The notes under the pieces are model-generated. The model was not told where the DNA came from and did no database searches. It saw nothing but the letters and a program-made list of their open reading frames with translations. Positions 1 through 64,000 of a DNA stretch of 64,000 bases are shown one piece after another (within the stretch, counting starts at the first letter, position 1; every line of letters begins with the position of its first letter). The stretch comes from an uncultured Gammaproteobacteria bacterium. GTDB lineage: Bacteria > Patescibacteriota > Microgenomatia > Levybacterales > UBA12049. Made by a program: the position numbers and the translations under genes. The stretch spans positions 1,505,887-1,569,886 of the forward strand of contig OZ246394.1 in NCBI GenBank assembly GCA_965230895.1, in the 5' to 3' direction.

Positions 1-2
1 GT

Positions 3-2231
3 CAGACAACAAACAGTAGTAAGGTCTTTAGAGGTAATTTCCTTCAAGCACTTTATGGGGATTCATATAACTTAGGGGAGTTAAACGGAAGCACGAATTT
101 TGCATCCTTCTATGGTTCAGGGTCATTAACAACGCTGAGAGGATCATATAGTCAGGCAGGAGTTTCACTTGGAGCGGCTGGTAATGTATCTTACGCACAG
201 GGATCAGTCGGAGATGTGCAGCATTATGGTACAGGAACAATGAGTGAAGCAACAGGTTTAACAGGTATTGTTTCACTTCGAGCAAGTGGTACTGGGAATG
301 ATGGAGAAATTACAACTGCACGTGGTGTCTATGGTTATGTCGAAAATAATCTTTCTGCCAATACTGGAACAATTGTCACCGGTACTGCTATCTATGCTGG
401 TGCACCAACCGCGGCAGCAAATGCTCCAATTACAAATACAAATGGTGTCTATGTCGAGAATCAAGGCAAGACAGGTGTTACAAATGCAACTGGCCTTTAT
501 GTAGCTGCACAAAGTGGAGCAAGCAGTACTAATTATGCAGCTATCTTTGCAGGTGGAAGAATCGGTATGGGTACAACCACTCCATTATCAGGACTTGATG
601 TGCGTGGAAGTGGATTAGCAGCTGGAACTGTTCCAGTTGCTTCTATTTCTGGACAAACATCAAATGCAGCTTTGATCGTCGATAACAATGGCGTTGGAGA
701 CCTTTTCACTGCTTCAAAGAGTGGTGCAACAAAGTTTGCAGTATTAAACAATGGTGATGTTCGAATTGCAAATCTTTCAACAGCAGGTGGTGTTCTTTAC
801 ACAAACGGTACAGGAACAATTGCACAAACGGCACAAGGTGCTTCAGGTCAATGTTTGCAATCTCAAGGTGTTGGTGGAGCTCCAATTTGGGGATCTTGTG
901 ACAGTGCAAGTAGTGTAGACGCGTTTACTGTTGCAAATGGACTTATTTACAACGGAAACCAAACAACTGACTTCGCATTCGGAGGTACATCTTCAGCAAG
1001 TGCAAAATTCAAAGTTAGCATCAGCGGTACACAACCAACTGCATCTGTTGCTGGACAGACTTCAAGTGCTGCAATGATTGTTGACCAAACTGGAGTTGGA
1101 GATCTCTTCACAGCAAGTAAATCAGGGGCAACGAAGTTTACAATTACAAATAGTGGAGTCGTAGGTATCGGACAATTCCCTCGAACAAATCTTTCAACAA
1201 CACCTGCTGGAACACTCCATCTATGGGGATTGGGTTCAAATGGCTCAAATGCAATCCTTAACTTTGGAGATCAAGCGAATTCATCAAATGCATACATTAA
1301 GGAAAATGGTACCGGTGATAGTGATATCCTCGAACTTGGTGGACGACAAGGTCTAATCTTTGCAACTGGTACGAATACTACATATGGATTTGAACGAATG
1401 AGAATTGATGCAAATGGTAACGTAAACATCAATAATACAGGAACAGCCCTTTCTACACTTGATGCACGAGGCAATTCAGGTACAACTTCTGTGGCATCCG
1501 TCTCTGGTCAAACATCAAATGCAGCATTAATCGTCGATAATAACGGAGTAGGTGATGTCTTTACAGCATCGAAATCAGGAAAGACATTCTTCACAGTGAA
1601 GAATAATGGTGTCATCCAAATGGGTAACAATACTGATGGCGTCACATTTGATTACCTCAATGGTGGACCAAACTATGTCGGTCGAGCTCGTCCGACAAAG
1701 CAAATCGTTCTTTCACCTGAATATGCTGGTGGTATCATGACTGCTTCTGGTTCTGCAACAACTGATGGTGATATGACTGCTGATGCATCTGCTTCAGCAT
1801 CAACATTGATTACTCTAAATGGTGTTGCAAACAACTACCTCACATATTACGAATGGTCATCAAGTGAAACTTCATTCCAAGATTACACAGTCGGTGTTCG
1901 AGTCACACTTCCACCAGACTTCTCATCATGGGCGCCTGGTGGATCTTCAATCCAAGTTGTCTACAACACAGAATTGGGAACAAGTACAAGTAATAAGTTG
2001 GATATGATTATCTATCCATCAAGTAGTTCAACACCTACAGTCTATCGCCAAACACAAAATTCAGCATCAAAGACATGGACAACAATTGATGTTCCAGCAA
2101 CTGATTTGAACGATGGTACACCATGGAATGCAGCAAGTCAGTCAGCGATGTTGTACTTCAAGATGTCATCCAAAGATGGTAATCATGTCCAATTGGGTGA
2201 CATTATCTTGAACTATCTGAGCAAGTTCTAA
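3..2231 (+). CDS. 5'-truncated repeat-rich Gly/Thr/Ser-rich surface (adhesin-like) protein. The reading frame stays open to the window edge, so the GTG at 216 is not the true start.
   Basis: The frame containing 216..2231 has no stop codon back to nt 3. A ~30-aa motif SGQTSNAALIVDNNGVGD(L/V)FTASKSG(A/K)T(K)F occurs three times. The composition is G/T/S/N-rich and secreted-like, and the gene sits directly upstream of the giant surface protein. Confidence 0.6.
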   Translation, partial: QTTNSSKVFRGNFLQALYGDSYNLGELNGSTNFASFYGSGSLTTLRGSYSQAGVSLGAAGNVSYAQGSVGDVQHYGTGTMSEATGLTGIVSLRASGTGNDGEITTARGVYGYVENNLSANTGTIVTGTAIYAGAPTAAANAPITNTNGVYVENQGKTGVTNATGLYVAAQSGASSTNYAAIFAGGRIGMGTTTPLSGLDVRGSGLAAGTVPVASISGQTSNAALIVDNNGVGDLFTASKSGATKFAVLNNGDVRIANLSTAGGVLYTNGTGTIAQTAQGASGQCLQSQGVGGAPIWGSCDSASSVDAFTVANGLIYNGNQTTDFAFGGTSSASAKFKVSISGTQPTASVAGQTSSAAMIVDQTGVGDLFTASKSGATKFTITNSGVVGIGQFPRTNLSTTPAGTLHLWGLGSNGSNAILNFGDQANSSNAYIKENGTGDSDILELGGRQGLIFATGTNTTYGFERMRIDANGNVNINNTGTALSTLDARGNSGTTSVASVSGQTSNAALIVDNNGVGDVFTASKSGKTFFTVKNNGVIQMGNNTDGVTFDYLNGGPNYVGRARPTKQIVLSPEYAGGIMTASGSATTDGDMTADASASASTLITLNGVANNYLTYYEWSSSETSFQDYTVGVRVTLPPDFSSWAPGGSSIQVVYNTELGTSTSNKLDMIIYPSSSSTPTVYRQTQNSASKTWTTIDVPATDLNDGTPWNAASQSAMLYFKMSSKDGNHVQLGDIILNYLSKF

Positions 2232-2273
2232 GGAATTGACCAGTATCCATAAGATTGGATACACTTAATTTTT

Positions 2274-5200
2274 ATGTCGAAATTACTAACCACATTTAAA
2301 AAATATATCTTTAATACATTTCGACATGTTCCTACAGTTCATGTTTCAACCAAAAGAAAAACATTGGGACGAAGAATCGTTATTAGTGTATTAGTTTCAT
2401 TGATTGCCTTAGAACATGTACTTGTTCCATTTGCATATGCAGAGCAAAATACTCCAACTCCAAAAGCACAAAAAGAACAATTCAAAACATTAACCACAGA
2501 TACAAATCTCGAAGGCGTTGATCCATATATCGGAGAGGGGCGGGGAGTCAAATCAATAATTCCAGCGATTACAGACTTGAGCGTTTCCAATGATTCTGCA
2601 ACTGTTGCTGTCCCAGCTCGCGTCCATCGACTTGCAAAAGAAGATTACAGACCAAATGAAGAGATAAAAGTTGTTATCGAAAATGGTATCAACAAAAAGT
2701 TTAAGACAGAACTTATCGATGCAGTTGGTCAAAAAGTTGCTCTCGAAACAACAGAAAAAGAGACAGGTGCAGCAAAAGTAATTACTATCAATCAACCAAG
2801 TAGTTTCCGTCCGGGCAAATATACACTTCGAATTTCTGATGGCAAAGGCGGCGTTTCAGAACAAGATTTCAGTTGGGGAGTACTGGCTATCAATCCAGAC
2901 AAATCTATTTACGCGCCACAAGAAAATGCGGATCTTGCAATTGCTGTTTTGGATGAAGGTGGAAATATGGTTTGTGATGCACAAGTCGAATTACAAATCA
3001 CAGACCCAAACAATAAAGTCACATCACTTTCAACTGACAATGGCAAGGTTTTAATTAATCCAGAATGTAAGTCTCATGATTTCACATTGAAACCAGATTA
3101 CGAAACCAATTACCAAGTCGGTGGCATTGGTGAATATCAGATGCATTTGAAAGCGCAGACAAAGAATGGTGCATATGAAATTTCTGATTCTTTTGCAGTA
3201 CAAGCTGCTGCACCGTTTGACGTCAAGAGAGTTACAGCAACTCGCATTTATCCACCAAATACCTATCCGGTGACAATGGAAATTACTGCCAATCAAGATT
3301 TCGAAGGAACAGTGACAGAATCAGTGCCAGCGAGTTTCCGCATCGCCAAACCAGGAAGTCAGGTCCTCACTGAAGCGCAACAAGTTGATAAAGATGTCAA
3401 TGCTTCAGACTCTGGAATCCTTGCACCAGAACCACAATTACCAAACGCTCCCGAAGTTGCCGGAATTCAGACAAGTTCTGTCTTGCCATTTAGTACGGTC
3501 AATAATTTAGCAAATATTAATGGAGGAGAACGAGCTGTCTTCGGCGCAACAATTCCCGGACTTGGAATGCCATTTAATGGACCTTTCCCTGTGACACAGG
3601 AATTTGGTGAGAATCTTGTCCACATGGATGATGCAGGACTTTATGAAACATTTGGTATGCATGGTCATGATGGAATCGACTTTGGAATGCCAATTGGGAC
3701 TACAATCCAATCTGTTGATAATGGAACTGTTGTCCAAGCAGGTCCAGGCGGATATGGTACAACGGTTGTAGTCAAGCACAGTTGGGGATACAGTTACTAT
3801 GGCCATTTGAGTGAAGTGAAAGTAAAAGTCGGTGATCAAGTAATCCGTGGAAGTGCAATTGCTCTTTCTGGAAATTCTGGTATCACCACTGGACCTCATT
3901 TACATTTCAGTATTAAGCCAGATAAAAATGATGAAGATAATGGCTACTACGGTAAAGTAGACCCAGCATATTATCTCGGCATGAAACAATCTGCTGGTGT
4001 TGTCCTCGCGGCTGCGACAAAGGTGCAGCCGGAGAGTTACACGACACCGGTTTCAACAGATATCCAGGTCCTAACATGGAAGATTAATGTCAAAAAAGGT
4101 GACAAGATAAAGATAGGCTACAACTACCTGGCGCCAAGAATCAGTCCACAATTTTATACACTTGGTCCAGCAACATTCACTGATACAAGTGGTAAAGAAG
4201 TCTTCCATGAAATTCGTAAATGGCAAATTGCCGCTGACGCGTTGGATTTGAAGATAAAGCAGGGAAGCTTTACGAAGACAGCATCAACCTGTTCGGGAGA
4301 TTGTTTCCAATCGATTACTGGTCTTGGTTTCAAACCGAAAGCAATTATCTTTTATTGGACTGCCCAAACGTCACAAGGATATGCTGCAAATCAATATACA
4401 GGAATGGGTTTTTCAACGTCTGACAATGATGCTCAGGAAAACAGTGTGGCATTCTGGTCTGAAGATGCTCAGTCAAGTTCAGATACTGGAAGAACTCATG
4501 CAAATGGGTCACCGATATATATCATGACGACAGACGGGAATCCCGTGGCAGCGGCCGATGTTCGAAGTTTTGACGCAGATGGATTTACAATTGGTTGGTG
4601 GATCCAAAACTCAAGCTCATACAATATCCAATACACTGCAATAGGTGGAGCAGATGTCACAAATGCAAAAGTGGGAAGCTTTACATTGACAACGGGTACA
4701 GGATCTCTTGCTATAACAGACCCAGGATTTAAGCCAGATTTCTTGATGACACTTGCAACTGGTACAGAAAACGATGGCGATAATACTGCAAATGCAAAAA
4801 TGAGTGTCGGATATGCTGCAAGTGCAAGTAAACAAAGTGCGACAACGATCTTTGCACGAGATGCTCAATCGACTACAAGTACTAAAAGCCAGCAGCGGAC
4901 TGATTCGAATATCCTTTTGCTTACCGATACTGGTACACAAGATGCTATTGCAAGTCTCACAAGCTTTGATACCAACGGATTTACTCTTAATAAGAGCGAT
5001 GGACCAGCGGCGAATACAACTATCTATTATCTTGCATTACAAGGGGGACAATACGATGTCGGTTCTTTAACGCAACCGACGGCGACCGGTTCTCAATCTG
5101 TTACAACTGGTTTTCGGCCAAGTGGAGTGATGTTCGCGAGTCAAAATGCAACCGCGACGACAAGTATCAATAATACAAGTTCGTTAACCATTGGTGGAGC

Positions 5201-8200
5201 TTCCTCTACATCCCAAAGTCGTGATGCATGGTGCAATGACACAGTCGGTATAACCTGCACAAAAGATTGGAGTACGAGAAAAAAGATTACTATAAATAGT
5301 GCGAGTACTTCTGCATCTCTTTCCAATTTTCCTGTACTTGTAAAGCTTGATTCGAGCCGTATTAACTACAACAAAACACAAAATGCTGGGCAGGATATCC
5401 GCTTTGTATCATCAGCAAATCCAAATGCAGTACTTTCGTATGAAATCGAGAAATGGGATGAATCAGGAATATCTTCAGTATGGGTAAAAGTTCCCAATAT
5501 CAACCCGAGCGCAAGTAATTATATATGGATGTATTATGGGAATTCGAATGCTTCAGATGGACAAGATTCTACGAATGTTTGGGATACTAATTTCCAATCT
5601 GTTTATCATTCAAAAGAGACATCAGGGACAACGCTTGGAGATTCAACTACAAATGCAAGGAATGGAACAAAGGCCACGGCATCCCGTCCAAATCCTACAA
5701 CGGCAGGGCAAATAGGTGGAGCCCAAACATATGTTGCCGCAACAAGTGACTGGGTGGATATCGCAAATACTGCATCGAGCGTTGCGACTGGCAGTCTAAC
5801 GTTCTCTTTATGGTTTAGACCGACAACAACGTTTTCTTCTGCAAAAACAGTTAGTCAAATTTTAGTTAACTTAGGGGAGTCTCCTTCCGGGAACGATGTC
5901 TCGCTTGTATTGGATGAAGGTGGTGGACAGGCATATCTTTCTGTTCTGGATTCAGGCAATAATGTTGTGACAGCTCCGTCGAATCAGACTTCGTGGACTG
6001 CGGGGACATGGTATTATTTGAGTGGAACATTCAGTACGCAAGATGGTCTTAAGTTATATGTGAATGGAGTATTGAATGGTACTGATTCTGGAACTACCCG
6101 AGGCACACCTGCTTCCACAAAGATGAGTATTGGTAGATACTTTGATGGAAGTACTGCGTTTGATGGGATAATTGATGAAGTCCGTATCTCAAATACAGCA
6201 CGCTCGGCAGATTGGACAAATACAGAATATCTTACTGCAATTGATGCAACAAATACCTATGGTATCGAAGAAGCACAAAATCAAGGTGCAAATATCGTTA
6301 ATCAGGGGACTATCTGGTCAGACGATCGCAATGGCCAAGCATCAAATCGAAACGCGAATATGTCCACCACTACTGCTGCTGCAATTCGTATCGCAACCAG
6401 TGCAAGTAATGGTTCGACTCCATCAAGCGCAAATGCTGAAGCAGAATTACAGTCATTTGATACCTCAGGATATACACTTAATTGGACAACAGCAGATGCT
6501 ACGGCACGTGAAGTTGTCTACTGGGCCGCAGGAAGTATTTCTGCTTCTCAGGAAGATTATCGTTGGTTCAAAAATGCAAATGCTCTAACTCCAGGAGAGG
6601 CACTTGAAGACGAAAACACCACAACGATCGTTGCAAAGAGCAAAGCCACTGCAAGACTTCGCGCAAGTATGTCTGCTGGAGGAAATGGGTTAAGTGCCTC
6701 ATCACCTGGATTCAAGCTCCAATATGCTGCAGCTGGTGCAGAATCTGGTGTGACTCCATCAAATGATTGGTGCAATGATACAACAGGAGTGACTTGTGTG
6801 GCACCAGGACCAACTTCTCAGCAGGTCGTGACGCAAACCGATTGGTGCAATGATGCATCAGGTATAACGTGTGATACCAACTGGCAATATCGGCGTAAGA
6901 TAACGATTAATAATTCTGCCTCAGGTCAGACATTGACTGATTTTCCTTTATTGGTGAAATTGGATAGTACAAGAATTGATTACTCAAAGACACAAAGTGA
7001 TGGTGATGATCTCAGGTTCGTTGCAGATGGAGCCCCAACCGTTGTACTGCCACATGAAATTGATGGTACGTGGAGCAATAGTGGTACTAATTATGTCTGG
7101 GTGAAGGTAACACTAGCGGCAGGATCAACTACAGGAGCTATTTATATGTACTACGGAAATAATAGTGCTACCAGTGGGCAAGATAAAAATAATGTTTGGA
7201 ATTCAGCTTATCAGTCCGTTTGGCATCTTGGAGAGACTGGAGACAATGTAGGTAATGATTATATAGACAGTACAAGTACGGCAAATAATGCTCAGGGAGG
7301 TGGAGGTCAATCTGGGCGAGTTCCTGCTCCGTCTTCGGCTGGTCAGATTGGAGCTGCACAAGACTTCGATGGAACTGATGATGTCTTGACTACTTCCCAA
7401 GCTGGTACTTATAACTTTTCTAATGCATTTACGATCGATTTATGGATAAATGCTGACGACTGTGGAGATAGTGGAGGAGCGGGGACTATTTTCGAGAACT
7501 GGGCGGATGCTGGAGAATTCTATGTATGTTCGACAAATTCGAGAGCGTTAGGGTTCTGGGTTAATAGTCCTGGAGATGATACCTATACTGTCGGAAACGT
7601 ATTTAGCTTTAACACCTGGGCGCACGTTGCTGTTACTCATAATGGATCAGGAACATATAGCTACTACGTAAACGGTGTTTTGCAAACTAACTCGGATGGA
7701 ACAGGTTCAGTGAATAACGCGAGTAGTCCTTCGACAAAAGTTGGAATAATCGGTGCAGATGAAGCATCACTCTCTTCTAATTATAACTTTGATGGAGAAA
7801 TGGATGACCTCCGTGTGTCCAGTTCAGTACGCACTGCTGATTGGCTTGAAGCGGAATATCTGACAGGAACCGATGCAATGAATTCATTTGGTTCAGAGCA
7901 AACATATCAGACGACAACTTCTTCAAATGGGGGATGGGATATGCGAAGAAAGATAACGTTTGATAATTCAAGTGCAGCAGGAAACCTTCCTAACTTCCCG
8001 GTTTTAGTCAAACTCGATAATACACGAATCGACTACAGCAAGACACAAAATAGTGGTCAAGACATTCGTTTTGTTGATCCATCTGATCCTACGACAGTAC
8101 TTCCTCATGAAATTGAAACCTGGAATGAAAGTGGTACATCCTACGTGTGGGTGAAAGTCCCTCAGATTGATGCAGGATCAACGAGTGATTATATCTGGAT

Positions 8201-10403
8201 GTATTACGACAACCCGACAGTTTCGGACGGACAAGATGCGACAAATGTATGGGAAAGTGATTTCAAAGGAGTTTGGCATTTATCGGAATCAGGTAATGGA
8301 ACCTCAAATGAATTCGATGAAAGTACATCAAGTGCTGATAACGGAACTGGAGGAGGAGGAACAGGTACCAAAGTCCCTACACGAACCGCTGGGCAAATTG
8401 GTTCAGGGCAAAAATTTGATGGTGTCGATGATTATATTATTACAAATAGTACAAGTTTGATTAATGGTACAACTGCATATACGTATGAAGCTTGGATAAA
8501 TCCTACATCTTGTGGAGAAGGGGGAAGTGGTACTGTTTTGGGTAAAGATAATGTTTCAAACCTTTTCCTATGTCAAACCGTTGCCAATAACATTGCACTA
8601 GCTTATGAAGCAAATGGTTCTAGTGCGTATTCCGCCATTAATTCATTAACGATGAATAAGTGGCATCATGTTGTCGCTGTTTATAATGACGCGAACGTGG
8701 CATCTTTTTACATTGACGGAGTTCTTGTTACAGCAACAGATTCTTCTGTCACAGAAGCAAATACTACTGGAGGGATTGTCATCGGTACAGAATCAAGTGG
8801 TGGCACAACTCCGGCGACTTCAAATTACAATTTTGATGGTGTTATCGACGAAGCTCGTATTTCAACTGGTGTTCGTTCCGCAGATTGGATTAAGGCAGAA
8901 TATCTCACAGGATCAGATCAGATGAATGCATACAGTGAAGAGCAAGCATATACAAACGCTGGATCTGTAACCACAGGTTGGACTGATGTTGCAGATATCT
9001 GGTGCAATGATAATACAGGTGTAACGTGCAATACCAATTGGACAACGAGAAAGAGAATCACAATTAATAATCAAGCTTCAAGTACAAACCTTACCAGTTT
9101 CCCGGTGCTTGTTAAATTAGATTCAACAAGAATTGACTACAGTAAGACTCAAAATAGTGGACAAGATCTGCGATTTGTTGATCCGGCTGATCCAAATACT
9201 GTGTTGCCACATGAAATAGAACGTTGGGATGAATCCGGTACATCATATGTTTGGGTACAAGTTCCGCAATTAGACGCAAAGTCTGCAACAGATTCTATCT
9301 GGATGTATTATGGCAATGCAGCTATTAGTGATGGACAGGCTGCATCAAGTGTATGGGATGGGAACTATAAAGGAGTATGGCATTTAAATCAGGATCCAGC
9401 TGTAGCAGGATCAGGAGGAATACTAGATTCTACAACAAATGCAAATAATGGTACTGACACTGGATCTATGGACGCGAATGATTTAGTCCCTGGAACGATT
9501 GATGGTAGTCTTGATTTTGATGGATCAAATGATTATATCCAAGTTAATAATCCTGCTTCTTTAAGAATTACAGGTGCGCTCACGATTTCTACTTGGGTCA
9601 AGGTTGATAATAATACTCAAGGGGCAGTTATTTCAAAAAGTGATTTAACTCCAACTGCTTTGGCGTATAGTTTGGAGATTCTTAGTGGTAAAGCTGTCTT
9701 ATATGTTTCTTCAAATGGATCGTCGTATGTATCAGCAACAAGTACTTCTACGTTAGCTACTGGTATTTGGTATCACATTACGGCAGTCTACAATCCAAGT
9801 ACATCATTAACTATGTATATTAATGGAATCCAAGAAGCGCAAAATACTACCAGCATACCTGCTTCTCTTTTTAATAGTGCTCAGAATGTTAATATTGGTG
9901 CCCAGCAAAGCAATGCAACGAACCCACTTGACGGTATTATAGATGAGTCGAGAATATCAAATACTAATCGTTCTGCTGATTGGGTTAAAGCAGAATATTT
10001 GACGACTTCTGATCAATTAAATACTTTTGGTAACGAAGAAACGCAAAGTTCAGCTGTATGGAGATTTAAAGATAATACATCTGTCTCAGATGGAACAACA
10101 ATTACATCTGCTGTCTTGGGTACATCAACTTCTGGAAATCAAATGACATATCAAGAGTCCAATCCAACCTTTCTTATTCCGACTGCTTTGGGTGTAGGAG
10201 AGAAGAGAGAATTTGATTTCTCACTGGATGGTTCGAGGGCAAGTAACCGAAGGACGTATTATTTCAGGTTGGTTAATGCTGATGGGACACCAATGACGAA
10301 TTATACAAAGTATCCTTCAATTACTGTAGGTGTTCCAAATGACAAACTAATGCGTGGCGGAAAATGGTTTAATTACAAGAAAGAACAGAATGTCAGCTTC
10401 TAG
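2274..10403 (+). CDS. Giant (2709 aa) cell-surface protein. It has an N-terminal signal/anchor, Ig-like region, M23 (LytM) metallopeptidase domain, then four [DUF2341-like + LamG-like jelly-roll] modules.
   Basis: Hydrophobic N-terminal segment IVISVLVSLIALEHVLVPFAYA. M23 motifs HGHDGIDFGMP...YGHLSEV...GNSGITTGPHLHF at about nt 3560-3930. Four repeats of KITINNxAS...FPVLVKLDxTRIDYSKTQNSGQDIRFVD...WDESGTSYVWVKVP...YIWMYYGN...DGQD..VW (DUF2341-like). Each is followed by ...LWFRP/LWINA...DExRIS..xRSADW (Laminin_G_3-like). Confidence 0.8.
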   Translation: MSKLLTTFKKYIFNTFRHVPTVHVSTKRKTLGRRIVISVLVSLIALEHVLVPFAYAEQNTPTPKAQKEQFKTLTTDTNLEGVDPYIGEGRGVKSIIPAITDLSVSNDSATVAVPARVHRLAKEDYRPNEEIKVVIENGINKKFKTELIDAVGQKVALETTEKETGAAKVITINQPSSFRPGKYTLRISDGKGGVSEQDFSWGVLAINPDKSIYAPQENADLAIAVLDEGGNMVCDAQVELQITDPNNKVTSLSTDNGKVLINPECKSHDFTLKPDYETNYQVGGIGEYQMHLKAQTKNGAYEISDSFAVQAAAPFDVKRVTATRIYPPNTYPVTMEITANQDFEGTVTESVPASFRIAKPGSQVLTEAQQVDKDVNASDSGILAPEPQLPNAPEVAGIQTSSVLPFSTVNNLANINGGERAVFGATIPGLGMPFNGPFPVTQEFGENLVHMDDAGLYETFGMHGHDGIDFGMPIGTTIQSVDNGTVVQAGPGGYGTTVVVKHSWGYSYYGHLSEVKVKVGDQVIRGSAIALSGNSGITTGPHLHFSIKPDKNDEDNGYYGKVDPAYYLGMKQSAGVVLAAATKVQPESYTTPVSTDIQVLTWKINVKKGDKIKIGYNYLAPRISPQFYTLGPATFTDTSGKEVFHEIRKWQIAADALDLKIKQGSFTKTASTCSGDCFQSITGLGFKPKAIIFYWTAQTSQGYAANQYTGMGFSTSDNDAQENSVAFWSEDAQSSSDTGRTHANGSPIYIMTTDGNPVAAADVRSFDADGFTIGWWIQNSSSYNIQYTAIGGADVTNAKVGSFTLTTGTGSLAITDPGFKPDFLMTLATGTENDGDNTANAKMSVGYAASASKQSATTIFARDAQSTTSTKSQQRTDSNILLLTDTGTQDAIASLTSFDTNGFTLNKSDGPAANTTIYYLALQGGQYDVGSLTQPTATGSQSVTTGFRPSGVMFASQNATATTSINNTSSLTIGGASSTSQSRDAWCNDTVGITCTKDWSTRKKITINSASTSASLSNFPVLVKLDSSRINYNKTQNAGQDIRFVSSANPNAVLSYEIEKWDESGISSVWVKVPNINPSASNYIWMYYGNSNASDGQDSTNVWDTNFQSVYHSKETSGTTLGDSTTNARNGTKATASRPNPTTAGQIGGAQTYVAATSDWVDIANTASSVATGSLTFSLWFRPTTTFSSAKTVSQILVNLGESPSGNDVSLVLDEGGGQAYLSVLDSGNNVVTAPSNQTSWTAGTWYYLSGTFSTQDGLKLYVNGVLNGTDSGTTRGTPASTKMSIGRYFDGSTAFDGIIDEVRISNTARSADWTNTEYLTAIDATNTYGIEEAQNQGANIVNQGTIWSDDRNGQASNRNANMSTTTAAAIRIATSASNGSTPSSANAEAELQSFDTSGYTLNWTTADATAREVVYWAAGSISASQEDYRWFKNANALTPGEALEDENTTTIVAKSKATARLRASMSAGGNGLSASSPGFKLQYAAAGAESGVTPSNDWCNDTTGVTCVAPGPTSQQVVTQTDWCNDASGITCDTNWQYRRKITINNSASGQTLTDFPLLVKLDSTRIDYSKTQSDGDDLRFVADGAPTVVLPHEIDGTWSNSGTNYVWVKVTLAAGSTTGAIYMYYGNNSATSGQDKNNVWNSAYQSVWHLGETGDNVGNDYIDSTSTANNAQGGGGQSGRVPAPSSAGQIGAAQDFDGTDDVLTTSQAGTYNFSNAFTIDLWINADDCGDSGGAGTIFENWADAGEFYVCSTNSRALGFWVNSPGDDTYTVGNVFSFNTWAHVAVTHNGSGTYSYYVNGVLQTNSDGTGSVNNASSPSTKVGIIGADEASLSSNYNFDGEMDDLRVSSSVRTADWLEAEYLTGTDAMNSFGSEQTYQTTTSSNGGWDMRRKITFDNSSAAGNLPNFPVLVKLDNTRIDYSKTQNSGQDIRFVDPSDPTTVLPHEIETWNESGTSYVWVKVPQIDAGSTSDYIWMYYDNPTVSDGQDATNVWESDFKGVWHLSESGNGTSNEFDESTSSADNGTGGGGTGTKVPTRTAGQIGSGQKFDGVDDYIITNSTSLINGTTAYTYEAWINPTSCGEGGSGTVLGKDNVSNLFLCQTVANNIALAYEANGSSAYSAINSLTMNKWHHVVAVYNDANVASFYIDGVLVTATDSSVTEANTTGGIVIGTESSGGTTPATSNYNFDGVIDEARISTGVRSADWIKAEYLTGSDQMNAYSEEQAYTNAGSVTTGWTDVADIWCNDNTGVTCNTNWTTRKRITINNQASSTNLTSFPVLVKLDSTRIDYSKTQNSGQDLRFVDPADPNTVLPHEIERWDESGTSYVWVQVPQLDAKSATDSIWMYYGNAAISDGQAASSVWDGNYKGVWHLNQDPAVAGSGGILDSTTNANNGTDTGSMDANDLVPGTIDGSLDFDGSNDYIQVNNPASLRITGALTISTWVKVDNNTQGAVISKSDLTPTALAYSLEILSGKAVLYVSSNGSSYVSATSTSTLATGIWYHITAVYNPSTSLTMYINGIQEAQNTTSIPASLFNSAQNVNIGAQQSNATNPLDGIIDESRISNTNRSADWVKAEYLTTSDQLNTFGNEETQSSAVWRFKDNTSVSDGTTITSAVLGTSTSGNQMTYQESNPTFLIPTALGVGEKREFDFSLDGSRASNRRTYYFRLVNADGTPMTNYTKYPSITVGVPNDKLMRGGKWFNYKKEQNVSF
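5229..10000. repeat. Four tandem ~1-kb diverged direct repeats (DUF2341-like + LamG-like modules) inside the giant gene. Approximate units: 5229-6240, 6769-7870, 7930-8900, 8998-10000.
   Basis: Recurrent stretches such as gtcaaactcgataatacacgaatcgactacagcaagacacaaaatagtggtcaagacattcgttttgttgatcc and gttaaattagattcaacaagaattgactacagtaagactcaaaatagtggacaagatctgcgatttgttgatcc. Confidence 0.7.
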
Positions 10404-10416
10404 TACATGACGGATC

Positions 10417-10971
10417 ATGTATACTAAAGACATGCCTGAAGCCTCATTTAATCCAGAATCACTTGCATACGTTGAGGGGCCGAAAAAGAAACGTTTTCGG
10501 TTGCCGCTACCAAGTAAAAAATCAATAGTCATTCTCTCTATTTTTGTTGTCGGTATTGCAATCGGTGCAGGCGGAATATTTGGTTATCTCCATTTTAAAA
10601 AAACTCCTGCACCCGTTGCAGAACAACTTCCAGATAATCAGCCACCGCAAGCAGTACTTGGTTTGATTGAAACGGTTGAGAAAAAAATTCCTAACATTCC
10701 CAAAAATGAGATCCCTTCAGTAGCAACGATAAAAGATTTATCTGAGTTATCCGATCAAGAATTTCTTGAAGGGGCAAAAGTTGGAGATAGACTCATGATT
10801 TACTCAGCAGCGAAACTCGCTATCCTATACCGTCCAAGTACCAATGAAGTTATCCGGCAAGGCCCAGTTGAAATTATCGGTGAAGCAAGTGGAGAAGACA
10901 CAGCTTCTTCCTCGTCAGCTGTCCTTTCCGCGTCAGATTCCGCAGTACCTGCTCTACGAATCAAATACTAA
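10417..10971 (+). CDS. Hypothetical single-pass membrane-anchored protein
   Basis: ORF with one TM helix (SIVILSIFVVGIAIGAGGIFGYL) and a Ser-rich C-terminus. No recognisable domain. Confidence 0.45.
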   Translation: MYTKDMPEASFNPESLAYVEGPKKKRFRLPLPSKKSIVILSIFVVGIAIGAGGIFGYLHFKKTPAPVAEQLPDNQPPQAVLGLIETVEKKIPNIPKNEIPSVATIKDLSELSDQEFLEGAKVGDRLMIYSAAKLAILYRPSTNEVIRQGPVEIIGEASGEDTASSSSAVLSASDSAVPALRIKY

Positions 10972-10996
10972 GGAAAGGAGTATAATACAACCAATT

Positions 10997-11069
10997 GCCG
11001 TCGTAGCTCAATGGATAGAGCAGTCCCGTCCTAAGGGAAAGGTTGGAGGTTCGATTCCTCTCGACGGTA
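10997..11069 (+). tRNA. tRNA-Arg (anticodon CCU)
   Basis: Manual cloverleaf fold of GCCGTCGTAGCTCAATGGATAGAGCAGTCCCGTCCTAAGGGAAAGGTTGGAGGTTCGATTCCTCTCGACGGTA. 7-bp acceptor stem with one G-U pair. D-stem GCTC/GAGC with a GG-containing D-loop. Anticodon loop GU-CCU-AA with U33. 5-nt variable loop. T-arm GGAGG/CCTCT (one G-U pair) with loop TTCGATT. Discriminator A. One G27-A43 mismatch in the anticodon stem. Confidence 0.8.
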
Positions 11070-11238
11070 CAAAATATAATCTTGGATCACTTCTCTGGTA
11101 TCTCTGTAAGCCCTTGAACGCTTCTTTAAGATATGTAGACTATCAAAAATGGGTGATTAGTTAGCTCAGCAATTTGTCAGGTTTGTCATCCATTTCAGTG
11201 CCATTTATTGTATATTGCAGAAAAGGAGGTGATGACTT

Positions 11239-11535
11239 ATGGCAAGAGTAGAGCAAAGTAGCAGTCGGGCAGCACAAATTGCGGCTGGATTCGCGCTTGA
11301 TCATGAACTTCAACTTGGTACTGTTGCTGCTGATCGGGCAGCGCTTAACCGCCGACTTTTTGATGAAGCAGCAAAAGGTCTCGAAAATACACTTGTGGAG
11401 ATAGAAGTGGCAACAAGAACCACAATGGTTGCAGAACTTGGAGTCAGAACAACAAGAGAAATTGTTCGTGAAGAGATATTCCCAACAGCATCTATTAAAG
11501 GAAGATCGCGTGAAGCATTAAAAGGAATGCGTTAA
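11239..11535 (+). CDS. Hypothetical 98-aa protein with an unusually strong Shine-Dalgarno
   Basis: ORF preceded by aaaaGGAGGTGAtgacttATG, an 11-nt match to the anti-SD complement. Ala/Arg/Glu-rich, helical, no TM. Lies directly downstream of tRNA-Arg. Confidence 0.5.
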   Translation: MARVEQSSSRAAQIAAGFALDHELQLGTVAADRAALNRRLFDEAAKGLENTLVEIEVATRTTMVAELGVRTTREIVREEIFPTASIKGRSREALKGMR

Positions 11536-11546
11536 AGACAGAAAAA

Positions 11547-12311
11547 TTGGCTTTCATGTATAATCCAACCATGAAACGGCAGGAAGCAATTCGATTTATC
11601 GCACTCAGAAGTTTGGGTAATTTTTTAGTGCTATTTAGTCTCTATGGAGTTGGGGCAACTTTTGGCCCGGCAATCACAGAGCAAATAAAGTATGCAATCA
11701 TCCAAACCCGTGGTATTGAATTTACCGTGCAGGCAAATACTCCTCGTTCGAATTCAGATGCTTCTTCATCTTCTCAAATTTCCACTCCACAAGATCCACA
11801 AGATACGATTGGACGGGATTTAGGTTTTTCAGATATCCTTGCAGGACAACAGCAGCAAATCTTGACACCAAAAGATCCACAATTTAGTATTTTGATACCA
11901 AAAATAGGTGCGTCCTCAAAAGTCTACCCGAATGTCGATCCTGAAAACAAGGATGAATTCCTTCCAGTGCTTCAGCATGGAGTCGCGCATGCGAAAGGGA
12001 GTGTTTTCCCCGGTTACCCAGGTAATACCTATCTCTTTGCTCATTCTGCAGATAACTGGTGGGATGTAGGCCGCTACAATGCGGTATTTTATACACTCAA
12101 TAATCTTTCTGAAAACGATGAGATTGTCGTATTCTTTGAGAATAGGAGATATGATTATGTGGTGAAGCAAAAGCTCGTGGCTGATCCCAATGATGTAACA
12201 TACTTAACGAACAAGCATGAGGGGCAACATAAACTCGTTCTGCAGACATGTTGGCCGCCAGGAACCACATGGAAGCGGCTCTATATTGTGGCTGATCCGA
12301 AGTCTATTTAA
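11547..12311 (+). CDS. Sortase-family transpeptidase
   Basis: N-terminal TM anchor. Conserved His region (QHGVAHAKGS...LFAHS) and a TLQTC active-site motif (TLxTC) near the C-terminus. Confidence 0.7.
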   Translation: MAFMYNPTMKRQEAIRFIALRSLGNFLVLFSLYGVGATFGPAITEQIKYAIIQTRGIEFTVQANTPRSNSDASSSSQISTPQDPQDTIGRDLGFSDILAGQQQQILTPKDPQFSILIPKIGASSKVYPNVDPENKDEFLPVLQHGVAHAKGSVFPGYPGNTYLFAHSADNWWDVGRYNAVFYTLNNLSENDEIVVFFENRRYDYVVKQKLVADPNDVTYLTNKHEGQHKLVLQTCWPPGTTWKRLYIVADPKSI

Positions 12312-13626
12312 GTCCAATAGAGTAAAGTGTGGGAGCAATACCTTGGTTATTAAAGTTTGTTAGCATAACTAGCTTTGTCCCGTCAGGCCAAGGATAGACA
12401 TAATCTTCAACAAATGGACCAGCGTACAGCGTTGTTAAATTCGATCCATCGTGCTCGATAACCTGGATTTGCTTATTGTTAACATATAAAAGATGGAGTG
12501 AATCAGGGAACCATGTCAGTGGAGATGGACACTTACCGAAGACTTCACACTTGCAATTTTCAGAGGTAAGTGTACACAGTTTATCTGTTTTTTCGAGTAC
12601 TCTTGTATTCACGTCTTCCTTGATGTTGTAGACATAAATTGCACCTTCTTCAAGGTCCCTTCGCTCATAAAGAAGATTATTGCCAATTAGCCTTGGTTTC
12701 TTAAAAACAGGCATCTCTGCTGAAGCTGTTGCTTGATAAAGGATTTTATTGTCATCCGGTGACCAAGAAAGAATTCTCATGTTTTTTTGTGAGAACTTCT
12801 GTACGTCTGATTTGAGTGATTTTAACTGTGCAAGTTCTTTGTCCGATCGCTGCTGCTCCCAAAGTTCAAGTGTTGAAGTATATGTCGCGGTGATATCCTG
12901 TGGTGCTTCGTTCATTCTGTCTGCAGCAAGGAGGTAATACGCTGGCGCTCCACCTGGAGTTGCAGAAATGCTTGCCATGATTTGCTTTCCATCAGGAGAC
13001 CAAGCTAATTGTGCTTGAGAGAAAAGGTCTACAGTATCATCAGCAATTTGAGTAGCTGAACTTTGGCCGGCAAGTACTGGGAAGTTTCTTGCAGTCATAT
13101 CAAAGACATAAACACCATTTCTTCGGGCTGAATTTGAAGCGATATTGAAGGCAAGTTTGGTTCCAGTAGGATCAATAAAAGTCGATTGGATGCCAAAGGT
13201 TGAAATGCTCTGGAGTGTTGGTGCTTTGGGGAAGAGCGTAGCATCTGCATTATCAACAACTTCTTTTTGGATTTCAAAATCCTTTTGCCAATCATGATAG
13301 CCTTCTTTTGCAATTTTGATCTTGTACTTGCCTGGAGTTAAGTTGAGTTTATCGTTTGTCGATGTTGTAGGATTTGGTCTGTCATTTACAAAGACTTGTG
13401 CTCCAGTCGGGTTACTTGTTAAGTTAATAATTCCGGTTTTTGAAAGCTGAGGATTTCCTTCTTGGACAAATAGTCGATAGCCTTTCCCATAGAGAATTAC
13501 TCCGGCAGTGGCAGCAATAAGAAAAAGAAAAACCAACGATGAAACGAGAAACTGTCTTTTTGCTGAATGCTGTGGGTGGTCATCCGGAACGGATGGCTTC
13601 TTAATTTTGAGAAGCGGTTTCTTCAT
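12304..13626 (-). CDS. Membrane-anchored PEGA-domain protein with a TolB-like beta-propeller region
   Basis: N-terminal TM. PEGA-like segment (LTSNPTGAQVFVNDRP...PGKYKIKIAKEGYHDWQ). Repeated WSPDGKQI / WSPDDNKILY / FPDSLHLLY motifs typical of TolB/WD40-like propellers. Confidence 0.6.
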   Translation of the reverse strand: MKKPLLKIKKPSVPDDHPQHSAKRQFLVSSLVFLFLIAATAGVILYGKGYRLFVQEGNPQLSKTGIINLTSNPTGAQVFVNDRPNPTTSTNDKLNLTPGKYKIKIAKEGYHDWQKDFEIQKEVVDNADATLFPKAPTLQSISTFGIQSTFIDPTGTKLAFNIASNSARRNGVYVFDMTARNFPVLAGQSSATQIADDTVDLFSQAQLAWSPDGKQIMASISATPGGAPAYYLLAADRMNEAPQDITATYTSTLELWEQQRSDKELAQLKSLKSDVQKFSQKNMRILSWSPDDNKILYQATASAEMPVFKKPRLIGNNLLYERRDLEEGAIYVYNIKEDVNTRVLEKTDKLCTLTSENCKCEVFGKCPSPLTWFPDSLHLLYVNNKQIQVIEHDGSNLTTLYAGPFVEDYVYPWPDGTKLVMLTNFNNQGIAPTLYSIGLK

Positions 13627-13796
13627 AATCCTATTAAATCAGATTATAAACCCGGAAACTAGTCCTTGCAACTAAATAACACGTTGTTATAATCATTTTA
13701 TTGCAAAATAACGATCAAATGATATAGATAGTATATCTTTTGATATGTTTGTAATTTGCATTTTTTGTCTATAACTTTTATTATCACTTAAGTCTT

Positions 13797-14828
13797 ATGT
13801 TTTCATTTGCAATTCCTTCAAGTAAGAGAATCGGAATAGATCTTGGTACCGCCAATACACTCGTTTATGTTGTTGGAGAAGGAATTGTCCTCAATGAACC
13901 TACTGTTGTTGCTGTTACAGCTGAAGAGAATCGAGTTGTTGCGGTTGGTAAAGAAGCCAAAGAAATGCTCGGTCGCACCCCTGGAAATGTAACCGCTCTC
14001 AGACCATTACGGGATGGGGTTGTAGCAGATTACACAATTACGGAAGCTATGCTCTCATATTTCATCGATAAGGTTTGTGGTAAAACACGGTTCATTAAGC
14101 CTGAAGTGATGGTTTGTATTCCTTCAGGAGTTACACAGGTCGAACGCCGTGCCGTTTTGGATGCAACCATGTCTGCCGGAGCAAAGGTAGCATATTTGAT
14201 TGATGAACCTTTGGCTGCGGCCATTGGTGCAAAGATTCCGATTGCTCAAGCTGCTGGTCATATGATTGTCAATATTGGTGGAGGTTCTACTGAGTCCGCA
14301 GTTATCTCTTTAGGTGGTGTTGTGGTTCATAGCTCAGTTCGAGTTGCTGGAAACAAGATTGATGAGTCAATTGCAGCCTACATCAAAAAGAAGTTTAACT
14401 TGTTAGTAGGTGAGACCACAGCCGAAAGTATTAAAATTCAAATTGGGAATGCAGTTCCAGAAGAAAACAAGAAGGAAGCAAAGAATATGGAAGTCCGAGG
14501 CCGAGATACTATTACTGGCTTGCCAAGGACAGTTGTTCTTGATGAGGTCCAGATAAACGAAGCAATTAAACCTTCATTGTTAGAAATCGTTAAAGGTGTT
14601 AAAGAGGTTCTTGAGCAGTGTCCACCAGAGCTTGCTTCAGATATTATTGATAAGGGAATTGTTATGTCAGGCGGAACATCACTTCTCACGAACTTTGACA
14701 AGCTTATGACTCAAATGACTGGAGTCCCTTGTCATATAGCTGAAGATGCGTTGCTTTGTGTAGCTAGGGGAACAGGCGTAGCAATGGAGAATATTGAGCT
14801 TTACAAACGGTCGATAAATAGGCGATAA
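13797..14828 (+). CDS. mreB: Rod-shape-determining actin homologue MreB
   Basis: IGIDLGTANTLVYV... actin-fold ATPase motifs throughout, about 340 aa. Confidence 0.9.
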   Translation: MFSFAIPSSKRIGIDLGTANTLVYVVGEGIVLNEPTVVAVTAEENRVVAVGKEAKEMLGRTPGNVTALRPLRDGVVADYTITEAMLSYFIDKVCGKTRFIKPEVMVCIPSGVTQVERRAVLDATMSAGAKVAYLIDEPLAAAIGAKIPIAQAAGHMIVNIGGGSTESAVISLGGVVVHSSVRVAGNKIDESIAAYIKKKFNLLVGETTAESIKIQIGNAVPEENKKEAKNMEVRGRDTITGLPRTVVLDEVQINEAIKPSLLEIVKGVKEVLEQCPPELASDIIDKGIVMSGGTSLLTNFDKLMTQMTGVPCHIAEDALLCVARGTGVAMENIELYKRSINRR

Positions 14829-15060
14829 TATCCTGTATATATTATTTTTTGAGACAAGAAAGGTAATTTATTTCTTTTCAATTTAAATCCTTTTCACAAA
14901 AGATTACGTATTATAATATTAAGAGTGATTTTCTGACAGTAAAAATGATATTTTAGGCTTAAATTATAGAAAGTGTATGGACAAATAGAGAATATTATTT
15001 TTACTCAAAATAGTAATTTTGCAACCATTTGAAATAATTAATTTAGATCTATAGTAGACT

Positions 15061-15786
15061 GTGAAAAATATAAATAAACAATATCTTCTTGGAGTAGGCA
15101 TTACGAATGCACCGACCTCAGCTATCCTGGAGCAAGTGATCCATCTTTTGCATGAAGGGAAGAAACAGTTCTTTATCGTTACTCCAAATCCTGAAATCCT
15201 TGTTTACGCACAATCTAATTTGGATTACAAAGACAAGCTAAACTCTGCAGATATTTCCTTGGCTGATGGAGTGGGTCTCCTTATTGCAAGTCGACTCTTG
15301 GGTGGGACTATAACACAACGCACAACAGGCGTGGACTTTATCGAAAAGCTGTGTAAAGTTAGTCGTGAAAAGCCTTTATCCATGGGATTTCTGGGAGGTA
15401 GAGGTGGTGTGGCAGAGAAAGCTGCTGAGTGCTTGAAGCTGAAATACCCTTGGATTGATGTTGTTTTCACAGGAGAATCATGGCCAACTCAAGGCGTGAA
15501 AAATAGTAAAAAGATTGATATTTTATTTGTTGCTTACGGATTTCCTAAGCAAGAGAATTGGATCTCAGATAATCTTGAAAAGTTGCCGGTTAAAGCTGCA
15601 ATGGGTGTCGGCGGAGCATTTGACTATATAAGTGGTGCTGTACCTCGAGCTCCAAAAGCAATGCGGGCATTAGGTTTGGAATGGCTGTTCCGATTAACGG
15701 TACAGCCTTGGCGATGGAAAAGGCAACTTGCTTTACCTCAATTCCTTCTCCTTGTTTTACAAGAAAGATTATTCTCATCAAAGTGA
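15061..15786 (+). CDS. WecG/TagA/CpsF-family (GT26) glycosyltransferase
   Basis: LLGVGITNAP...FIVTPNPEIL...SLADGVGLL...FVAYGFPKQENWI pattern of the WecB/TagA/CpsF family. GTG start. Confidence 0.7.
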   Translation: MKNINKQYLLGVGITNAPTSAILEQVIHLLHEGKKQFFIVTPNPEILVYAQSNLDYKDKLNSADISLADGVGLLIASRLLGGTITQRTTGVDFIEKLCKVSREKPLSMGFLGGRGGVAEKAAECLKLKYPWIDVVFTGESWPTQGVKNSKKIDILFVAYGFPKQENWISDNLEKLPVKAAMGVGGAFDYISGAVPRAPKAMRALGLEWLFRLTVQPWRWKRQLALPQFLLLVLQERLFSSK

Positions 15787-15908
15787 TAACATCAGTCACA
15801 AAATGAGGCTAGAAGCTCTGCCGTACTCTTACTTTATCCTTACCAAAAACTCAGGAAAAAGTTTACATAACAACACGATAATGGTCTTTACTCTCAGCAG
15901 TAACATTT

Positions 15909-17135
15909 ATGAAAATCTTATATCTTTTTAACTTTCCACTTTATGGTAACGGCAGCGCAAGTTTCCTTCGGGAACTCAGTGCTCAATTAAAAGATAAGCA
16001 TGAAATTGCTATTCTTTCTCCTGATAAAAGAAAACTTGATGGAGTCAAACACTTTGTTGTGAGAGCACCACAAGATGGAGTATTTGTCGGACATCCTGAA
16101 ATGCCTGGAGCAAAAAAATTCAAGGATATGGACGGCCGTGAAATCGGGGAAATCTATACTACATACTTATGGTCAACAATTCAGGCAGTGAATGAATTTA
16201 AGCCAGATGTGATTCATGCTTTCCATACAGCATATCTGCCAAGTATTGCACGATTGATCAAATCCTTTTATGGAACAAAATATATTATTACTACACATGG
16301 AAGTGATCTCAGTTACTTTGAGCAAGACAAACGATTTGCTGGCCTTATGAAAGATGCAAATCGAGAAGCACGATTTATTACAGCGTGTAGCGACTTTACA
16401 AAGAAATGGTATACAAGAATGTTTGGCGAAGCGTTAAAGCGAAAGACTTCAACAATCGTAGGTGGTGTAAACTTAGATCATTATAAAAAAGATCCAGAGC
16501 AAATTGCCAAAATTAACGATATGTTTGGTCTTCACGGCAAGAAAGTAGTTTTGTTTACCGGCCGCTTAACCAAGCATAAGGGTGTATCATACCTCATTCG
16601 AGCAGCTAAAAATATAAATGGTACAGTCTTAGTTGTAGGAGACGGACCTGAACGAGCTAATCTTGAAGCGGAAATTAAAAAACATAAGCTTACAAATGTC
16701 ATCATGGCTGGTTACATCGCAAACAAGGAGCCATACTATCATGCTTTTTATGAACGCGCAGATGTGTATGTCGCTCCAAGTACGTGGGATGAGCCTCTTG
16801 GATTAACTATTATTGAGGCTATGGCGGCACATACTCCAGTTGTGGCGACCAAAAAGGGTGGTATCTTGTCAATTATCAATGACAAAGTAAATGGCTTCCT
16901 TATTCCTTCAAGAAACGCAAGTGCAATTGCCGAAAACGTCAATATGCTTTTGGATAATGACCGGCTTCGAGCTCAAATTGGTGCTCATGCCTATGCGACA
17001 GTTGAAGACAAGTTTAGTTGGAGCAAGATTGCTAAAAAGTTTGAAAAGCAATATGAGGAGCTTGTAGGAAAGAACTGGAAGAGGGAAGTATTGCCAATCG
17101 AAAAATTCTTCAACTGGGTCTTCGCAAGAAATTGA
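15909..17135 (+). CDS. Glycosyltransferase family 4 (GT-B)
   Basis: C-terminal GT1/GT4 signature FTGRLTKHKG...GDGPER...EPLGLTIIEAMAAHTPVVATKKGG. Confidence 0.8.
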   Translation: MKILYLFNFPLYGNGSASFLRELSAQLKDKHEIAILSPDKRKLDGVKHFVVRAPQDGVFVGHPEMPGAKKFKDMDGREIGEIYTTYLWSTIQAVNEFKPDVIHAFHTAYLPSIARLIKSFYGTKYIITTHGSDLSYFEQDKRFAGLMKDANREARFITACSDFTKKWYTRMFGEALKRKTSTIVGGVNLDHYKKDPEQIAKINDMFGLHGKKVVLFTGRLTKHKGVSYLIRAAKNINGTVLVVGDGPERANLEAEIKKHKLTNVIMAGYIANKEPYYHAFYERADVYVAPSTWDEPLGLTIIEAMAAHTPVVATKKGGILSIINDKVNGFLIPSRNASAIAENVNMLLDNDRLRAQIGAHAYATVEDKFSWSKIAKKFEKQYEELVGKNWKREVLPIEKFFNWVFARN

Positions 17136-17177
17136 TCTACATGTACCCCTTACTTTATATTTTGATATAATTTGACT

Positions 17178-18191
17178 ATGAAAGAAAGGTTACCACTTCT
17201 AGTTTATGGACAAGGCCCTGTATTAAGCGAAAAGCCAGGTGAAATTGTCAGAATGACTGATAGCCTGTCTTTTCCATCTCGTACAAAACAGCCTCAAACC
17301 GATTCATCGCCATTTGATGGAAGAATGAACCGATGGGGAACTGAAGTTATAAAAGCTGGACGAGAATTATATCGAAAAGGCACAACTGATAGATTTGTAA
17401 TCATGGGAGGCAGAACCGATAAAGATAAAGCAATGGCAGCAGAATCTGAGTTGATTGGTAGAGGAATTGCTGAACCTTTTATGGGAGAGGATACTGTCCC
17501 AGTTATTGAAACTGAAAAAGACTCAAGTAATACCTTTGAAAATTTGGTGAATATTTGCAATCAAGTACTTGATCAACCTGATGGACCCGATAGAGTAGAT
17601 ATTATGGGAGCAACATTTCACCTTACTCGGATGAAAATTCTCACGAAGCTATTTGATATACAGTATAGAAATGTTATAGGCGCAAGTGATGTAATGCTTT
17701 ATTCCGCTCAAACAGCTGAAGCAATGGATCACGAAACAATAAATGAAGTTAATTTTAGGCACGATGGGAATGTCATTTATCACGATACAGGCTTGAAACG
17801 AGCCGTGAGTGATTTTAAAGATGAGAAGAGTAGCGCGCAAAAACGTGCAGAAGAAGACCTATGGACACGCGTACTTTTAACAGTCCCTGAATATTCAATG
17901 CCATACTTTGCAAGAATTGAAAATGATGATCGACTCGTGCGTATACTTCAAAATTTTGACACTCATTTTTTTCCAGAAACAGAAGAGGAGCCTTCCGCAC
18001 TTCAGAAGCACGGAATCAATTTAGCAGAGGATACACCGCAACAAATGAGAGAGAAATTAGCCTCAATTAAGCGTGATTTACCAGATGAAACTACGAGAGA
18101 CGAATGGATTGCTGAACAAAAACAGGGAATAGGGTGGCCTGAAGAAGTTGAAATGAAGTTCCAACAAGTTTTATATCCTCAAGCAGCATAA
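17178..18191 (+). CDS. DUF218 (YdcF/SanA/ElyC-like) domain protein
   Basis: FVIMGG...ESELIGRGIAEP...IETEKDSSNTFENL...IMGATFHLTRMKILTKLF matches the DUF218 core (S.NT.EN then VTS.fH..R). ATG at 17178 is preferred over TTG at 17172. Confidence 0.55.
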   Translation: MKERLPLLVYGQGPVLSEKPGEIVRMTDSLSFPSRTKQPQTDSSPFDGRMNRWGTEVIKAGRELYRKGTTDRFVIMGGRTDKDKAMAAESELIGRGIAEPFMGEDTVPVIETEKDSSNTFENLVNICNQVLDQPDGPDRVDIMGATFHLTRMKILTKLFDIQYRNVIGASDVMLYSAQTAEAMDHETINEVNFRHDGNVIYHDTGLKRAVSDFKDEKSSAQKRAEEDLWTRVLLTVPEYSMPYFARIENDDRLVRILQNFDTHFFPETEEEPSALQKHGINLAEDTPQQMREKLASIKRDLPDETTRDEWIAEQKQGIGWPEEVEMKFQQVLYPQAA

Positions 18192-18301
18192 TTAGCAACC
18201 TGCTTATGGTAAGCGATTGCCTCAGTTGATTGCTTTCTCTTATACAATTCTTACCTGGATTATATATAGTTCTTATTGCTGAGCTATAGAATTGATGAGT
18301 T

Positions 18302-19396
18302 ATGAAAATACTTTTAGTATCCTTATTAAAGCGAAAAATTAGTCCAGATCAGACGGCTTCAAGGCCAAGAATGATTTATGAGTTGGGAAAAGGGTTAATT
18401 GAGCGTGGTCATGAAATTACAATTCTTGGTACTGAAGACAGCGTTCTGCCTGGAGCAAGAATTATAGGCGTTATTCCAAAAGCATTTAATGAGCTTTCTA
18501 GCTTCGAAAATCCATTTTATGCGGAGACAAGTTACTTACTACAGCTTGAAAAGAAGCTTGAAGAGATTGCTCCTCAGTTCGATATAGTTCATAATCATAC
18601 GTATCCTGAATTCATTAATCTCATGGCTACTGAGGCTATTCAGACGCCAATGCTGACAACAGTTCATGCTCAAGCAACTCCAGAATTTGATACTGCGCTC
18701 AGTCTTTTCCCAAAAGCAAATCTTGTATCAATTTCTAAAGCTCACCAGGAAGGTTTTGTAAAATCAAAACCACAGCAAGTTATCTATAATGGCATCGACA
18801 CTTCGGTGTATAAATTTTCACAACAAAAAGAAGACTTTATGCTATGGATTGGAAGGTTGAGTAAGTCACAGAATTCTGACGGGTCATATATAGATCCCAA
18901 AGGTGTACGTCACGCAATTCAATTAGCGCGAGAAACCAATCAAAATTTGAAGCTTTCCGGAAATATTGAAGATATGAATTTCTTTAAAAAAGATGTTGAA
19001 CCGTTTTTAAATAACAAAATCCAATGGATTGGCGGAAAATCATCCGAGCAGCCGTTAACCAAAGATCACGTTGTGCAACTTATGCAATCAGCCAAAGCTT
19101 TTCTCATGACAATTAACTGGAATGAGCCTTTTGGGCTTGTAGTTGCTGAAGCAATGAGTTGTGGAACTCCAGTAATTGGATTCAAAAAAGGTGCAATTCC
19201 AGAGCTTATAGAAGATGGAAAAACCGGATTTTTGGTCGATTCTGAGGCTGGTATTGATGGGCTCAAGAATGCTCTAGAAAAGATTGATTCTATAGATCCA
19301 CATGATTGTCGTCAACACGTTGAAGAAAATTTTAGTATCGAAAAAATGATTGCTAACTACGAAAATGCTTACAAAAATCTCCAAAATCAGAAATAA
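18302..19396 (+). CDS. Glycosyltransferase family 4
   Basis: EPFGLVVAEAMSCGTPVIGFKKGAIPELIEDGKTGFLV signature. GT-B fold N-terminal region. Confidence 0.75.
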   Translation: MKILLVSLLKRKISPDQTASRPRMIYELGKGLIERGHEITILGTEDSVLPGARIIGVIPKAFNELSSFENPFYAETSYLLQLEKKLEEIAPQFDIVHNHTYPEFINLMATEAIQTPMLTTVHAQATPEFDTALSLFPKANLVSISKAHQEGFVKSKPQQVIYNGIDTSVYKFSQQKEDFMLWIGRLSKSQNSDGSYIDPKGVRHAIQLARETNQNLKLSGNIEDMNFFKKDVEPFLNNKIQWIGGKSSEQPLTKDHVVQLMQSAKAFLMTINWNEPFGLVVAEAMSCGTPVIGFKKGAIPELIEDGKTGFLVDSEAGIDGLKNALEKIDSIDPHDCRQHVEENFSIEKMIANYENAYKNLQNQK

Positions 19397-20292
19397 TTTT
19401 TGCTAAATCCGCTTAAAGTGAAAATATTTTTTCTCAAATTGCGTAAAATAATTTTTATTTTTCTATGAAATCGAAAAACTTTTTTCTAAATTGCGTGATG
19501 TATTAAAAATAAATTTTCACTTTATAGTGATTCTTATAACGCGCATTTTTATGTTTTTAATAATTAAATTTCACAAATACATTTTCGGAGAAAATTTACG
19601 ATCAAATGTGAGCAATTTTATAAGTAAAGCGTCTGTTTCGGTCTTTTAATTTAACATTATTTATTAGTCAAAATAAATACTTATGAGCATATAATATGCA
19701 CATATAAAAATGATACTGCAAATCTGAATTGAAGAAGATTTAAGATTTCTATTTTCGCTTTAATATGCTGTATTAATGGATGCCAACTGTCCAAAAGAAA
19801 AAAAACTTGAAAATATAGCTGAGATTAATTATGATTTTTTTACATAATATTTTTTTCCGGATTTTTCTGCCCGGCTAGGTCTTTGCGGCCTAAAAAAAGC
19901 TCCAGCCATGAGATGTCAAAGATCAAATTTCTCATTATTGTGTGGATTTACTAGGAATTTTTTATTAATAGGGCTTCTAGAGGATTCTATGACATTTAAG
20001 GCTAAAAATGTTAATATTTTGAGGCTAGATTAACGTATTAATAAAAAATGGATAATTGGAAGGATATTCTTTTTTTAAATGAGTCTAATGCTTCCCAAAT
20101 AAAAAACCCAAAATTTCTTGCGTTAAATTGGTAATTTCACTATCGTAACAATCTAAACCTATCAAAAAAGTTCTGCAATATATAACGGCTGAGCTTGACA
20201 TCTATGATAGAAGGTATATAAAAGATAATGTAGTTGTTTTTTTTGAGGCTACTACGAATTTATTTTTAATTAAGGAGGTATTATCAGCAAAT
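19397..20292. other. About 900-bp AT-rich non-coding island containing direct and inverted repeats and one GC-rich patch
   Basis: No ORF of 60 aa or more on either strand. Direct repeat ttttttctNaaattgcgtRa twice (about 19424 and 19474), flanked by the inverted repeat agtgaaaat/attttcact. GC-rich patch ccggatttttctgcccggctaggtctttgcggcc at about 19855-19890. Strong SD (taaggaggt) at its 3' end before 20293. Confidence 0.3.
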
Positions 20293-21456
20293 ATGCAGTC
20301 TGTCCAAGAAGCTGATTCCGACGAGGAGTCCGCTATACTCACAAGTGAACAAGCATTTTCTTTCGATACAGTAATCGTATTCGGTCAAGGACCAGTAAAG
20401 CCGGTCTTGCTTGAAAATGAACTAACCCCAAAGCAACTACAAAAGTGGAAAAATTACAAAGATAATCCAACCCATGCTCCTGAACCAGATTTCTGGCTTA
20501 TGCAGCAGCCTCGAAGTTTAGCTGAAATTGAGAAAATCTCTTCAGATAAAGCATTATCCTCTCAAGAGAAATATGAGCAAATTGAACTTATTCGTCAGCG
20601 ATGGCAGCGTACAGGTTGGTTTGCAATGAAACATTGGTGTAGACAAAATGCGCTAGCTGCAGGATTGGCACTTTATAAAGGTTTAGCAAAAAGAATTATT
20701 CTCTCTGGTGGAAAGACAATAAAAAGGGACTATAAATCAAAGCTGCCTGAGTCACGAATTAATAATTGGCCTTCAGAAGCGCAACTTATGGCAGAAGTTA
20801 TTCGCACGACATATGGGGATCTTTTCTTAAAAAAATATGGATACAGCATCGATGAAAGGATTTTGTTTGAAGATGCATCTACAAATACACTCGAGAACTT
20901 CGCTTGTACAGTCAACAAGTATCCAGAATTATTAAATGAAGAAGTTAAAGTAGGCTTTCTAGCTGTTGAACATCATTTAGATCGTGTTGCTATGTTCGGT
21001 AAACTATTTTCCATTCAAGGAGATAAATTGTGTGCCCAAAAGATGTTAAGGACAATGTCATTGGAGGAAGAAATTAGTGTTCAGGAAACAAAGACATACA
21101 TCCAAGAAACAGGAAAATTTGTCGAAGATTTTGATATTGTTAGCCAGGAAAAACGCTGGAGAAAAGGGATACAAGATCCTGAATATGTAAAATACTGGCT
21201 TGGATATGTAGCTTTAGTAAAGCACCCAAAGATTATGCATAATATTATGAAACAATTGCAAACGCCTGATTGGATGAGCTATGCAGACAAAGCTTTTACT
21301 GAGGTTGGATTAAAGCTTGAGGATTACAAAGAAAAAAATCTTGTTGAGCTTGCAAAGACAGACGAAGTGAAATTTAATTATCTTATGCAAAAGCTTCAAG
21401 AACTGAGGAAGCCTGAGTACAGAGTTCTTCCTCCGCAACTAAATCCAGAGCAATAA
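20293..21456 (+). CDS. DUF218-like domain protein (paralogue of 17178..18191)
   Basis: ILSGGKT...EAQLMAEVI...ILFEDASTNTLENF...GFLAVEHHLDRV matches the same DUF218 motif order. Preceded by a strong SD. Confidence 0.5.
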   Translation: MQSVQEADSDEESAILTSEQAFSFDTVIVFGQGPVKPVLLENELTPKQLQKWKNYKDNPTHAPEPDFWLMQQPRSLAEIEKISSDKALSSQEKYEQIELIRQRWQRTGWFAMKHWCRQNALAAGLALYKGLAKRIILSGGKTIKRDYKSKLPESRINNWPSEAQLMAEVIRTTYGDLFLKKYGYSIDERILFEDASTNTLENFACTVNKYPELLNEEVKVGFLAVEHHLDRVAMFGKLFSIQGDKLCAQKMLRTMSLEEEISVQETKTYIQETGKFVEDFDIVSQEKRWRKGIQDPEYVKYWLGYVALVKHPKIMHNIMKQLQTPDWMSYADKAFTEVGLKLEDYKEKNLVELAKTDEVKFNYLMQKLQELRKPEYRVLPPQLNPEQ

Positions 21457-21503
21457 AAAATTTCTCTGTTGACTGCATCGTTACGCTTATCTACACTTGA
21501 GGT

Positions 21504-22415
21504 ATGGAAGAAAAAACTACAGTTTCTGCTTCAGCTACTGATTCAATAGGTAAGTTACCTTCATTTGGACAACTTTATAAAGAATCATGGCAGCTTATGT
21601 TCAGCAAATTGGGCTCACTACTCAAGCTATTTTTGCTTTCTTTATTAGGGATATTCTTGGTACTAGTGGCATTGGGAGTAGTTTATTTTGTGGGAGGTTT
21701 GAACGGTTTTCTCCAAGGACAATTTACAGCAGTTTCAGTCATAGCTGCTGTTCTTTTTTTATGTATCTATTTAGTAGGGTTTATTTTAGTTACTTCTCTT
21801 GTACAGATCTCATATGTAAAAATTCTCACAAGCGATAGCAAATTGCCCATTTGGCAAACAGTAAAAGAGAGTATGCCTCTTTTTCAACCGTATTTTACAA
21901 CGCAACTTATAGCTGGATTAGTAATACTTGGAGCGTTTTTCTTGTTCGTTATACCTGGAATAATTGTTTCCATTTATTATTTCTTTACGCAATATATCGT
22001 AGTCAATGAAAATCTTCGAGGGAGAGCAGCTCTTCGTAGAAGTTATCAATTGGTAAAGCCGCATTTCTGGAAAATTTTATGTGCAATCATGCTAATAGCC
22101 ATTCCAAGTCAAGTCATTATTGAGATTCTTTCACGCTATACAAAAGACTATCCGCAGCTTTTTCTTTTATTTATACCATTTTCTCTTCTCCAAAGTCTTT
22201 TTATGCAATCACTTATGGTTATTCTTTACAAGAAAGCGAAATCCCTTGCACCTGCTGCTAAGCAAGTTAGTATGAGGTGGATCAAGATAATTTCGATTGT
22301 TGGATATATTTTGATGTTAGGAATATTTATTCTTGTGTTTCTTAATGGCTTTTATCAAGGATTTACGGGAACAGATACTGGTTCATTGACGTTACCAGAT
22401 ATTCAAGATAAGTAA
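21504..22415 (+). CDS. Polytopic membrane protein (tandem paralogue A)
   Basis: Six or more hydrophobic helices. Shares the central motif ALRRSYQLVKPHFWKIL with the downstream gene. Confidence 0.5.
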   Translation: MEEKTTVSASATDSIGKLPSFGQLYKESWQLMFSKLGSLLKLFLLSLLGIFLVLVALGVVYFVGGLNGFLQGQFTAVSVIAAVLFLCIYLVGFILVTSLVQISYVKILTSDSKLPIWQTVKESMPLFQPYFTTQLIAGLVILGAFFLFVIPGIIVSIYYFFTQYIVVNENLRGRAALRRSYQLVKPHFWKILCAIMLIAIPSQVIIEILSRYTKDYPQLFLLFIPFSLLQSLFMQSLMVILYKKAKSLAPAAKQVSMRWIKIISIVGYILMLGIFILVFLNGFYQGFTGTDTGSLTLPDIQDK

Positions 22416-22463
22416 TTTATTTTCATCATTGACACAGGCACGGATCTCGATTAAACTCTTCGT

Positions 22464-23519
22464 ATGACTGAGACGAAAAAGGCCTCCAAAACAACCAAAA
22501 GAAAAACTTCTGTCTCTGCCTCCAAAACAACTCCGAAAAAAACAGTAAATAAATCTGTAAAACAAAGTACAAAAAGCTCTTCAAGAAAGACATCGAAAGT
22601 TGTTTCAAAAGATACGTTAACCGTTGTCTCATCTGATACAAAAATATTAACTCCCTTTAAAGATCATTTGCAAAATTCATGGACGCTTTTTAAAGCAACA
22701 TTTACATCGTATTTGAAACTAATTGGTGTTGGAATTCTCTTCCTTATTGTTCTTGCAATTGCGGGAGTTCTATTAGGCCTACCATTAATCTTTACTGGAT
22801 CGACTGATATTTTCCGATCTCCAACACCCGTTCAAATTATTTCAGGAGGAGTTTTTGCATTGTATGGATTAGCTGCTATTGTTGCTTCGTATATCTTCTT
22901 TTTATTAATGCCGATTGCCAGCATATATATTCTTGATAGCGAAAAAAAGCTTGATTTAAAAACGTTATTTGATAGAAGCGTTCCTTTACTCCTTCCTTAT
23001 TTTGTAGCAAGTTTGCTTGTTGGTATCATTGTCACTGGAGGTTGGGTGGCACTTGTTTTACCTGGAATTCTTTTTGGATTGCTTTTTAGCTTTGTTTCTT
23101 ATGTAATTGTCCTTGAAGGGAAAAAGGGAAGAAGCGCTTTAAAAAGAAGTTATGCTCTTGTTAAAGGTCATTTCTGGGAAGTAATCCTCCGCTTGCTTGC
23201 ATTGCAAATAACTATCTTCTTTGTGTCCTACATCTTTGATGATCTTTCAGAAGAATCTGATATTTTCTCATTATTGTCATTCATTTTTTCAATAATAGCT
23301 GGTTGGTTCTCTCAGGCGTACGTATATCTTCTTTATAGAGATTTGAAGGCGACAACTGCATCAAGTTCAGAGGTCTCTTTAAAATGGATATGGATAGTCT
23401 CTATTGTTGGATGGGTGATACTTCTTCTCGTAGCGATTGCTGCTATCGCTGGAGTTATGCATCTTCCTTCGTGGCAGGATAGTCTCGAAATGATGGTTCC
23501 TCCGCCAGACAGTGCTTAA
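22464..23519 (+). CDS. Polytopic membrane protein (tandem paralogue B) with a Lys/Ser/Thr-rich N-terminal tail
   Basis: Same helix layout and the ALKRSYALVKGHFWEVIL motif. The N-terminal 55 aa are highly basic (KKTSKTTKRKTS...). Confidence 0.5.
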   Translation: MTETKKASKTTKRKTSVSASKTTPKKTVNKSVKQSTKSSSRKTSKVVSKDTLTVVSSDTKILTPFKDHLQNSWTLFKATFTSYLKLIGVGILFLIVLAIAGVLLGLPLIFTGSTDIFRSPTPVQIISGGVFALYGLAAIVASYIFFLLMPIASIYILDSEKKLDLKTLFDRSVPLLLPYFVASLLVGIIVTGGWVALVLPGILFGLLFSFVSYVIVLEGKKGRSALKRSYALVKGHFWEVILRLLALQITIFFVSYIFDDLSEESDIFSLLSFIFSIIAGWFSQAYVYLLYRDLKATTASSSEVSLKWIWIVSIVGWVILLLVAIAAIAGVMHLPSWQDSLEMMVPPPDSA

Positions 23520-23557
23520 ACATTGACTCCTCAGCTTTGCTTCATTACGATTAAATC

Positions 23558-25465
23558 ATGGTAAAGAAAAATCATCTGATATTTTTCATTCCAATAGTTT
23601 TAGTTTTATTATTGCTTACTATGGTGGTTACCAAAGTCTATGCAGCGAATACACAACTTTCAATTACAGTGCTTCTTCATGGAATAGGCAAAGGAGGGGA
23701 TAGTTCAAATCCAAATAGTGGAGGGAATACCACACCGAAGAATGCCACCAGAAATATCTCTGTTGGTGTATTTAACGCACAGAATGTTTTAGTATCAAGT
23801 CGGCTTGTCGTAGCAAATTATGATGCAGCAAGCGGAAGTTACAAAGCAACTGTTGATTTTGGGAATCTTTCGACGGGGCCATACAATGTTGCTATCCGTG
23901 CTGATAAATATCTTCAGAAAAATGCAACAGGCATTCAAAATATTACTGCGGGCCAAATAAATACAATTCCTCCCGTAAACCTCATTGCAGGAGATATTAT
24001 TATTGATAATGCTATCAATATCCAGGATTTCAACATGCTGATGAACTGCTACTCGGATTTGCGTCCAGCAAAGGCTTGTACGGCCGCTCAAAGCGCTCTA
24101 GCCGATCTTACAGATGATGGGAAGGTCAATCAACTTGATTACAATTTATTCATTCGTGAGATAGGGAATAGGAGCGGCGAATCGAATCCTACTACAAACC
24201 CTTCTCCTTCTGCTCCTCCGACTGCTTCAAGTGGAGATTTTCCACGGCTCGGAGGCATGCTTATTGGTTCACCACAAAATTATGATGAAGCAGCGTATCA
24301 GCAACAAATAGCAAAGCTTGATATGGCTGTTCTTGGCATGTATCCTGGATGGAATCGTGGAGGTAAAACAATGGCGAAAGCTGTTTCTGAAATTAAAGCA
24401 AAGAACGCCAGTATAAAACTTGCCAATTATACAATCATGACTGAAGTAAATAATACTTCTGATCCGGCAACAGCTGCTTGGCGTACTAAACTTTCTGCGG
24501 AGAAAGGGCCAAATGGGAAAGGGGATTGGTGGGCATACAATAGCTCAGGACAGCATACGGATTGGTCGGGAGGGAGTTACAGTGCATGGGATACAAATGT
24601 CACACTCCAGACAACGGTCGATACTAATGGAGACAAATGGCCGCAATGGAAAGCAAAACATGATTATCAAACGTTATATCAAGGCAATGGGTTTGATTTC
24701 TGGTACAGTGATAATAATTTCTGGAAGCCCCGAACAAATGCAGATTGGAATCGTGATGGCACAAATGACTCTGCAGACTCTGTGGCTGTTCGTAATTGGT
24801 GGAGGGACGGGCAAAAGGCCTATTATACTACTGCAAAATCGATTGCACCAAATACACCAGTGATGGTAAATACAGACAATGATCTTGATGGGACAGTTTT
24901 CCCATCAGATGCTGATGATTTTACGCAATACAAAAATCTTGTCGGTGCAGCTTTCATGGAGCATGCTATGGGTGTGGACTGGTCAACCGAAACATGGGGC
25001 GGTTGGGCAACGACCATGAATTGGTATAGAAAACTCAAATCAAATCTTACCGCACCACAATATGTGATGTTTGATGTATATGTGCCAAATACTTCTGATT
25101 ACCAATATTTGCGTTATGCTTTTGCAACATGTCTTATGGATGACGGCTATTTCTCCGCTTCAACAGATTACAATAAAATTGTCTGGTTTGATGAATTTGA
25201 CTTGGCAGGGACAAAGTCTACAAAATGGCTTGGAAAGGCTGTAGATGGTCCAAGAACCTCAGCATGGCAAAATGGTGTATACCGACGTAATTTCCAAAAT
25301 GGAATTGTTCTGGTAAATCCAAAAGGCAATGGAACCAAGACAGTAACTATTGAATCAGGTTATCGACGATTTCAGGGAAAACAAGCTCCAAGTGTCAACA
25401 ATGGGCAACCTGTAACAACAGTAACATTAAACGATAGGGACGGACTATTCTTAGTTAAGAATTAG
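23558..25465 (+). CDS. Secreted protein with a signal peptide, dockerin/EF-hand-like Ca-binding motif, Pro/Ser linker and a large C-terminal putative glycoside-hydrolase-like domain
   Basis: N-terminal signal (IFFIPIVLVLLLLTMVVTKVYA). DLTDDGKVNQLDYNLF resembles a dockerin-type calcium-binding repeat. NPTTNPSPSAPPTASS linker. Trp/Asp-rich C-terminal domain about 400 aa. Confidence 0.45.
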   Translation: MVKKNHLIFFIPIVLVLLLLTMVVTKVYAANTQLSITVLLHGIGKGGDSSNPNSGGNTTPKNATRNISVGVFNAQNVLVSSRLVVANYDAASGSYKATVDFGNLSTGPYNVAIRADKYLQKNATGIQNITAGQINTIPPVNLIAGDIIIDNAINIQDFNMLMNCYSDLRPAKACTAAQSALADLTDDGKVNQLDYNLFIREIGNRSGESNPTTNPSPSAPPTASSGDFPRLGGMLIGSPQNYDEAAYQQQIAKLDMAVLGMYPGWNRGGKTMAKAVSEIKAKNASIKLANYTIMTEVNNTSDPATAAWRTKLSAEKGPNGKGDWWAYNSSGQHTDWSGGSYSAWDTNVTLQTTVDTNGDKWPQWKAKHDYQTLYQGNGFDFWYSDNNFWKPRTNADWNRDGTNDSADSVAVRNWWRDGQKAYYTTAKSIAPNTPVMVNTDNDLDGTVFPSDADDFTQYKNLVGAAFMEHAMGVDWSTETWGGWATTMNWYRKLKSNLTAPQYVMFDVYVPNTSDYQYLRYAFATCLMDDGYFSASTDYNKIVWFDEFDLAGTKSTKWLGKAVDGPRTSAWQNGVYRRNFQNGIVLVNPKGNGTKTVTIESGYRRFQGKQAPSVNNGQPVTTVTLNDRDGLFLVKN

Positions 25466-25473
25466 GAGATTTA

Positions 25474-25683
25474 TTATTCGCCTTTTTGCTGAATTCCGAG
25501 GAGCCACAATACAGCTTCTTTCTTATATCGACGATCACCACGTGAGTTGATTCTGATTGCAGGTAATTTACCTCGCTTGCCCCAACGCTTAATTGTCAAT
25601 GGAGATACTCGTAGAACTTCAGCAACTTCACGGACAGTGAGTAAATCTGGTAGTGATTCAATAGTGAGTTTCTGATTGGTCAT
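25474..25683 (-). CDS. Excisionase-family (MerR-like) helix-turn-helix DNA-binding protein
   Basis: LLTVREVAEVLRVSPLTIKRWGKRGKLPAIRINSRGDRRYKKEAV is the classic excisionase/HTH_17 fold pattern. 69 aa. Confidence 0.65.
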   Translation of the reverse strand: MTNQKLTIESLPDLLTVREVAEVLRVSPLTIKRWGKRGKLPAIRINSRGDRRYKKEAVLWLLGIQQKGE

Positions 25684-25803
25684 GGATACAGTATGACTAT
25701 ATTGATTAGGATCAATTTAGTCGCTATCTATATATACTGTAACAATCTGTAACATGGTTGTCAATGGGGGAAAAACTGAACTAATTGGATGTATCTACAT
25801 AAT
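25684..25803. promoter_or_regulatory. Putative promoter/operator region of the HTH gene
   Basis: Tandem direct repeat ctgtaaca-at-ctgtaaca and the inverted repeat gtcat...atgac spanning the start codon. AT-rich. Confidence 0.2.
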
Positions 25804-27537
25804 TTAATTCGGCTTAATTTTGTATTCCACTACTGGTACCGCAGTACATTGTCCGCCCATGTCATTAATTGCTGGTATACATTTGCCTGATTTACATGTC
25901 TGTGGACGTGTTGTCTCGCATGGAGCCCCTTCCTCACCAGAAATTGGTGCTGGGTTATTTCCGCATACGCCTGATGATCTCTCCGCTGGTGAGCAATCAT
26001 TTGGATTTATTGGATTTGCCGGAGGTGCTTGGTAACGTGGTGGAACGATAACTGGGTTTGTCGGATTTGTTGGACGAAGACTACCAGGTGCACCTTTTTT
26101 GACACATTTACCATTTACTAAATCGCTATCTTGGGCGCAGCAAACTTTCGCTGTACTTTTAACCGGACAATTAGCTCTTGTAACTGGAACCTGGGTATAG
26201 TTATATCCACATGCAGGGGTGGTTGTGCAGCAGCCGTTTATGACCGGTTTGCCCACATCGCAGCAGACAGTTGGCGTGTTAACAGCTGCGCGCTTTGATG
26301 CGCAAGCAGGTTTGAGCACTGTTACAGGTTTTTGTGGACCTGGTTTCAATGTTGTTCCAGGTTTTACTATTGTTTTAGGTTTGATTGCTCCCGGCTTAAT
26401 GACCGATGGAACCTGGATTCTCGGCAAGACAGGAGCGGGTGGCGGAGGTGCTGGACTGCATGTTTCTCCTGTAATCCCGCCACCGCTTGAAATTGTTCCA
26501 GGTGGGCAAATGCTCGTAACTGTAGTATCATTTGTCTCTTGAGTTATGGCTATACCTGCAACGGCTTGGGGACTATTATCTATCTTTGTCCCTGCGTCCG
26601 CCAGATATACTGATTTTTCTGGGAATACTTGTTTGCCACTTGAATCAACCCATATCTTTATGACAGGGCAGATTTTTGATCCGATGGATCGCTTACAAAA
26701 GTCTTTGCAGGCATCACTATCAGGGTGGACTTTGCAAAGCTCTTCAAGGACATCTTGCTCTTTTTGATCAAGGACTATATTTTCATCGCACTGCTGATTT
26801 TCTCGCGGTTCTCCAAGTACCGGCCCAGAACATAGTCCGCCTTTGAAAAGCTCGCAATACTGACGACTGGTGCAGAGCGGATTCTTCGAGTCTTTACTAC
26901 AGATTGATTGGATATTACTTTTGTCTTTAGCGGTCAGTGGTTTCACCCGAAGTGCTGTGCAAGTAGAATTTATTCGGACATTTGTTGCTTCAGTAATCGG
27001 GAGGTGTTGACCATCAGTATCTGTGATACCTGCCCCCACCACCCATCCTTCGCTGGGGCTATCAGAAGTAAAGAGATATCTTGACTCTTTACTCGTCAGT
27101 GTTTCTCCGGGAGCAAGCATCTTCGTACCTTCTAAAGGCTCAAATTCTGCGATATAGAATTGCTTCAGTGATCCTGCAGCGATACCATAATTTGCTATGG
27201 TAATTGGTTGATCTCCAACATTTTTATAAGTAAATGAGCCTGAAAGCGTATCATTGTAGTACACATTTTGGCCGACAAACTTTTGTCCATTTACTTTTAA
27301 GAGGGTTCCGCCTTCTTGTCCCATACGAGTGCCACAAAGCGTAGGGTCTGCTTCTCCAGTATGAAGACAACCAAAGAGTGGAGGAGCATTAAAACCCTCG
27401 GCAAATTGCATGATGCGTTGTGGCTGAAGAAGTGCAAAGACAGTCAATGCTAGAATTGGCAGCATAATAAACATGAAGAATAGATTCTTTTTGTTATTTT
27501 GCTTTGTTTGAAGTCGTCTTTTTCTTAGTTTTGGCAT
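25804..27537 (-). CDS. Secreted Cys-rich / Pro-rich exoprotein (cassette copy 1)
   Basis: Basic N-terminus plus TM/signal (LFFMFIMLPILALTVFALLQPQ). The conserved ~300-aa N-domain is shared at about 85% identity with 28113..29957. C-terminal half rich in Cys, Pro and Thr. Confidence 0.6.
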   Translation of the reverse strand: MPKLRKRRLQTKQNNKKNLFFMFIMLPILALTVFALLQPQRIMQFAEGFNAPPLFGCLHTGEADPTLCGTRMGQEGGTLLKVNGQKFVGQNVYYNDTLSGSFTYKNVGDQPITIANYGIAAGSLKQFYIAEFEPLEGTKMLAPGETLTSKESRYLFTSDSPSEGWVVGAGITDTDGQHLPITEATNVRINSTCTALRVKPLTAKDKSNIQSICSKDSKNPLCTSRQYCELFKGGLCSGPVLGEPRENQQCDENIVLDQKEQDVLEELCKVHPDSDACKDFCKRSIGSKICPVIKIWVDSSGKQVFPEKSVYLADAGTKIDNSPQAVAGIAITQETNDTTVTSICPPGTISSGGGITGETCSPAPPPPAPVLPRIQVPSVIKPGAIKPKTIVKPGTTLKPGPQKPVTVLKPACASKRAAVNTPTVCCDVGKPVINGCCTTTPACGYNYTQVPVTRANCPVKSTAKVCCAQDSDLVNGKCVKKGAPGSLRPTNPTNPVIVPPRYQAPPANPINPNDCSPAERSSGVCGNNPAPISGEEGAPCETTRPQTCKSGKCIPAINDMGGQCTAVPVVEYKIKPN

Positions 27538-27540
27538 ATA

Positions 27541-28092
27541 TTAATACGTTCTTGGTGTCAAAAAATTGTTTATGGTGTGAATAACACCATTCTTGCTTTT
27601 AATATCATAATTCTCAAGGTACGAGTAATCATTAAGTATCCAATATTCTCCTTTTTTTGTAAATTTTATTTTTTCTCCTTGGACAGTTGTCAGTTCCATC
27701 CCATCTTTTAGATCTGCAAATAGATATTGTCCTTTGACGACATGATATAGCAATGTTTGCCTGAGATCGCCTTCTTGTTCTGGTAATTGTATTGATGCTA
27801 AAAATCCAGGAGAAAGTTTTGCATATGCTTCATCGGTTGGGACAAATACTGTATACGGTCCTTTATCATGGAGAAAAGTGTCATAGCCGACTGATGTTAT
27901 GAGCATTCCAAATTTGCTGGTTGTAGATGAATACTGGATATTGTCTGCTATATCCATTGAAGGTTTCATCTGGATCTCCTCATACTCAATAAAGTTTGGA
28001 TCGGAGGATATCCAGATAAACAGGCTTGGAATAAGTATCAACAAAATGATACCGAGAATATAGAGATATTTTTTACGCAGTTTGAGTGTCAT
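27541..28092 (-). CDS. Fasciclin (FAS1) domain protein, N-terminally anchored
   Basis: YTVFVPTDEAYAKL...LLYHVVKGQYLFADLKDGMELTTVQGEKIKF...NGVIHTINNFLTP matches the FAS1 consensus. Stop is 3 nt upstream of the Cys-rich gene start. Confidence 0.7.
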   Translation of the reverse strand: MTLKLRKKYLYILGIILLILIPSLFIWISSDPNFIEYEEIQMKPSMDIADNIQYSSTTSKFGMLITSVGYDTFLHDKGPYTVFVPTDEAYAKLSPGFLASIQLPEQEGDLRQTLLYHVVKGQYLFADLKDGMELTTVQGEKIKFTKKGEYWILNDYSYLENYDIKSKNGVIHTINNFLTPRTY

Positions 28093-28112
28093 AGCTTAAT
28101 ACATAAAACATA

Positions 28113-29957
28113 CTATCTACAAGCCATCTCTTTCTCGTCATATGTCGTCTGACAGCCTTTATCACGAATACATTGTTGGAATAAGTCTCCGCTTCTGCCA
28201 ACTCGACAGAAGTTATAGCAAGCTTGACTCTCTATAACGACAGGCTCCATACATGCGCCATAAGTTGCCTTATAACCCTTTTGCTTCGCTAAGCAATCAA
28301 AATCACTCTTCTTGGTTAAATCCCCAATGCTACATGTTGGATCTGCTGGAGCAGGGTTTGCCGGTGCTGGGTTTGCCGGAGCAGGATTATTGCCACATAC
28401 ACCTGCTGATCTTTCTGCTGGCGTACAGTCATTTGGATTTGGTGGTGTATCAGCTGGCGCTTTATAGTTTGGCGGATAAATCTTATTTGTGTCTCGAGGA
28501 ATCTGAGATTCTCCAGGCAATGGTTGTTTGCCTGCTGGAACCTGACTCGGTTGGCAATAACCGAACTTCTCTACAGTATCTTTTGCACAACAAACACCTG
28601 ATTTACTCTTGTATTGGCAGTTTGCTCTTGTTGCAGGCGCTGATTTATAGACAAAGCATCCTGGTTGGCAGCAACCATTAATAAGAGGGAAGTCACTTGC
28701 ACAGCATTGGCCACTTTCATTTGCTCTGTGAGATGGGCATGATGGCTTGTAACCGATTGAGCTTCTCGGATCAACTCCTGGCGCTGCTGGCTTTGGTGGG
28801 AATGGGTTTGTCTTTGGTTTTGCAGGTGATGGTGCTTTGCATAATCCACTCGGAGGATTGACGGAAAGATCGACATATCCACTACAACATCCCGCAGTAT
28901 TATCTCCACTTTGCCCATTTGGAATACATGCTTCGGCCTTCACGCCGGCATCGTTATCTGGTGCTCCGTTGGCGGCGGCAATAACCTTTGCGCCAGCAAC
29001 TGCGGGTTCATTGGTACTTGCCATATACTTTGCAGGCTGTGGGAAGACTTGTTTGCCATTTGGATCAAACCACAACATCTCAGCTGGACAGATTTTAGAA
29101 CCAATGGCACGTTTACAGAAATCTTTGCATGCATCACTGTCTGGGTATGGTTTACAAAGTTGCTCTAAAATATCCTGTTCTTTCTGATCCAAAACTATAT
29201 ATTCATCACATTGTTGATTTTCTCGTGCCTCACCAAGAACTGGACCTGAACATTGTCCGCCTTTAAATATTTCGCAGTACTGACGACTTGTACAAAGAAT
29301 GTTTTTCGGATCCTTACTGCAAAGTGCTTGGATGTTGCTCTTGTCTTTTACAGTAAGTGTCTTTACGCGAAGCGCTGTACAAGCAGAACTAACACGGACG
29401 TTTGTAGATTGCGTGATTGGAAGTGGTTGGCCATCAGTATTTGTAATGCCCGGACCGACAACCCATCCATCACTTGGATCACCAGATTTAAATGTATATG
29501 ATGATTCTTTACTTGTAAGTATCTCTCCAGGAGCGAGTGTCTTAGCTCCTTCTAAAGGCTGAAACTCTGCAATATAAAATTGCTTCAGCGATCCTGCGGC
29601 TATGCCATAATTTGCGATATTGATCGGTAGGTCACCAACGTTTTTATAGGTAAATGATCCGGAGAGCGTATCATTATAATAAATATTTTGTCCGACAAAT
29701 TTTTGTCCATTCACTTTTAATAAGCTTGCGCCTTCTTGTCCTAATCGTGTACCACACAGTGATGGGTCAGCTTCTCCTGTATGGAGACATCCAAAGAGTG
29801 GGGGAGCATTAAATCCTTCTGCAAATTGCATAACGCGCTGTGGTTGGAGTAGCGTAAAGATTGTTAGTGCCAAGATTGGTAACATAACAAAAAAGAAAAG
29901 CAAATTTCTTTTTTTATTCTTTGTTTGTCTTATGCTTCTTTTTCTTGTTTTTGCCAT
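28113..29957 (-). CDS. Secreted Cys-rich / Pro-rich exoprotein (cassette copy 2)
   Basis: Paralogue of 25804..27537. N-domain nearly collinear. C-terminus with PANPAPANPAPADP repeats and Cys clusters. Confidence 0.6.
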   Translation of the reverse strand: MAKTRKRSIRQTKNKKRNLLFFFVMLPILALTIFTLLQPQRVMQFAEGFNAPPLFGCLHTGEADPSLCGTRLGQEGASLLKVNGQKFVGQNIYYNDTLSGSFTYKNVGDLPINIANYGIAAGSLKQFYIAEFQPLEGAKTLAPGEILTSKESSYTFKSGDPSDGWVVGPGITNTDGQPLPITQSTNVRVSSACTALRVKTLTVKDKSNIQALCSKDPKNILCTSRQYCEIFKGGQCSGPVLGEARENQQCDEYIVLDQKEQDILEQLCKPYPDSDACKDFCKRAIGSKICPAEMLWFDPNGKQVFPQPAKYMASTNEPAVAGAKVIAAANGAPDNDAGVKAEACIPNGQSGDNTAGCCSGYVDLSVNPPSGLCKAPSPAKPKTNPFPPKPAAPGVDPRSSIGYKPSCPSHRANESGQCCASDFPLINGCCQPGCFVYKSAPATRANCQYKSKSGVCCAKDTVEKFGYCQPSQVPAGKQPLPGESQIPRDTNKIYPPNYKAPADTPPNPNDCTPAERSAGVCGNNPAPANPAPANPAPADPTCSIGDLTKKSDFDCLAKQKGYKATYGACMEPVVIESQACYNFCRVGRSGDLFQQCIRDKGCQTTYDEKEMACR

Positions 29958-29959
29958 AG

Positions 29960-30517
29960 CTATTGCAACATAGATGTTGGTATTAATGCATTTGTCATAA
30001 TATGGATCACGCCATTTTTCGTATCTATGTCGTATGTCTCAAAATATGAATAACCATTGATATTCCAATAGCCATTTGTTTTCTTAAAAACCAATTTATC
30101 ACCTTGGATAGTTGTCAGCTCCATGCCTTCTTTCAGGTCTGCAACATGATACTCTCCTTTAACAACATGAAAAAGTAAAAACTCTCGTAGAAGACCTTCT
30201 TGTCCAGGATCATGCAGTCTTCCAGTTAAATCTGTTGAGAGTTTACCGAATGCCTGATCTGATGGAACAAAGAGTGTGTATGGTCCATTCTGATGTAAAA
30301 ATGTATCAAAGTCTGCAAGTTGTACAAGTGTATTGAATTGGCGAGTCTTTTCGGAATAAGTTAAATTGTCTGCAATGTCTGATGATGGTCTCATTTGAAT
30401 ACCGTCATATTCAATGATTGGAGTATTTGTATAAATCCAGATAAGTGCAATTGGAATAATGATAGCTAATAGAATAGCTACAATATAAACCGGTTTCTTC
30501 TTTACCTTTACTGTCAT
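29960..30517 (-). CDS. Fasciclin (FAS1) domain protein
   Basis: YTLFVPSDQAFGKL...LLFHVVKGEYHVADLKEGMELTTIQGDKLVF...NGVIHIMTNALIP. Ends 2 nt before the next gene. Confidence 0.7.
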   Translation of the reverse strand: MTVKVKKKPVYIVAILLAIIIPIALIWIYTNTPIIEYDGIQMRPSSDIADNLTYSEKTRQFNTLVQLADFDTFLHQNGPYTLFVPSDQAFGKLSTDLTGRLHDPGQEGLLREFLLFHVVKGEYHVADLKEGMELTTIQGDKLVFKKTNGYWNINGYSYFETYDIDTKNGVIHIMTNALIPTSMLQ

Positions 30518-30571
30518 AACTTTATCTTATCTTAAGAAAAATAGAGAAGTCAACGCACGGTATATTCTCTA

Positions 30572-31144
30572 TCATCGATCCTGATTATAATTTGGTGGGA
30601 CAATCTTTGGTTGTTCTGATGAATTATGTATTTCTGGAGGTGCGGGGTTTCCTGGTGGCCTGCAAAAGCCTCCAACCATAAGGAATGCATCTTTTGCACA
30701 GCTTACCTTAAATACATTTTTAAAAGGTGAGTTCTCTCTCGTCAAAACTGGTCTTGGAGTAGGTGTTGGCATTACAATTGGACCTGAAGCGATAATACGT
30801 TTTGTACCTTTTTGAGGGAGGGAGGGTTTCTGAGCTTGTATCGGGTTAATTCTTGCTTGTGCAGGATCAGGAGGCAATGGTGCTCCTCCAGAACATTGTC
30901 CTGCTCGTCCAGCTCCATATGGTATGCAAAATCCTGCTCCTTCGCATTGGTTATTCCCAGCCATGTCACATCCTCGGACCATAAGTTGTGGACGTTGTAC
31001 CTCAGATACATTCGTCTCAGCAGCAAATTGTTTTATTATTTGAGGCTGAAGCATGGTAAAAATTGTTAATGCCAGGATAGGGAACATGATAAAAAAGAAA
31101 AGTAAATTTTCTTTTTGCTTCTTCATCTTTTTCTTTCGTACCAT
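30572..31144 (-). CDS. Truncated/degenerate Cys-rich exoprotein (cassette copy 3)
   Basis: Same basic N-terminus and signal (LLFFFIMFPILALTIFTMLQPQ) and the same C-terminal KIVPPNYN tail motif. It lacks the ~300-aa conserved N-domain. Confidence 0.5.
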   Translation of the reverse strand: MVRKKKMKKQKENLLFFFIMFPILALTIFTMLQPQIIKQFAAETNVSEVQRPQLMVRGCDMAGNNQCEGAGFCIPYGAGRAGQCSGGAPLPPDPAQARINPIQAQKPSLPQKGTKRIIASGPIVMPTPTPRPVLTRENSPFKNVFKVSCAKDAFLMVGGFCRPPGNPAPPEIHNSSEQPKIVPPNYNQDR

Positions 31145-31149
31145 ATTAT

Positions 31150-31752
31150 TTATTTTATTTTACTTGGTGGGATAGCAAAACTTGTTACAGTATGGATAAC
31201 ACCGTTTTTGCTTTCTATATTATAAACTTCTAAATAAGAATAGCCATTAATGACCCAAAAATCTTTTCCTTTATAAAATTTAAGTTTCTCTCCCTGAATA
31301 GTTGTCAGCTCCATTCCATTTTTCAAATCTTCCGCTAAGTACTTTCCTCGCACAACATGGTATCCCAACAATTGTCTCAGAGCATCTTTTTGTTTGGGAG
31401 ATTTCAGGGAATCTGTAAATTCATCTGAAAGATTGTTATATGCAGTATTTGTTGGCGCAAATACAGTAAACGGACCGGGTTCGTGAAGCATTGCACTTGC
31501 ACTAGCAGAATCTAAGAGCGAGGCGAATCTATTTGTCTCGGGAGAATATGAAAGGTTATCCATAATATCTTTTGAAGGCCTCATGTATACGCCATCATAT
31601 TCAATTGTGGAAGGATTGGCATAAATAGTGTATGCGCCAATAGGAATAAAGACTAAGAGGGCGAAAATTACTAAAATAAGTATTTTGACATAAAGTTTCA
31701 TAGGTTTCATCCATCGTAACGTACGTAAAATACTTCTGTCAAATAGATACAA
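31150..31752 (-). CDS. Fasciclin (FAS1) domain protein
   Basis: FTVFAPTNTAYNNL...LLGYHVVRGKYLAEDLKNGMELTTIQGEKLKF...NGVIHTVTSFAIP. Confidence 0.7.
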   Translation of the reverse strand: MYLFDRSILRTLRWMKPMKLYVKILILVIFALLVFIPIGAYTIYANPSTIEYDGVYMRPSKDIMDNLSYSPETNRFASLLDSASASAMLHEPGPFTVFAPTNTAYNNLSDEFTDSLKSPKQKDALRQLLGYHVVRGKYLAEDLKNGMELTTIQGEKLKFYKGKDFWVINGYSYLEVYNIESKNGVIHTVTSFAIPPSKIK

Positions 31753-31824
31753 AAAAAGTATCTAGCATTACATTCAAAGAAATAAATATAAAAACTAGAT
31801 ACTTTTTCGTTTAAGACTGATGTC

Positions 31825-32217
31825 TTATTTCAACTCAACAGTAGCTCCTGCTGCTGTAAGTTTTTCTTTTGCTTCATCAGCTGTTTTTTTGTTAACTTGG
31901 TTCAAAACTTCTTTTGGTGCCGCATCAACTAAGTCCTTCGCTTCTTTAAGACCCAATGCTGGGTTTATTTCTCGAAGTGCTTTAATAACAGCGATCTTTT
32001 GAGCGCCTGCGCTTGCAATGATAACGTCAAATGAAGTCTTTTCTTCTGCAGGTTCTCCAGCATCAGCTGATCCACCAGCTGCAGGTGCAGCGGCGACCAT
32101 AGTTGCGGCAGCAGAAACTCCGAACTTTTCTTCAAGAGCCTTTACTAAATCTGAAAGCTCGAGAACTGACATCTCTTCAATTGCTTGCATTAATTCGTCT
32201 TTACTTAATTTCGCCAT
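31825..32217 (-). CDS. rplL: 50S ribosomal protein L7/L12
   Basis: [34 protein letters not shown]...[11 protein letters not shown]...[10 protein letters not shown]...ATVELK. Confidence 0.9.
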
Positions 32218-32260
32218 CTATAATCACCTCCTTTTCGGTAGGGACTAGTACTTAGAAATC

Positions 32261-32809
32261 CTAAGCGCTAGCTCCTTTCTTGTCTTTAATTGCATTAAGT
32301 GTCATAACAAAATTTTGGATATTCCAACTGAGTGCTCGGTGTAAACCTTGGATAGGTGATTGCATCTGGCCAAGAAGCTTTGCTCGAAGTACTGGCAATG
32401 GTGGGAGAGTTGCGATCTTAATAACTTCTTTGTCTGTTACGATATTGCCTTCGATAAGACCAAATTTAACTTCTGGAAGTTTAAAATCTTTAATAGTCTT
32501 TGAAAGAAGCTTCAATGGTTCAACAACGTCACCATAGATGAAAAGTGCTGCTGTTGGTTTGGTGAATTTATCTTTTTCAGCTTCTGTATCTATCTTATCT
32601 GTAAGTGCTCGGAGCAAAAGTGTATTCTTTGCAGCTACGAATTCTGCATCAACTTTTTTTAAGCCTTTTTTCAAGCCTTCAAGTTGCTGGTGAGTAAGTC
32701 CTTGGTAATTCGCAAAAACGATACCGTTCGCTCGTCCTACCTTTTCAATGAGTTCAGCTGTGATAGCTTCTTTTTTTAATCTGTTTTGTGATGTATTTAC
32801 GTCTGCCAT
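32261..32809 (-). CDS. rplJ: 50S ribosomal protein L10
   Basis: MADVNTSQNRLKKEAITAELIEKV...FVAAKNTLLLRAL. The start is placed at the internal ATG (32809) rather than the ORF-track start 32833. Confidence 0.85.
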   Translation of the reverse strand: MADVNTSQNRLKKEAITAELIEKVGRANGIVFANYQGLTHQQLEGLKKGLKKVDAEFVAAKNTLLLRALTDKIDTEAEKDKFTKPTAALFIYGDVVEPLKLLSKTIKDFKLPEVKFGLIEGNIVTDKEVIKIATLPPLPVLRAKLLGQMQSPIQGLHRALSWNIQNFVMTLNAIKDKKGASA

Positions 32810-32958
32810 AGTAATAATAAAAAAGACACTCACGAGGAGTGCCGAAAATACGAAGTATCTAATTTGGCTCCTCGGTTGGACTTATCTTTGTGCCAACTGT
32901 CTTTGGAATATCTAGCATTATAGCAATCTTGATGGGGAATGTAAAGTGTCGTTCAGAC

Positions 32959-35151
32959 TTATGGAGCTGTTACTCGTAATCCATCGAGGTATACAATACT
33001 TGTTGAACTGTCTGGACCTCTATAAAGTCCTGATTTCATATAGTTACTACTGCTGGACATTGTTGCTCTATTTGTCTTTGGTACTGTTTGTACGCCATTT
33101 TCCCATCCCTCGACAAATCCAGTGCTCGCATTGCTCGAAAACTTTGCATGAAGTACATAATTTGTCCAAACACCTTTGCGGACAGGTCCAAGGCTAAGGT
33201 TCGGGTGTGTGACACCATCTCCTCCAATATCAACGGTTCCGCTTGAGCTTACGTTAATTGCCAATGGGGGAGAACCGCTACCTGAATGAAACTGTAAAAC
33301 AATAAACCACCCTCCAGTAGGATTGGTAAATGAGTTATCAAATTTTACAGAAAATTCGTACCATCGCTCATCTCCCTCAACTACGTCTGCTGTCTCTGGT
33401 GCCGTAACCTCAGCTCGTTCTCCACCAAAATCCGGTTCATCACCAGGTCTGACTTCATATCGTGCAGCTGTTTCGTGGCCGGCTCCATCGTTTACAATCT
33501 TCGCCATATAATCCGCACCGCTATAGCTACTGCAACCGCTATTCATGCCTTTCCATTGACATGTGCTCCATTGACTAAAATTACCTGTGTCATAGTTGCC
33601 TACAAAGACCTCCTTTGTCCCTACAGGAACTTGTCCGACACTAGTTGAGGGTGATGGAGAAATTAATGGTGTTGTCCCAAATATTGTTGGAGTGAGATTA
33701 CTCGGAGCCTGTGAAGTCGTTGGTTGCGCTCCACCAGATGGTTCAGTCGACGGTTGTGGCTCAGTTGATGGTTCAGGGCAAGGGTTGTTCGGATCGGTTG
33801 GCAATGGTACATTTCCACCTCTTAGGATATATTCAATAAGCCAGATAAGGAATCGCATAAATCGTTCGATGAAGCCACCTCCACGATTTCTCTTGTACTT
33901 CTTTTTACCTTTTTTATTTGTTTGGACGGATGAAGAGCTGTCTGAGGCACATGGTGCAACAGTGGAAGGATAAGGATTACTTGCTCCGCCAGAAGGATTA
34001 ACACCACCAGTAACGCCAGGAGTTCCAGCTCCAGGGTTACCGCCGCCAGCACCTGGAGTTGTAGTTGTCCCAATCGGAGCACAAGGAGGTTCACCGACGC
34101 CACCGACACAATAAATTGTTGGTGTTATTAATGATGGGGTATTTGATGGTTGTGTCCCAGTTGTTGGTTGCGTTCCACCTGCAACTGGAGTGTAACTATT
34201 CCATTCTTTCAATACACGTAACTTTTCCCATGGAATACCATTCATTTGATAGTAGTCACTCGTGAATCCTACACTTGGGTATGGATCATTCTTATCCATA
34301 GGGTGCTCGAATTGGAATGCCATTCCTGCACCTCCACAGTCAATAACATAAGCTCCATACTTTTGCAGCGCCTTTGCAACGGTTTTTTCGCCCGCAGACA
34401 TGGAAAGAGAATCAACATTTACAGATGGATCAAGCTGGACACGTGCACCTTCAGGAATTGCTCCGGCTCCACTGTACTTTCCATCGGTCTTTACAGCAGG
34501 GAAGCGAATTTCGTTCACGGCGCAATAACTGGACGAGAATACCAGAGCATGTTCAATATTTCCTTGTTCCATCTCATATGTTCTGACAATTCCAGCTAAA
34601 CGCGAAGTGCCTGCGCCAATTGCAGAATTTTCGGGAGAACCACGTCCATCACCATCAAGTGGCAAAATTCCACCCCAGTTGGTCGTGGCTTTATCATCTT
34701 TATAAATCCAGAATTCATAACTCTTGCGGGCAGAGAGATCAACAATTACCATTTGGCCATCTGAACCTGGTGCTTGCCGAGCATCATCCGGAATTGGTAC
34801 TGGCTCAGTTGAAATTCCACAAGTACCCCAACTTTCTGTACATTTAATATTATGCTTTGGCGTTGATGCATCGGCGAAATAAATCGGAGTACCAAATTCG
34901 TATAAATCAGCGACTTTATCTCCACCAGCTAATGTTTTGACCATTTCAGCACTTTTTGGATCGAGTTGGACGTTGGTCCCAATTGGTTGATTCCATGCAC
35001 TGTCGTCAGCAAATGGGCGACCAGCATTTGTAGTCATATTTGTAGAAGCTTTGCTTCTATTGTCTTGCTGTTGGAGGACGGAGAATATCGTGAGAGGAAT
35101 TGCCAGCGCAACAAGGAGTGTCGGTATCAAAACATTAGGCTTTTTTCCCAT
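32959..35151 (-). CDS. Secreted multi-domain protein with a C-terminal concanavalin-like / polysaccharide-lyase-like domain and a shared internal K-rich/amphipathic module
   Basis: N-terminal anchor LLVALAIPLTIFSVLQQQDNRSKA. C-terminal about 250 aa (WYEFSVKFD...IVLQFHSGSG...LYRG...VYLDG) resembles the Polysacc_lyase / ConA-like fold. The internal segment PSLITPTIYCVGG...KKYKRNRGGGFIERFMRFLIWLIEYILRGG... is shared with the next gene. Confidence 0.55.
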   Translation of the reverse strand: MGKKPNVLIPTLLVALAIPLTIFSVLQQQDNRSKASTNMTTNAGRPFADDSAWNQPIGTNVQLDPKSAEMVKTLAGGDKVADLYEFGTPIYFADASTPKHNIKCTESWGTCGISTEPVPIPDDARQAPGSDGQMVIVDLSARKSYEFWIYKDDKATTNWGGILPLDGDGRGSPENSAIGAGTSRLAGIVRTYEMEQGNIEHALVFSSSYCAVNEIRFPAVKTDGKYSGAGAIPEGARVQLDPSVNVDSLSMSAGEKTVAKALQKYGAYVIDCGGAGMAFQFEHPMDKNDPYPSVGFTSDYYQMNGIPWEKLRVLKEWNSYTPVAGGTQPTTGTQPSNTPSLITPTIYCVGGVGEPPCAPIGTTTTPGAGGGNPGAGTPGVTGGVNPSGGASNPYPSTVAPCASDSSSSVQTNKKGKKKYKRNRGGGFIERFMRFLIWLIEYILRGGNVPLPTDPNNPCPEPSTEPQPSTEPSGGAQPTTSQAPSNLTPTIFGTTPLISPSPSTSVGQVPVGTKEVFVGNYDTGNFSQWSTCQWKGMNSGCSSYSGADYMAKIVNDGAGHETAARYEVRPGDEPDFGGERAEVTAPETADVVEGDERWYEFSVKFDNSFTNPTGGWFIVLQFHSGSGSPPLAINVSSSGTVDIGGDGVTHPNLSLGPVRKGVWTNYVLHAKFSSNASTGFVEGWENGVQTVPKTNRATMSSSSNYMKSGLYRGPDSSTSIVYLDGLRVTAP
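33700..34145. repeat. About 440-nt intragenic segment that is about 85-90% identical to 35740..36150 in the neighbouring gene
   Basis: Direct nucleotide comparison. For example, atttccacctcttaggatatattcaataagccagataaggaatcgcataaatcg matches atttccacctcttagaatatattcaataagccagataaggaaccgcataaatcg. Confidence 0.7.
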
Positions 35152-35217
35152 AGGTCAAGTATATCTAGTTTATAAAAAAAGGAATGGATAATACAAGTAC
35201 AAGTTATAAAGTAACCG

Positions 35218-37398
35218 TTATGTTTTCGGAGTCATGCATGTTCCAGTTGTTTGGTCCCAAATCGGTTTTGGATCCACAGGAAGGTCTGCTGGTGGATCGA
35301 CAATGATTTGTATATCTCCCGATGTTGTCAATGATTCTTCACACTGAATAACAGATTCACTATCTGAAGGGTTTCCTACATAAAGATCAACCATTGTGAC
35401 TGCACCACAACCATTTGGTGCGGTCCATGAAACTGCACATTCATCCTCTTTGATGAAATACTTTTGTACACGTGGTACATAAATTTTTTGTCCATAGCTA
35501 TACGCTCCAGTACCGGCAGGGGATGCAAATGTTAATGGGTCAGCATATGTGCCTGTTCCACCAGCTTCTTGATGAATGACTGGATTTGAAATATCTTTGG
35601 AACCCTTTGGATCATTATCATAAGATCCATAAAATGTAACTTTGACATTAGCTTGTGTACCGCCGCTCGCAGCAGGTGATACCGATGGTGTGGTGCCGGA
35701 TGGATCAACAGATGGTTGTGTACTAATTGTCGGTTGTGTCTCTATTGATGGCTCAACTGAAGGTTGAGGGTCAGTTGATGGCTCAGGGCATGGGTTATTT
35801 GGATCAGTTGGGATAGGGACATTTCCACCTCTTAGAATATATTCAATAAGCCAGATAAGGAACCGCATAAATCGCTCTATGAAACCACCTCCACGATTTC
35901 TCTTGTACTTCTTCTTGTGCTTCTTATTATGCATGACACTACTGGTGCTTTCCTGGCAAGGTGCAACATTTGAAGGATAAGGAGTACTTGCACCACCAGA
36001 TGGATTCACTCCACCAGTGACACCTGGAGTTCCAGCGCCTGGAGATCCACCACCTGCACCTGGAGTTGTTGTTGTATCAATTGGAGCACAAGGAGGTTGT
36101 CCTGCTCCACCTACGCAGTAAATGGTTGGGGTAATAAGTGATGGAGCCGAGGACACTCCTGGACTTGCTCCTCCAGTTGCACCAAATTCATACGCACCAA
36201 TATCAATGCCGCTTCCCGCAGGTCGGGCTTTATTCTCTTTATCAAACGCTGGTGCTCCTGCCGCTGTTCCTTTATCAATTGCTGCTGAACCAGCAGTCAG
36301 GTGATAATCTCCATTTCCAACAAATCCTGGATTACTCGTAATATTGTTACTCATTTGAAGGCCTGAGCTATTAGCGCTTCCAATGATGATGTTATTAAAT
36401 ACAGGATTGCTGCCACTTGGAGTTTCAATCACTTTAATCGCTTGTTGCTCATCAATTGTATTGTTGTAAACACGAATATCAGATAATGTTCCTCCGGGTT
36501 CGACCCAAAAGGTGATACCCCCGCCGGCATTGCCATAAATTACATTATTGAAGATATCGATGTTACCAGCTTTTCTTGGATTTTCTGCACCATCATATGA
36601 AGTCTCAGCAGCAATCATAATACCCGCTTTACTGCCTTCAGTTGTTCCATAAGAAATGTTATTGTAGATCTTCACACCACTTGAACCGTCAACATAAATG
36701 TTTGGTCCACGGTTTCCGAATACTACATTGTCATGAATACTTCCATTAACGTCGCCTGCACCATTGTATTTCGCATCAATACCTTCTTCACCATTGCCAT
36801 GGACTTGGCAGTTCTTGATTTCGAAACCTGTTGATCCACCAGTAATACTGAGAGCCTCTCCACCTGCACTTGTTCCCATGGCGTTGGTGCCATGAATATT
36901 ACAACCGTCTACAACAACATTCTTACTTTGCCAGATAATCAAACCGCCTTGCTGGGAACCATCAATTTCAAAGTCTTTTAAGAGCAAACCATCTGCATTA
37001 TTTACGTTTGCACCATAATCACCTGAATCCTTTACCGTAAATCCAATCAGTTTAACGTTTTTACCGCTGATCTTCATCGTGCCATTGGTGATAACTCTTC
37101 CACCGGTTGCCTGGATTGTGACATCACTTGCTGATATGTTAAGTGCTTCATTATATGTGCCAGCTGCCACGTTTACAGTCCCACCTGAACCTGCTGATTG
37201 GATTGCAGAATTGATTGATCCACCTGGTTGTACCTCAACTGCAACTCGTGCTGGAGCTGCTTTGCTACGATTATCCTGTTGTTGTCGCGCAGCAATGATT
37301 GTGATGGGAAGTACGAATAGTGCTAATAGAACAGCAAAAAGAATTTTACGATTTTTCATCCTTACCTTTATGTTATCTACAAAACTCTTGTAATACAA
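35218..37398 (-). CDS. Secreted right-handed beta-helix (pectate-lyase-like, PbH1 repeats) protein with the shared internal module and a distinct C-terminal domain
   Basis: N-terminal anchor LLALFVLPITIIAARQQQDNRSKA. Repeated NNxIxGN / GxxIxxNNT beta-helix rungs (HDNVVFGNRGPNIYV, NNVIYGNAGGGITFW, FNNIIIGSANSSG). Internal KKYKRNRGGGFIERFMRFLIWLIEYILRGG module. C-terminal about 180-aa domain (KVTFYGSYDNDPKG...GTGTYADPLTFAS) that may be a DPBB/3D-like fold. Confidence 0.6.
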   Translation of the reverse strand: MYYKSFVDNIKVRMKNRKILFAVLLALFVLPITIIAARQQQDNRSKAAPARVAVEVQPGGSINSAIQSAGSGGTVNVAAGTYNEALNISASDVTIQATGGRVITNGTMKISGKNVKLIGFTVKDSGDYGANVNNADGLLLKDFEIDGSQQGGLIIWQSKNVVVDGCNIHGTNAMGTSAGGEALSITGGSTGFEIKNCQVHGNGEEGIDAKYNGAGDVNGSIHDNVVFGNRGPNIYVDGSSGVKIYNNISYGTTEGSKAGIMIAAETSYDGAENPRKAGNIDIFNNVIYGNAGGGITFWVEPGGTLSDIRVYNNTIDEQQAIKVIETPSGSNPVFNNIIIGSANSSGLQMSNNITSNPGFVGNGDYHLTAGSAAIDKGTAAGAPAFDKENKARPAGSGIDIGAYEFGATGGASPGVSSAPSLITPTIYCVGGAGQPPCAPIDTTTTPGAGGGSPGAGTPGVTGGVNPSGGASTPYPSNVAPCQESTSSVMHNKKHKKKYKRNRGGGFIERFMRFLIWLIEYILRGGNVPIPTDPNNPCPEPSTDPQPSVEPSIETQPTISTQPSVDPSGTTPSVSPAASGGTQANVKVTFYGSYDNDPKGSKDISNPVIHQEAGGTGTYADPLTFASPAGTGAYSYGQKIYVPRVQKYFIKEDECAVSWTAPNGCGAVTMVDLYVGNPSDSESVIQCEESLTTSGDIQIIVDPPADLPVDPKPIWDQTTGTCMTPKT
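35740..36150. repeat. Second copy of the ~440-nt shared intragenic segment (see 33700..34145)
   Basis: Same as above. Encodes PSLITPTIYCVGG...GGGFIERFMRFLIWLIEYILRGGNVP..PTDPNNPCPEPST. Confidence 0.7.
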
Positions 37399-37424
37399 GT
37401 ATTTATTTTAGGTTGTGAAAATTA

Positions 37425-37955
37425 TTAGCTTTGATAGCCTAACTTATTAAGCATTCTAGTGGTGGAATTATGGTGGAATTCATAATTTACAGGAATTATT
37501 CCTGACCCTGCAGCACGTGCCTGTTTAATTTTTAATTCAAGATGAGGATCGAATACAGGTACGGCTACTTGTGCAGGACCAAAAGCTTTATATCTTTCAG
37601 TGAAAGCGCTTGAGTCATCATAAGATGGAGCTCCAGGTAGTATAAAAACCAGTTTCACTACTTCAAGTTCGGAGGCAAACTCAGCACGTTCATCTTCGTT
37701 GTTAATTGGACGATCTGGTTTATTGAGTGCAACCGATGCGTCATTTTCTAATCCAAGAGCGAGAATTCCAGGAGTCGCTTGATCTGCTGCATGAAGATAT
37801 CGTGTGTGTCCAACATGTGGTATGTCCAGAACACCCAAGGCAACTTTTGTTCTTATTCCAGCACTGCGTGCTTGACGGAAAAGTACCGCAGCTTCATCGA
37901 AAGAAATGATTTTATCTTGTGGAGGCAGGTGACCAATATGATCAATCTCTACCAT
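37425..37955 (-). CDS. Cytidylyl-/adenylyl-transferase-like nucleotidyltransferase (HxGH family)
   Basis: GVLDIPHVGHTRYL is an HxGH nucleotidyltransferase motif, as in TagD/RfaE-II/NMNAT. About 175 aa. Confidence 0.5.
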   Translation of the reverse strand: MVEIDHIGHLPPQDKIISFDEAAVLFRQARSAGIRTKVALGVLDIPHVGHTRYLHAADQATPGILALGLENDASVALNKPDRPINNEDERAEFASELEVVKLVFILPGAPSYDDSSAFTERYKAFGPAQVAVPVFDPHLELKIKQARAAGSGIIPVNYEFHHNSTTRMLNKLGYQS

Positions 37956-37961
37956 AAAAGA

Positions 37962-38801
37962 TTAAAGAGAAGCAGTTTCGAGCTTCAAACCAGGGGAAAT
38001 GGTTGATTTTAATGTAACGTTCTTAATGTTTTTAACCTTAACTGCACTGATAGCTGTTTTGATGTTGTCAGCCAATTTCTTATCTCCAAATGAAACTTTA
38101 CCAACAGCCATGTGAAGAATAGGGAACTTAGCTTCTGTTTTGAAATTGATTTGACCGCCAGCAAATTTCTTTGCAGCTTCTTCTGGCTTCGGAGTTACTG
38201 TACCATTCTTTGGATTTGGCATAAGTCCTCGAGGTCCAAGAACACGTGCAACTCGAGCTAGCTTAGGCATAGCATCAGGTGTTGCGATCAAGACATCGAA
38301 ATCAACTTTTCCTGCTTCAATTGCTTTGATAAGTTCATCTACAGCTTTTGGATCTTCAGAAGCATTTGCGATTGCAACACGTGTTTCTTTACCAGTTCCG
38401 TGTGGCAAAACAACATTTCCTGAGATTCCTTTGTCGGTAGTATTGATATGGAGTTCAACTGTCTCATCAAACTTTGCTCGCTGGAGTTTTGGTAAAATTT
38501 CCAAAGCATCATGTAAAGAATACTTCTTATTTTTGTCAACTTCTGAAGAAACTTTTGAATAACTCTTTGAGTGTTTATCTTTTTTCTCAATAGCTTGTTT
38601 GATGTAATCTTTGCCTTTTACAGGTTTTGATTCTTCAACTTCTGTGTCAGATGCTGCTTCATTTGAATCTTCAGCAAGTTCTTTTACACCAGCCTTTGCC
38701 TTTGCTTCTTCAATTGCTTTTAATCGAGCTTTTTCTTTCGCTTGTGCTTTTTGTTCTGATTGGTCTTCTTCGCCAACTGTTTTTACTCTGATTTTTCCCA
38801 T
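37962..38801 (-). CDS. rplA: 50S ribosomal protein L1 with an ~85-aa Lys/Glu-rich N-terminal extension
   Basis: Core from KKYSLHDALEILPKLQRAKFDETVELHINT...GKVDFDV...GPRGLMPNPKNGTV to the end is canonical L1. The N-terminal MGKIRVKTVGEEDQSEQKAQAKEKARLKAIEEAKAKAG... is extra. Confidence 0.85.
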   Translation of the reverse strand: MGKIRVKTVGEEDQSEQKAQAKEKARLKAIEEAKAKAGVKELAEDSNEAASDTEVEESKPVKGKDYIKQAIEKKDKHSKSYSKVSSEVDKNKKYSLHDALEILPKLQRAKFDETVELHINTTDKGISGNVVLPHGTGKETRVAIANASEDPKAVDELIKAIEAGKVDFDVLIATPDAMPKLARVARVLGPRGLMPNPKNGTVTPKPEEAAKKFAGGQINFKTEAKFPILHMAVGKVSFGDKKLADNIKTAISAVKVKNIKNVTLKSTISPGLKLETASL

Positions 38802-38814
38802 ATAATCCTTTCTG

Positions 38815-39237
38815 TTATTCTACTGCGATACCCATACTTCGTGCAGTTCCTGCTACGATTCGAGCACCCATTTCAACATCATCTGTATTCAAATCTTCGA
38901 GCTTTGTTTCAGCAATTTCTCTCGCTTGAGCCATTGTTAATGTTGCATGCTTTTCTCGTCCTGGCTTTTGACCACCTTTATCTTTACCAATTGCTTTCTT
39001 AATCATTTCAGCAACTGGTGGCTTCTTTGTGATGAAACCAAATGTGCGGTCTTCATACACAGTGATAACAACTGGAATGACATTACCTTTAAGTTCAGCG
39101 GTCTTGTCGTTATATGCTTTAACGAACTCCATGATGTTTAAACCATGAGGCCCAAGTGCTGTACCAACAGGTGGCGCTGGTGTTGCAGCTCCTGCTGGAA
39201 GAGCGATTTTGATTAATGTTTTAATTTTCTTTGCCAT
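38815..39237 (-). CDS. rplK: 50S ribosomal protein L11
   Basis: [43 protein letters not shown]... Confidence 0.9.
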
Positions 39238-39246
39238 AATGTGTTA

Positions 39247-39963
39247 TTAGATCTTCTTAACTTGCAAGAAGTCGAGTTCTACAGGAGTTTCACGTCCAAA
39301 GATACTTACCAATACTTTGACTTTACCTCGAGCATCATCAATTGATTCGATTGTACCCAAGAATTCACTGAATGGACCGTCTGTAATCTTTACAGCTTCG
39401 CCAACTGCGAATTGTACTTTGTACATTGGTTCTTCCATTTGCATGAACTTCTGGATAGCTTCAACTTCTTTTTCTGAAATTGGAGTTGGTTTGTTTCCAG
39501 CTCCGATGAATGAAGTAACACCTTGTGTACTTCGAACCATGAACCATGTTTCATCGTCGAGTTTCATCTTCACCAAAACATATCCTGGGAAGATCTTTTC
39601 TTTAACTGTTTCTTTTTTACCTTGTGAAACTTTAATTGTATTTCGTGTAGGAACGATAATGTCAAAAACTCTGTCTGTGAACTTCATTGCTTCAACACGT
39701 TGTTTTAGTGATCGTTCAACTTTGTTTTCGTGGCCAGCGTACGTATGAATGATATACCATCGAGCACCTTCTGAAGCTTTTGCTCGTGCATCAGCATCAT
39801 CTTGTGCTGCAGCATCGTCTGCCGCGTCAGACGCGGTTGCATTTGCATCTGTTGCCGAGTCAGACTCGGCTGCAACTGGAGCTTCGTCAGCAACAGTTTC
39901 TTCTTGTGCTTCAACAGCTTCTAATTCTTGTTCGTCTTTAACTTGATGTTTTGAATTATCCAT
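39247..39963 (-). CDS. nusG: Transcription antitermination factor NusG with an acidic N-terminal extension
   Basis: NGN domain (RWYIIHTYAGHENKVERSLKQRVE) and a C-terminal KOW (VGEAVKITDGPFSEFLGTIESID). The first ~65 aa are Asp/Glu/Ala-rich. Confidence 0.85.
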   Translation of the reverse strand: MDNSKHQVKDEQELEAVEAQEETVADEAPVAAESDSATDANATASDAADDAAAQDDADARAKASEGARWYIIHTYAGHENKVERSLKQRVEAMKFTDRVFDIIVPTRNTIKVSQGKKETVKEKIFPGYVLVKMKLDDETWFMVRSTQGVTSFIGAGNKPTPISEKEVEAIQKFMQMEEPMYKVQFAVGEAVKITDGPFSEFLGTIESIDDARGKVKVLVSIFGRETPVELDFLQVKKI

Positions 39964-39967
39964 AAAT

Positions 39968-40150
39968 TTATCTTAGTAATGTTTCGACAGCAGTGGTGAA
40001 GACATAATCTAAACCTCCGATGTACAAGCCCATTATAACACTTAAGATGATAACAATTGTGGTCAATCGAAATACTTCTTTCCGTGTTGGCCAAACTACA
40101 AGTTTGAGTTCGTCCCATATCTGACGGAAAAATGTTATCGGTGTTGTCAT
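39968..40150 (-). CDS. secE: Preprotein translocase subunit SecE
   Basis: 60 aa. FFRQIWDELKLVVWPTRKEV followed by one TM helix. Canonical position upstream of nusG. Confidence 0.75.
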   Translation of the reverse strand: MTTPITFFRQIWDELKLVVWPTRKEVFRLTTIVIILSVIMGLYIGGLDYVFTTAVETLLR

Positions 40151-40156
40151 GTTAAC

Positions 40157-40172
40157 AAATACAAAAGCTCCA
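40157..40172. terminator. Perfect 7-bp-stem hairpin between glmS and secE. It may be the glmS terminator or a secE 5' structure.
   Basis: ctccacg-t-cgtggag. On the minus strand it is followed by cttttgtatttgtt and then the secE ATG. Confidence 0.25.
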
Positions 40173-40253
40173 CGTCGTGGAGTTTGGGCTTGAAGTATTT
40201 TATCAAATAGAGAGGCGAGTGTAAAGGGTTGGTATAGGGGAATATTGTAGAGA

Positions 40254-42029
40254 TTATTTTACCGTAACACTTTTGGCCAAATTCCTTGGCTTATCTGGAT
40301 CTTCAACATCTCGGGCTAAGGCTAAATAATACGCAAAAAGCTGCGCAATGACAATCTGAGGAATTATTGTTGCTTCTTTCAAATCTCCAGTTTCAATAAA
40401 TGTATCAAAGACTTCATTGTTTTTTGGACCAATTCCAATAATATATGCACCTCGAGCCTTAACTTCCTGCGCATTTGAAATAATCGCATCATATGTTTCA
40501 TCATTTGGAGCATAAATAATACAAGGTGTACCTTTCTCGATTAATGCCATGACGCCGTGTTTTAATTCTCCACCAGCAAATCCTTCAGCATGGACATAAC
40601 TTGTTTCTTTAATCTTGAGTGTCGCTTCCATAGCCGTTGCATAGGAAAGGCCGCGTCCCAAAATATAATAATGTTCCTTTGATTTCAGTTTCTTTGCAAG
40701 TTCTTTCACTTGGGCTATGGTTTTATCTTGCAACAATTCATGCACATTCTTTGCAGCGTGAATAAGAAGGGAAGAAGCTTCTTTTTGTTTTCCTGCTAAA
40801 GTGTATGCAGTTAACAATAGTGTTGATACCATAGCCATGAAACTCTTTGTTGCGACAACTGCTTTTTCCTGGCCAGCTCCAAGTACAACATTGAAGTCTG
40901 CCTGGCGATAAAGGGTAGAGCCAATAACATTTACCAACGCTGCGATTGTTACTCCTTTAGCTTTTGCCTTTCCGACAGGTTCGATGACATCAACTGTTTC
41001 GCCACTTTGTGAGATTGGAATAAGAAGCGTGCGATCAGTGAGATAATCTTCAAGGTATTCAAATTCAGATCCGATTGAAAAATTCACATGCTTTTTTGCA
41101 ATTGATGAAAAGAGATAAACTCCGGCCAAAGCCGCATATGAGGCAGTGCCGCAACCGACCATAAATGTTCCATATGCTTTATGAATACGGTCTGCGAGCT
41201 GTTGCGTCTGTTCTTGGTAATTGCGTGCGATATTCTCAATAACCTTTGGCTGTTCATGAATTTCTTTCAGTAAGAAGTGAGGGAAATCACCCTTGGTTGC
41301 ATTCTCAAAATCCCATGTCAGCTCGTTTATCTCAGGCTGGATTTCTTTTCCATCAGGTAGCTGAATAAGTTTCATTGTCTTTCCCAAAATAACCATTTGA
41401 TGGTCTGCGAGAAAAACAACTTTTTTTGTGTGAGGAGCGATTCCAGCAGCGTCTGATGCAATGTAGAAATCTTCGCCATCAATACCCACTATAAGAGGAG
41501 AGCCAGATTTTGCAGCGATGATCTCTTTGGATGGAGCATACGCCACAACGATTGCATTCATTCCTTGCAATGCATTAAATGTATCTCGAGTTGCTGTGGC
41601 GAAACCTTTGGTTTTTAAATTCTCTTCAATTAAATGGGCGACAACTTCAGTATCTGTTTCTGAAACAAATGTATGTCCTTTTTTGATAAGGGACTTCTTG
41701 AGCTCACTGAAATTCTCAATAATTCCATTGTGGACGACTGCAATGGTCTTGTTACAATCTACATGTGGATGGGCATTTGTTACTGTTACGCCACCGTGAG
41801 TTGCCCAACGCGTGTGTCCAATAGCAAGCTGTGTTTCAAATTTTGCAAATGCAGAATTAAGTTTAAGATCTCCAATTTTTCCTACGTGTTTTTCGGTAGT
41901 GATTGTCTTTCCAGACTTAATTGCAATTCCCCAGGAGTCATAACCTCGGTACTCAAGGGTTTTTAATCCGTCAAAAACGGTTTGCGAAGCGTCGGTCTTT
42001 GTACCGATATAGCCGTAAATACCGCACAT
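40254..42029 (-). CDS. glmS: Glutamine--fructose-6-phosphate aminotransferase
   Basis: MCGIYGYIG Ntn-amidotransferase start. Two SIS domains. 591 aa. Confidence 0.95.
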   Translation of the reverse strand: MCGIYGYIGTKTDASQTVFDGLKTLEYRGYDSWGIAIKSGKTITTEKHVGKIGDLKLNSAFAKFETQLAIGHTRWATHGGVTVTNAHPHVDCNKTIAVVHNGIIENFSELKKSLIKKGHTFVSETDTEVVAHLIEENLKTKGFATATRDTFNALQGMNAIVVAYAPSKEIIAAKSGSPLIVGIDGEDFYIASDAAGIAPHTKKVVFLADHQMVILGKTMKLIQLPDGKEIQPEINELTWDFENATKGDFPHFLLKEIHEQPKVIENIARNYQEQTQQLADRIHKAYGTFMVGCGTASYAALAGVYLFSSIAKKHVNFSIGSEFEYLEDYLTDRTLLIPISQSGETVDVIEPVGKAKAKGVTIAALVNVIGSTLYRQADFNVVLGAGQEKAVVATKSFMAMVSTLLLTAYTLAGKQKEASSLLIHAAKNVHELLQDKTIAQVKELAKKLKSKEHYYILGRGLSYATAMEATLKIKETSYVHAEGFAGGELKHGVMALIEKGTPCIIYAPNDETYDAIISNAQEVKARGAYIIGIGPKNNEVFDTFIETGDLKEATIIPQIVIAQLFAYYLALARDVEDPDKPRNLAKSVTVK

Positions 42030-42098
42030 AGAAGCTTGTTCAGTTTAATAATTGAGATAATCCTTGTCAAGCAAAAGGTCATCGAGTATAATCATGGC

Positions 42099-42989
42099 AT
42101 GGCTCATAAAAAAATCCGCAAAGCAGTAATCCCCGCAGCAGGTTTTGGAACCCGTTTTCTCCCTCAAACCAAGGCAATGCCAAAAGAAATGCTTCCTGTT
42201 GTGGACAAGCCAGTTATCCAGTATGTAGTTGAAGAAGCAGTCCAATCAGGTATCCGTGATGTCATCATCGTCACTGGTGCTTTGAAGCGAGCAATCGAAG
42301 ATCATTTTGATTTCCCAAATGCAGATCTTATCCAGAATCTTGAAGCAGGTGGCAAAGAAGAACTTCTTAAGCAAACTCGTGCAATTTCTGAAATGGCAAA
42401 TTTCATTTATATCCGTCAAAAGGGAATGTATGGGAATGGTACGCCAGTTCTTTCAGCTGAACCAACAATCGAAGATGAATTCTTCGCTGTTCTTTGGGGT
42501 GATGAATTTATCTATAGTAAACCACCACGTCTTGCACAAATGATGGCTGTGCACGAGCAATACGGTGGAGCGGTTATTTCAGGTGTTCGTATCAAGAATA
42601 AAGCAGATCTAAAGCGATATGGTATTGCTGAAGTTGAAAGTATGGGCGGCAATATCCATAAGATCAAAAAGATTGTCGAAAAACCAAATCCTGAAGACGC
42701 GCCATCTGATCTTGCAACTCATGGAGCATACATTTTGCCTCCAGAGATCTTTGGTATTTTGCGAGATCAAAAACCAGGAACTGGTGGGGAAATATATCTT
42801 CCAGAAGCAATTGATCAATTAATCAAGACTGGATATCCTGTGTATGCATGTGAAGTTGAAAATGGTCGATACTATGACACAGGCAATAAGCTTGAGTACT
42901 TAAAGACTGTGATTGAATTTGCTCTCGAACATCCTGATATTAAAGATAGTTTCATCAGTTACCTCAAATCTCTCGATTTAAAGAAATAG
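42099..42989 (+). CDS. galU: UTP--glucose-1-phosphate uridylyltransferase
   Basis: KAVIPAAGFGTRFLPQTKAMPKEMLPVVDKPVIQYVVEEA. The start is moved to ATG 42099 (MAHKKIRKAV). The ORF-track 5' extension overlaps glmS. Confidence 0.85.
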   Translation: MAHKKIRKAVIPAAGFGTRFLPQTKAMPKEMLPVVDKPVIQYVVEEAVQSGIRDVIIVTGALKRAIEDHFDFPNADLIQNLEAGGKEELLKQTRAISEMANFIYIRQKGMYGNGTPVLSAEPTIEDEFFAVLWGDEFIYSKPPRLAQMMAVHEQYGGAVISGVRIKNKADLKRYGIAEVESMGGNIHKIKKIVEKPNPEDAPSDLATHGAYILPPEIFGILRDQKPGTGGEIYLPEAIDQLIKTGYPVYACEVENGRYYDTGNKLEYLKTVIEFALEHPDIKDSFISYLKSLDLKK

Positions 42990-43098
42990 TTTTTTTCTTG
43001 TACTTTGTATCGACAAAGTACCAAAGCTCTCCGCATGGTTGTTCTCACGTATCCAGCGAAGTCGGGCTTAACGCTGTGCGCAAGATATGAAGTTAAGT

Positions 43099-44469
43099 TT
43101 ATTCGACGAGGCTGCAGGCAATTTTGATGCCTTCGGAGTAAGTAGGGTAGGCGTGAATCATATCAGCGAGTTCATCTGCAGTAACACGGCATTTCATCGC
43201 TAAAGCAATCTCATGAATCATTTCACCGGCACGTGGTGCGACAATTGAACCGCCAATGATAACACCTTTTTTGTCAGTAATTACTTTTACGAAGCCATCA
43301 AATTCATTTTCAGTATTTGCGCGTCCAAGCATACCAAGAGCCATAATTCCTTTTTTGATTTTGATTTTCTTCTCCTGAGCCTCAACTTCGCTGATTCCAA
43401 CTGATGCTACCTCAGGGCTTACAAAGACACATCGTGGAACAACGCTGTAATCTGGTTCAACTTGTTCACGAGAGAACATATTTTGTGCGGCGATATAGCT
43501 TTGGAATGAACTTGTATGAGTAAAAAGATATGGTCCGACCAAATCACCAGCTGCATAAATGTGGGGGACACTAGTTTGCAAATTCTTTTTAACAACGAGT
43601 TTGTGATCTTTTATTTTCAATCCAGCTTTTTCAGGAGCAAAATTCATGACTGGGACTTTGCCTAGCGCACAAAGAATCTCTTCGTACTCATGAGAGAATG
43701 CTTCGTCACCTTTTTTGAAATGGACTGCTTTATGTCCATTTCGTTTCTCAACTTTCTCCACAGTGGTATTTGTTAGGACTTTGATGCCCGCATTTTCAAA
43801 GAGTGCTTCAACTAACTCACTGACTTCAAGATCTTCCTTACTTAAAATTCTTTCGGATCTGTTTACGATTGTTACTTTTGTACCAAAGCTTGAGAATATT
43901 TGTGCAAATTCGCACGCGATTGCACCTCCACCATAAATTAACATGGATTTTGGAGGGTGATCCATGTCAATTGCCTCGCGGAATGTGATATAACCAGTTT
44001 CTTCCAATCCTTCAATATGAGGGACAAATGTCTTTGAACCTGTTGCCAGGAGGATCTTTGCGGCTGAATATATCTTGCCATTTGCGACAACTTCATGAGG
44101 TGAAACAAATTCTGCTTTGTGTTGAATTAATGTAATGCCTTCTTTTTTGAAAGAAGCTTCACCGTGTGCAGCTCCTGTTCGTGAGACGACTAAATCCTTC
44201 CATCGTTTCACTGCATGATAATTTACCGAAGTCTTTTCAATTTCTGTCCCAAAGAGTTTTGAGCCGAGTGTTGTTTGATAGACATGTCCTGCGTGGAGGA
44301 GCGCTTTCGTTGGAACACATGCAAAGTTTGGACATTCACCGCCAACTGCCGATGCTTCAAAAATAGCTACCTTTTTACCAAGGGATTCTACATAATGAGC
44401 TGCTACACTGCCACCGGAACCACTTCCGATAATAATAAGGTCATAATCATATTTCTTTTTGCTAAACAT
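43099..44469 (-). CDS. FAD-dependent pyridine nucleotide-disulfide oxidoreductase (Lpd/Gor/MerA-like class I)
   Basis: DYDLIIIGSGSGGSVAA FAD motif. Redox-active CxxxxC (GGECPNFACVPTK). NAD-binding GGGAIACEFA. C-terminal dimerisation HAYPTYSE. Confidence 0.8.
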   Translation of the reverse strand: MFSKKKYDYDLIIIGSGSGGSVAAHYVESLGKKVAIFEASAVGGECPNFACVPTKALLHAGHVYQTTLGSKLFGTEIEKTSVNYHAVKRWKDLVVSRTGAAHGEASFKKEGITLIQHKAEFVSPHEVVANGKIYSAAKILLATGSKTFVPHIEGLEETGYITFREAIDMDHPPKSMLIYGGGAIACEFAQIFSSFGTKVTIVNRSERILSKEDLEVSELVEALFENAGIKVLTNTTVEKVEKRNGHKAVHFKKGDEAFSHEYEEILCALGKVPVMNFAPEKAGLKIKDHKLVVKKNLQTSVPHIYAAGDLVGPYLFTHTSSFQSYIAAQNMFSREQVEPDYSVVPRCVFVSPEVASVGISEVEAQEKKIKIKKGIMALGMLGRANTENEFDGFVKVITDKKGVIIGGSIVAPRAGEMIHEIALAMKCRVTADELADMIHAYPTYSEGIKIACSLVE

Positions 44470-44500
44470 AGTATTTGGGGAAAGGGATTAATCTTTACCC

Positions 44501-44779
44501 TTACGAAAGATCTTTGTGTGTCTGATATAAGTATGCAGCATCAGGATGATACTTCTTCAAACTCTTTGTTGTTGTTTTTTGTAATGCGTCGGACGTAATT
44601 TCCTTATCATTTTTAAGTTCGTTTTTCACTTCTTCTGTCACCATGTGCGAAATAGTTTCAGCTTCTTCATCAGACATACGTAAACTCATCAGTGCTAGAT
44701 ACACGCTGCCGTAGAGCTTTCTCTCATCAAATTCTTCAGAATGTCCTTTTCTTTTAACAATGTGATTCATATTAACCAA
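44501..44779 (-). CDS. Small stand-alone ATP-cone-like protein
   Basis: IVKRKGHSEEFDERKLYGSVYLA resembles the ATP-cone N-terminal motif (v.KRdG..E.Fd..KI). Confidence 0.4.
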   Translation of the reverse strand: MVNMNHIVKRKGHSEEFDERKLYGSVYLALMSLRMSDEEAETISHMVTEEVKNELKNDKEITSDALQKTTTKSLKKYHPDAAYLYQTHKDLS

Positions 44780-45476
44780 AGTTGATTGTACCGTTTGCGA
44801 TCAAGATCAATAACCAACCAAGACCAATGAGCATGAAACCAATTGCGAATCGCATATAACCTTTGTTTGCTTGCTTCCATTTCTTGATCTTACTAACCTT
44901 TGTGCCACCTGCAACCAAGAGCAATATTACGATCAAAGGTAGGACGAAGATAAAGTTGTAAAGCACGAGTAGTCCAAATGCATAGATGTCAAAGTTCAAT
45001 GAAAGAAGCGTAATGATTGCAAGATATGGTGCTCCAGTGCATGGTAATTCAACAGCTGAGATGAATGCCCCGAGGAGAATCACTCCAGGTACAGTTACAT
45101 TTTGTGAATATTTATGGATCATTGCTGCAAATACTGGAGGAATTTGCAAAGAAAAACCTTTACCGTACCAATAGTAGTCTTTAATTTCTAAGATACCAGC
45201 CATAATAACAAAGCTTCCGACGATGAGCGCTAGATATTCCGCTACGAATAATGGGACTGCTGAAAGGAAGTAAATCAGTCCAAGCCCAGCAACGAGGTAT
45301 GTGATAAAGATTGCACCGATATACAAACTCCCAAGCAAAAGTAATCGCTTAATTGATCCTTTCCCACTTAAAATAACTGAAACCATGAGAATCAATACGC
45401 CAATCGCGCATGGGTTAATTGAATCGACAGCTGCTGATAAAACAACGACTGATAATGTAGGGACGTCAATGACCAT
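44772..45476 (-). CDS. DsbD/CcdA-like thiol-disulfide transporter membrane protein
   Basis: Six TM helices with Cys in TM1 (DSINPCAIGVL) and TM4 (VELPCTGAPYL), as in the DsbD_2/CcdA family. Confidence 0.55.
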   Translation of the reverse strand: MVIDVPTLSVVVLSAAVDSINPCAIGVLILMVSVILSGKGSIKRLLLLGSLYIGAIFITYLVAGLGLIYFLSAVPLFVAEYLALIVGSFVIMAGILEIKDYYWYGKGFSLQIPPVFAAMIHKYSQNVTVPGVILLGAFISAVELPCTGAPYLAIITLLSLNFDIYAFGLLVLYNFIFVLPLIVILLLVAGGTKVSKIKKWKQANKGYMRFAIGFMLIGLGWLLILIANGTINFG

Positions 45477-46258
45477 TATTGTCTTTCTCCTTTCAGTTTA
45501 TCAATTTCTTGCGCAACTTTATAGCTTCTGCAGAGTTTATCTGTTTTGTCTTTATTTGGACCGAATTCGACAATAATACAATCTCCTGGAGGAACTTGTG
45601 AATGTGGTGAAATAAGGTATGATGCCGGATCATCTAATTTCTTTTGTGTGTAATAGAGATCATCAGCAGTTTGGTAAACAAATACCTGCATTTGGCCCTC
45701 AGAGCCATCAGCGCACATGCTGCCATTTGTGTATGGAACTGGACCATTATTTGTTGGAACGATGACAGAATCGCTCTTCAAGTCGCCGCCGATGACTTGG
45801 AAGAATTTGCCAAGACTTGCATCCTCTGGATGAACGACGACACCTTCTAAGTGGATTCTTTTATCATTGTGTTCGTGTAGTGTTGCTGTCCCAATTTTGT
45901 TACTAAGAAAACCTGTTGGATCTTGCAATTCAACCTCTTTACCACATGCCCAAACCTCAATGTCCGCGTGCCAGTGCACAGGACCTTTACTGACTGAAAC
46001 ATTATTTAAATAGATCGTTGAGACGATCATATAAAGAGTAGGGATTGCGATAACAAGACAAATTGCACTAAAGAGGAACTTCTTTAAACCTTCATTAAGA
46101 TATTTTTCATGAAGAGAAATGCCGACAAGAACAGCAAGGACGATAGTTGCGCCGATGAGGATGTTGACCGAGTTTCTAGCGATTGATTCTTCTAATCCCA
46201 TTTGGTTAATAAAAACCTGCCTACAATTACAGTACAGTATTTTTGATAGGGAATGCAA
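45476..46258 (-). CDS. Membrane-anchored His-rich hypothetical protein. Probably an extracytoplasmic metal- or redox-associated domain.
   Basis: Two N-terminal TM helices. His clusters HWHADIEVWACG and HEHNDKRIHLEGVVVHPED. Confidence 0.4.
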   Translation of the reverse strand: MHSLSKILYCNCRQVFINQMGLEESIARNSVNILIGATIVLAVLVGISLHEKYLNEGLKKFLFSAICLVIAIPTLYMIVSTIYLNNVSVSKGPVHWHADIEVWACGKEVELQDPTGFLSNKIGTATLHEHNDKRIHLEGVVVHPEDASLGKFFQVIGGDLKSDSVIVPTNNGPVPYTNGSMCADGSEGQMQVFVYQTADDLYYTQKKLDDPASYLISPHSQVPPGDCIIVEFGPNKDKTDKLCRSYKVAQEIDKLKGERQ

Positions 46259-46273
46259 GTAGTTTTCTTAAGA

Positions 46274-48979
46274 TTATCTTGCTTCTTTAAATGCTGGAAC
46301 TGTATCAAGAGCAATTCTCATTAACTGGAATGCGAAGTAGAGCCAAATACTTGCGAGGATCATGAAGATCCAATCATTTATCTGAACTGGGACGATTCCA
46401 AAAAGGGTATTGAAGAATGGCGTATATACGATAACGAGTTGTAATGCGATTGTTGCCAAAATTGAGATAAGGAGCCATTTATTTGAGAAGAATGAAACTT
46501 TATATCCTGATCGAATTAAGTAAATACTAACCAATTCAAATACAACTAAGCTTGTAAACGCTGCACTTTGCGCAGCCTGCATACCATTTGCAAGATTGAG
46601 CATATATGAACCAAGGACAAAGACGCTCAAGAAAATACCAAAAACGATCATTTCAACCCAAAGTCTTGTACTGACAATTTGCGTTTGGAACACACGAGGG
46701 GAGTACCTCATGATTCCTTTCTCCGCAGGATCAAGACCAAGTGCTACGGCTGGGATTCCATCGGTAACGACATTGATCCACAAAAGCATTGTCGCAGTGA
46801 GAACGAGGTCTTGGAGGATAATGACACCAAAGAAGACAATTAATACTTCAGCTAAATTACAGGATAGGAGATAGATAACGAATTTTCGGATATTGTGGAA
46901 AATTCCACGTCCTTCTTCAATTGCATTAATAATCGTTGAGAATTTATCATCCAAGAGAACCATGTCTGATGCTTCTTTGGCGACATCAGTTCCTGTGATT
47001 CCCATAGCGATGCCAATGTCAGCTTTCTTAAGTGCTGGAGCATCATTTACGCCATCTCCGGTCATTGCGACGATATGTCCATTCTTTTGCAATGCCGCAA
47101 CAATACGAAGTTTTGTATCAGGATTAACTCTCGCATAAACACTGATTGATTCTACAGCCTTTGCAAGTTCCTTATCATCCATCTTGCTCAGCGCATCTCC
47201 AGTGAGAGCATCACCTTTAATTCCGATTTCTCCTGCAATTGCTTTTGCAGTTTCTGGATGATCTCCAGTAATCATAATGACCCGGATTCCTGATTCATTA
47301 CATTGTGTGATAAGGGGAGTGACTTCTGTTCTAGGAGGATCAATCATTGCTTGAATTCCAAGGAACGTTAATCCCTTTTCAAGTTGTTTTTCATCAGACT
47401 TCAGCTTTTCAAATTCTGCCTTGGTCATCTCTTTATAAGCAAATCCTAGATTTCGTAATGCGTGTGTAGAAAGTTTTTGGTTGATTGCGAGAATATCCTT
47501 TTTGTCCTTTGTGACGATTGGATCTTCTTTTGTGGACTGCATTATTCGATAGCAATGATCGATAACCACTTCAGGTGCACCCTTGGAGTAGAGGATATAT
47601 TTATTATCCTTCTTAATAACAACGGACATCATCTTTCGTTCACTACTAAACGGAATTTCCATGACACGTTCTCCTGTCGCTTGATCAAGTTTCGCTTTTG
47701 TGGCACTTACAATTAATGCTGCTTCAGTCGGATCACCAAGTACTTTTCCATCGTTAATTTTTGCATTATTACAGTACAATCCAGCTTCGAGCATAGGAGT
47801 AAATGGATACTTAACAATCTCTTTTCCATCATCTGTAAATTTACCTTCTTTTTCATAACCTGTACCACTTACTTCATAAAGATGATCGGCGTAATAGATT
47901 GTTGTGACGGTCATTTCACCTTTTGTTAATGTCCCTGTCTTATCCGAACAAATCGTATCGGTTGATCCAAGTGTTTCAACAGAATTAAGTTTGCGGACCA
48001 AAGCATTTTTCTTTAGCATACGTTGTGTGCCAAGCGCCAAAGAAATAGTAACAACTGCAGGGAGTCCTTCGGGGATTGCTGCGACAGCTAAGGCAACTGC
48101 TGCTATGAAAGAATGGATGACACGTTGCATGAGCGGTTGGTCCACAAATTCTTTTGCAAAGAACATAATGAAGACAAAAACAATTGCGCAGATTCCCAAA
48201 ATGACGTAGCCAATCATCTTTCCGATTTGGTCTAAACGCTTTTGAATTGGTGTTTCTTCATCTTCAGTCTGTGCGACACTTTGTGCGATCTTTCCAATTT
48301 CTGTACGGTCACCAGTTCTCACCACAATTCCGATAGCGCGGCCTGAAGCAATTGCTGTGCCTGAGAACGCCATATTCTTTTGATCGCCTAATTGCTTATT
48401 TCCATCCAGATCAGCAGGATTTTTACTTGCAGGAACGGATTCTCCTGTGAGTGATGCTTCATTAACACTAAGGCTATAAACTTCCAGGAGACGCATATCC
48501 GCAGGGATTTTTGTTCCTTCTTCCAAAATAACCATATCTCCCGGGACTAATTCTGCTACGGGAATTTCTTTTTCTTTTCCATTCCTTCTCACTTTGGCAT
48601 TATATGCGAGGAGCTTCTTTAATGATTCAATTGCTTTTTCTGCCTTAAATTCCTGGATAAAACCCAGGATGGTAATCATAAAAACAATCGCAAGAATAAG
48701 TCCCGCTTCTATAAGATCTGACTGATCTTTTTCTCCGAAGTGATAAATAAAGAGGATAAGGAATGCAGCAATAATAAGAATGATGGTAAGTGTATTTTTG
48801 TATTGTCCGAGATACATCATCCAAGGAGAAATTTTCTTTTTGACGGTTAACGCATTACGTCCGTACGTCTCAAGCCTTTTTGCAGCTTCAGCGTCTGAGA
48901 TACCTTCATCACTCGTTTGGAATTTTGAGAAGATGTCTGCTTTTGATAAAGAATAGTATGCGAGATTTTCCTCAGTCAT
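46274..48979 (-). CDS. P2-type cation (Ca2+)-transporting ATPase
   Basis: DKTGTLT phosphorylation site. [20 protein letters not shown] motif in M4 typical of SERCA/PMCA-type pumps. 901 aa. No CPC heavy-metal motif. Confidence 0.9.
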
Positions 48980-49045
48980 TACTTTAACTATAGAAGAAAT
49001 GTTCAGCTATTGACAAGACATCAGAATTTATTTTACAGTAGATAT

Positions 49046-49174
49046 ATGGCAATATTCGGATTATTTAGTAGTGATAAAAAGACTTCAAAGAAAGCTGCTG
49101 CAAAGAAGCTTGTGAAGAGTGTAACCAAAGCAAAAAAAGGTAAAAAGAAGGCTAAAGGCTGCGAATTCTGCTAA
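49046..49174 (+). CDS. Candidate 42-aa Lys-rich small protein ending in CxxC. Not in the ORF track.
   Basis: ATG...TAA in-frame. Translation MAIFGLFSSDKKTSKKAAAKKLVKSVTKAKKGKKKAKGCEFC. Upstream TTGACA at 49013. Divergent from the Ca-ATPase. Confidence 0.3.
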   Translation: MAIFGLFSSDKKTSKKAAAKKLVKSVTKAKKGKKKAKGCEFC

Positions 49175-49219
49175 TTTTTCTATCCACATTATGACTCAGT
49201 TGTTCTTTTATTTTTGTGA

Positions 49220-49801
49220 TTATTTGAGGATTATTACAGTTGCGATTGAGAAGTAAATTAATAAACTTAAAAGATCCTGCAAAACAGTTGTAAATGGTCC
49301 TGAACCCACAGCAGGATCCTTATGCTCTTTCCGTATTAACTCAGGTATTATTAAAGCCAAAACAGGTGCGGTTGCCATCGTTGTAAACATTGCCAATCCT
49401 ATTGTAAGACTTGTATCAAATACACCAAACCATAAATATGAAACAAGTCCGATAATTGCTCCAAAAAGTAGTCCTAAGAGCAAGCCTAAAAGCAATTCTT
49501 TAAAAATGTATTTTTTAAAGATTATACGGCGCTTACCCATGTTTCTCACATATACAGTTTGCGTTTGAGTTCCGAGTGCATCAGCCATATAAACAATAAT
49601 CGGGATAAAGAAAGCTAGTTGAATATTTTTGGCAATAAGATCTTCAAAATGCGCGGAGAGGATGGTCGCGACAATCCCACCCAAAAGTCCTACCACGAGC
49701 CATGGTAGGCGATGTTCTATCATCAGAAATGTTCTTTCTTTTGCGTCGTCCTCAAATTCTGAATCTTTTACAGAGACTGCCATATATAAGTTGTAGCACA
49801 T
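49220..49801 (-). CDS. Stand-alone MgtE-like divalent-cation transporter membrane domain protein
   Basis: Five TM helices. Resembles the MgtE C-terminal TM domain (IVYMADALGTQTQTVYVRNMG...). Confidence 0.45.
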   Translation of the reverse strand: MCYNLYMAVSVKDSEFEDDAKERTFLMIEHRLPWLVVGLLGGIVATILSAHFEDLIAKNIQLAFFIPIIVYMADALGTQTQTVYVRNMGKRRIIFKKYIFKELLLGLLLGLLFGAIIGLVSYLWFGVFDTSLTIGLAMFTTMATAPVLALIIPELIRKEHKDPAVGSGPFTTVLQDLLSLLIYFSIATVIILK

Positions 49802-49829
49802 ATCGTTTGCTACATGCTAGAGCATTTTT

Positions 49830-50621
49830 ATGTACTCCTCTTACTGCATTTTTGCGACCTTGTTCATAAGATCAGTTGTGAAAATCAGTGTAGAAGAAGT
49901 TATACCCTTTGGGTATAATAGAGAAATGCCCTTAAGACAAATATACTTTATCGTTGGTTTCTTTTTTATAATTCAATTTGTCATATTTTCCTATTTAGTC
50001 CACGAGGATTTATTTACCACTTTTGACTTTAATACTACTGTACGATTACAGGACAAGATTGGTGATAATTGGACTAATGAATTCTCCTTTTTAAGTGACA
50101 TTGGGAAGTTTGAAGTGTCGACAATCGTATTACTCGCCATTTTTCTTTTGTCACGAAAGATTGTCGCGGGAATTGCAGCATTTGCCATGTATGTAAGCTT
50201 TCATTTCGTTGAGTTATTCGGGAAGTATTTCGTGAATCATCCACCCCCGCCTGAATTTATGCTACGAACTGAGCAAATTCTCAACCTCCCACAATTTCAT
50301 GTTAGGTCGGAGTTCTCTTATCCGTCTGGTCATTCCGGGAGAGCGGTTTTTATCTCAGTTATTTTGCTTACCTTGTTATGGCAAACGAAACGACTACCAT
50401 TACTTGCCAAACTTATCCTTTCAGGAGCAATTATCGGATTTGATATTGCAATGCTTGTTTCGCGAGTAACACTCGGGGAGCATTGGACGACTGATGTTAT
50501 TGGTGGAACACTTCTTGGAATTGGATTAGCATTCTTTGCAGGAATGTTTCTTGTCAGCGGAAAGAAAGGTAAATCATTTCTGCCAAAGTATAAACTTGAA
50601 TTGAAAAAAGTAGAGAATTAG
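49830..50621 (+). CDS. PAP2-family membrane phosphatase (BcrC/PgpB-like)
   Basis: PAP2 motifs 2 and 3 (SYPSGHS and SRVTLGEHWTTDVIGG). Multiple TM helices. Confidence 0.6.
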   Translation: MYSSYCIFATLFIRSVVKISVEEVIPFGYNREMPLRQIYFIVGFFFIIQFVIFSYLVHEDLFTTFDFNTTVRLQDKIGDNWTNEFSFLSDIGKFEVSTIVLLAIFLLSRKIVAGIAAFAMYVSFHFVELFGKYFVNHPPPPEFMLRTEQILNLPQFHVRSEFSYPSGHSGRAVFISVILLTLLWQTKRLPLLAKLILSGAIIGFDIAMLVSRVTLGEHWTTDVIGGTLLGIGLAFFAGMFLVSGKKGKSFLPKYKLELKKVEN

Positions 50622-51265
50622 TTCTCAAACTTGAAAGTTTTAAGAACTTCTTCGATTTGCTCTCGGTCGTCTGATCCGCTCGCAAAAATGACAAGTGCTC
50701 CTTTTGTTTCAACCATAGTTCCGAGTTCTGGTTCTTGATTATCAGGATTAGGATTTGGGACTGAAGTATAATCAATTGCCCTCAATCCATTCACTTCTCG
50801 ATTACGTACCTTTGTGAAAATCTCAGATCCGCTGTCTTGTCCAAATGGACTTTTAATAGATCGAGAGGATTTATCTGCCATTGCATGATAGGTCTCAAAA
50901 TCTTGTCCGATTGCTTTTGCAATGTTTTTTGGTACTGTTAAAATCTGTACATCTGGAGCATACGCTGGATCAGCATTATCTTCGCTTCGAAGCTCGACAG
51001 TATTTACCCCAAATCCATATGATGATTCTTTAATTTGTAACGTTTCAGGATAATTCAAAGAATATTTTTGATCTGTATTTTGATATGTTTTAAATCCGCT
51101 CGGAGCAGGTGGGACTGTTGGTTTTGCCGTTGTTGGAGTTTCTGTTGCCGGAGTTTTTATAACCGCAGTTTTAATGAAATAAACGATAAAGAATCCGATA
51201 ATTGCTATGACAACATAGAGCAATACAATAAGGGTAACTCCCAAATATTTCTTCTTTTTCGTCAT
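50618..51265 (-). CDS. Hypothetical N-terminally anchored extracytoplasmic protein
   Basis: TM helix, then a Thr/Pro-rich linker, then an about 150-aa domain. No recognisable motif. Confidence 0.4.
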   Translation of the reverse strand: MTKKKKYLGVTLIVLLYVVIAIIGFFIVYFIKTAVIKTPATETPTTAKPTVPPAPSGFKTYQNTDQKYSLNYPETLQIKESSYGFGVNTVELRSEDNADPAYAPDVQILTVPKNIAKAIGQDFETYHAMADKSSRSIKSPFGQDSGSEIFTKVRNREVNGLRAIDYTSVPNPNPDNQEPELGTMVETKGALVIFASGSDDREQIEEVLKTFKFEN

Positions 51266-51353
51266 GCCACTATTGTAGCAGAGAAAACGTCTTCTTTCAT
51301 TCTTCTTACCGCTCTGTCATACTTCTGCCGAATAACTCAGGTAGTATCGAACC

Positions 51354-51599
51354 ATGGATTTACAGAATACTTTCTATCTTCTCGGTATTGTCTATATGGT
51401 ATTGGGAATAATTATTCTTCTGGGAATAGTGGTTCTCCTTTTTTATATTAAAAAGAAGATTGGAGATTTGCATGATTTTGTGGAATTGCGTGTTGATCAA
51501 GTAACTAATCTCGGACTTAAACCCGTCAAAAAAGCCGCAGATATCGTTCGAGACATTCTTCCAACTCCTTCTAAGAAATCTTCTGCACGCAAAAGATAA
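51354..51599 (+). CDS. Small hypothetical membrane protein
   Basis: 81-aa ORF with one TM helix. Weak support. Confidence 0.3.
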   Translation: MDLQNTFYLLGIVYMVLGIIILLGIVVLLFYIKKKIGDLHDFVELRVDQVTNLGLKPVKKAADIVRDILPTPSKKSSARKR

Positions 51600-51647
51600 A
51601 ATTCTTTTTTTAGTAATCGTCCTTTATTAAAATTTTTATATCACCCA

Positions 51648-51692
51648 AAAAACGAGAATATATATTCATAAGTTATATCTTCTCGTTTTAGT
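51648..51692. terminator. Putative bidirectional terminator hairpin between convergent genes
   Basis: aaaacgagaatat...atcttctcgtttt imperfect inverted repeat in an AT-rich context with flanking T/A runs. Confidence 0.25.
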
Positions 51693-51699
51693 GGGTATT

Positions 51700-52056
51700 T
51701 TAGTTTTTTTCAGTCTTCTTTTGCAGATCCTGAACATCATGAGCCATTTGTTTGGTAGCTTGATCTGTTTGTTCAGACAACTGCGTCGCTTTCTGGCTTA
51801 ACTTTTCTGCTGTATCGATTGCTGTCTTCGAAAACTCTGTTAACTTGTCTCGAGTCCCTTTATCAGTTGCTGCAGCGCCTAGGATTCCTCCTACAGCCGC
51901 TCCGACAACAACTCCAGCAGCAGTTCCCATCATTTGTGTACCGCCTTTAGAACCTGTTTTATTGACAGTTTCTTTTACTTTCTTGGCAATATTCTGCGGT
52001 TGCATCTGCTTAGGCATTGTTTTGTTATTAGAAACATTAGTTTTACTTGCTGTCAT
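51700..52056 (-). CDS. Small protein with a Gly-zipper hydrophobic segment (YtxH/stress-protein-like)
   Basis: MMGTAAGVVVGAAVGGILGAAAT glycine-zipper followed by a coiled, charged C-terminus. Confidence 0.35.
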   Translation of the reverse strand: MTASKTNVSNNKTMPKQMQPQNIAKKVKETVNKTGSKGGTQMMGTAAGVVVGAAVGGILGAAATDKGTRDKLTEFSKTAIDTAEKLSQKATQLSEQTDQATKQMAHDVQDLQKKTEKN

Positions 52057-52148
52057 ATTTTCACCTCCTTTCTTTATTAATACTAGAGTAGTATTGTTAT
52101 GGTAAGTTGAGAGGTTTGTGTGTGAACGGTATGAATTGGAGGGAATTA

Positions 52149-53114
52149 TTAAATCTTAGTTACTTTTACTTCCTGCGTGACTCTTGTCTCTGGAGTAGTA
52201 TTGATCTCATATTCAACAGTTGTTGCATCTTTCCATCCCTTAACTAAGCCTCTTGCTGGCAATAACTCCATCCGTTCTGTAACTAAATCGATTGCAATCA
52301 TAAATGTTGCTGGATCAATGGGCCCGACATTAAATGTATTTCCATAACTTAGTGCAACTTTTCGTCCATCAGGTGATGGCATCATTTGGCTTATTGTTGC
52401 AGTTTTTTGTATCTGAAGAGCGGGAAGTGCACGCTTCATATCAGCAAGCGTAATGTCTTTAACAGCTTTCTTTTGAGGGATGGAGTATACTATGACATTC
52501 TGATAATCTGTTTTGCTTCCACCGGCATATATTACTTGAGAGAAATCCTTTGAGAAAAATGCTGAATCACCATATGCGGAATCGTATGTATATCCAATGA
52601 TCCTTACTTCTGTTGTCCGTGCGTTAATTATTTGCACTTCATTTAATAGATCCCAGTCTTCACGTTTAAATAACCGTATCCTAAGATCATTTTGTTTACC
52701 ATTTGCAATAAAGAATGGACCGGGAAGTGGTGTTGGAGTAGGTGTAACTTTTTTTGTAGGTAAAAGAGAATCTATATCAATGGTTGGCTCAGGAATATAA
52801 TCATATTGAGGCGTTACTTCGCCTCGAGGAGTAGGAGTTCTATATGGATTCGTTGTGACTATGCCTGCTCCTCCGGTGACTTGCGCATCGACTTCATTTG
52901 TTGGAATCGGAGTACCTTGTTCATTAACTACAACTGAGTTTTGTGGTGTAAGTATGCCATTCTTTTGTGCACCAGGAGCTAGAAAGCCTGCCACCAAAGC
53001 AGCAATAACTGCAACAGCCATGACACCCAAGGAAATGAAAATAATTTTCTTTTTATTTAATTTTTCAGCCGGATCAGCTGTCGGAAATTCAGGTTGAGGT
53101 GAGAATAATGCCAT
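52149..53114 (-). CDS. Hypothetical membrane-anchored extracytoplasmic protein
   Basis: N-terminal TM (IIFISLGVMAVAVIAALVAGFLA). Thr/Pro-rich. No known motif. Confidence 0.4.
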   Translation of the reverse strand: MALFSPQPEFPTADPAEKLNKKKIIFISLGVMAVAVIAALVAGFLAPGAQKNGILTPQNSVVVNEQGTPIPTNEVDAQVTGGAGIVTTNPYRTPTPRGEVTPQYDYIPEPTIDIDSLLPTKKVTPTPTPLPGPFFIANGKQNDLRIRLFKREDWDLLNEVQIINARTTEVRIIGYTYDSAYGDSAFFSKDFSQVIYAGGSKTDYQNVIVYSIPQKKAVKDITLADMKRALPALQIQKTATISQMMPSPDGRKVALSYGNTFNVGPIDPATFMIAIDLVTERMELLPARGLVKGWKDATTVEYEINTTPETRVTQEVKVTKI

Positions 53115-53199
53115 GTACTTTATAGTATTCCAATTATCGCAACATAATTCAAGTGAAATTCCTATTTACGACTCAAAAGCATTTCTGTAGAATGGGCTC

Positions 53200-53772
53200 A
53201 TGGCAGATCTTTTCATACCTATCTTACTTGGCACGGTCAGACAAAAGCGAGAATCTATTAAAGCTGCTCGACTTATTGAAAAAGTTGGTAAATCAATAGG
53301 AGGGATTGAAGTACAATTAGTCGATCCAAATGACTATCATTTCCCTTATGATGGGAATGATCCAGAAGGGAAAGATCCAAAATACTCTGCGTTGACTGCC
53401 CGAGCTGATGCTTTCTTTATTGTTACTCCTGAATATAATCATAGTTTTCCCGGGACATTAAAAAGGATGCTTGATAGTGAATTGCAAAATTACATCCATA
53501 AACCCGTGGCTTTTGCTGGTGTTTCTAATGGCATATTTGGAGGAGCCCGAGCTATAGAGTCTCTTGTAAATACTGTCCGTGAAATGGGAATGGTTGCAAC
53601 TTTTTCGGATGTCTATTTCCCTCAAGTACAAAACCTTTTTGATGAAAGAGGTGAAATCATTGATGATGGTTATATTCGTAGAATTGAACGAGGGTTCACA
53701 GAGCTTATCTGGATGGCAGAATCACTGAAGTGGGGCCGAGAAAACCTAGAAAGCCTTTACCATAAAAAATAG
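53200..53772 (+). CDS. NAD(P)H-dependent FMN reductase (flavodoxin-like fold)
   Basis: ADAFFIVTPEYNHSFPGTLKRMLD matches the FMN_red family. Confidence 0.75.
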   Translation: MADLFIPILLGTVRQKRESIKAARLIEKVGKSIGGIEVQLVDPNDYHFPYDGNDPEGKDPKYSALTARADAFFIVTPEYNHSFPGTLKRMLDSELQNYIHKPVAFAGVSNGIFGGARAIESLVNTVREMGMVATFSDVYFPQVQNLFDERGEIIDDGYIRRIERGFTELIWMAESLKWGRENLESLYHKK

Positions 53773-53773
53773 T

Positions 53774-54922
53774 TTATTTTATTGGGAGAGAGAATGAAAA
53801 AGTAGAGCCTTTCCCAAATGTACTTTTGACCCATATTTTCCCACCGTGTTGTTTTATAATTTCTGAAACGAGGTATAATCCAAGACCTAGTCCTTCAATT
53901 TGATTTTCGGCTTTTCCTTTAACTCTGAAGAATCGTTCAAATACTTTCTTCTGTTCCTCTTTGGAGATACCAAATCCAAAATCCTTTACATTAATGATTA
54001 TTTCTTTTGGTTTCTCGACAAGTTTAATTATTACCTTATTTGCGTTGGGCGAATATTTAATTGCATTGATTATAAGATTAATGAGCACCTCATGAATACG
54101 CTCTTTATCAGCCTGGATATCTCTTTTGATTTCACCCTTAATATGAAGGTCATGCGTTGTTGTCGTATATTGAAAGGCTTCTACTACTTCATGGACCAGT
54201 TTATTTATATTCACTTGCTGCTTATAAATCTCGATTTTTCCCGTTTGAGCTTTGTAAACATTTGCAAAAGAATTAAGTAGACCTGTCAGGCGTTCCATTT
54301 GATTTGCAACTTTTGCCAAAAGAAATTGAGATTTTTTATCACCTGTCTTTGCATGATATCCTTGCATGATTTGAATAAATGCTGTTACTGTTGTAATCGG
54401 TGTCTTCAGTTCGTGTGTTACATAGCCAATAAAGTCATCTTTTTGCTGTTCGATCAAACGTCTTTTCGTTATGTCCTCAATTTCAAGTAAAATAAATTCA
54501 GTAGCAAATTTGCCCAATAAAATCCTTTTTGCATTGAGCACGAGTGTTCTCGTCCCAATCTTTTCAAACGTATAAGAAACTTCTACTTCTTCAAAAGAAG
54601 TATTGTCATTCGATAATGCCTGCAGTTTTGCGACTAAACTTTTGACCTCATGATCTTGTGCTGCAACTTCAGCAAGATTCGCTCCTAGTGTTTGTTTTTT
54701 TGCTAATTTGAAGGATTTAAAAAAGGTTTTATTTGCAGATCTGATTGTCAGGGATTTATCGAGGATAAGAATCGGTTCATGTACAGCTTCAACAATTGCT
54801 TCGACGTAAGCGTACGGATCAATCTTATCAATACTGGGGGTTGGGGGAGCGTTTACAGACCCACGAAACAACAGGTTTTGCAACCCAACGAGTGATTTTC
54901 TCTTGAGCCTTGTACTCTTCAT
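53774..54922 (-). CDS. Cytoplasmic sensor histidine kinase (PAS-HisKA-HATPase_c)
   Basis: H-box HELKTPITTV. N/G boxes NLIINAIKYS...DFGFGIS...GLGLGLYLVSEIIKQHGG. N-terminal PAS-like region. No TM. Confidence 0.8.
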   Translation of the reverse strand: MKSTRLKRKSLVGLQNLLFRGSVNAPPTPSIDKIDPYAYVEAIVEAVHEPILILDKSLTIRSANKTFFKSFKLAKKQTLGANLAEVAAQDHEVKSLVAKLQALSNDNTSFEEVEVSYTFEKIGTRTLVLNAKRILLGKFATEFILLEIEDITKRRLIEQQKDDFIGYVTHELKTPITTVTAFIQIMQGYHAKTGDKKSQFLLAKVANQMERLTGLLNSFANVYKAQTGKIEIYKQQVNINKLVHEVVEAFQYTTTTHDLHIKGEIKRDIQADKERIHEVLINLIINAIKYSPNANKVIIKLVEKPKEIIINVKDFGFGISKEEQKKVFERFFRVKGKAENQIEGLGLGLYLVSEIIKQHGGKIWVKSTFGKGSTFSFSLPIK

Positions 54923-54981
54923 AATTCCCGCCTAAGAATTAATTCAGATATATCACAAACCATGCGTAAACACAATATCCA

Positions 54982-55770
54982 TTATGTTAAGAAAAATTGT
55001 AAGAGCTGTGGGTGATGCAGATGTATAAGTACTAAATAAAGTATAAGATCTGCTGTAAGATGGATGGCAATTACATATAAAAGTGACTCTGTCTTTTTGA
55101 AGACATATCCTTGTAATAATGCAAAGAAGAAAATAATAATAAATATCCATCCACGAAATCCTAATTCATAAAGAAACGCCGTAAACATTATGCTCTGGAT
55201 AAGGTTTGCAATAAGGAAGGAGAGATGCTTTCTCAGTATCCCCAAAACAGTGTTTACGAAGAATAATTCATCCCAAATCCCCAAAGCGTTTGTACCGAGA
55301 AATAGTATAAAAAGATTTATAGCACCAAGTTCCACAGTCCAATTGAGATAAGAACCCGTTTCACGTAGCATGAAAGGAAAGAGGAGATAGGCAATTATGA
55401 AAGTGAGGAATATGTAACCAATTTCTTTTTTAGTCCATTTTCTTCCATGATGCATCTTAAAGCGTACTAAATGATCTCTATACAAATATCTAGAAATCAC
55501 GTAGGGGATTGCTATTGCAAGCGTTAGAAGCCCACCCATTTGTAGCATATGCGTAATGCTGATATCGGTAGTTATTGGAGTTACTCCAAGCAACGCTAAA
55601 CTAATATAAACGAGAATTATATCTTTTCTTAAGCTCTTGTCACAAAAGAATAAAGCTACTACACCCGCAAGGAAAATATACCAGCCAAAAGGTTTCATTT
55701 GTAATGCAATAAGAAAGACTGCTGTGATAGGGAGGAGAAGTAACGTTACAACTTTAAAAAGCTTATTCAT
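54982..55770 (-). CDS. CPBP-family (CAAX/Abi) intramembrane metalloprotease
   Basis: YELGFRGWIF (EExxxR-FRG motif 1) and IAIHLTADL (motif 3). Multipass membrane. The start is moved to ATG at 55770 so that it no longer overlaps guaA. Confidence 0.55.
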   Translation of the reverse strand: MNKLFKVVTLLLLPITAVFLIALQMKPFGWYIFLAGVVALFFCDKSLRKDIILVYISLALLGVTPITTDISITHMLQMGGLLTLAIAIPYVISRYLYRDHLVRFKMHHGRKWTKKEIGYIFLTFIIAYLLFPFMLRETGSYLNWTVELGAINLFILFLGTNALGIWDELFFVNTVLGILRKHLSFLIANLIQSIMFTAFLYELGFRGWIFIIIFFFALLQGYVFKKTESLLYVIAIHLTADLILYLVLIHLHHPQLLQFFLT

Positions 55771-55771
55771 A

Positions 55772-57289
55772 TTATTCCCATTCCATTGTTGCTGGAGGCT
55801 TCGTGGTAATGTCATAAACAACACGAGATACATGCGGAACTTCATTGACAATTCTTGATGCAATTGTTTGCAATACGTTATATGGCACATCTGCAACACT
55901 AGAGGTCATCACATCAACAGATTCATATGCGCGAATGCCGACCACTTCCGCAAAGACTCTAGCATCGCCTTTTACTGCAGTGCTAAATGCCCCGGTCATA
56001 ATTGCAAAGCATTGGAAGACTCGGTTGTATATGTCAGCATTCATAAACTCTTCAAGGACAATTTCATCAGCTATTTTTACTTGATCTAATCGTTCTTTTG
56101 TAACTTCTCCACGAATCCTTACCGCGTATCCTGGACCAGGGAAAGGGTGAAGCATAATAACCTCCTCTGGAAGGCCTGCAAGTCTTCCAATTTCACGAAC
56201 TTCATCTTTATAGAAGTTCCTCACTGGTTCAAGCAATTTTAACTTCATATCTTTTGGTAAGCCACCGACATTGTGATGTGATTTAATATGCGATGCATGT
56301 TTCGAACCCTTTGATTCAATAACATCTGAATAGATAGTTCCTTGTCCAAGGAAAGCTGCTTCCGGGTGTTTCTCCGCAATGCCTTGAAAGAGATCGACAT
56401 ATAATTTACCGATAATTTTTCTCTTTTGTTCTGGATCTATAACACCTTTTAATGCTTGTAGAAACTGCTTTCTTGCATCGATAATAACCAGATCTGATTT
56501 AACAAGTTTTGAGAAAATATATTTGACGCGATCTTCAGTATCATTTCTCATCAAACCGCTTTCTACATACACAGGAATTAAATTTTTCCCAATAGCTTTT
56601 CCGATGAGAAAAGCAGCTACAGTCGAATCAACTCCACCTGAAACTGCGCAAATCACTTTTTGCGAGCCTACAGTTTCTTTTATCTCATTAATTAATTTTT
56701 GAGGATCCAATGAAAGGATTTCTAATGTTTCTTTACAGATCATGGCGAAGTTTCTTAAGACCTCTAAACCGTTTTCAGTATGATGAACTTCCGGATGAAA
56801 TTGAACGCCATATAACCTCTCTGCAGCATTCTCAACAGCGGTAAATTCGACAGTTTTTGTGGAGGCGGTAACAGTAAATCCTTTGGGCAAAGTGATAACT
56901 GAATCGCCATGGGAAACATATACTTGAAAAGGTTTTTTCGGAAGCTTATCGAGAACTCCAACTGAATGATTAATTTTTACTTTCTCCGGACCATATTCTT
57001 TTGTAGTATTTTTCACTTTTCCACCAAGAAGTTTTGCCATGATTTGCCATCCGTAACAGATGCCAAGGATTGGTATATTTTGGTCGAAAATGTCCTTCGA
57101 AATAGTTGGAGCATCCTTATCATACACAGATGAAGGACCTCCAGAAAGAATAATACCAGTAGGGTTGAGTTTGTGAGTTTGTTCTAGAGCATCTTCCGGA
57201 TGGACATATTCTACTTTTACGCCAATTTGTCGCAGACGCCTGCCGATAAGGTGTGCAGTTTGCGAACCAAAATCGACAATAAGGATCAT
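55772..57289 (-). CDS. guaA: GMP synthase (glutamine-hydrolysing)
   Basis: MILIVDFGSQ GATase start. SGGVDSTV PP-loop. Conserved C-terminal dimerisation domain. Confidence 0.95.
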   Translation of the reverse strand: MILIVDFGSQTAHLIGRRLRQIGVKVEYVHPEDALEQTHKLNPTGIILSGGPSSVYDKDAPTISKDIFDQNIPILGICYGWQIMAKLLGGKVKNTTKEYGPEKVKINHSVGVLDKLPKKPFQVYVSHGDSVITLPKGFTVTASTKTVEFTAVENAAERLYGVQFHPEVHHTENGLEVLRNFAMICKETLEILSLDPQKLINEIKETVGSQKVICAVSGGVDSTVAAFLIGKAIGKNLIPVYVESGLMRNDTEDRVKYIFSKLVKSDLVIIDARKQFLQALKGVIDPEQKRKIIGKLYVDLFQGIAEKHPEAAFLGQGTIYSDVIESKGSKHASHIKSHHNVGGLPKDMKLKLLEPVRNFYKDEVREIGRLAGLPEEVIMLHPFPGPGYAVRIRGEVTKERLDQVKIADEIVLEEFMNADIYNRVFQCFAIMTGAFSTAVKGDARVFAEVVGIRAYESVDVMTSSVADVPYNVLQTIASRIVNEVPHVSRVVYDITTKPPATMEWE

Positions 57290-57327
57290 GTACTTATTAT
57301 AGAGATTGTGCGTAATTCGTCAAGGAT

Positions 57328-57858
57328 CTAACGATACGGAAGGAGGACTCTATTAATGCCGTGTATAACACCATTTTGGGATTTTACATCTGGGTTTACT
57401 ATTTGTGCATCATTAACATACCATTTGTTATTTCGCTTCGTGATTTTAACTTGCTCAGAATTCACAGTCGTTAATATCATTCCGTCATTAAAGCTTGAGG
57501 TTGGATAATTTCCAAGTACCATGTGATTATTTGCCGTATGTACTTGCATAACATTATCTGTTTTATCGTTAAGGAGTTTCAAAACTTCAGGAGAGAGACT
57601 TTTATATGCTTCTTCTGTTGGCGCAAAAAGAGTAATCTGTGTCTCACTTTGCAATGCATTTTCCATTTTTGCGTCTTTAAGAATTCTCATAGAGGTTTCC
57701 TGATCTTTATCCGAAGAAAGATTTTGCAGCACGGTAGATTCATCAGTCTTTACACCAAACAACGGCTCACCACGCAAAAGAATACTTGCAATTCCGATTA
57801 CGAAAAGTCCTAATACAATCAATGGTAAAAATTTACTATTCATATATAAAGTATACAA
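57328..57858 (-). CDS. Fasciclin (FAS1) domain protein (fourth copy, downstream of the subtilisin)
   Basis: ITLFAPTEEAYKSL...MILTTVNSEQVKITK...NGVIHGINRVLLP. Confidence 0.7.
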   Translation of the reverse strand: MYTLYMNSKFLPLIVLGLFVIGIASILLRGEPLFGVKTDESTVLQNLSSDKDQETSMRILKDAKMENALQSETQITLFAPTEEAYKSLSPEVLKLLNDKTDNVMQVHTANNHMVLGNYPTSSFNDGMILTTVNSEQVKITKRNNKWYVNDAQIVNPDVKSQNGVIHGINRVLLPYR

Positions 57859-57863
57859 TCATT

Positions 57864-60827
57864 TTATTGACAGACATATCCAGACCCATTCGATGGATTT
57901 ATCATACAAACAAGACCAGCATCACAAAGATTATTGCTTGGAACACATGGTTGTCCACGTTGTATCTTTGGAACTGCAACACAACTTCTCTTATTGGTTG
58001 TTGGATTGAGAGAACAAGATTGTCCAGCAGGGCAACTGGTTCCACCGTATGGATAGACAACGCAAGTATCGCCACCTCCGGTACTAGGAATTGCAACGCA
58101 AGTTCTCTTGTTTGTGGTTGGATTGAGAGAGCAAGATTGTCCAGCAGGGCAGCTTGTGCCGCCATACGGATAAACAACACAAGTATTGCCTCCAGTTCCG
58201 CCACCGCCGCCACCTGAACCAGGATTTGGATTAACTGGAGGAGCTGGTTTTGCTACACAGGACAATCCATCTGGAGCTGGCTGCTGACTTGAAGATGTAC
58301 ATTCTGAACACTTATTATCAGGAGTCATCGTCTTGCATCCTTGAATCTGTCTTACACAGAGTGTTTTATCAGCATTTGGGACGAAGCCTGCCTGGTCACA
58401 GGTACATGCCGTCGCACCTTGTTTTACTGTGGCTCCTTTTGGACAAACTTTGCAAATACCTCTTGCAGCTCCACCAGCAGGAGGGAGATATTCTTGACGA
58501 TCCTTACTGGTGCAATATAGTGATCTAAATTCACCATCAGGGTATGGTTGTGTTGGGGCGTTACATTCTCCAGCTGGTGGGAGACATTTTCCTGAGTTTG
58601 GACCATCACCAAAGCAGTAACTAAATCCGTTCTGTGCATCTTCAGGTTTACATTGTCCATTATATCCTTGTGGGTTTGGGGTATTTGGATTTGGTGCAGT
58701 ACCACCACCACCGCCGCCTGATCCGCCACCACTTACAGGTGGTGGAAGCTGTCCTCCCTGAGTAGCTGTTGGTGGGTTACCACCACCGCCGCCACCTCCG
58801 ACTGGAGGTACAGTAGATACTTGTGGACTTCCACCACCGCCACCACCAACAGGTGGGACTGTGGAAACGCCAGGGGAGGTACCAGGATTAGGATTATTTG
58901 ATGGTACGATTGATGCTCCAGGAGAAGCGCTGACACTTGGAACGAGTGTTGCCGTTGGATTTGTCGTAGGATTTGGATTTACTCCTGGTGTCCCACCTCC
59001 TGGAACAGGAGTTGGGTTTCCTGGTGAACCGATTGGTGGATTGATCAAGCAAGGTGTTTGAATACCAATAATTCTAAATATTAACTCGATAAGCCTAAAA
59101 ATAAATTCAAAGAATCTGTCTAAGAAACCTTGTACATTTGTATCATTCTTTACGTGAGCTTTGATTCTCTCTTGTTGTCCGCCTGATTTGTATGATCTGT
59201 TGTACGTCATTTGATTAAGACTTCTACATGGGGTAGATCCACCACCACCGCCGCCACCAATAGGCCCGCTTGAGATTGTTGGTTGTACAGTTGTGCCTGG
59301 GTTTATTGTCGGTTGTGTATTTGATGGTGCTATTGTTCCTGGACCGACGCTAATTGTTGGCGAGATAAAGATCGTCGGTGCGCTTGATGGGGTAGGCGGG
59401 CATACGTTTCCAGTCCCAGATCCACCACAAACATAGGTAGGAGTTACTGTGGTAGGTGCAGTTGTTGTAGGAGTAACTGTCGATGCTCCTACAGCCTTTG
59501 CCGCATTAACTCTTCCTTGTGTCCAATATTGTCCAGTTCCAGTAATCTTATCAGCAGTAGAATAGAGCTTGTTTGTGACATCACTTGCTGATGCATTTGG
59601 ATTTGCAGCTTTTATCAACGCGACGACACCGACAACCATCGGTGTTGCCATGGATGTACCACTTTTGTAAGCATACTTACTTCCAGGAACCGTTGAGACA
59701 ATATTGGTTCCAGGGGCTGTTACTTCTACATGTGTTCCATAATTAGAAAATGTTGATTTTACATCTTTATTGTCAGTGGATCCAACAGTGATGACGCCAT
59801 CATTTGCGCCAGGGTATGAGATTTGATTTTGTGCTGTACAACCATTTGAGGAAAAGTTTGTGCCACCGCAATTTCCTGCAGCTGCGACAACAATTGCACC
59901 TTTTTGCGTGGCATAATTAATTGCGGTTTGATATGTGGTTTTACTTGATGCCTGTACAGATCCCAAACTTAAATTAATTACCTGAGCGCCTTGATCTGCA
60001 GCCCAAGTAATACCAGATGCGATGTTTGATGTTGAACCACTACCGGTATCATCCATAACTTTACCGATAATTAGTTGACAATCAGGGCATGTACCTGCGA
60101 CACCAGCACTATTATTTGTTGTAGCGGCGATAATACCTGCGACGTGTGTGCCATGACCGAAACTATCTTCAACAGTAGTCGTTGTAAAAAATTTTGAGGC
60201 AATAACTTTTCCACTTAAATCTGGATGATTCGTCTGAATACCAGTATCAAGAATAGCTACTTTAATACCATTTCCTCGAGTTACATCCCATGCAGCTTCA
60301 GCTTTGACATCTGCATTTGCCGTTCCAGTAATATTCTGAATTGCTTGTCCAATATTTTTTAAGCCATACTGCAGGTTGTAATTTGTATCGTTCGGAGTAT
60401 ACATAATATGGTTGGTGGTATCTTGTTCTGCGGACTGGACATATGGATCATTTCGAAGACGTTCCATAATTGCATCCTCTTGCCCTGCAGGAACTTTTAA
60501 TACTTTTGTATTAATCCCTTCAATTGTGTTGATAATGCTTGCGTCATATTGCTTAAGCCGTTCATTTATTTGCGCATCGGTATATTCTGGCTTGAATTGA
60601 ACAATGATTTGGCCTTCAATTTCTTTATCAGGTTGTACAGACGGCCACATGTTTTCTGATGTCTCAGGTGTCACTTGTTGCGCGGGAGATGGAGTTGGTT
60701 CAGGTGCTGGTTGTCTTGATTGATTTACTTCTAAGAAAAGAAATGCAAAACTGGCGAGGAGTATGACAGCAATCCCTATAATTACGGATTTACGCGACAA
60801 AAGACGCTGCAGATTATTATTCTCCAT
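57864..60827 (-). CDS. Secreted subtilisin-like serine protease (S8). It has a propeptide, long Pro/Gly/Thr linkers, an internal amphipathic module and three C-terminal Cys-rich repeats.
   Basis: Catalytic triad contexts VAILDTGI (Asp), HGTHVAGI (His), GTSMATPMV (Ser). I9-like prodomain. Internal FLDRFFEFIFRLIELIFRII module. 3x CVVYPYGGTSCPAGQSCSLNPTTNKR(T/S)CVA. Confidence 0.85.
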   Translation of the reverse strand: MENNNLQRLLSRKSVIIGIAVILLASFAFLFLEVNQSRQPAPEPTPSPAQQVTPETSENMWPSVQPDKEIEGQIIVQFKPEYTDAQINERLKQYDASIINTIEGINTKVLKVPAGQEDAIMERLRNDPYVQSAEQDTTNHIMYTPNDTNYNLQYGLKNIGQAIQNITGTANADVKAEAAWDVTRGNGIKVAILDTGIQTNHPDLSGKVIASKFFTTTTVEDSFGHGTHVAGIIAATTNNSAGVAGTCPDCQLIIGKVMDDTGSGSTSNIASGITWAADQGAQVINLSLGSVQASSKTTYQTAINYATQKGAIVVAAAGNCGGTNFSSNGCTAQNQISYPGANDGVITVGSTDNKDVKSTFSNYGTHVEVTAPGTNIVSTVPGSKYAYKSGTSMATPMVVGVVALIKAANPNASASDVTNKLYSTADKITGTGQYWTQGRVNAAKAVGASTVTPTTTAPTTVTPTYVCGGSGTGNVCPPTPSSAPTIFISPTISVGPGTIAPSNTQPTINPGTTVQPTISSGPIGGGGGGGSTPCRSLNQMTYNRSYKSGGQQERIKAHVKNDTNVQGFLDRFFEFIFRLIELIFRIIGIQTPCLINPPIGSPGNPTPVPGGGTPGVNPNPTTNPTATLVPSVSASPGASIVPSNNPNPGTSPGVSTVPPVGGGGGGSPQVSTVPPVGGGGGGGNPPTATQGGQLPPPVSGGGSGGGGGGTAPNPNTPNPQGYNGQCKPEDAQNGFSYCFGDGPNSGKCLPPAGECNAPTQPYPDGEFRSLYCTSKDRQEYLPPAGGAARGICKVCPKGATVKQGATACTCDQAGFVPNADKTLCVRQIQGCKTMTPDNKCSECTSSSQQPAPDGLSCVAKPAPPVNPNPGSGGGGGGTGGNTCVVYPYGGTSCPAGQSCSLNPTTNKRTCVAIPSTGGGDTCVVYPYGGTSCPAGQSCSLNPTTNKRSCVAVPKIQRGQPCVPSNNLCDAGLVCMINPSNGSGYVCQ
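57990..58200. repeat. Two ~105-nt near-identical tandem DNA repeats encoding the C-terminal Cys-rich units of the subtilisin
   Basis: ggattgagagaacaagattgtccagcagggcaactggttccaccgtatggatagacaacgcaagtatcgccacc matches ggattgagagagcaagattgtccagcagggcagcttgtgccgccatacggataaacaacacaagtattgcc. Confidence 0.6.
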
Positions 60828-60972
60828 ACATTAACAGTAAAAGAATCGGATGAGGCTGTCAATAAGGAGATCTCTATTGAAAAACCAGAATTAGATGAAA
60901 CATCAACTATAAGTCATTATTGTTGCAATTAAAGCTTTCTATGTTATAATACTATAGACCTAAAAATAGGTT

Positions 60973-62844
60973 GTGAGATTCATGGGAAAACTAAAGAATA
61001 TTACGAAAAAAGTTTGGTCTCTTCGAAAGGACACTCTGTACCAGAATTCGATCTTTATGATGGCAAGTACAGCTATCGTTTCAGCAAGCGGATTTTTCTT
61101 CTGGTTAATTGTGGCAAAAATGTATCAAGATGCTCAAGTAGGTCTTGCAACAGCCATTATATCTGCAGCTACATTTATTATGAACATTAGTGTTCTGGGT
61201 CTAAATTACAGTATCATCAGATTTCTTGCAAAGGAAAAGGAACCGAACCAGTTGTTAAGTAATACATTTAGTATTATTGCTGCAGCTGCAGCAGTTGTCG
61301 CAGGTGGTTTTTTATTATTACTTTCATATCTATCTCCAAGTCTGCTTTTTCTTCGAGAAGGAATTGGGGGATGGGCATTCCTTTTATTGACAATCCTTAT
61401 TTCTCTCGATTTCTTTACTGAAAGTATCTTTATCGCGTTACGAGCAGGGAAGTATATCTTTATTAAAAATGTTATTGTTTCTTTAAGTAAGTTAGCATTG
61501 CCTGCAGCTTTTGTAGGATTTGGTGCTGTCGGTATATTTATGGGTTGGGCGTTGGCATTATCAAGTGCACTCTTCGTAAGTATTTTTGTATTGATAAGAA
61601 AGTTTGGTTTCCGTTTTGCTCCAAAGTTCCAAAAGAAAAAATTAAAAGATATGTTCCAATTTTCGAGTATTAACTTTATTGTCGGACTCTTGGGAATTGC
61701 ACCAGGACTTGTTTTACCATTGATGATCACAAATACTGTTAATCCTGAAACCGCTGCGTATTTTTATGTTTCGTATATGATTGCAAACTTGTTGTACACA
61801 GTGCCATATGCAACGACACAATCGTTGTTTGCAGAAGGTTCATATAGTGAAAAGAACTTTTGGTTTAATGTGAGAAAAGCCCTCAAGTTTATTGCAATGC
61901 TATTAATTCCAGGAATTATTATTTTAAGTCTTTTGGGAGGATTTGTATTACAGTTTTTTGGCAAGAGCTATTCAGAAGAAGGTGTAAGATTCTTGCAACT
62001 TCTTGCTGTTGCTGGAATCCCTGTTTCGCTTAATTATCTTGGGTTAACAATTCTTAATGTACAGCGAAAAATGAAAGCGCTCTTTACTATTAATATTATT
62101 GGTACAGTAACGATTATTGGATTAAGTTATCTTTGGAGTAATTATGCACTTACAGGAATCGGTTTTGCATGGTTGATTGGACATATTGTCAAAAATTTCT
62201 TATATGCAGGCTATATCGGAATTGTTATGCGGAAAAAACAAATTATTACTTCACTCATCAATGCATATATTAAATCAAAATATATAACTGCGCGTTTGCG
62301 ATCAGTACAACTTGGTGGGAACTTCTCTAACTGGAGTAAAAACGTTTATATTATGCCTGATTGTAAATTTGAAAATGTCCGAAATATGAATTTTGGTAAA
62401 TACATTTTCATTAATCATGACGTAACGTTTTCAACACCGCATGGAATGAAGCTTGGTAATTTCGTCATGGTGGGTCCTCACGTCCTTTTTGCAACTGTTC
62501 ATCACGGTTTGGATGATTGGAAATCACCAATGATCTTTCAGGAAGCATCAGAAAAGGAAATTGTTATTGAAGATGATGTATGGATTGGTGCAAAAGCAAC
62601 AATTCTTGGTGGAGTTACAATCGGTCGGGGAGCAGTAATCGCGGCTGGATCTGTTGTTACAAAAGATGTTGAACCATATGCAATTGTCGGTGGGGTTCCT
62701 GCAAAAATTATCCGATATCGATTTGATGCCAAAACAAAAACAAAAGCAAAAAAGTTATCATTCGAACAATTACTCGCTTCAAAAAAAGCAGGATTATGGG
62801 CATTTATTATTCAGCTTTTTAGCTCTGCCATTGTACTATTCTAA
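60973..62844 (+). CDS. Fusion protein: Wzx-like polysaccharide flippase (multipass) fused to a C-terminal left-handed beta-helix O-acetyltransferase
   Basis: About 12 TM helices with Wzx/MATE-like topology over about 420 aa. Then hexapeptide repeats [51 protein letters not shown] (maltose/galactoside acetyltransferase-like). Confidence 0.65.
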
Positions 62845-62877
62845 TTCTATATATTATGATAGAACTGTACGCTGCCT

Positions 62878-63318
62878 ATGCTAAAACCGCAAAATAAAAA
62901 AGCTTATAACGCTGGGTTATTACAAGGGAAAGCTTATCGAATTCTCACCATTCAACTCACATCAGTTCTTTCACCTTTTTCTATATCAGTTCCTGAGTGG
63001 AAGTTGTTGGGACAATTGCATGATCATGGAAGCATGAAGTTAGCAAAACTTGCAAATCTTCTGAATGTCGAGGCGCCTTTAGTGACATCACTTGTTGATA
63101 GTCTGGAAAAAAAGAAACTTGTCAAACGGACAAATGATAAAGAAGATAAAAGAGCAAAAGTTATTGAAGTAACGAAAAAAGGAACCGATTTAGTAGAAAA
63201 GTTGGAGCCAGAAGTAAAAGCAGCAATGAGACATTTATTACGAGGTGTTGAAAGGAATGATTTTGAAGGCTACATCCGCGTATTAGAACTCATCGTTAAG
63301 AATAGCTCTTCCTCTTGA
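62878..63318 (+). CDS. MarR-family transcriptional regulator
   Basis: Winged-helix pattern SVPEWKLLGQLHDHGSMKLAKLANLLNVEAPLVTSLVDSLEKKKLVKR..DKRAKVIEVTKKG. Confidence 0.8.
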   Translation: MLKPQNKKAYNAGLLQGKAYRILTIQLTSVLSPFSISVPEWKLLGQLHDHGSMKLAKLANLLNVEAPLVTSLVDSLEKKKLVKRTNDKEDKRAKVIEVTKKGTDLVEKLEPEVKAAMRHLLRGVERNDFEGYIRVLELIVKNSSSS

Positions 63319-63359
63319 CTTCTCAGGCTAAATTAACGATACTTAAGCACATTTATTTT

Positions 63360-64000
63360 ATGCAACATTATTCAAATTTTATAAAAGGTTTTACTCTTTT
63401 TGTTGGGGGAATTATCGCATTCTCTTTGGGACTTTCTGCAGGATATCTCGTATTTCATCCAGATGTTCTTTTCGGTTCGACATCTGCGCAGTCACAACAG
63501 ATTGTTACACCTGTTCCTTCAACAACAAAAATTGATAAAGCAGTTGCATTTCGCTTAGATTTACAACAACGTGAAGAAGAATTTATTGCTTTATTATTAC
63601 AGTTATCTCGATCAACCTATGATGGATCGGCAGACATTAGTGCATTAACTATGCAAGTAACTGCGAGTATAAATGAGCGATCTGAGATCTATGGAGAATA
63701 TTACGGTAAAGACACAGAAATAGCATATAAAAAATTACAGGAGTCGATGATGAATGACATTCTGATTTATACAAATGCTGTAAAAAGAAATAATAAAGTT
63801 AGTATGGAAAGCAGTACCAAACGATTACTGACAACGAGTGCTTCTGAGTCAGCAATGTTTAAAAAGGCAAACAAAGATTTTCCTGAAAATGGTCTCCAAA
63901 AGCTCTCATTGGATACAGCAACATTGCTAAAAGCGTCAATAGATGCATATGCAAGTCAAAATTATCCACTCGCTTACAGTAAACAGCGTGAAGCGTTCGC
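63360..64000 (+). CDS. 3'-truncated hypothetical membrane-anchored protein (runs off the window end)
   Basis: ATG at 63360, then an open frame to nt 64000 with no stop. One N-terminal TM (FTLFVGGIIAFSLGLSAGYLVF). Absent from the ORF track because no stop lies within the window. Confidence 0.4.
   Translation, partial: MQHYSNFIKGFTLFVGGIIAFSLGLSAGYLVFHPDVLFGSTSAQSQQIVTPVPSTTKIDKAVAFRLDLQQREEEFIALLLQLSRSTYDGSADISALTMQVTASINERSEIYGEYYGKDTEIAYKKLQESMMNDILIYTNAVKRNNKVSMESSTKRLLTTSASESAMFKKANKDFPENGLQKLSLDTATLLKASIDAYASQNYPLAYSKQREAF

Follow-up and report, generated by a model that had tools for sequence, protein, structure and literature searches.

The large open reading frame analysed here encodes a protein of 2709 amino acids that, as read from its sequence and from comparison with relatives, is built not as "beads on a string" but around a scaffold carrying three nested insertions. 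The scaffold is rich in beta structure and runs, in order, from a signal sequence through three MG/Ig-like sandwiches and a DUF7483-like pseudo-trimeric domain to a C-terminal beta domain (CTD) and a tail of 18 aa. Its loops hold three cargoes: a lysostaphin-type M23 endopeptidase on two flexible tethers, a single DUF2341–LamG module (M1) and a block of three more such modules (M2–M4). These are recognised as insertions because relatives are known that lack each of them.

The gene is a single unbroken reading frame within the window (the whole 64-kb stretch of DNA that was analysed), and the giant size given in the initial annotation is thereby borne out; an identical protein is already on record from an NCBI contig. 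The M23, DUF2341 and LamG assignments made there are likewise supported by a Pfam search; what had been missed are the nested architecture, a third, unannotated domain and a conserved C-terminal tail. Going by its named relatives, the source bacterium is probably of the ultra-small Patescibacteria (CPR) type. Coordinates are collected in Table 1.

Table 1. Features of the gene for the 2709-aa protein and of the genes that flank it (nucleotide positions in the window).
Feature	Position	Strand	Basis
Partner gene, 3′ part, repeat-rich fibrous protein ending ..VQLGDIILNYLSKF	1..2231	+	open from window edge; no stop nt 3-2231
Complete gene of 2709-aa protein, stop codon included	2274..10403	+	ORF list and translation
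Signal peptide or signal anchor at the N-terminus, aa 1-57	2274..2444	+	read from sequence; relatives' N-termini equivalent
MG/Ig-like scaffold, first part, aa 91-359: sandwiches 1, 2 and first half of sandwich 3	2544..3350	+	AF2 model, Foldseek
Insertion 1, aa 360-597: linkers and M23 core aa 434-574 (nt 3573-3995)	3351..4064	+	Pfam, PDB matches, Foldseek
MG/Ig-like scaffold, second part, aa 598-660: strands completing sandwich 3 (..ISPQFYTLGP..RKWQIAADA)	4065..4253	+	alignment A1, model strands 508-565
Start of DUF7483-like beta domain (pseudo-threefold), aa 661-982, with repeats 1 and 2 and the first half of repeat 3	4254..5219	+	internal repeats, model
Insertion 2 = module M1, aa 983-1343: WCNDTVGITC knot, DUF2341, LamG jelly-roll	5220..6302	+	Pfam, module alignment
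Remainder of DUF7483-like domain, aa 1344-1420, completing repeat 3 (..LQSFDTSGYTLNWTTADATAREVVYWAAG)	6303..6533	+	homolog alignment
CTD, first half, aa 1421-1498 (YRWFKN..FKLQYA)	6534..6767	+	relatives' contiguous CTDs
Insertion 3, aa 1499-2591: M2, M3 and M4 (each DUF2341 + LamG), preceded by two WCND knots	6768..10046	+	Pfam, knots, module alignment
CTD, second half, aa 2592-2691 (WRFKDN..EFDFSL..YYFRLV..YPSITV)	10047..10346	+	alignment with uninterrupted CTDs
18-aa C-terminal tail LMRGGKWFNYKKEQNVSF-COOH	10347..10400	+	local form of ..PTLxQLMRHGKWFxxxGVxQPFTF-COOH family tail
Single-pass membrane protein, 184 aa	10417..10971	+	starts 14 nt after giant gene; conserved counterpart of 187 aa at the same place in L001

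At the N-terminus a long basic n-region leads into the hydrophobic segment RRIVISVLVSLIALEHVLVPFAYA, which is followed by AYA and then EQ. This segment is what had first been noted as an anchor; cleavage of the signal would presumably fall after AYA. Beyond it the three beta-sandwiches of the AF2 model (pLDDT 80–98 over the first part of the scaffold) give substance to the Ig-like regions proposed earlier, and a cysteine pair within them (C234/C265) is invariant in the alignment of family members (alignment A1). The M23 domain sits inside a loop of the third sandwich, on linkers of about 75 and 25 aa that are modelled with pLDDT below 50. In relatives without M23 the two parts of the scaffold join directly, with only about 10–20 aa at the insertion point (alignment A1). 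The scaffold family comprises 1960 cluster representatives and has no match among the PHROGs. M23 is joined to it in two ways, either inserted, a design represented by at least 86 clusters at 50% identity, or at the N-terminus (P0031, P0035 and P0039).

Strings of MG-type beta-sandwiches are shared with alpha2-macroglobulin and complement C3 (Foldseek E about 1e-9), but the global TM is only about 0.15. The MG2 profile (PF01835) stays below the Pfam cutoff in the 2709-aa protein (26.9 against 32.8 bits), none of its 20 cysteines lies in the context of a CxEQ thioester, and neither a bait region nor a TED domain was found in it. Given the lack of a thioester motif and the sub-threshold MG2 match, membership in the alpha2-macroglobulin family is ruled out.

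The endopeptidase itself is readily recognised: Peptidase_M23 (PF01551) matches aa 464–551 with an E of 3.9e-25 (88.3 bits, cutoff 28.7). In LytM and lysostaphin zinc is held by HxxxD and by the second His of HxH, with two catalytic His besides. The corresponding set is complete here (H465-x3-D469, H511 in YYGHLS, H542-L-H544); the same five residues stand at the aligned positions of zoocin A, StM23 and ShyA, and the motifs are kept in 19 of the 20 aligned M23-bearing family members (alignment A1). Sequence matches in the PDB are to zoocin A, StM23, ShyA and LytM (best E 1e-18 to 6e-19). The modelled domain superimposes on lysostaphin (4qpb) with a TMt of 0.79 and an rmsd of 2.5 Å over 138 columns, and on StM23 (9gy1) with a TMt of 0.78 (Foldseek). 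The domain thus looks, on residues and model, catalytically competent, in line with the earlier suggestion that it could cut peptidoglycan. The catalytic domain is the same as that of lysostaphin, zoocin A and LytM-type enzymes (MEROPS M23B), as is the combination of a catalytic with a separate targeting part. Unlike lysostaphin and zoocin A, however, the present protein has M23 nested in a beta-sandwich of a 2709-aa scaffold. A Pfam search of the whole protein returned neither an SH3b nor a zoocin recognition domain, and an N-terminal occluding segment of the LytM type was not identified.

The domain that follows is built of three internal repeats, the third of which is split by M1 in the loop between model strands 315–322 and 329–336. 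Its missing end is found beyond the module, where aa 1344–1420 align to the C-terminal 70–85 aa of stand-alone homologs (51% identity and E 4e-19 with P0111, for example), and in P0004, P0005 and P0007, which do not have M1, the host domain is unbroken. When modelled as an M1-deleted construct the domain gives a pLDDT of 94.9 and a pTM of 0.94. There are 301 homologs of this unit of about 410 aa, most of them stand-alone proteins of about that length, and a structure search of the PDB found no analogue. Among viral structures (BFVD) the domain comes closest to a DUF7483 protein from an uncultured phage of the Caudovirales (E 1.4e-9, prob 1.0), though at a TMq of 0.40 and an rmsd of 9 Å. DUF7483 (PF24299) is an uncharacterised domain of tailed phages, to which the three-repeat domain may be distantly alike in structure. 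The PF24299 profile does not match aa 662–985 even at E up to 1; the stand-alone homolog P0113 reaches it at the margin (E 3.4e-6, 26.9 bits, cutoff 27). The three-repeat domain therefore looks like a family that is related to DUF7483 but separate from it, and for which there is no Pfam model.

The four DUF2341–LamG modules are well supported: DUF2341 (PF10102) matches in four stretches (E 1.1e-45, 154.4 bits, cutoff 23.4), as does Laminin_G_3 (PF13385; E 2e-76, 255.7 bits, cutoff 27.6), the best of the latter covering positions 1–150 of the 151 in the profile. The count of four given in the initial annotation holds. The modules do not form one tandem array, however: M1 lies about 195 aa ahead of M2, inside another domain, and only M2 (aa 1536–1883), M3 (1884–2231) and M4 (2232–2591) are adjacent. 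Nor does each carry one WCNDxxG(I/V)TC knot, as had been stated. One knot belongs to M1 (aa 986) and one to M4 (2243), two precede M2 (1499 and 1524), and M3 lacks the motif. The modules had also been described as old tandem duplications 65–75% identical in DNA, which is inaccurate: whole modules are pairwise 47–55% identical in DNA and 36–46% in protein, and just short patches of 70–300 nt reach 60–74%. The DUF2341 copies are the more alike (50–68% in protein, 54–68% in DNA), the LamG parts less so (42–52% in DNA). Tandem Repeats Finder, run on positions 1–12000, returned just three trivial repeats of 9–13 nt; the modules are too diverged for tandem detection at the DNA level. Diversification of LamG by a diversity-generating retroelement (DGR), which calls for a reverse transcriptase nearby and for template and variable repeats, some 100 nt long, whose differences fall chiefly at adenines, is ruled out: no near-identical pair of this kind involves the gene and there is no reverse transcriptase among the ORFs scanned. 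We know of no ligand for DUF2341, DUF7483 or the LamG subgroup of this protein.

The third insertion divides the CTD, whose two halves are contiguous in P0016, P0017, P0037, P0057, P0009 and P0069. Among relatives this site holds 0, 1, 2 or 3 modules, and across the family the C-terminal cargo ranges from none to 1–4 modules, with Kelch, beta-helix, FG-GAP or Gly-rich domains elsewhere. The CTD has no match among the PHROGs. The protein ends in a tail (LMRHGKWF..QPFTF-COOH in its family form) that is present in 35 of 100 relatives and goes with the endopeptidase, being found in 68 of the 86 representatives whose M23 is inserted as against 5 of the 32 that lack M23. A back-translated MRHGKWF pattern gave two matches, probably by chance, in 2.9 million viral contigs, from which the motif is thus essentially absent. 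Anchoring of the protein by sortase is ruled out, an LPXTG-like sorting signal being absent; indeed no ORF of the window encodes a canonical sortase substrate, despite a sortase gene at 11547–12311.

A scan of genome contigs for relatives of the gene returned only one ortholog (L001) and two unrelated M23 genes. Against this ortholog the MG-like scaffold, M23, DUF2341, CTD and tail are 80–93% identical in protein (dN 0.04–0.14), the second half of the CTD standing at 91%, whereas LamG is 30–54% and the DUF7483-like domain 40–54% identical (dN 0.39–0.90). The LamG jelly-rolls and the DUF7483-like domain thus change 5–10 times faster than the scaffold, while M23, with its catalytic set intact, is under strong constraint (dN/dS about 0.05). 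Given that dS is saturated (at or above 1), the fast change of LamG is not callable as positive selection, since relaxed constraint or module shuffling would look alike.

The gene does not stand by itself. The frame upstream had been taken for a truncated repeat protein; its reading frame stays open up to the window's first base, so that the window edge, and not a truncation of the gene, cuts it short. In L001, L008 and L009/L010 the M23 gene is directly preceded by a homolog of this partner, and a tail-fibre-like partner gene is kept upstream of the giant gene in four loci. The small membrane protein encoded downstream, which has no Pfam or NCBIfam match, may or may not belong to the same unit. 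A scan for promoters and terminators gave results at or below chance level, and evidence for an operon is therefore limited to the 43-nt and 14-nt gaps that flank the giant gene. Sortase, mreB and wall glycosyltransferase genes lie in the neighbourhood, and a LytR_C gene lies near the L009 homolog. A tRNA-Arg gene is located 600 nt downstream.

The reading to which we tentatively lean is that the 2709-aa protein is secreted and displayed on the surface as an adhesin-lysin for cell–cell contact. Under such a scheme the LamG and DUF7483-like surfaces would bind variable glycans or proteins on the surface of another cell, which would be an episymbiont's host or prey, while the long scaffold and the tail-fibre-like partner would hold the giant protein out from the producer. 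Binding would bring the tethered M23 to the cross-bridges of the target's peptidoglycan, where a local cut could open the wall at the site of contact; the C-terminal tail may retain or sort the protein on the producer's envelope. A role in adhesion or cell contact had been suggested at the outset, and it is in line with the hypervariable LamG and DUF7483-like parts, the varying number of modules, the conserved upstream partner and the presence of the scaffold in proteins named as DPANN. As to the last of these, the scaffold without M23 is also found in proteins named Woesearchaeota (DPANN archaea). DPANN archaea as a rule have no peptidoglycan, and this occurrence points to a part for the scaffold in cell–cell contact and not in wall housekeeping. 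Counting against the adhesin-lysin, the sortase, MreB and wall glycosyltransferase genes and the LytR_C of L009 equally suit an enzyme acting on its producer's own wall.

That enzyme would be a housekeeping autolysin, its M23 cleaving the producer's own peptidoglycan in growth or in the separation of daughter cells, and its LamG and DUF2341 domains and tail fixing it to the wall polysaccharide of the same cell. We regard this as unlikely, although it has points in its favour apart from the neighbouring genes: M23 proteins are the classic hydrolases of division and elongation, the domain matches MepM, ShyA, DipM and Pgp3 among NCBIfam models (all far below cutoff), it is under strong purifying constraint, and the tail accompanies it. 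On the other hand, binding modules that are hypervariable and differ in number between close relatives are unexpected if the ligand is a conserved polymer of the cell itself, and the scaffold is common to proteins named as archaeal. The size of the protein, its tail-fibre-like partner and its phage-type DUF7483-like domain are all foreign to known division hydrolases, and no LysM, SH3b, coiled-coil or SPOR domain was found in it by Pfam. Were the autolysin reading true, the interest of the protein would be mainly architectural. Release into the surroundings as a bacteriolysin of the lysostaphin/zoocin A kind, killing competitors that the LamG and DUF7483-like parts recognise, appears decidedly improbable. 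It would account for the best sequence matches of M23 (zoocin A, at E 1e-18, StM23 and LytM/lysostaphin) and follows the same logic of a catalytic domain plus variable, here hypervariable, targeting parts. The protein is, however, 10–20 times larger than known bacteriolysins, its conserved tail and the gene for a fibrous partner speak for a structure bound to the cell, and neither a recognition domain of the SH3b or zoocin type nor a fem-like immunity gene was seen within the 64-kb window.

To an origin in a phage or a mobile tail-like element, with partner and giant as the tail-fibre and tail-lysin genes of a (pro)phage or as a domesticated tailocin-like device, we give very little credence. 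Several pieces of evidence do lean that way: the L009 copy of the partner (1685 aa) matches tail-fibre families of the PHROGs (E 1e-20 and 2e-11), M23 is matched in the PHROGs by endolysin and tape-measure families of phages, the DUF7483-like fold has a match in a Caudovirales protein, integrase, M23 and LamG proteins accompany one of its stand-alone homologs in a phage-like locus, and the tRNA-Arg gene is close by. Against it, the 64 kb hold no capsid, portal, terminase, tape-measure or integrase gene, the window's own partner (3′ part) has no PHROG match, the giant protein carries an N-terminal secretion signal, the gene pair is found in differing chromosomal contexts, and the tail motif is nearly absent from viral contigs. 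A bolder reading, and an improbable one, is that the pair forms a dedicated organelle of ultra-small episymbionts for contact and breaching of the wall, assembled from parts of phage-tail type (fibre, DUF7483-like receptor-binding domain, M23 tail-lysin and LamG). LMRHGKWF..QPFTF-COOH would then be a new lineage-specific signal for envelope sorting or anchoring, or a latency peptide of M23, and cargo would be swapped in the scaffold loops so as to retarget the protein to new hosts.

To our knowledge, experimental support for host recognition and wall passage by ultra-small episymbiotic bacteria is so far limited to type IV pili. Giant surface proteins with DUF2341, LamG or FhaB-type domains are on record for the CPR bacteria Patescibacterium danicum (PMC11809585) and Vampirococcus lugosii (PMC8080830), where they are proposed to act in recognising the host and attaching to it; for secreted wall hydrolases of CPR, too, a role in attachment to the host has already been proposed (PMC8080830; PMC11809585). 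The present protein is like these giants in being very large, secreted and furnished with DUF2341/LamG-type domains; it differs in that a fused M23, an MG-like N-terminal scaffold, nested insertions and a C-terminal tail are not described in those papers (PMC11809585; PMC8080830). The wall hydrolases of Vampirococcus are proteins in their own right (PMC8080830), whereas here M23 is fused. DUF2341 and/or LamG domains are also shared with surface proteins associated with filaments, namely the adhesins of type IV pili (PilY-type tip adhesins and archaeal DUF2341 proteins, PMC4858521); the giant protein has no pilin-like N-terminus and the window holds no pilus genes. The NCBIfam model of TafC (NF052521), a protein of haloarchaeal Tat-fimbriae (PMC11821415), matches the LamG parts alone (E 5.6e-27), and membership in that family is ruled out at 94.8 bits against an equivalog cutoff of 410.

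The family couples a conserved, apparently active M23 endopeptidase with fast-evolving domains of lectin type and phage-receptor-binding type on one scaffold. It thereby offers a concrete and testable candidate for the step at which the host wall is opened at the site of contact. It also provides a clean natural case of repeated domain insertion into the loops of a beta-scaffold, with three separate nestings and, at one of the sites, anything from no insert to three copies. The N-terminal scaffold of MG-like type and the 410-aa DUF7483-like domain are families without annotation that, like the conserved C-terminal peptide, merit models of their own.

The giant gene is a single, uninterrupted reading frame, and Pfam-A bears out all three assignments, M23, DUF2341 and LamG, that the initial annotation had made from the sequence. 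Catalytic domain and modules (M1–M4, numbered from the N-terminus) are all ordinary members of their families, M23 for the former and DUF2341 and Laminin_G_3 for the latter. The account of the modules themselves requires revision. Instead of the 65–75% DNA identity first estimated, module-to-module alignment gives only 47–55% in DNA and 36–46% in protein for whole modules: the DUF2341 part has 54–68% DNA identity and the LamG part 42–52%, and only conserved patches of 70–300 nt attain 60–74%. Tandem Repeats Finder detected no array for the DUF2341-LamG modules. Nor do all four stand in tandem, as had been supposed, for M1 does not adjoin M2; and the WCND knot, thought to occur once per repeat, is found once ahead of M1, twice ahead of M2, not ahead of M3 and once ahead of M4 (aa 986, 1499, 1524 and 2243).

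Features of the giant gene and its immediate neighbours (aa, residues of the giant protein)
Feature	Position	Strand	Details
Partner gene	window 1-2231	+	large, repeat-rich; ends ..VQLGDIILNYLSKF; 43-nt gap before giant gene
Giant ORF	window 2274-10403	+	2709 codons
Peptidase_M23	aa 464-551		Pfam-A, E 3.9e-25, far over curated threshold
DUF2341	four stretches		Pfam-A, E 1.1e-45, far over curated threshold
Laminin_G_3	four stretches		Pfam-A, E 2e-76, far over curated threshold
WCNDxxG(I/V)TC knots	window 5229-5258, 6768-6797, 6843-6872, 9000-9029		
C-terminal tail	window 10347-10400		last 18 aa, LMRGGKWFNYKKEQNVSF
Single-pass membrane protein	window 10417-10971	+	184 aa; 14 nt downstream of giant gene

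The anatomy of the giant protein is that of a scaffold bearing three nested insertions. One is the M23 domain, which lies within an N-terminal MG-like beta-sandwich region. Mapping the 100 best relatives by BLAST shows that aa ~100–360 and ~598–657 adjoin in many relatives without M23, and the scaffold span is bimodal (about 255–350 aa without M23, about 500–650 aa with it). In an alignment of 38 sequences the entire M23 region (aa 360–597) falls where M23-less relatives carry a 10–20-aa loop. The AF2 model of aa 90–665 (mean pLDDT 80) has three beta-sandwiches, with M23 as a separate globule tethered by segments of pLDDT below 50; Foldseek pairs the globule with lysostaphin (4qpb, TMt 0.79, rmsd 2.5 Å), and for the sandwiches it picks out the MG arrays of complement C3 and alpha2-macroglobulin. 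The active-site set is complete (H465, D469, H511, H542, H544) and pairs one-to-one in alignment with zoocin A, StM23 and ShyA.

M1 interrupts a DUF7483-like domain. Internal repeats of about 130 aa occupy aa 662–982, and a fragment at aa ~1388–1420 resembles the ends of repeats 1 and 2. A search with aa 662–985 returned 301 homologs, mostly stand-alone, about 410 aa long and with no Pfam domain. Because aa 1345–1432 align to the final 70–85 residues of these stand-alone homologs (P0111: 51% identity, E 4e-19), and because the domain is unbroken in the giant-protein relatives P0004, P0005 and P0007, M1 (aa 983–1343) splits the third repeat. Deletion of M1 from the sequence yields a predicted fold with pLDDT 94.9 and pTM 0.94, in which the junction is a loop between two strands. 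Foldseek found no PDB analogue of the domain (every match had prob below 0.12); among viral proteins its best structural match came from an uncultured Caudovirales phage and is a DUF7483 protein (E 1.4e-9, TMq 0.40). The three-repeat domain of the giant protein gave no match to the DUF7483 Pfam model, and a literature search on DUF7483 returned nothing.

The stand-alone ~410-aa proteins (P0101–P0220; also L004 10001–11326 and L006 9220–10593) form a large, unannotated family with three repeats and a very confident model. One belongs to a phage-like locus that also encodes an integrase, an M23 protein of 450 aa and a LamG protein of 826 aa; another, on a Dehalococcoidia contig, follows Peptidase_M73-like and S26-like genes in a TasA/SipW-type neighbourhood.

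The remaining modules occupy a C-terminal beta domain (CTD). Its halves, aa 1421–1498 (YRWFKN..FKLQYA) and aa 2592–2691 (WRFKDN..YYFRLV..), adjoin in relatives P0016, P0017, P0037, P0057, P0009 and P0069 with a gap of about 10–17 residues, and thus the intervening 1093 residues, two knots plus M2, M3 and M4, are an insertion into a CTD loop. Read with HMMs built in this analysis, the giant protein, P0002 and P0003 have the order MGa-[M23]-MGb-D7483a-[M1]-D7483b-CTDa-[M2 M3 M4]-CTDb-tail. The CTD holds two modules in P0004, one in P0005, P0007, P0008 and P0020, and none in P0016 and P0017; P0006 has three modules with the CTD absent, and in P0031, P0035 and P0039 M23 precedes the scaffold rather than being inserted within it. 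The two-cysteine WCNDxxG(I/V)TC knot, which marks where modules enter, is lineage-specific, occurring only in P0001–P0004 and P0007; at this position the other DUF2341 proteins carry a cysteine-free W..xW.yRK.

A codon alignment with the closest ortholog (locus L001; 62% identity overall) reveals a robust 5–10-fold contrast in replacement rate inside one polypeptide. The MG-like region, M23, linkers, DUF2341 of M2–M4, knots, CTDb and tail retain 80–93% protein identity (dN 0.04–0.14); the DUF7483-like domain retains 40–54% (dN 0.39–0.56) and the four LamG jelly-rolls 30–54% (dN 0.42–0.90), for the latter as low as between paralogous modules. This is the pattern expected for ligand-recognition surfaces on a conserved chassis. 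Since dS is saturated (about 1–3.8), dN/dS (0.02–0.47) cannot establish positive selection. No DGR-type repeats that could explain the variation were found.

The C-terminal tail is this protein's version of a sharply conserved peptide, ..PTLxQLMRHGKWFxxxGVxQPFTF-COOH, present behind unrelated domains in 35 of 100 relatives (with examples within P0005–P0043) and matched by no NCBIfam or Pfam model. Among the best 128 new representatives it ends 68 of 86 with inserted M23 versus 5 of 32 without, counts that ignore shared ancestry. It may be an anchor, a sorting signal or an M23 latency peptide. Another conserved domain, ..PGDIVADHT..SGSPISNEQFTITYKV..Y.TTIIYTITPQY-COOH, forms the C-terminus of many giant relatives (P0031, P0035, P0039–P0040, P0051, P0057, P0061 and others), the majority of which lack M23, and of two ~360–375-aa proteins beside the L009 gene pair (754–1881 and 2891–3973, both −).

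Searched by itself against 1.84 billion cluster representatives, the MG-like region (aa 90–359) matched 1960 with E no higher than 1e-3, of which 1031 are at 1e-30 or lower; it lies almost always close to the N-terminus, in proteins of 350–6500 aa. The inserted-M23 design occurs in 86 of the best 128 new representatives. DUF2341-LamG modules occur in only 17 of these 128, with just one other protein having four, which makes the giant protein an unusually elaborate member. All organism-named relatives belong to Patescibacteria (Roizman-, Curtiss-, Nealson-, Saccharibacteria, Parcubacteria) or Woesearchaeota. The 62%-identical ortholog and its syntenic neighbours come from a contig (L001, CAZDOJ010000002.1) whose record title reads 'uncultured Gammaproteobacteria bacterium'; given that every named relative is Patescibacteria or DPANN, this title is possibly a taxonomic MAG mislabel.

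The upstream partner gene had been described as truncated; its frame extends to the very start of the window, and it is therefore cut by the window edge rather than truncated as a gene. Homologs immediately precede the M23 gene in L001 (12–3110), L008 (1–3198) and L009/L010 (L009 4938–9995), whose M23 proteins are about 40–62% identical to the giant protein in best local alignments; the pairing is kept in four loci, and all partner copies end ..VQ(L/I)GDIxL(N/S)YL(S/A)(K/A)F. In L009 the partner is complete at 1685 aa, carries a signal peptide and hits two tail-fibre families in PHROG (E 1e-20, 2e-11); for the incomplete copy in the window, Pfam, NCBIfam and PHROG gave no match. Downstream, the 184-aa membrane protein, without family match, keeps both its sequence and its place in the ortholog locus (L001 11261–11824), and is followed by tRNA-Arg, then sortase, a PEGA protein, MreB and wall glycosyltransferases. 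The giant protein has no LPXTG-type signal, and the 64-kb window contains no phage structural or integrase genes.

The giant protein combines an N-terminus of secretion type, an intact, constrained and flexibly tethered M23 domain, and beta domains of lectin and phage type whose sequence and number change quickly, on a scaffold common to lineages that as a rule lack peptidoglycan. It ends in a conserved peptide, and its partner gene, also conserved, encodes a fibrous protein. We tentatively favour a surface-displayed adhesin-lysin for episymbiotic contact. Displayed on the cell surface, the protein would use its LamG, DUF2341 and DUF7483-like domains to grip variable structures on the surface of another cell, and binding would bring M23 to the peptidoglycan of that cell. 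This reading agrees with what has been proposed for giant proteins and secreted hydrolases in CPR (PMC8080830; PMC11809585). An autolysin working on the producer's own wall, to which the gene neighbourhood and the M23–tail link point, seems rather unlikely, as the binding parts are hypervariable and the connections phage-like and archaeal. A released bacteriolysin of lysostaphin or zoocin type is improbable, and a phage-derived tail module slightly more so, there being no other phage gene alongside and the tail motif being nearly absent from viral contigs.

Giant CPR surface proteins and M23 lysins with targeting domains are known kinds, and the giant protein is related to both. The literature searched contained no description of M23 nested in an MG-like sandwich, of the two further nestings of DUF2341-LamG cargo, of the M23-associated tail or of the conserved partner gene, an absence that does not prove them undescribed. 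On testing, the protein belongs neither to the alpha2-macroglobulin or TafC families nor, by sequence, to DUF7483, and it is neither a sortase substrate nor a DGR target.

Elsewhere in the window the ribosomal-protein block is split (31825–39963, −): rplL and rplJ (31825–32833) stand apart from the L1 gene (37962–38801), with a 730-aa polysaccharide-lyase gene, a 726-aa beta-helix/NosD-like gene and a 176-aa ORF between them; the lyase and beta-helix genes have common ~185-nt stretches of 80–85% identity. A duplicated cassette (25804–31752, −) encodes a 577- or 614-aa Pfam-less protein and a ~185-aa fasciclin-domain protein, its copies being DNA repeats at 71–74%, with a third fasciclin gene at 31150–31752. 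Finally, a 987-aa subtilase (Peptidase_S8) gene (57864–60827, −) contains two adjoining 107-nt copies of 84% identity at 57970–58193.

Follow-up and report, generated by a model that had tools for sequence, protein, structure and literature searches.

Exported enzymes of different catalytic types in Levybacteria-like members of the candidate phyla radiation (CPR) share a sequence module of ~125–150 amino acids, an accessory element of exoproteins that is non-catalytic and restricted to this lineage. The module was delimited from three genes in a stretch of 64,000 nucleotides (hereafter the window) of an uncultured, small-genome, Levybacteria-like bacterium. The best explanation for the module, held tentatively and with a probability of roughly 0.4, is that it may anchor its carriers, by way of long Pro/Thr stalks, at the membrane interface or to the envelope.

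Exactly three copies, of ~125–145 aa, were detected in the window by six-frame regular expression and HMM scans, in a polysaccharide lyase (PL), a beta-helix protein (BH), and an S8 subtilase (S8), and the three ORFs and their common module all lie where a first-pass annotation had placed them (Table 1). The PL protein consists of a signal peptide with QQQDNRSKA, an N-terminal domain of ~300 aa without annotation or Pfam match (aa 36–336), the module (aa 340–468), and a C-terminal PF14099 polysaccharide lyase domain (aa 521–726). In BH, a signal peptide, a beta-helix (aa 89–247), and a choice-of-anchor Q domain (aa 365–405) precede the module (aa 420–547), which is followed by a C-terminal domain without annotation. 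Similarly, the S8 protein carries an N-terminal hydrophobic signal/anchor segment, a fervidolysin-like prodomain, and a Peptidase_S8 domain (aa 185–430) ahead of the module (aa 459–605), and ends in Gly/Pro-rich and Cys-rich repeats. The helices of PL and BH are identical, and the divergent S8 copy has ~30% identity to the other two; the blastp scores (E 2e-8 for BH vs. S8 and 8e-7 for PL vs. S8) show that the likeness is not due to chance. The module first described is therefore real, but it was drawn too small, as it begins with a conserved TPT[IY][YV]C-x8-C motif that precedes the helix by ~85 aa (PL, BH) to ~105 aa (S8), and each window copy has four conserved cysteines. In six genomes (the window and five others), rplA and rplJ enclose an island of exoenzyme genes to which module genes belong. 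The window also encodes a surface protein of 2709 aa with M23-peptidase and LamG domains. The absence of LPXTG-type C-termini, reported previously, was borne out on all window ORFs of at least 100 aa. No conserved neighboring enzyme was present in the module loci examined, and no candidate receptor for the module helix was found.

Table 1. Positions in the window of the module-bearing genes, the module parts, and other features discussed in the text.
Feature	Position	Strand	Details
Sortase	11547-12311		
rplA-rplJ island	31825..38801	(-)	PL, BH, and a small nucleotidyltransferase-like ORF (37425-37955), between rplA (37962-38801) and rplJ (32261-32833)/rplL (31825-32217)
PL gene	32959..35151	(-)	730 aa
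PL module	33748..34134	(-)	motif A TPTIYCVGGVGEPPC 34081-34125; Cys3 33949-33951; basic patch KKGKKKYKRNRGGG 33874-33915; helix FIERFMRFLIWLIEYILRGG 33814-33873; Cys4 33778-33780
BH gene	35218..37398	(-)	TTG start, 726 aa; ATG at 37359, 713 aa
BH module	35758..36141	(-)	motif A 36088-36132; Cys3 35956-35958; basic patch 35884-35928; helix FIERFMRFLIWLIEYILRGG 35824-35883; Cys4 35788-35790
DsbD/CcdA-like membrane protein	44772-45476		weak, sub-cutoff NCBIfam match
S8 subtilase gene	57864..60827	(-)	987 aa
S8 module	59013..59453	(-)	motif A TPTYVCGGSGTGNVC 59400-59444; Cys3 59226-59228; weakly basic stretch 59127-59225; helix FLDRFFEFIFRLIELIFRII 59067-59126; Cys4 59049-59051
Basic patch and helix as one peptide			KKGKKKYKRNRGGGFIERFMRFLIWLIEYILRGG

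The module is disordered save for one helix. Its N-terminal part comprises [VI]TPT[ILV]YC-x3-8-C, a Pro/Thr spacer of 35–65 aa, and an invariant PC with xx[ED][ST]..S[VI][QHM] after it, and its C-terminal part runs from a K/R/H-rich patch through G-G and a Gly-capped amphipathic helix of 18 residues to a Gly/Pro-rich return and the fourth Cys. TPTxYC and G-G-F are, together with the invariant PC, near-fixed short motifs, and the motif [ST]PT[ILV][FY] occurs 32 times vs. 1.6 expected. Linkers between helix and catalytic domain are rich in P/T/S/G, with a median of 82 aa. In the AlphaFold model of the module, computed as a monomer, the helix alone is predicted (pLDDT ~85), and the remainder scores 50–65. 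Twelve of the 18 helix positions are hydrophobic in at least 92% of cases, and the six polar positions (3, 4, 7, 11, 14, and 18; E/R/K/Q) fall inside a 100-degree arc, leaving a polar stripe of ~100 degrees and a hydrophobic face of ~260 degrees. The hydrophobic moment (mean 0.62) peaks at 100 degrees and lies 3.2 SD above shuffled sequences (p<0.01 in 34 of 36 copies), the mean hydrophobicity is 0.40, and the net charge of the helix is about neutral. With these values, we place the helix among the "surface-seeking" helices of the Eisenberg hydrophobicity/moment plot, where it presumably belongs, and the module shows both the high moment at 100 degrees and the continuous hydrophobic face by which extracytoplasmic in-plane amphipathic helices are recognized. 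The polar stripe is retained either as E/R/K or as all-Q, so that its physicochemistry is conserved and residue identity is not. The segment from the third cysteine to the helix has a mean net charge of +3.6, with no net positive charge in 5 of 38 copies. The hydrophobic pattern of the helix corresponds to heptad positions a, b, e, and f, which is also typical of helices in higher-order bundles.

An exhaustive search of 1.84 billion proteins with a profile of the three window sequences recovered 31 clusters (39 copies) at E<1e-3, none of which could be placed outside the Levybacteria/Microgenomates group. The first-pass annotation had asked whether the module is confined to exoproteins, and this held for all complete carriers examined, each of which bears a signal peptide (one exception is apparently truncated at the N-terminus). 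Most carriers have glycoside hydrolase, lyase, peptidase, or phosphoesterase domains, and several have no recognized domain; at least 15 catalytic domain types are represented, mainly degraders of plant and algal polysaccharides (GH5, 10, 12, 16, pectate and alginate lyases). Two non-catalytic carriers contain two copies each (P0021 and P0031). An internal position, which had been taken as a defining trait, is not one: in most relatives the module comes straight after the signal peptide, with AxA|Q cleavage sites 2–6 aa ahead of motif A in 13 carriers, and in others it lies between domains or, in several, at the C-terminus. For example, it follows a choice-of-anchor Q domain in both BH and P0019 and is C-terminal in the latter, and the P0038 protein ends 2 aa past Cys4.

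The module has no match in Pfam, NCBIfam, or the PDB (0 at E≤1 for a 38-copy profile against the PDB), and no description of it was found in a full-text literature search. The earlier view of it as uncharacterized is thus upheld, with no known linker or coiled-coil family in these three databases matching it. A word-indexed protein search with a 75-aa core and the 38-copy alignment returned nothing, and its index apparently misses these low-complexity sequences and close relatives of the window. With a degenerate DNA pattern on genome contigs, 2 of 118 among the matches listed were real (L040 and L114). In metagenome contigs, a narrower alignment gave 137 pattern matches, none of them confirmed, and a stricter pattern gave four false positives in high-GC contigs; the viral contigs scanned contained no copies. 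The taxonomic range is under-sampled because NTN-type patterns are unspecific in T-rich hydrophobic coding sequence.

The module is old and under purifying selection, with dS ~1.0 and dN/dS 0.10 over its whole length. Patchy gene conversion affects only the core of basic stretch and helix: paralogues are 96% identical there at the nucleotide level and orthologues 76%, and each genome has its own version of the basic stretch. The two neighboring genes in the window had been credited with ~440 nt at 85–90% identity; the measured similarity is 403 nt at 79.4% (33737-34137 vs. 35747-36144), made up of blocks of 182 nt at 85% and 188 nt at 80%. The cassette exchange proposed on that basis is accurate insofar as the core is homogenized within genomes and catalytic domains in related genomes are shuffled around a constant module, but not for the module as a whole, since a dS of ~1 rules out a recent wholesale transfer. 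An in-frame insertion of mobile DNA (RPE-like) was also rejected, as there are no flanking inverted repeats and dS is ~1.0 with dN 0.10.

As an anchor, the module would act after Sec export and signal-peptide cleavage, when its helix would rest in the plane of the cytoplasmic membrane, at the interface of the outer leaflet; it cannot span the membrane, since there are exported domains on either side of it. The cationic patch beside the helix may bind anionic lipid head groups or wall polyanions, the C3-C4 and C1-C2 pairs are probably disulfide-bonded, so that the helix is displayed on a loop, and the catalytic domains would extend through the wall on Pro/Thr stalks of 50–130 aa. Such a mechanism would keep otherwise anchorless enzymes at the surface of a very small cell. 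Judged from sequence, the conservation of polar-stripe physicochemistry without residue identity is what lipid binding predicts and specific docking does not, and the carriers appear to have no other anchor, given the AxA|Q sites in 13 of them and the lack of LPXTG tails in the window. The cationic patch, the length of the linkers to the catalytic domains, and the purifying selection on the module fit an anchor as well. Disulfides are plausible in view of the putative DsbD/CcdA-like protein encoded in the window, a weak and sub-cutoff match. Against an anchor count the five copies lacking positive charge before the helix, the near-neutral helix itself, and its bundle-like heptad pattern, and the model accounts neither for motif A and the recurrent TPT[IL]F motif nor for the four cysteines.

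The working model for this anchor is provided by the low-molecular-weight penicillin-binding proteins PBP5 and PBP6 of E. coli, exported enzymes that attach to the outside of the cytoplasmic membrane through one in-plane amphipathic helix, with neither a transmembrane segment nor a lipid; these helices are, however, strictly C-terminal, lack Pro/Thr stalks, a cysteine bracket, and a polybasic patch, and have no sequence relationship to the module. Membrane-targeting sequences of the MinD/FtsA type, in which a basic cluster precedes a short G-F-[IL]-x-R-[LF]-F-style amphipathic helix that binds anionic lipid, resemble the module in composition alone, but they act at the cytoplasmic face, are ~10–15 aa long, and are C-terminal. 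LPXTG/sortase and PEP-CTERM/exosortase signals likewise combine a short signature motif with a hydrophobic helix and a basic cluster, and two module carriers have a neighboring choice-of-anchor domain, which we take from the NCBIfam naming convention to mark an anchor slot. In the module, by contrast, the basic part comes before the helix, the helix is amphipathic with 5–6 polar residues, and the position is often non-terminal; no LPXTG or PEP motif and no match to an NCBIfam sorting-signal model was found in it. The loose resemblance to KxYKxGKxW noted earlier was not sustained. K-K-Y-K-R is present in PL and BH, but the known motif belongs to an N-terminal signal peptide whereas the stretch lies at aa 413–426 (PL) and 491–505 (BH), Y/G/W are not conserved in the 38-copy alignment, and neither the module nor the whole proteins matched TIGR03715 in NCBIfam at E≤1. 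The basic stretch ending in Gly followed by Phe and an early Glu (G-G-F-I-E) also recalls the class III type IV prepilin leader (G|F-T-L-I-E). This identity was rejected because the stretch follows a Sec signal peptide and ~70 exported residues instead of being N-terminal, Glu is at +3 and not +5, the helix is amphipathic, and the topology is incompatible with a prepilin peptidase at the cytoplasmic face. Similarly, a transmembrane or stop-transfer helix was discarded on account of the mean hydrophobicity of 0.40 and six polar positions, the basic patch N-terminal to the helix, and the exoenzyme domains on both sides. C-L-G-S-C cannot be read as a lipobox, as the common long variant C-V-G-G-V-G-A-P-P-C contains none and the site in internal copies does not adjoin the signal peptide h-region.

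A membrane- or wall-association helix and an oligomerization element were both among the options listed in the first-pass annotation, and these two stay the best candidates. In an assembly element, the wide hydrophobic faces would form a bundle or barrel, or dock on a receptor, and so build multi-enzyme complexes as a scaffold-free analogue of the dockerin/cohesin system. Dockerins with their Pro/Thr linkers are likewise small non-catalytic units, attached to one end or to the middle of many secreted carbohydrate-active enzymes and proteases that are otherwise unrelated, and the module, in one or two copies, may be N-terminal, internal, or C-terminal in a wide range of unrelated glycoside hydrolases, lyases, and proteases. 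Of every seven positions in the helix, four to five are hydrophobic, identical helices are kept in the adjacent paralogues, and the two-copy carriers could be connectors. Dockerins are, however, Ca-binding, duplicated EF-hand-like folds that bind cohesins, whereas the module has one predicted helix and no relevant Pfam match to Dockerin_1 (PF00404) at E≤10. Assembly is rather unlikely, as cationic patches beside a parallel bundle would repel each other, the polar stripe varies freely among E/R/K/Q, a single genome carries different helices (PL/BH vs. S8 vs. P0005), the helix is just ~2.5 heptads long, and no candidate receptor was found. A broader and somewhat bolder reading, which is unlikely, would have an envelope-display or self-assembly system, peculiar to CPR bacteria of the Microgenomates group, recognize its proteins by the module, with the rplA-rplJ island as a highly expressed cargo locus. 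Either the helices of different enzymes would bundle into scaffold-free, cellulosome-like multi-enzyme particles, or the TPTxYC, PC, and G-G-F motifs would be handled by a dedicated putative sorting enzyme.

The latter version touches on the sorting or processing signal suggested in the first-pass annotation, under which a dedicated machine (sortase-like, or a protease, glycosyltransferase, or acyltransferase) would sort, cleave, or covalently attach the carrier, for example by cleavage at the polybasic site or by modification of motif A or the PC cysteine. The near-fixed motifs and the excess of [ST]PT[ILV][FY] speak for such a signal, as do the ingredients of a C-terminal sorting signal in reversed order and the S8 protease and sortase encoded in the window. 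It is nevertheless improbable, as a position this variable is evidence against processing between domains, no cleavage motif is conserved in the basic stretch, which some copies lack altogether, the helix is too polar for a transmembrane segment, the topology bars access from the cytoplasmic side, and neither a conserved neighboring enzyme in the loci examined nor a match to the known NCBIfam sorting-signal models was found. Equally doubtful is targeting of a foreign surface, in which the cationic patch and a "lytic-type" helix with a narrow polar face would bind or perturb a host or prey membrane, or a hydrophobic or anionic substrate surface, on the model of the cationic amphipathic tails of some phage endolysins. 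Membrane-active peptides have a narrow polar angle, a wide aromatic face, and a cationic flank, to which the module is akin; many CPR bacteria live on host cells, and the M23-peptidase/LamG protein is encoded in the window. The cargo, however, consists mainly of polysaccharide degraders and not of enzymes that attack walls or membranes, the viral contigs yielded no copies, and the helix itself is not cationic. A passive linker, that is, a lineage-specific spacer without a binding role that persists because shared DNA promotes recombination and domain shuffling, would agree with the mostly disordered, Pro/Thr-rich composition, the domains shuffled around the module, and the patchy gene conversion. 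This explanation is very improbable in the face of a dN/dS of 0.10 at dS ~1, the amphipathic pattern and four Cys kept in 39 copies at 25–50% identity, and the placement of the module at termini, where a linker is needless.

CPR bacteria are abundant and uncultured, and to our knowledge almost nothing is known of how they hold proteins at their surface. The module marks the degradative exoproteome of one lineage, and its signature is directly usable to find surface enzymes in metagenomes. With its cargo exchanged while the module stays constant, the locus between two ribosomal-protein operons clearly illustrates how domains are shuffled at a fixed genomic hot spot. For protein engineering, the basic patch and helix would be a compact display tag of ~35 aa. 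Should the module prove to anchor or assemble enzymes, this would account for the retention of hydrolysis products close to very small cells.

Exactly three copies of one helix are found in the window when regular expressions and an HMM are run over all six frames, and they lie in the three proteins for which a shared module had been claimed, a polysaccharide lyase (PL), a beta-helix protein (BH) and an S8 subtilase (S8), whose ORFs are confirmed as described (Table). The sequence similarity among the module copies is statistically real (74.7% amino acid identity over 186 aa for PL vs. BH; E 2e-8 for S8 vs. BH), although the neighbouring PL and BH genes share less than the ~440 nt at 85–90% reported in the first-pass annotation, namely 403 nt at 79.4% or, as blocks, 182 nt at 85% and 188 nt at 80%. 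Two starts are possible for BH: TTG at 37398 gives 726 aa (the mechanical ORF and database entry P0032), and ATG at 37359 (MKNRKILF...) gives 713 aa (database entry P0001) with a more typical signal peptide. The C-terminal domain of BH has no Pfam match and recurs as the entire cargo of a 363-aa protein of a related contig (L040), at the N-terminus of P0002 and at the C-terminus of P0030.

Table. Features of the module-bearing genes and their surroundings (window positions).
Feature	Position	Strand	Details
PL	32959-35151	minus	730 aa; PF14099 Polysacc_lyase at aa 521-726 (Pfam)
BH	35218-37398	minus	726 aa; Beta_helix/NosD aa 89-323 (Pfam); choice-of-anchor Q aa 365-405 (NCBIfam)
S8	57864-60827	minus	987 aa; fervidolysin-like prodomain + Peptidase_S8 aa 185-430
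Helix, PL	33814-33873	minus	FIERFMRFLIWLIEYILRGG
Helix, BH	35824-35883	minus	FIERFMRFLIWLIEYILRGG, identical to PL
Helix, S8	59067-59126	minus	FLDRFFEFIFRLIELIFRII, divergent
Cys-less [ST]PT[ILV][FY], PL	33691-33705		aa 483-487 region, NLTPTIFGTTP
[ST]PT[ILV][FY], S8			aa 483
QQQDxR[SQ][KR]A, PL	35044-35151	minus	aa 1-36
QQQDxR[SQ][KR]A, BH	37255-37359	minus
QQQDxR[SQ][KR]A, family			P0003, P0006, P0011, P0017, P0019, P0025, P0031, P0038
BH C-terminal domain	35218-35660		aa ~580-726; TFYGSYDNDPKGSK...IHQEAGGTGT...
rplA-rplJ exoenzyme island	31825-38801		secreted-enzyme genes, most with module
Cys-rich secreted proteins and fasciclin-domain genes	25804-31752 and 57328-57858		Cys-rich proteins 577 aa/30 Cys, 614 aa/36 Cys, 190 aa/6 Cys
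Gly/Thr-rich ORF	216-2231		671 aa; no family match
Surface protein	2274-10403		2709 aa; Peptidase_M23, four DUF2341, four LamG-like domains
Secreted protein	23558-25465		635 aa; Dockerin_1 (Pfam) aa 145-202, E 3e-5

The module exists as a basic stretch, helix and Pro-rich segment, but alignment of the three window copies shows it to be larger, with four cysteines (C1–C4) and a start at TPT[IY][YV]C-x8-C, well 5' of the basic stretch. When a profile built from the three window cores was run exhaustively with HMMER over 1.84 billion representative proteins, 31 clusters scored E<1e-3; in these a local HMM located 39 copies, six proteins having two. The landmarks are very regular: C1 and C2 stand 4–9 aa apart within [VI]TPT[ILV]YC[LV]G..C (motif A), and a Pro/Thr-rich spacer of 35–65 aa leads to C3; this cysteine is part of an invariant PC dipeptide, and xx[ED][ST]..S[VI][QHM] comes next. 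The 19–34 aa after that are K/R/H-rich, their net charge averaging +3.6 and ranging from 0 to +7, and then come G-G-F, the helix, Gly or IGxQ and a Pro-rich return. C4 lies 25–67 aa past the helix start in most copies, but as far as 97 aa past it in certain second copies. Second copies with C3 and C4 only point to pairing of C1 with C2 and of C3 with C4. The motif [ST]PT[ILV][FY] is enriched in Pro/Thr linkers across the family (32 observed vs. 1.6 expected from shuffles), occurring as motif A, with Cys next, and as a Cys-less copy, often ~25–30 aa past C4; a role in strand pairing or as a target of modification is possible.

Pfam domains of the carriers include glycoside hydrolases (GH5, GH10, GH12, GH16, a GH catalytic core and apiosidase-like), lyases (Alginate_lyase2, PF14099 and pectate-lyase-like beta-helices), peptidases (S8, M28, M10-like, A4, and BSP joined to a ricin lectin domain), metallophosphoesterases, a phosphoesterase–GH16 fusion and a GSDH-type dehydrogenase, and several carriers have no recognised catalytic domain. 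The proposal that the module belongs to exported proteins holds, with an N-terminal signal sequence in every complete carrier (P0007 looks N-terminally truncated). An internal position, between two domains, applies to the window proteins and to some others, but the module most often directly follows the signal peptide and is sometimes C-terminal (P0010, P0019, P0006 and P0038, the last stopping two residues past C4). Where the module is N-terminal, the carriers show plain AxA|Q sites, lying 2–6 residues ahead of motif A in 13 carriers, and an internal or C-terminal module goes with an unusual QQQDxR[SQ][KR]A motif past the signal-peptide h-region (11 carriers; within the window, PL and BH only), a possible signal for cleavage or sorting specific to the lineage. 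A choice-of-anchor Q domain precedes the module in BH and P0019, and the linker from helix to downstream catalytic domain is P/T/S/G-rich, with a median of 82 aa (range 53–129).

The PL and BH modules arose by an old duplication and evolve under strong purifying selection, the Gly/Pro/Thr-rich part included, because dS is 1.02, dN 0.10 and dN/dS 0.10 over 128 aligned codons. Cassette exchange between the neighbours, as first suggested, is therefore not recent for the module as a whole, but the core differs: codon identity between the window paralogues exceeds that between BH and its L040 orthologue in the helix (96% vs. 76%) and the basic patch (84% vs. 62%), and the patch is genome-specific (KKKYKRNRGGG in both PL and BH, KKKHKKHKHGRGGG in three copies of the other genome), which indicates patchy intragenomic gene conversion in these two segments. 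Comparison of genomes shows the module staying constant as the cargo around it changes, as in L040 (beta-helix, module and GH16; signal peptide, module and BH-type C-domain) and L114 (PL N-domain, module and BSP/ricin); no inverted repeats were found flanking the module. The interval between rplA and rplJ houses module genes in six independent contigs (the window, L040, L114, L125/L126, L130 and L131), as an island of one to four genes (four exoenzyme genes in L130) in the nusG-rplK-rplA/rplJ-rplL cluster with different cargo each time. Judged from these contigs, the site is a conserved hot spot within a highly expressed ribosomal-protein region.

Elsewhere in the window, each of the three genes for Cys-rich secreted proteins is followed by a membrane-anchored fasciclin-domain gene, as is the S8 gene, whose product is Cys-rich at the C-terminus, where a CVVYPYGGTSCPAGQSCSLNPTTNKR unit is duplicated. 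The Gly/Thr-rich ORF precedes the large surface protein, and the Dockerin_1 match means that a classical dockerin-like element is also present in this genome.

No match to the module was found in Pfam, NCBIfam or PDB sequences, no description in a full-text literature search and no copy in viral contigs. Among the genome matches listed, those named are L114 (a Candidatus Levyibacteriota MAG), to which the window L1 and L10 proteins are 70–85% identical, and L040 (CAZDOJ010000002.1), a close relative syntenic with the window (L1 about 80% identical), whose "uncultured Gammaproteobacteria" label looks wrong because the genome is almost certainly of a Levybacteria-like member of the candidate phyla radiation (CPR). 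A fourth carrier, P0005 (GH12), lies on the NCBI contig (1,610,123 bp) also recorded with BH. Among the 120 best homologues found for the PL N-domain, many of them actinobacterial, only one has the module, which thus follows lineage and not cargo. The collection scans had low yield and under-sample its range.

Helix positions 1, 2, 5, 6, 8, 9, 10, 12, 13, 16 and 17 are hydrophobic in 92–100% of copies and position 15 in 79%, and the polar positions 3, 4, 7, 11, 14 and 18 all fall inside a 100-degree arc, with i/i+4 pairs E3/R7 and E14/R18. The mean hydrophobic moment (0.62) peaks at exactly 100 degrees and exceeds residue shuffles by 3.2 SD (p<0.01 in 34/36 copies). The helix's own net charge is ~0, and in distant members the polar stripe is all Gln, so that conservation extends to amphipathicity but not to charge. 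AlphaFold2, given a 27-sequence alignment, predicted the helix alone (residues 88–104, pLDDT about 85; remainder 50–65).

These features describe a helix that is incompatible with solvent, its hydrophobic face covering 260 degrees, and that sits on long flexible stalks in otherwise anchorless proteins. Tentatively, at a probability of roughly 0.4, the helix would act as an anchor lying in the plane of the cell's own membrane, in its outer leaflet, assisted by the cationic patch, with the Pro/Thr stalks spanning the wall; PBP5/6, which are anchored by an amphipathic C-terminal helix, offer the nearest functional parallel. The anchor model does not account for motif A, the enriched [ST]PT[ILV][FY] or the four cysteines. 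Bundling of the helices, giving multi-enzyme assemblies, is an unlikely use of the same element. That the module is a dedicated signal for sorting, processing or modification is improbable, and targeting to a foreign membrane or substrate is just as improbable; that it is a passive linker is very hard to credit. A fixed interdomain processing site is unlikely because most copies are terminal.

Six polar positions in the helix, a basic patch on the wrong side and exoenzyme domains on both flanks rule out a transmembrane or stop-transfer function. The resemblance to KxYKxGKxW suggested earlier does not stand, the module lacking the defining features of that signal and equally those of LPXTG, prepilin leader, dockerin and transmembrane anchor.

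The sequence-level features of an amphipathic in-plane anchor are present in the module, which is classed as non-catalytic, an accessory or anchoring element of exoenzymes and a putative anchor, and which, as far as sampled, represents an undescribed family confined to Levybacteria-like CPR bacteria.
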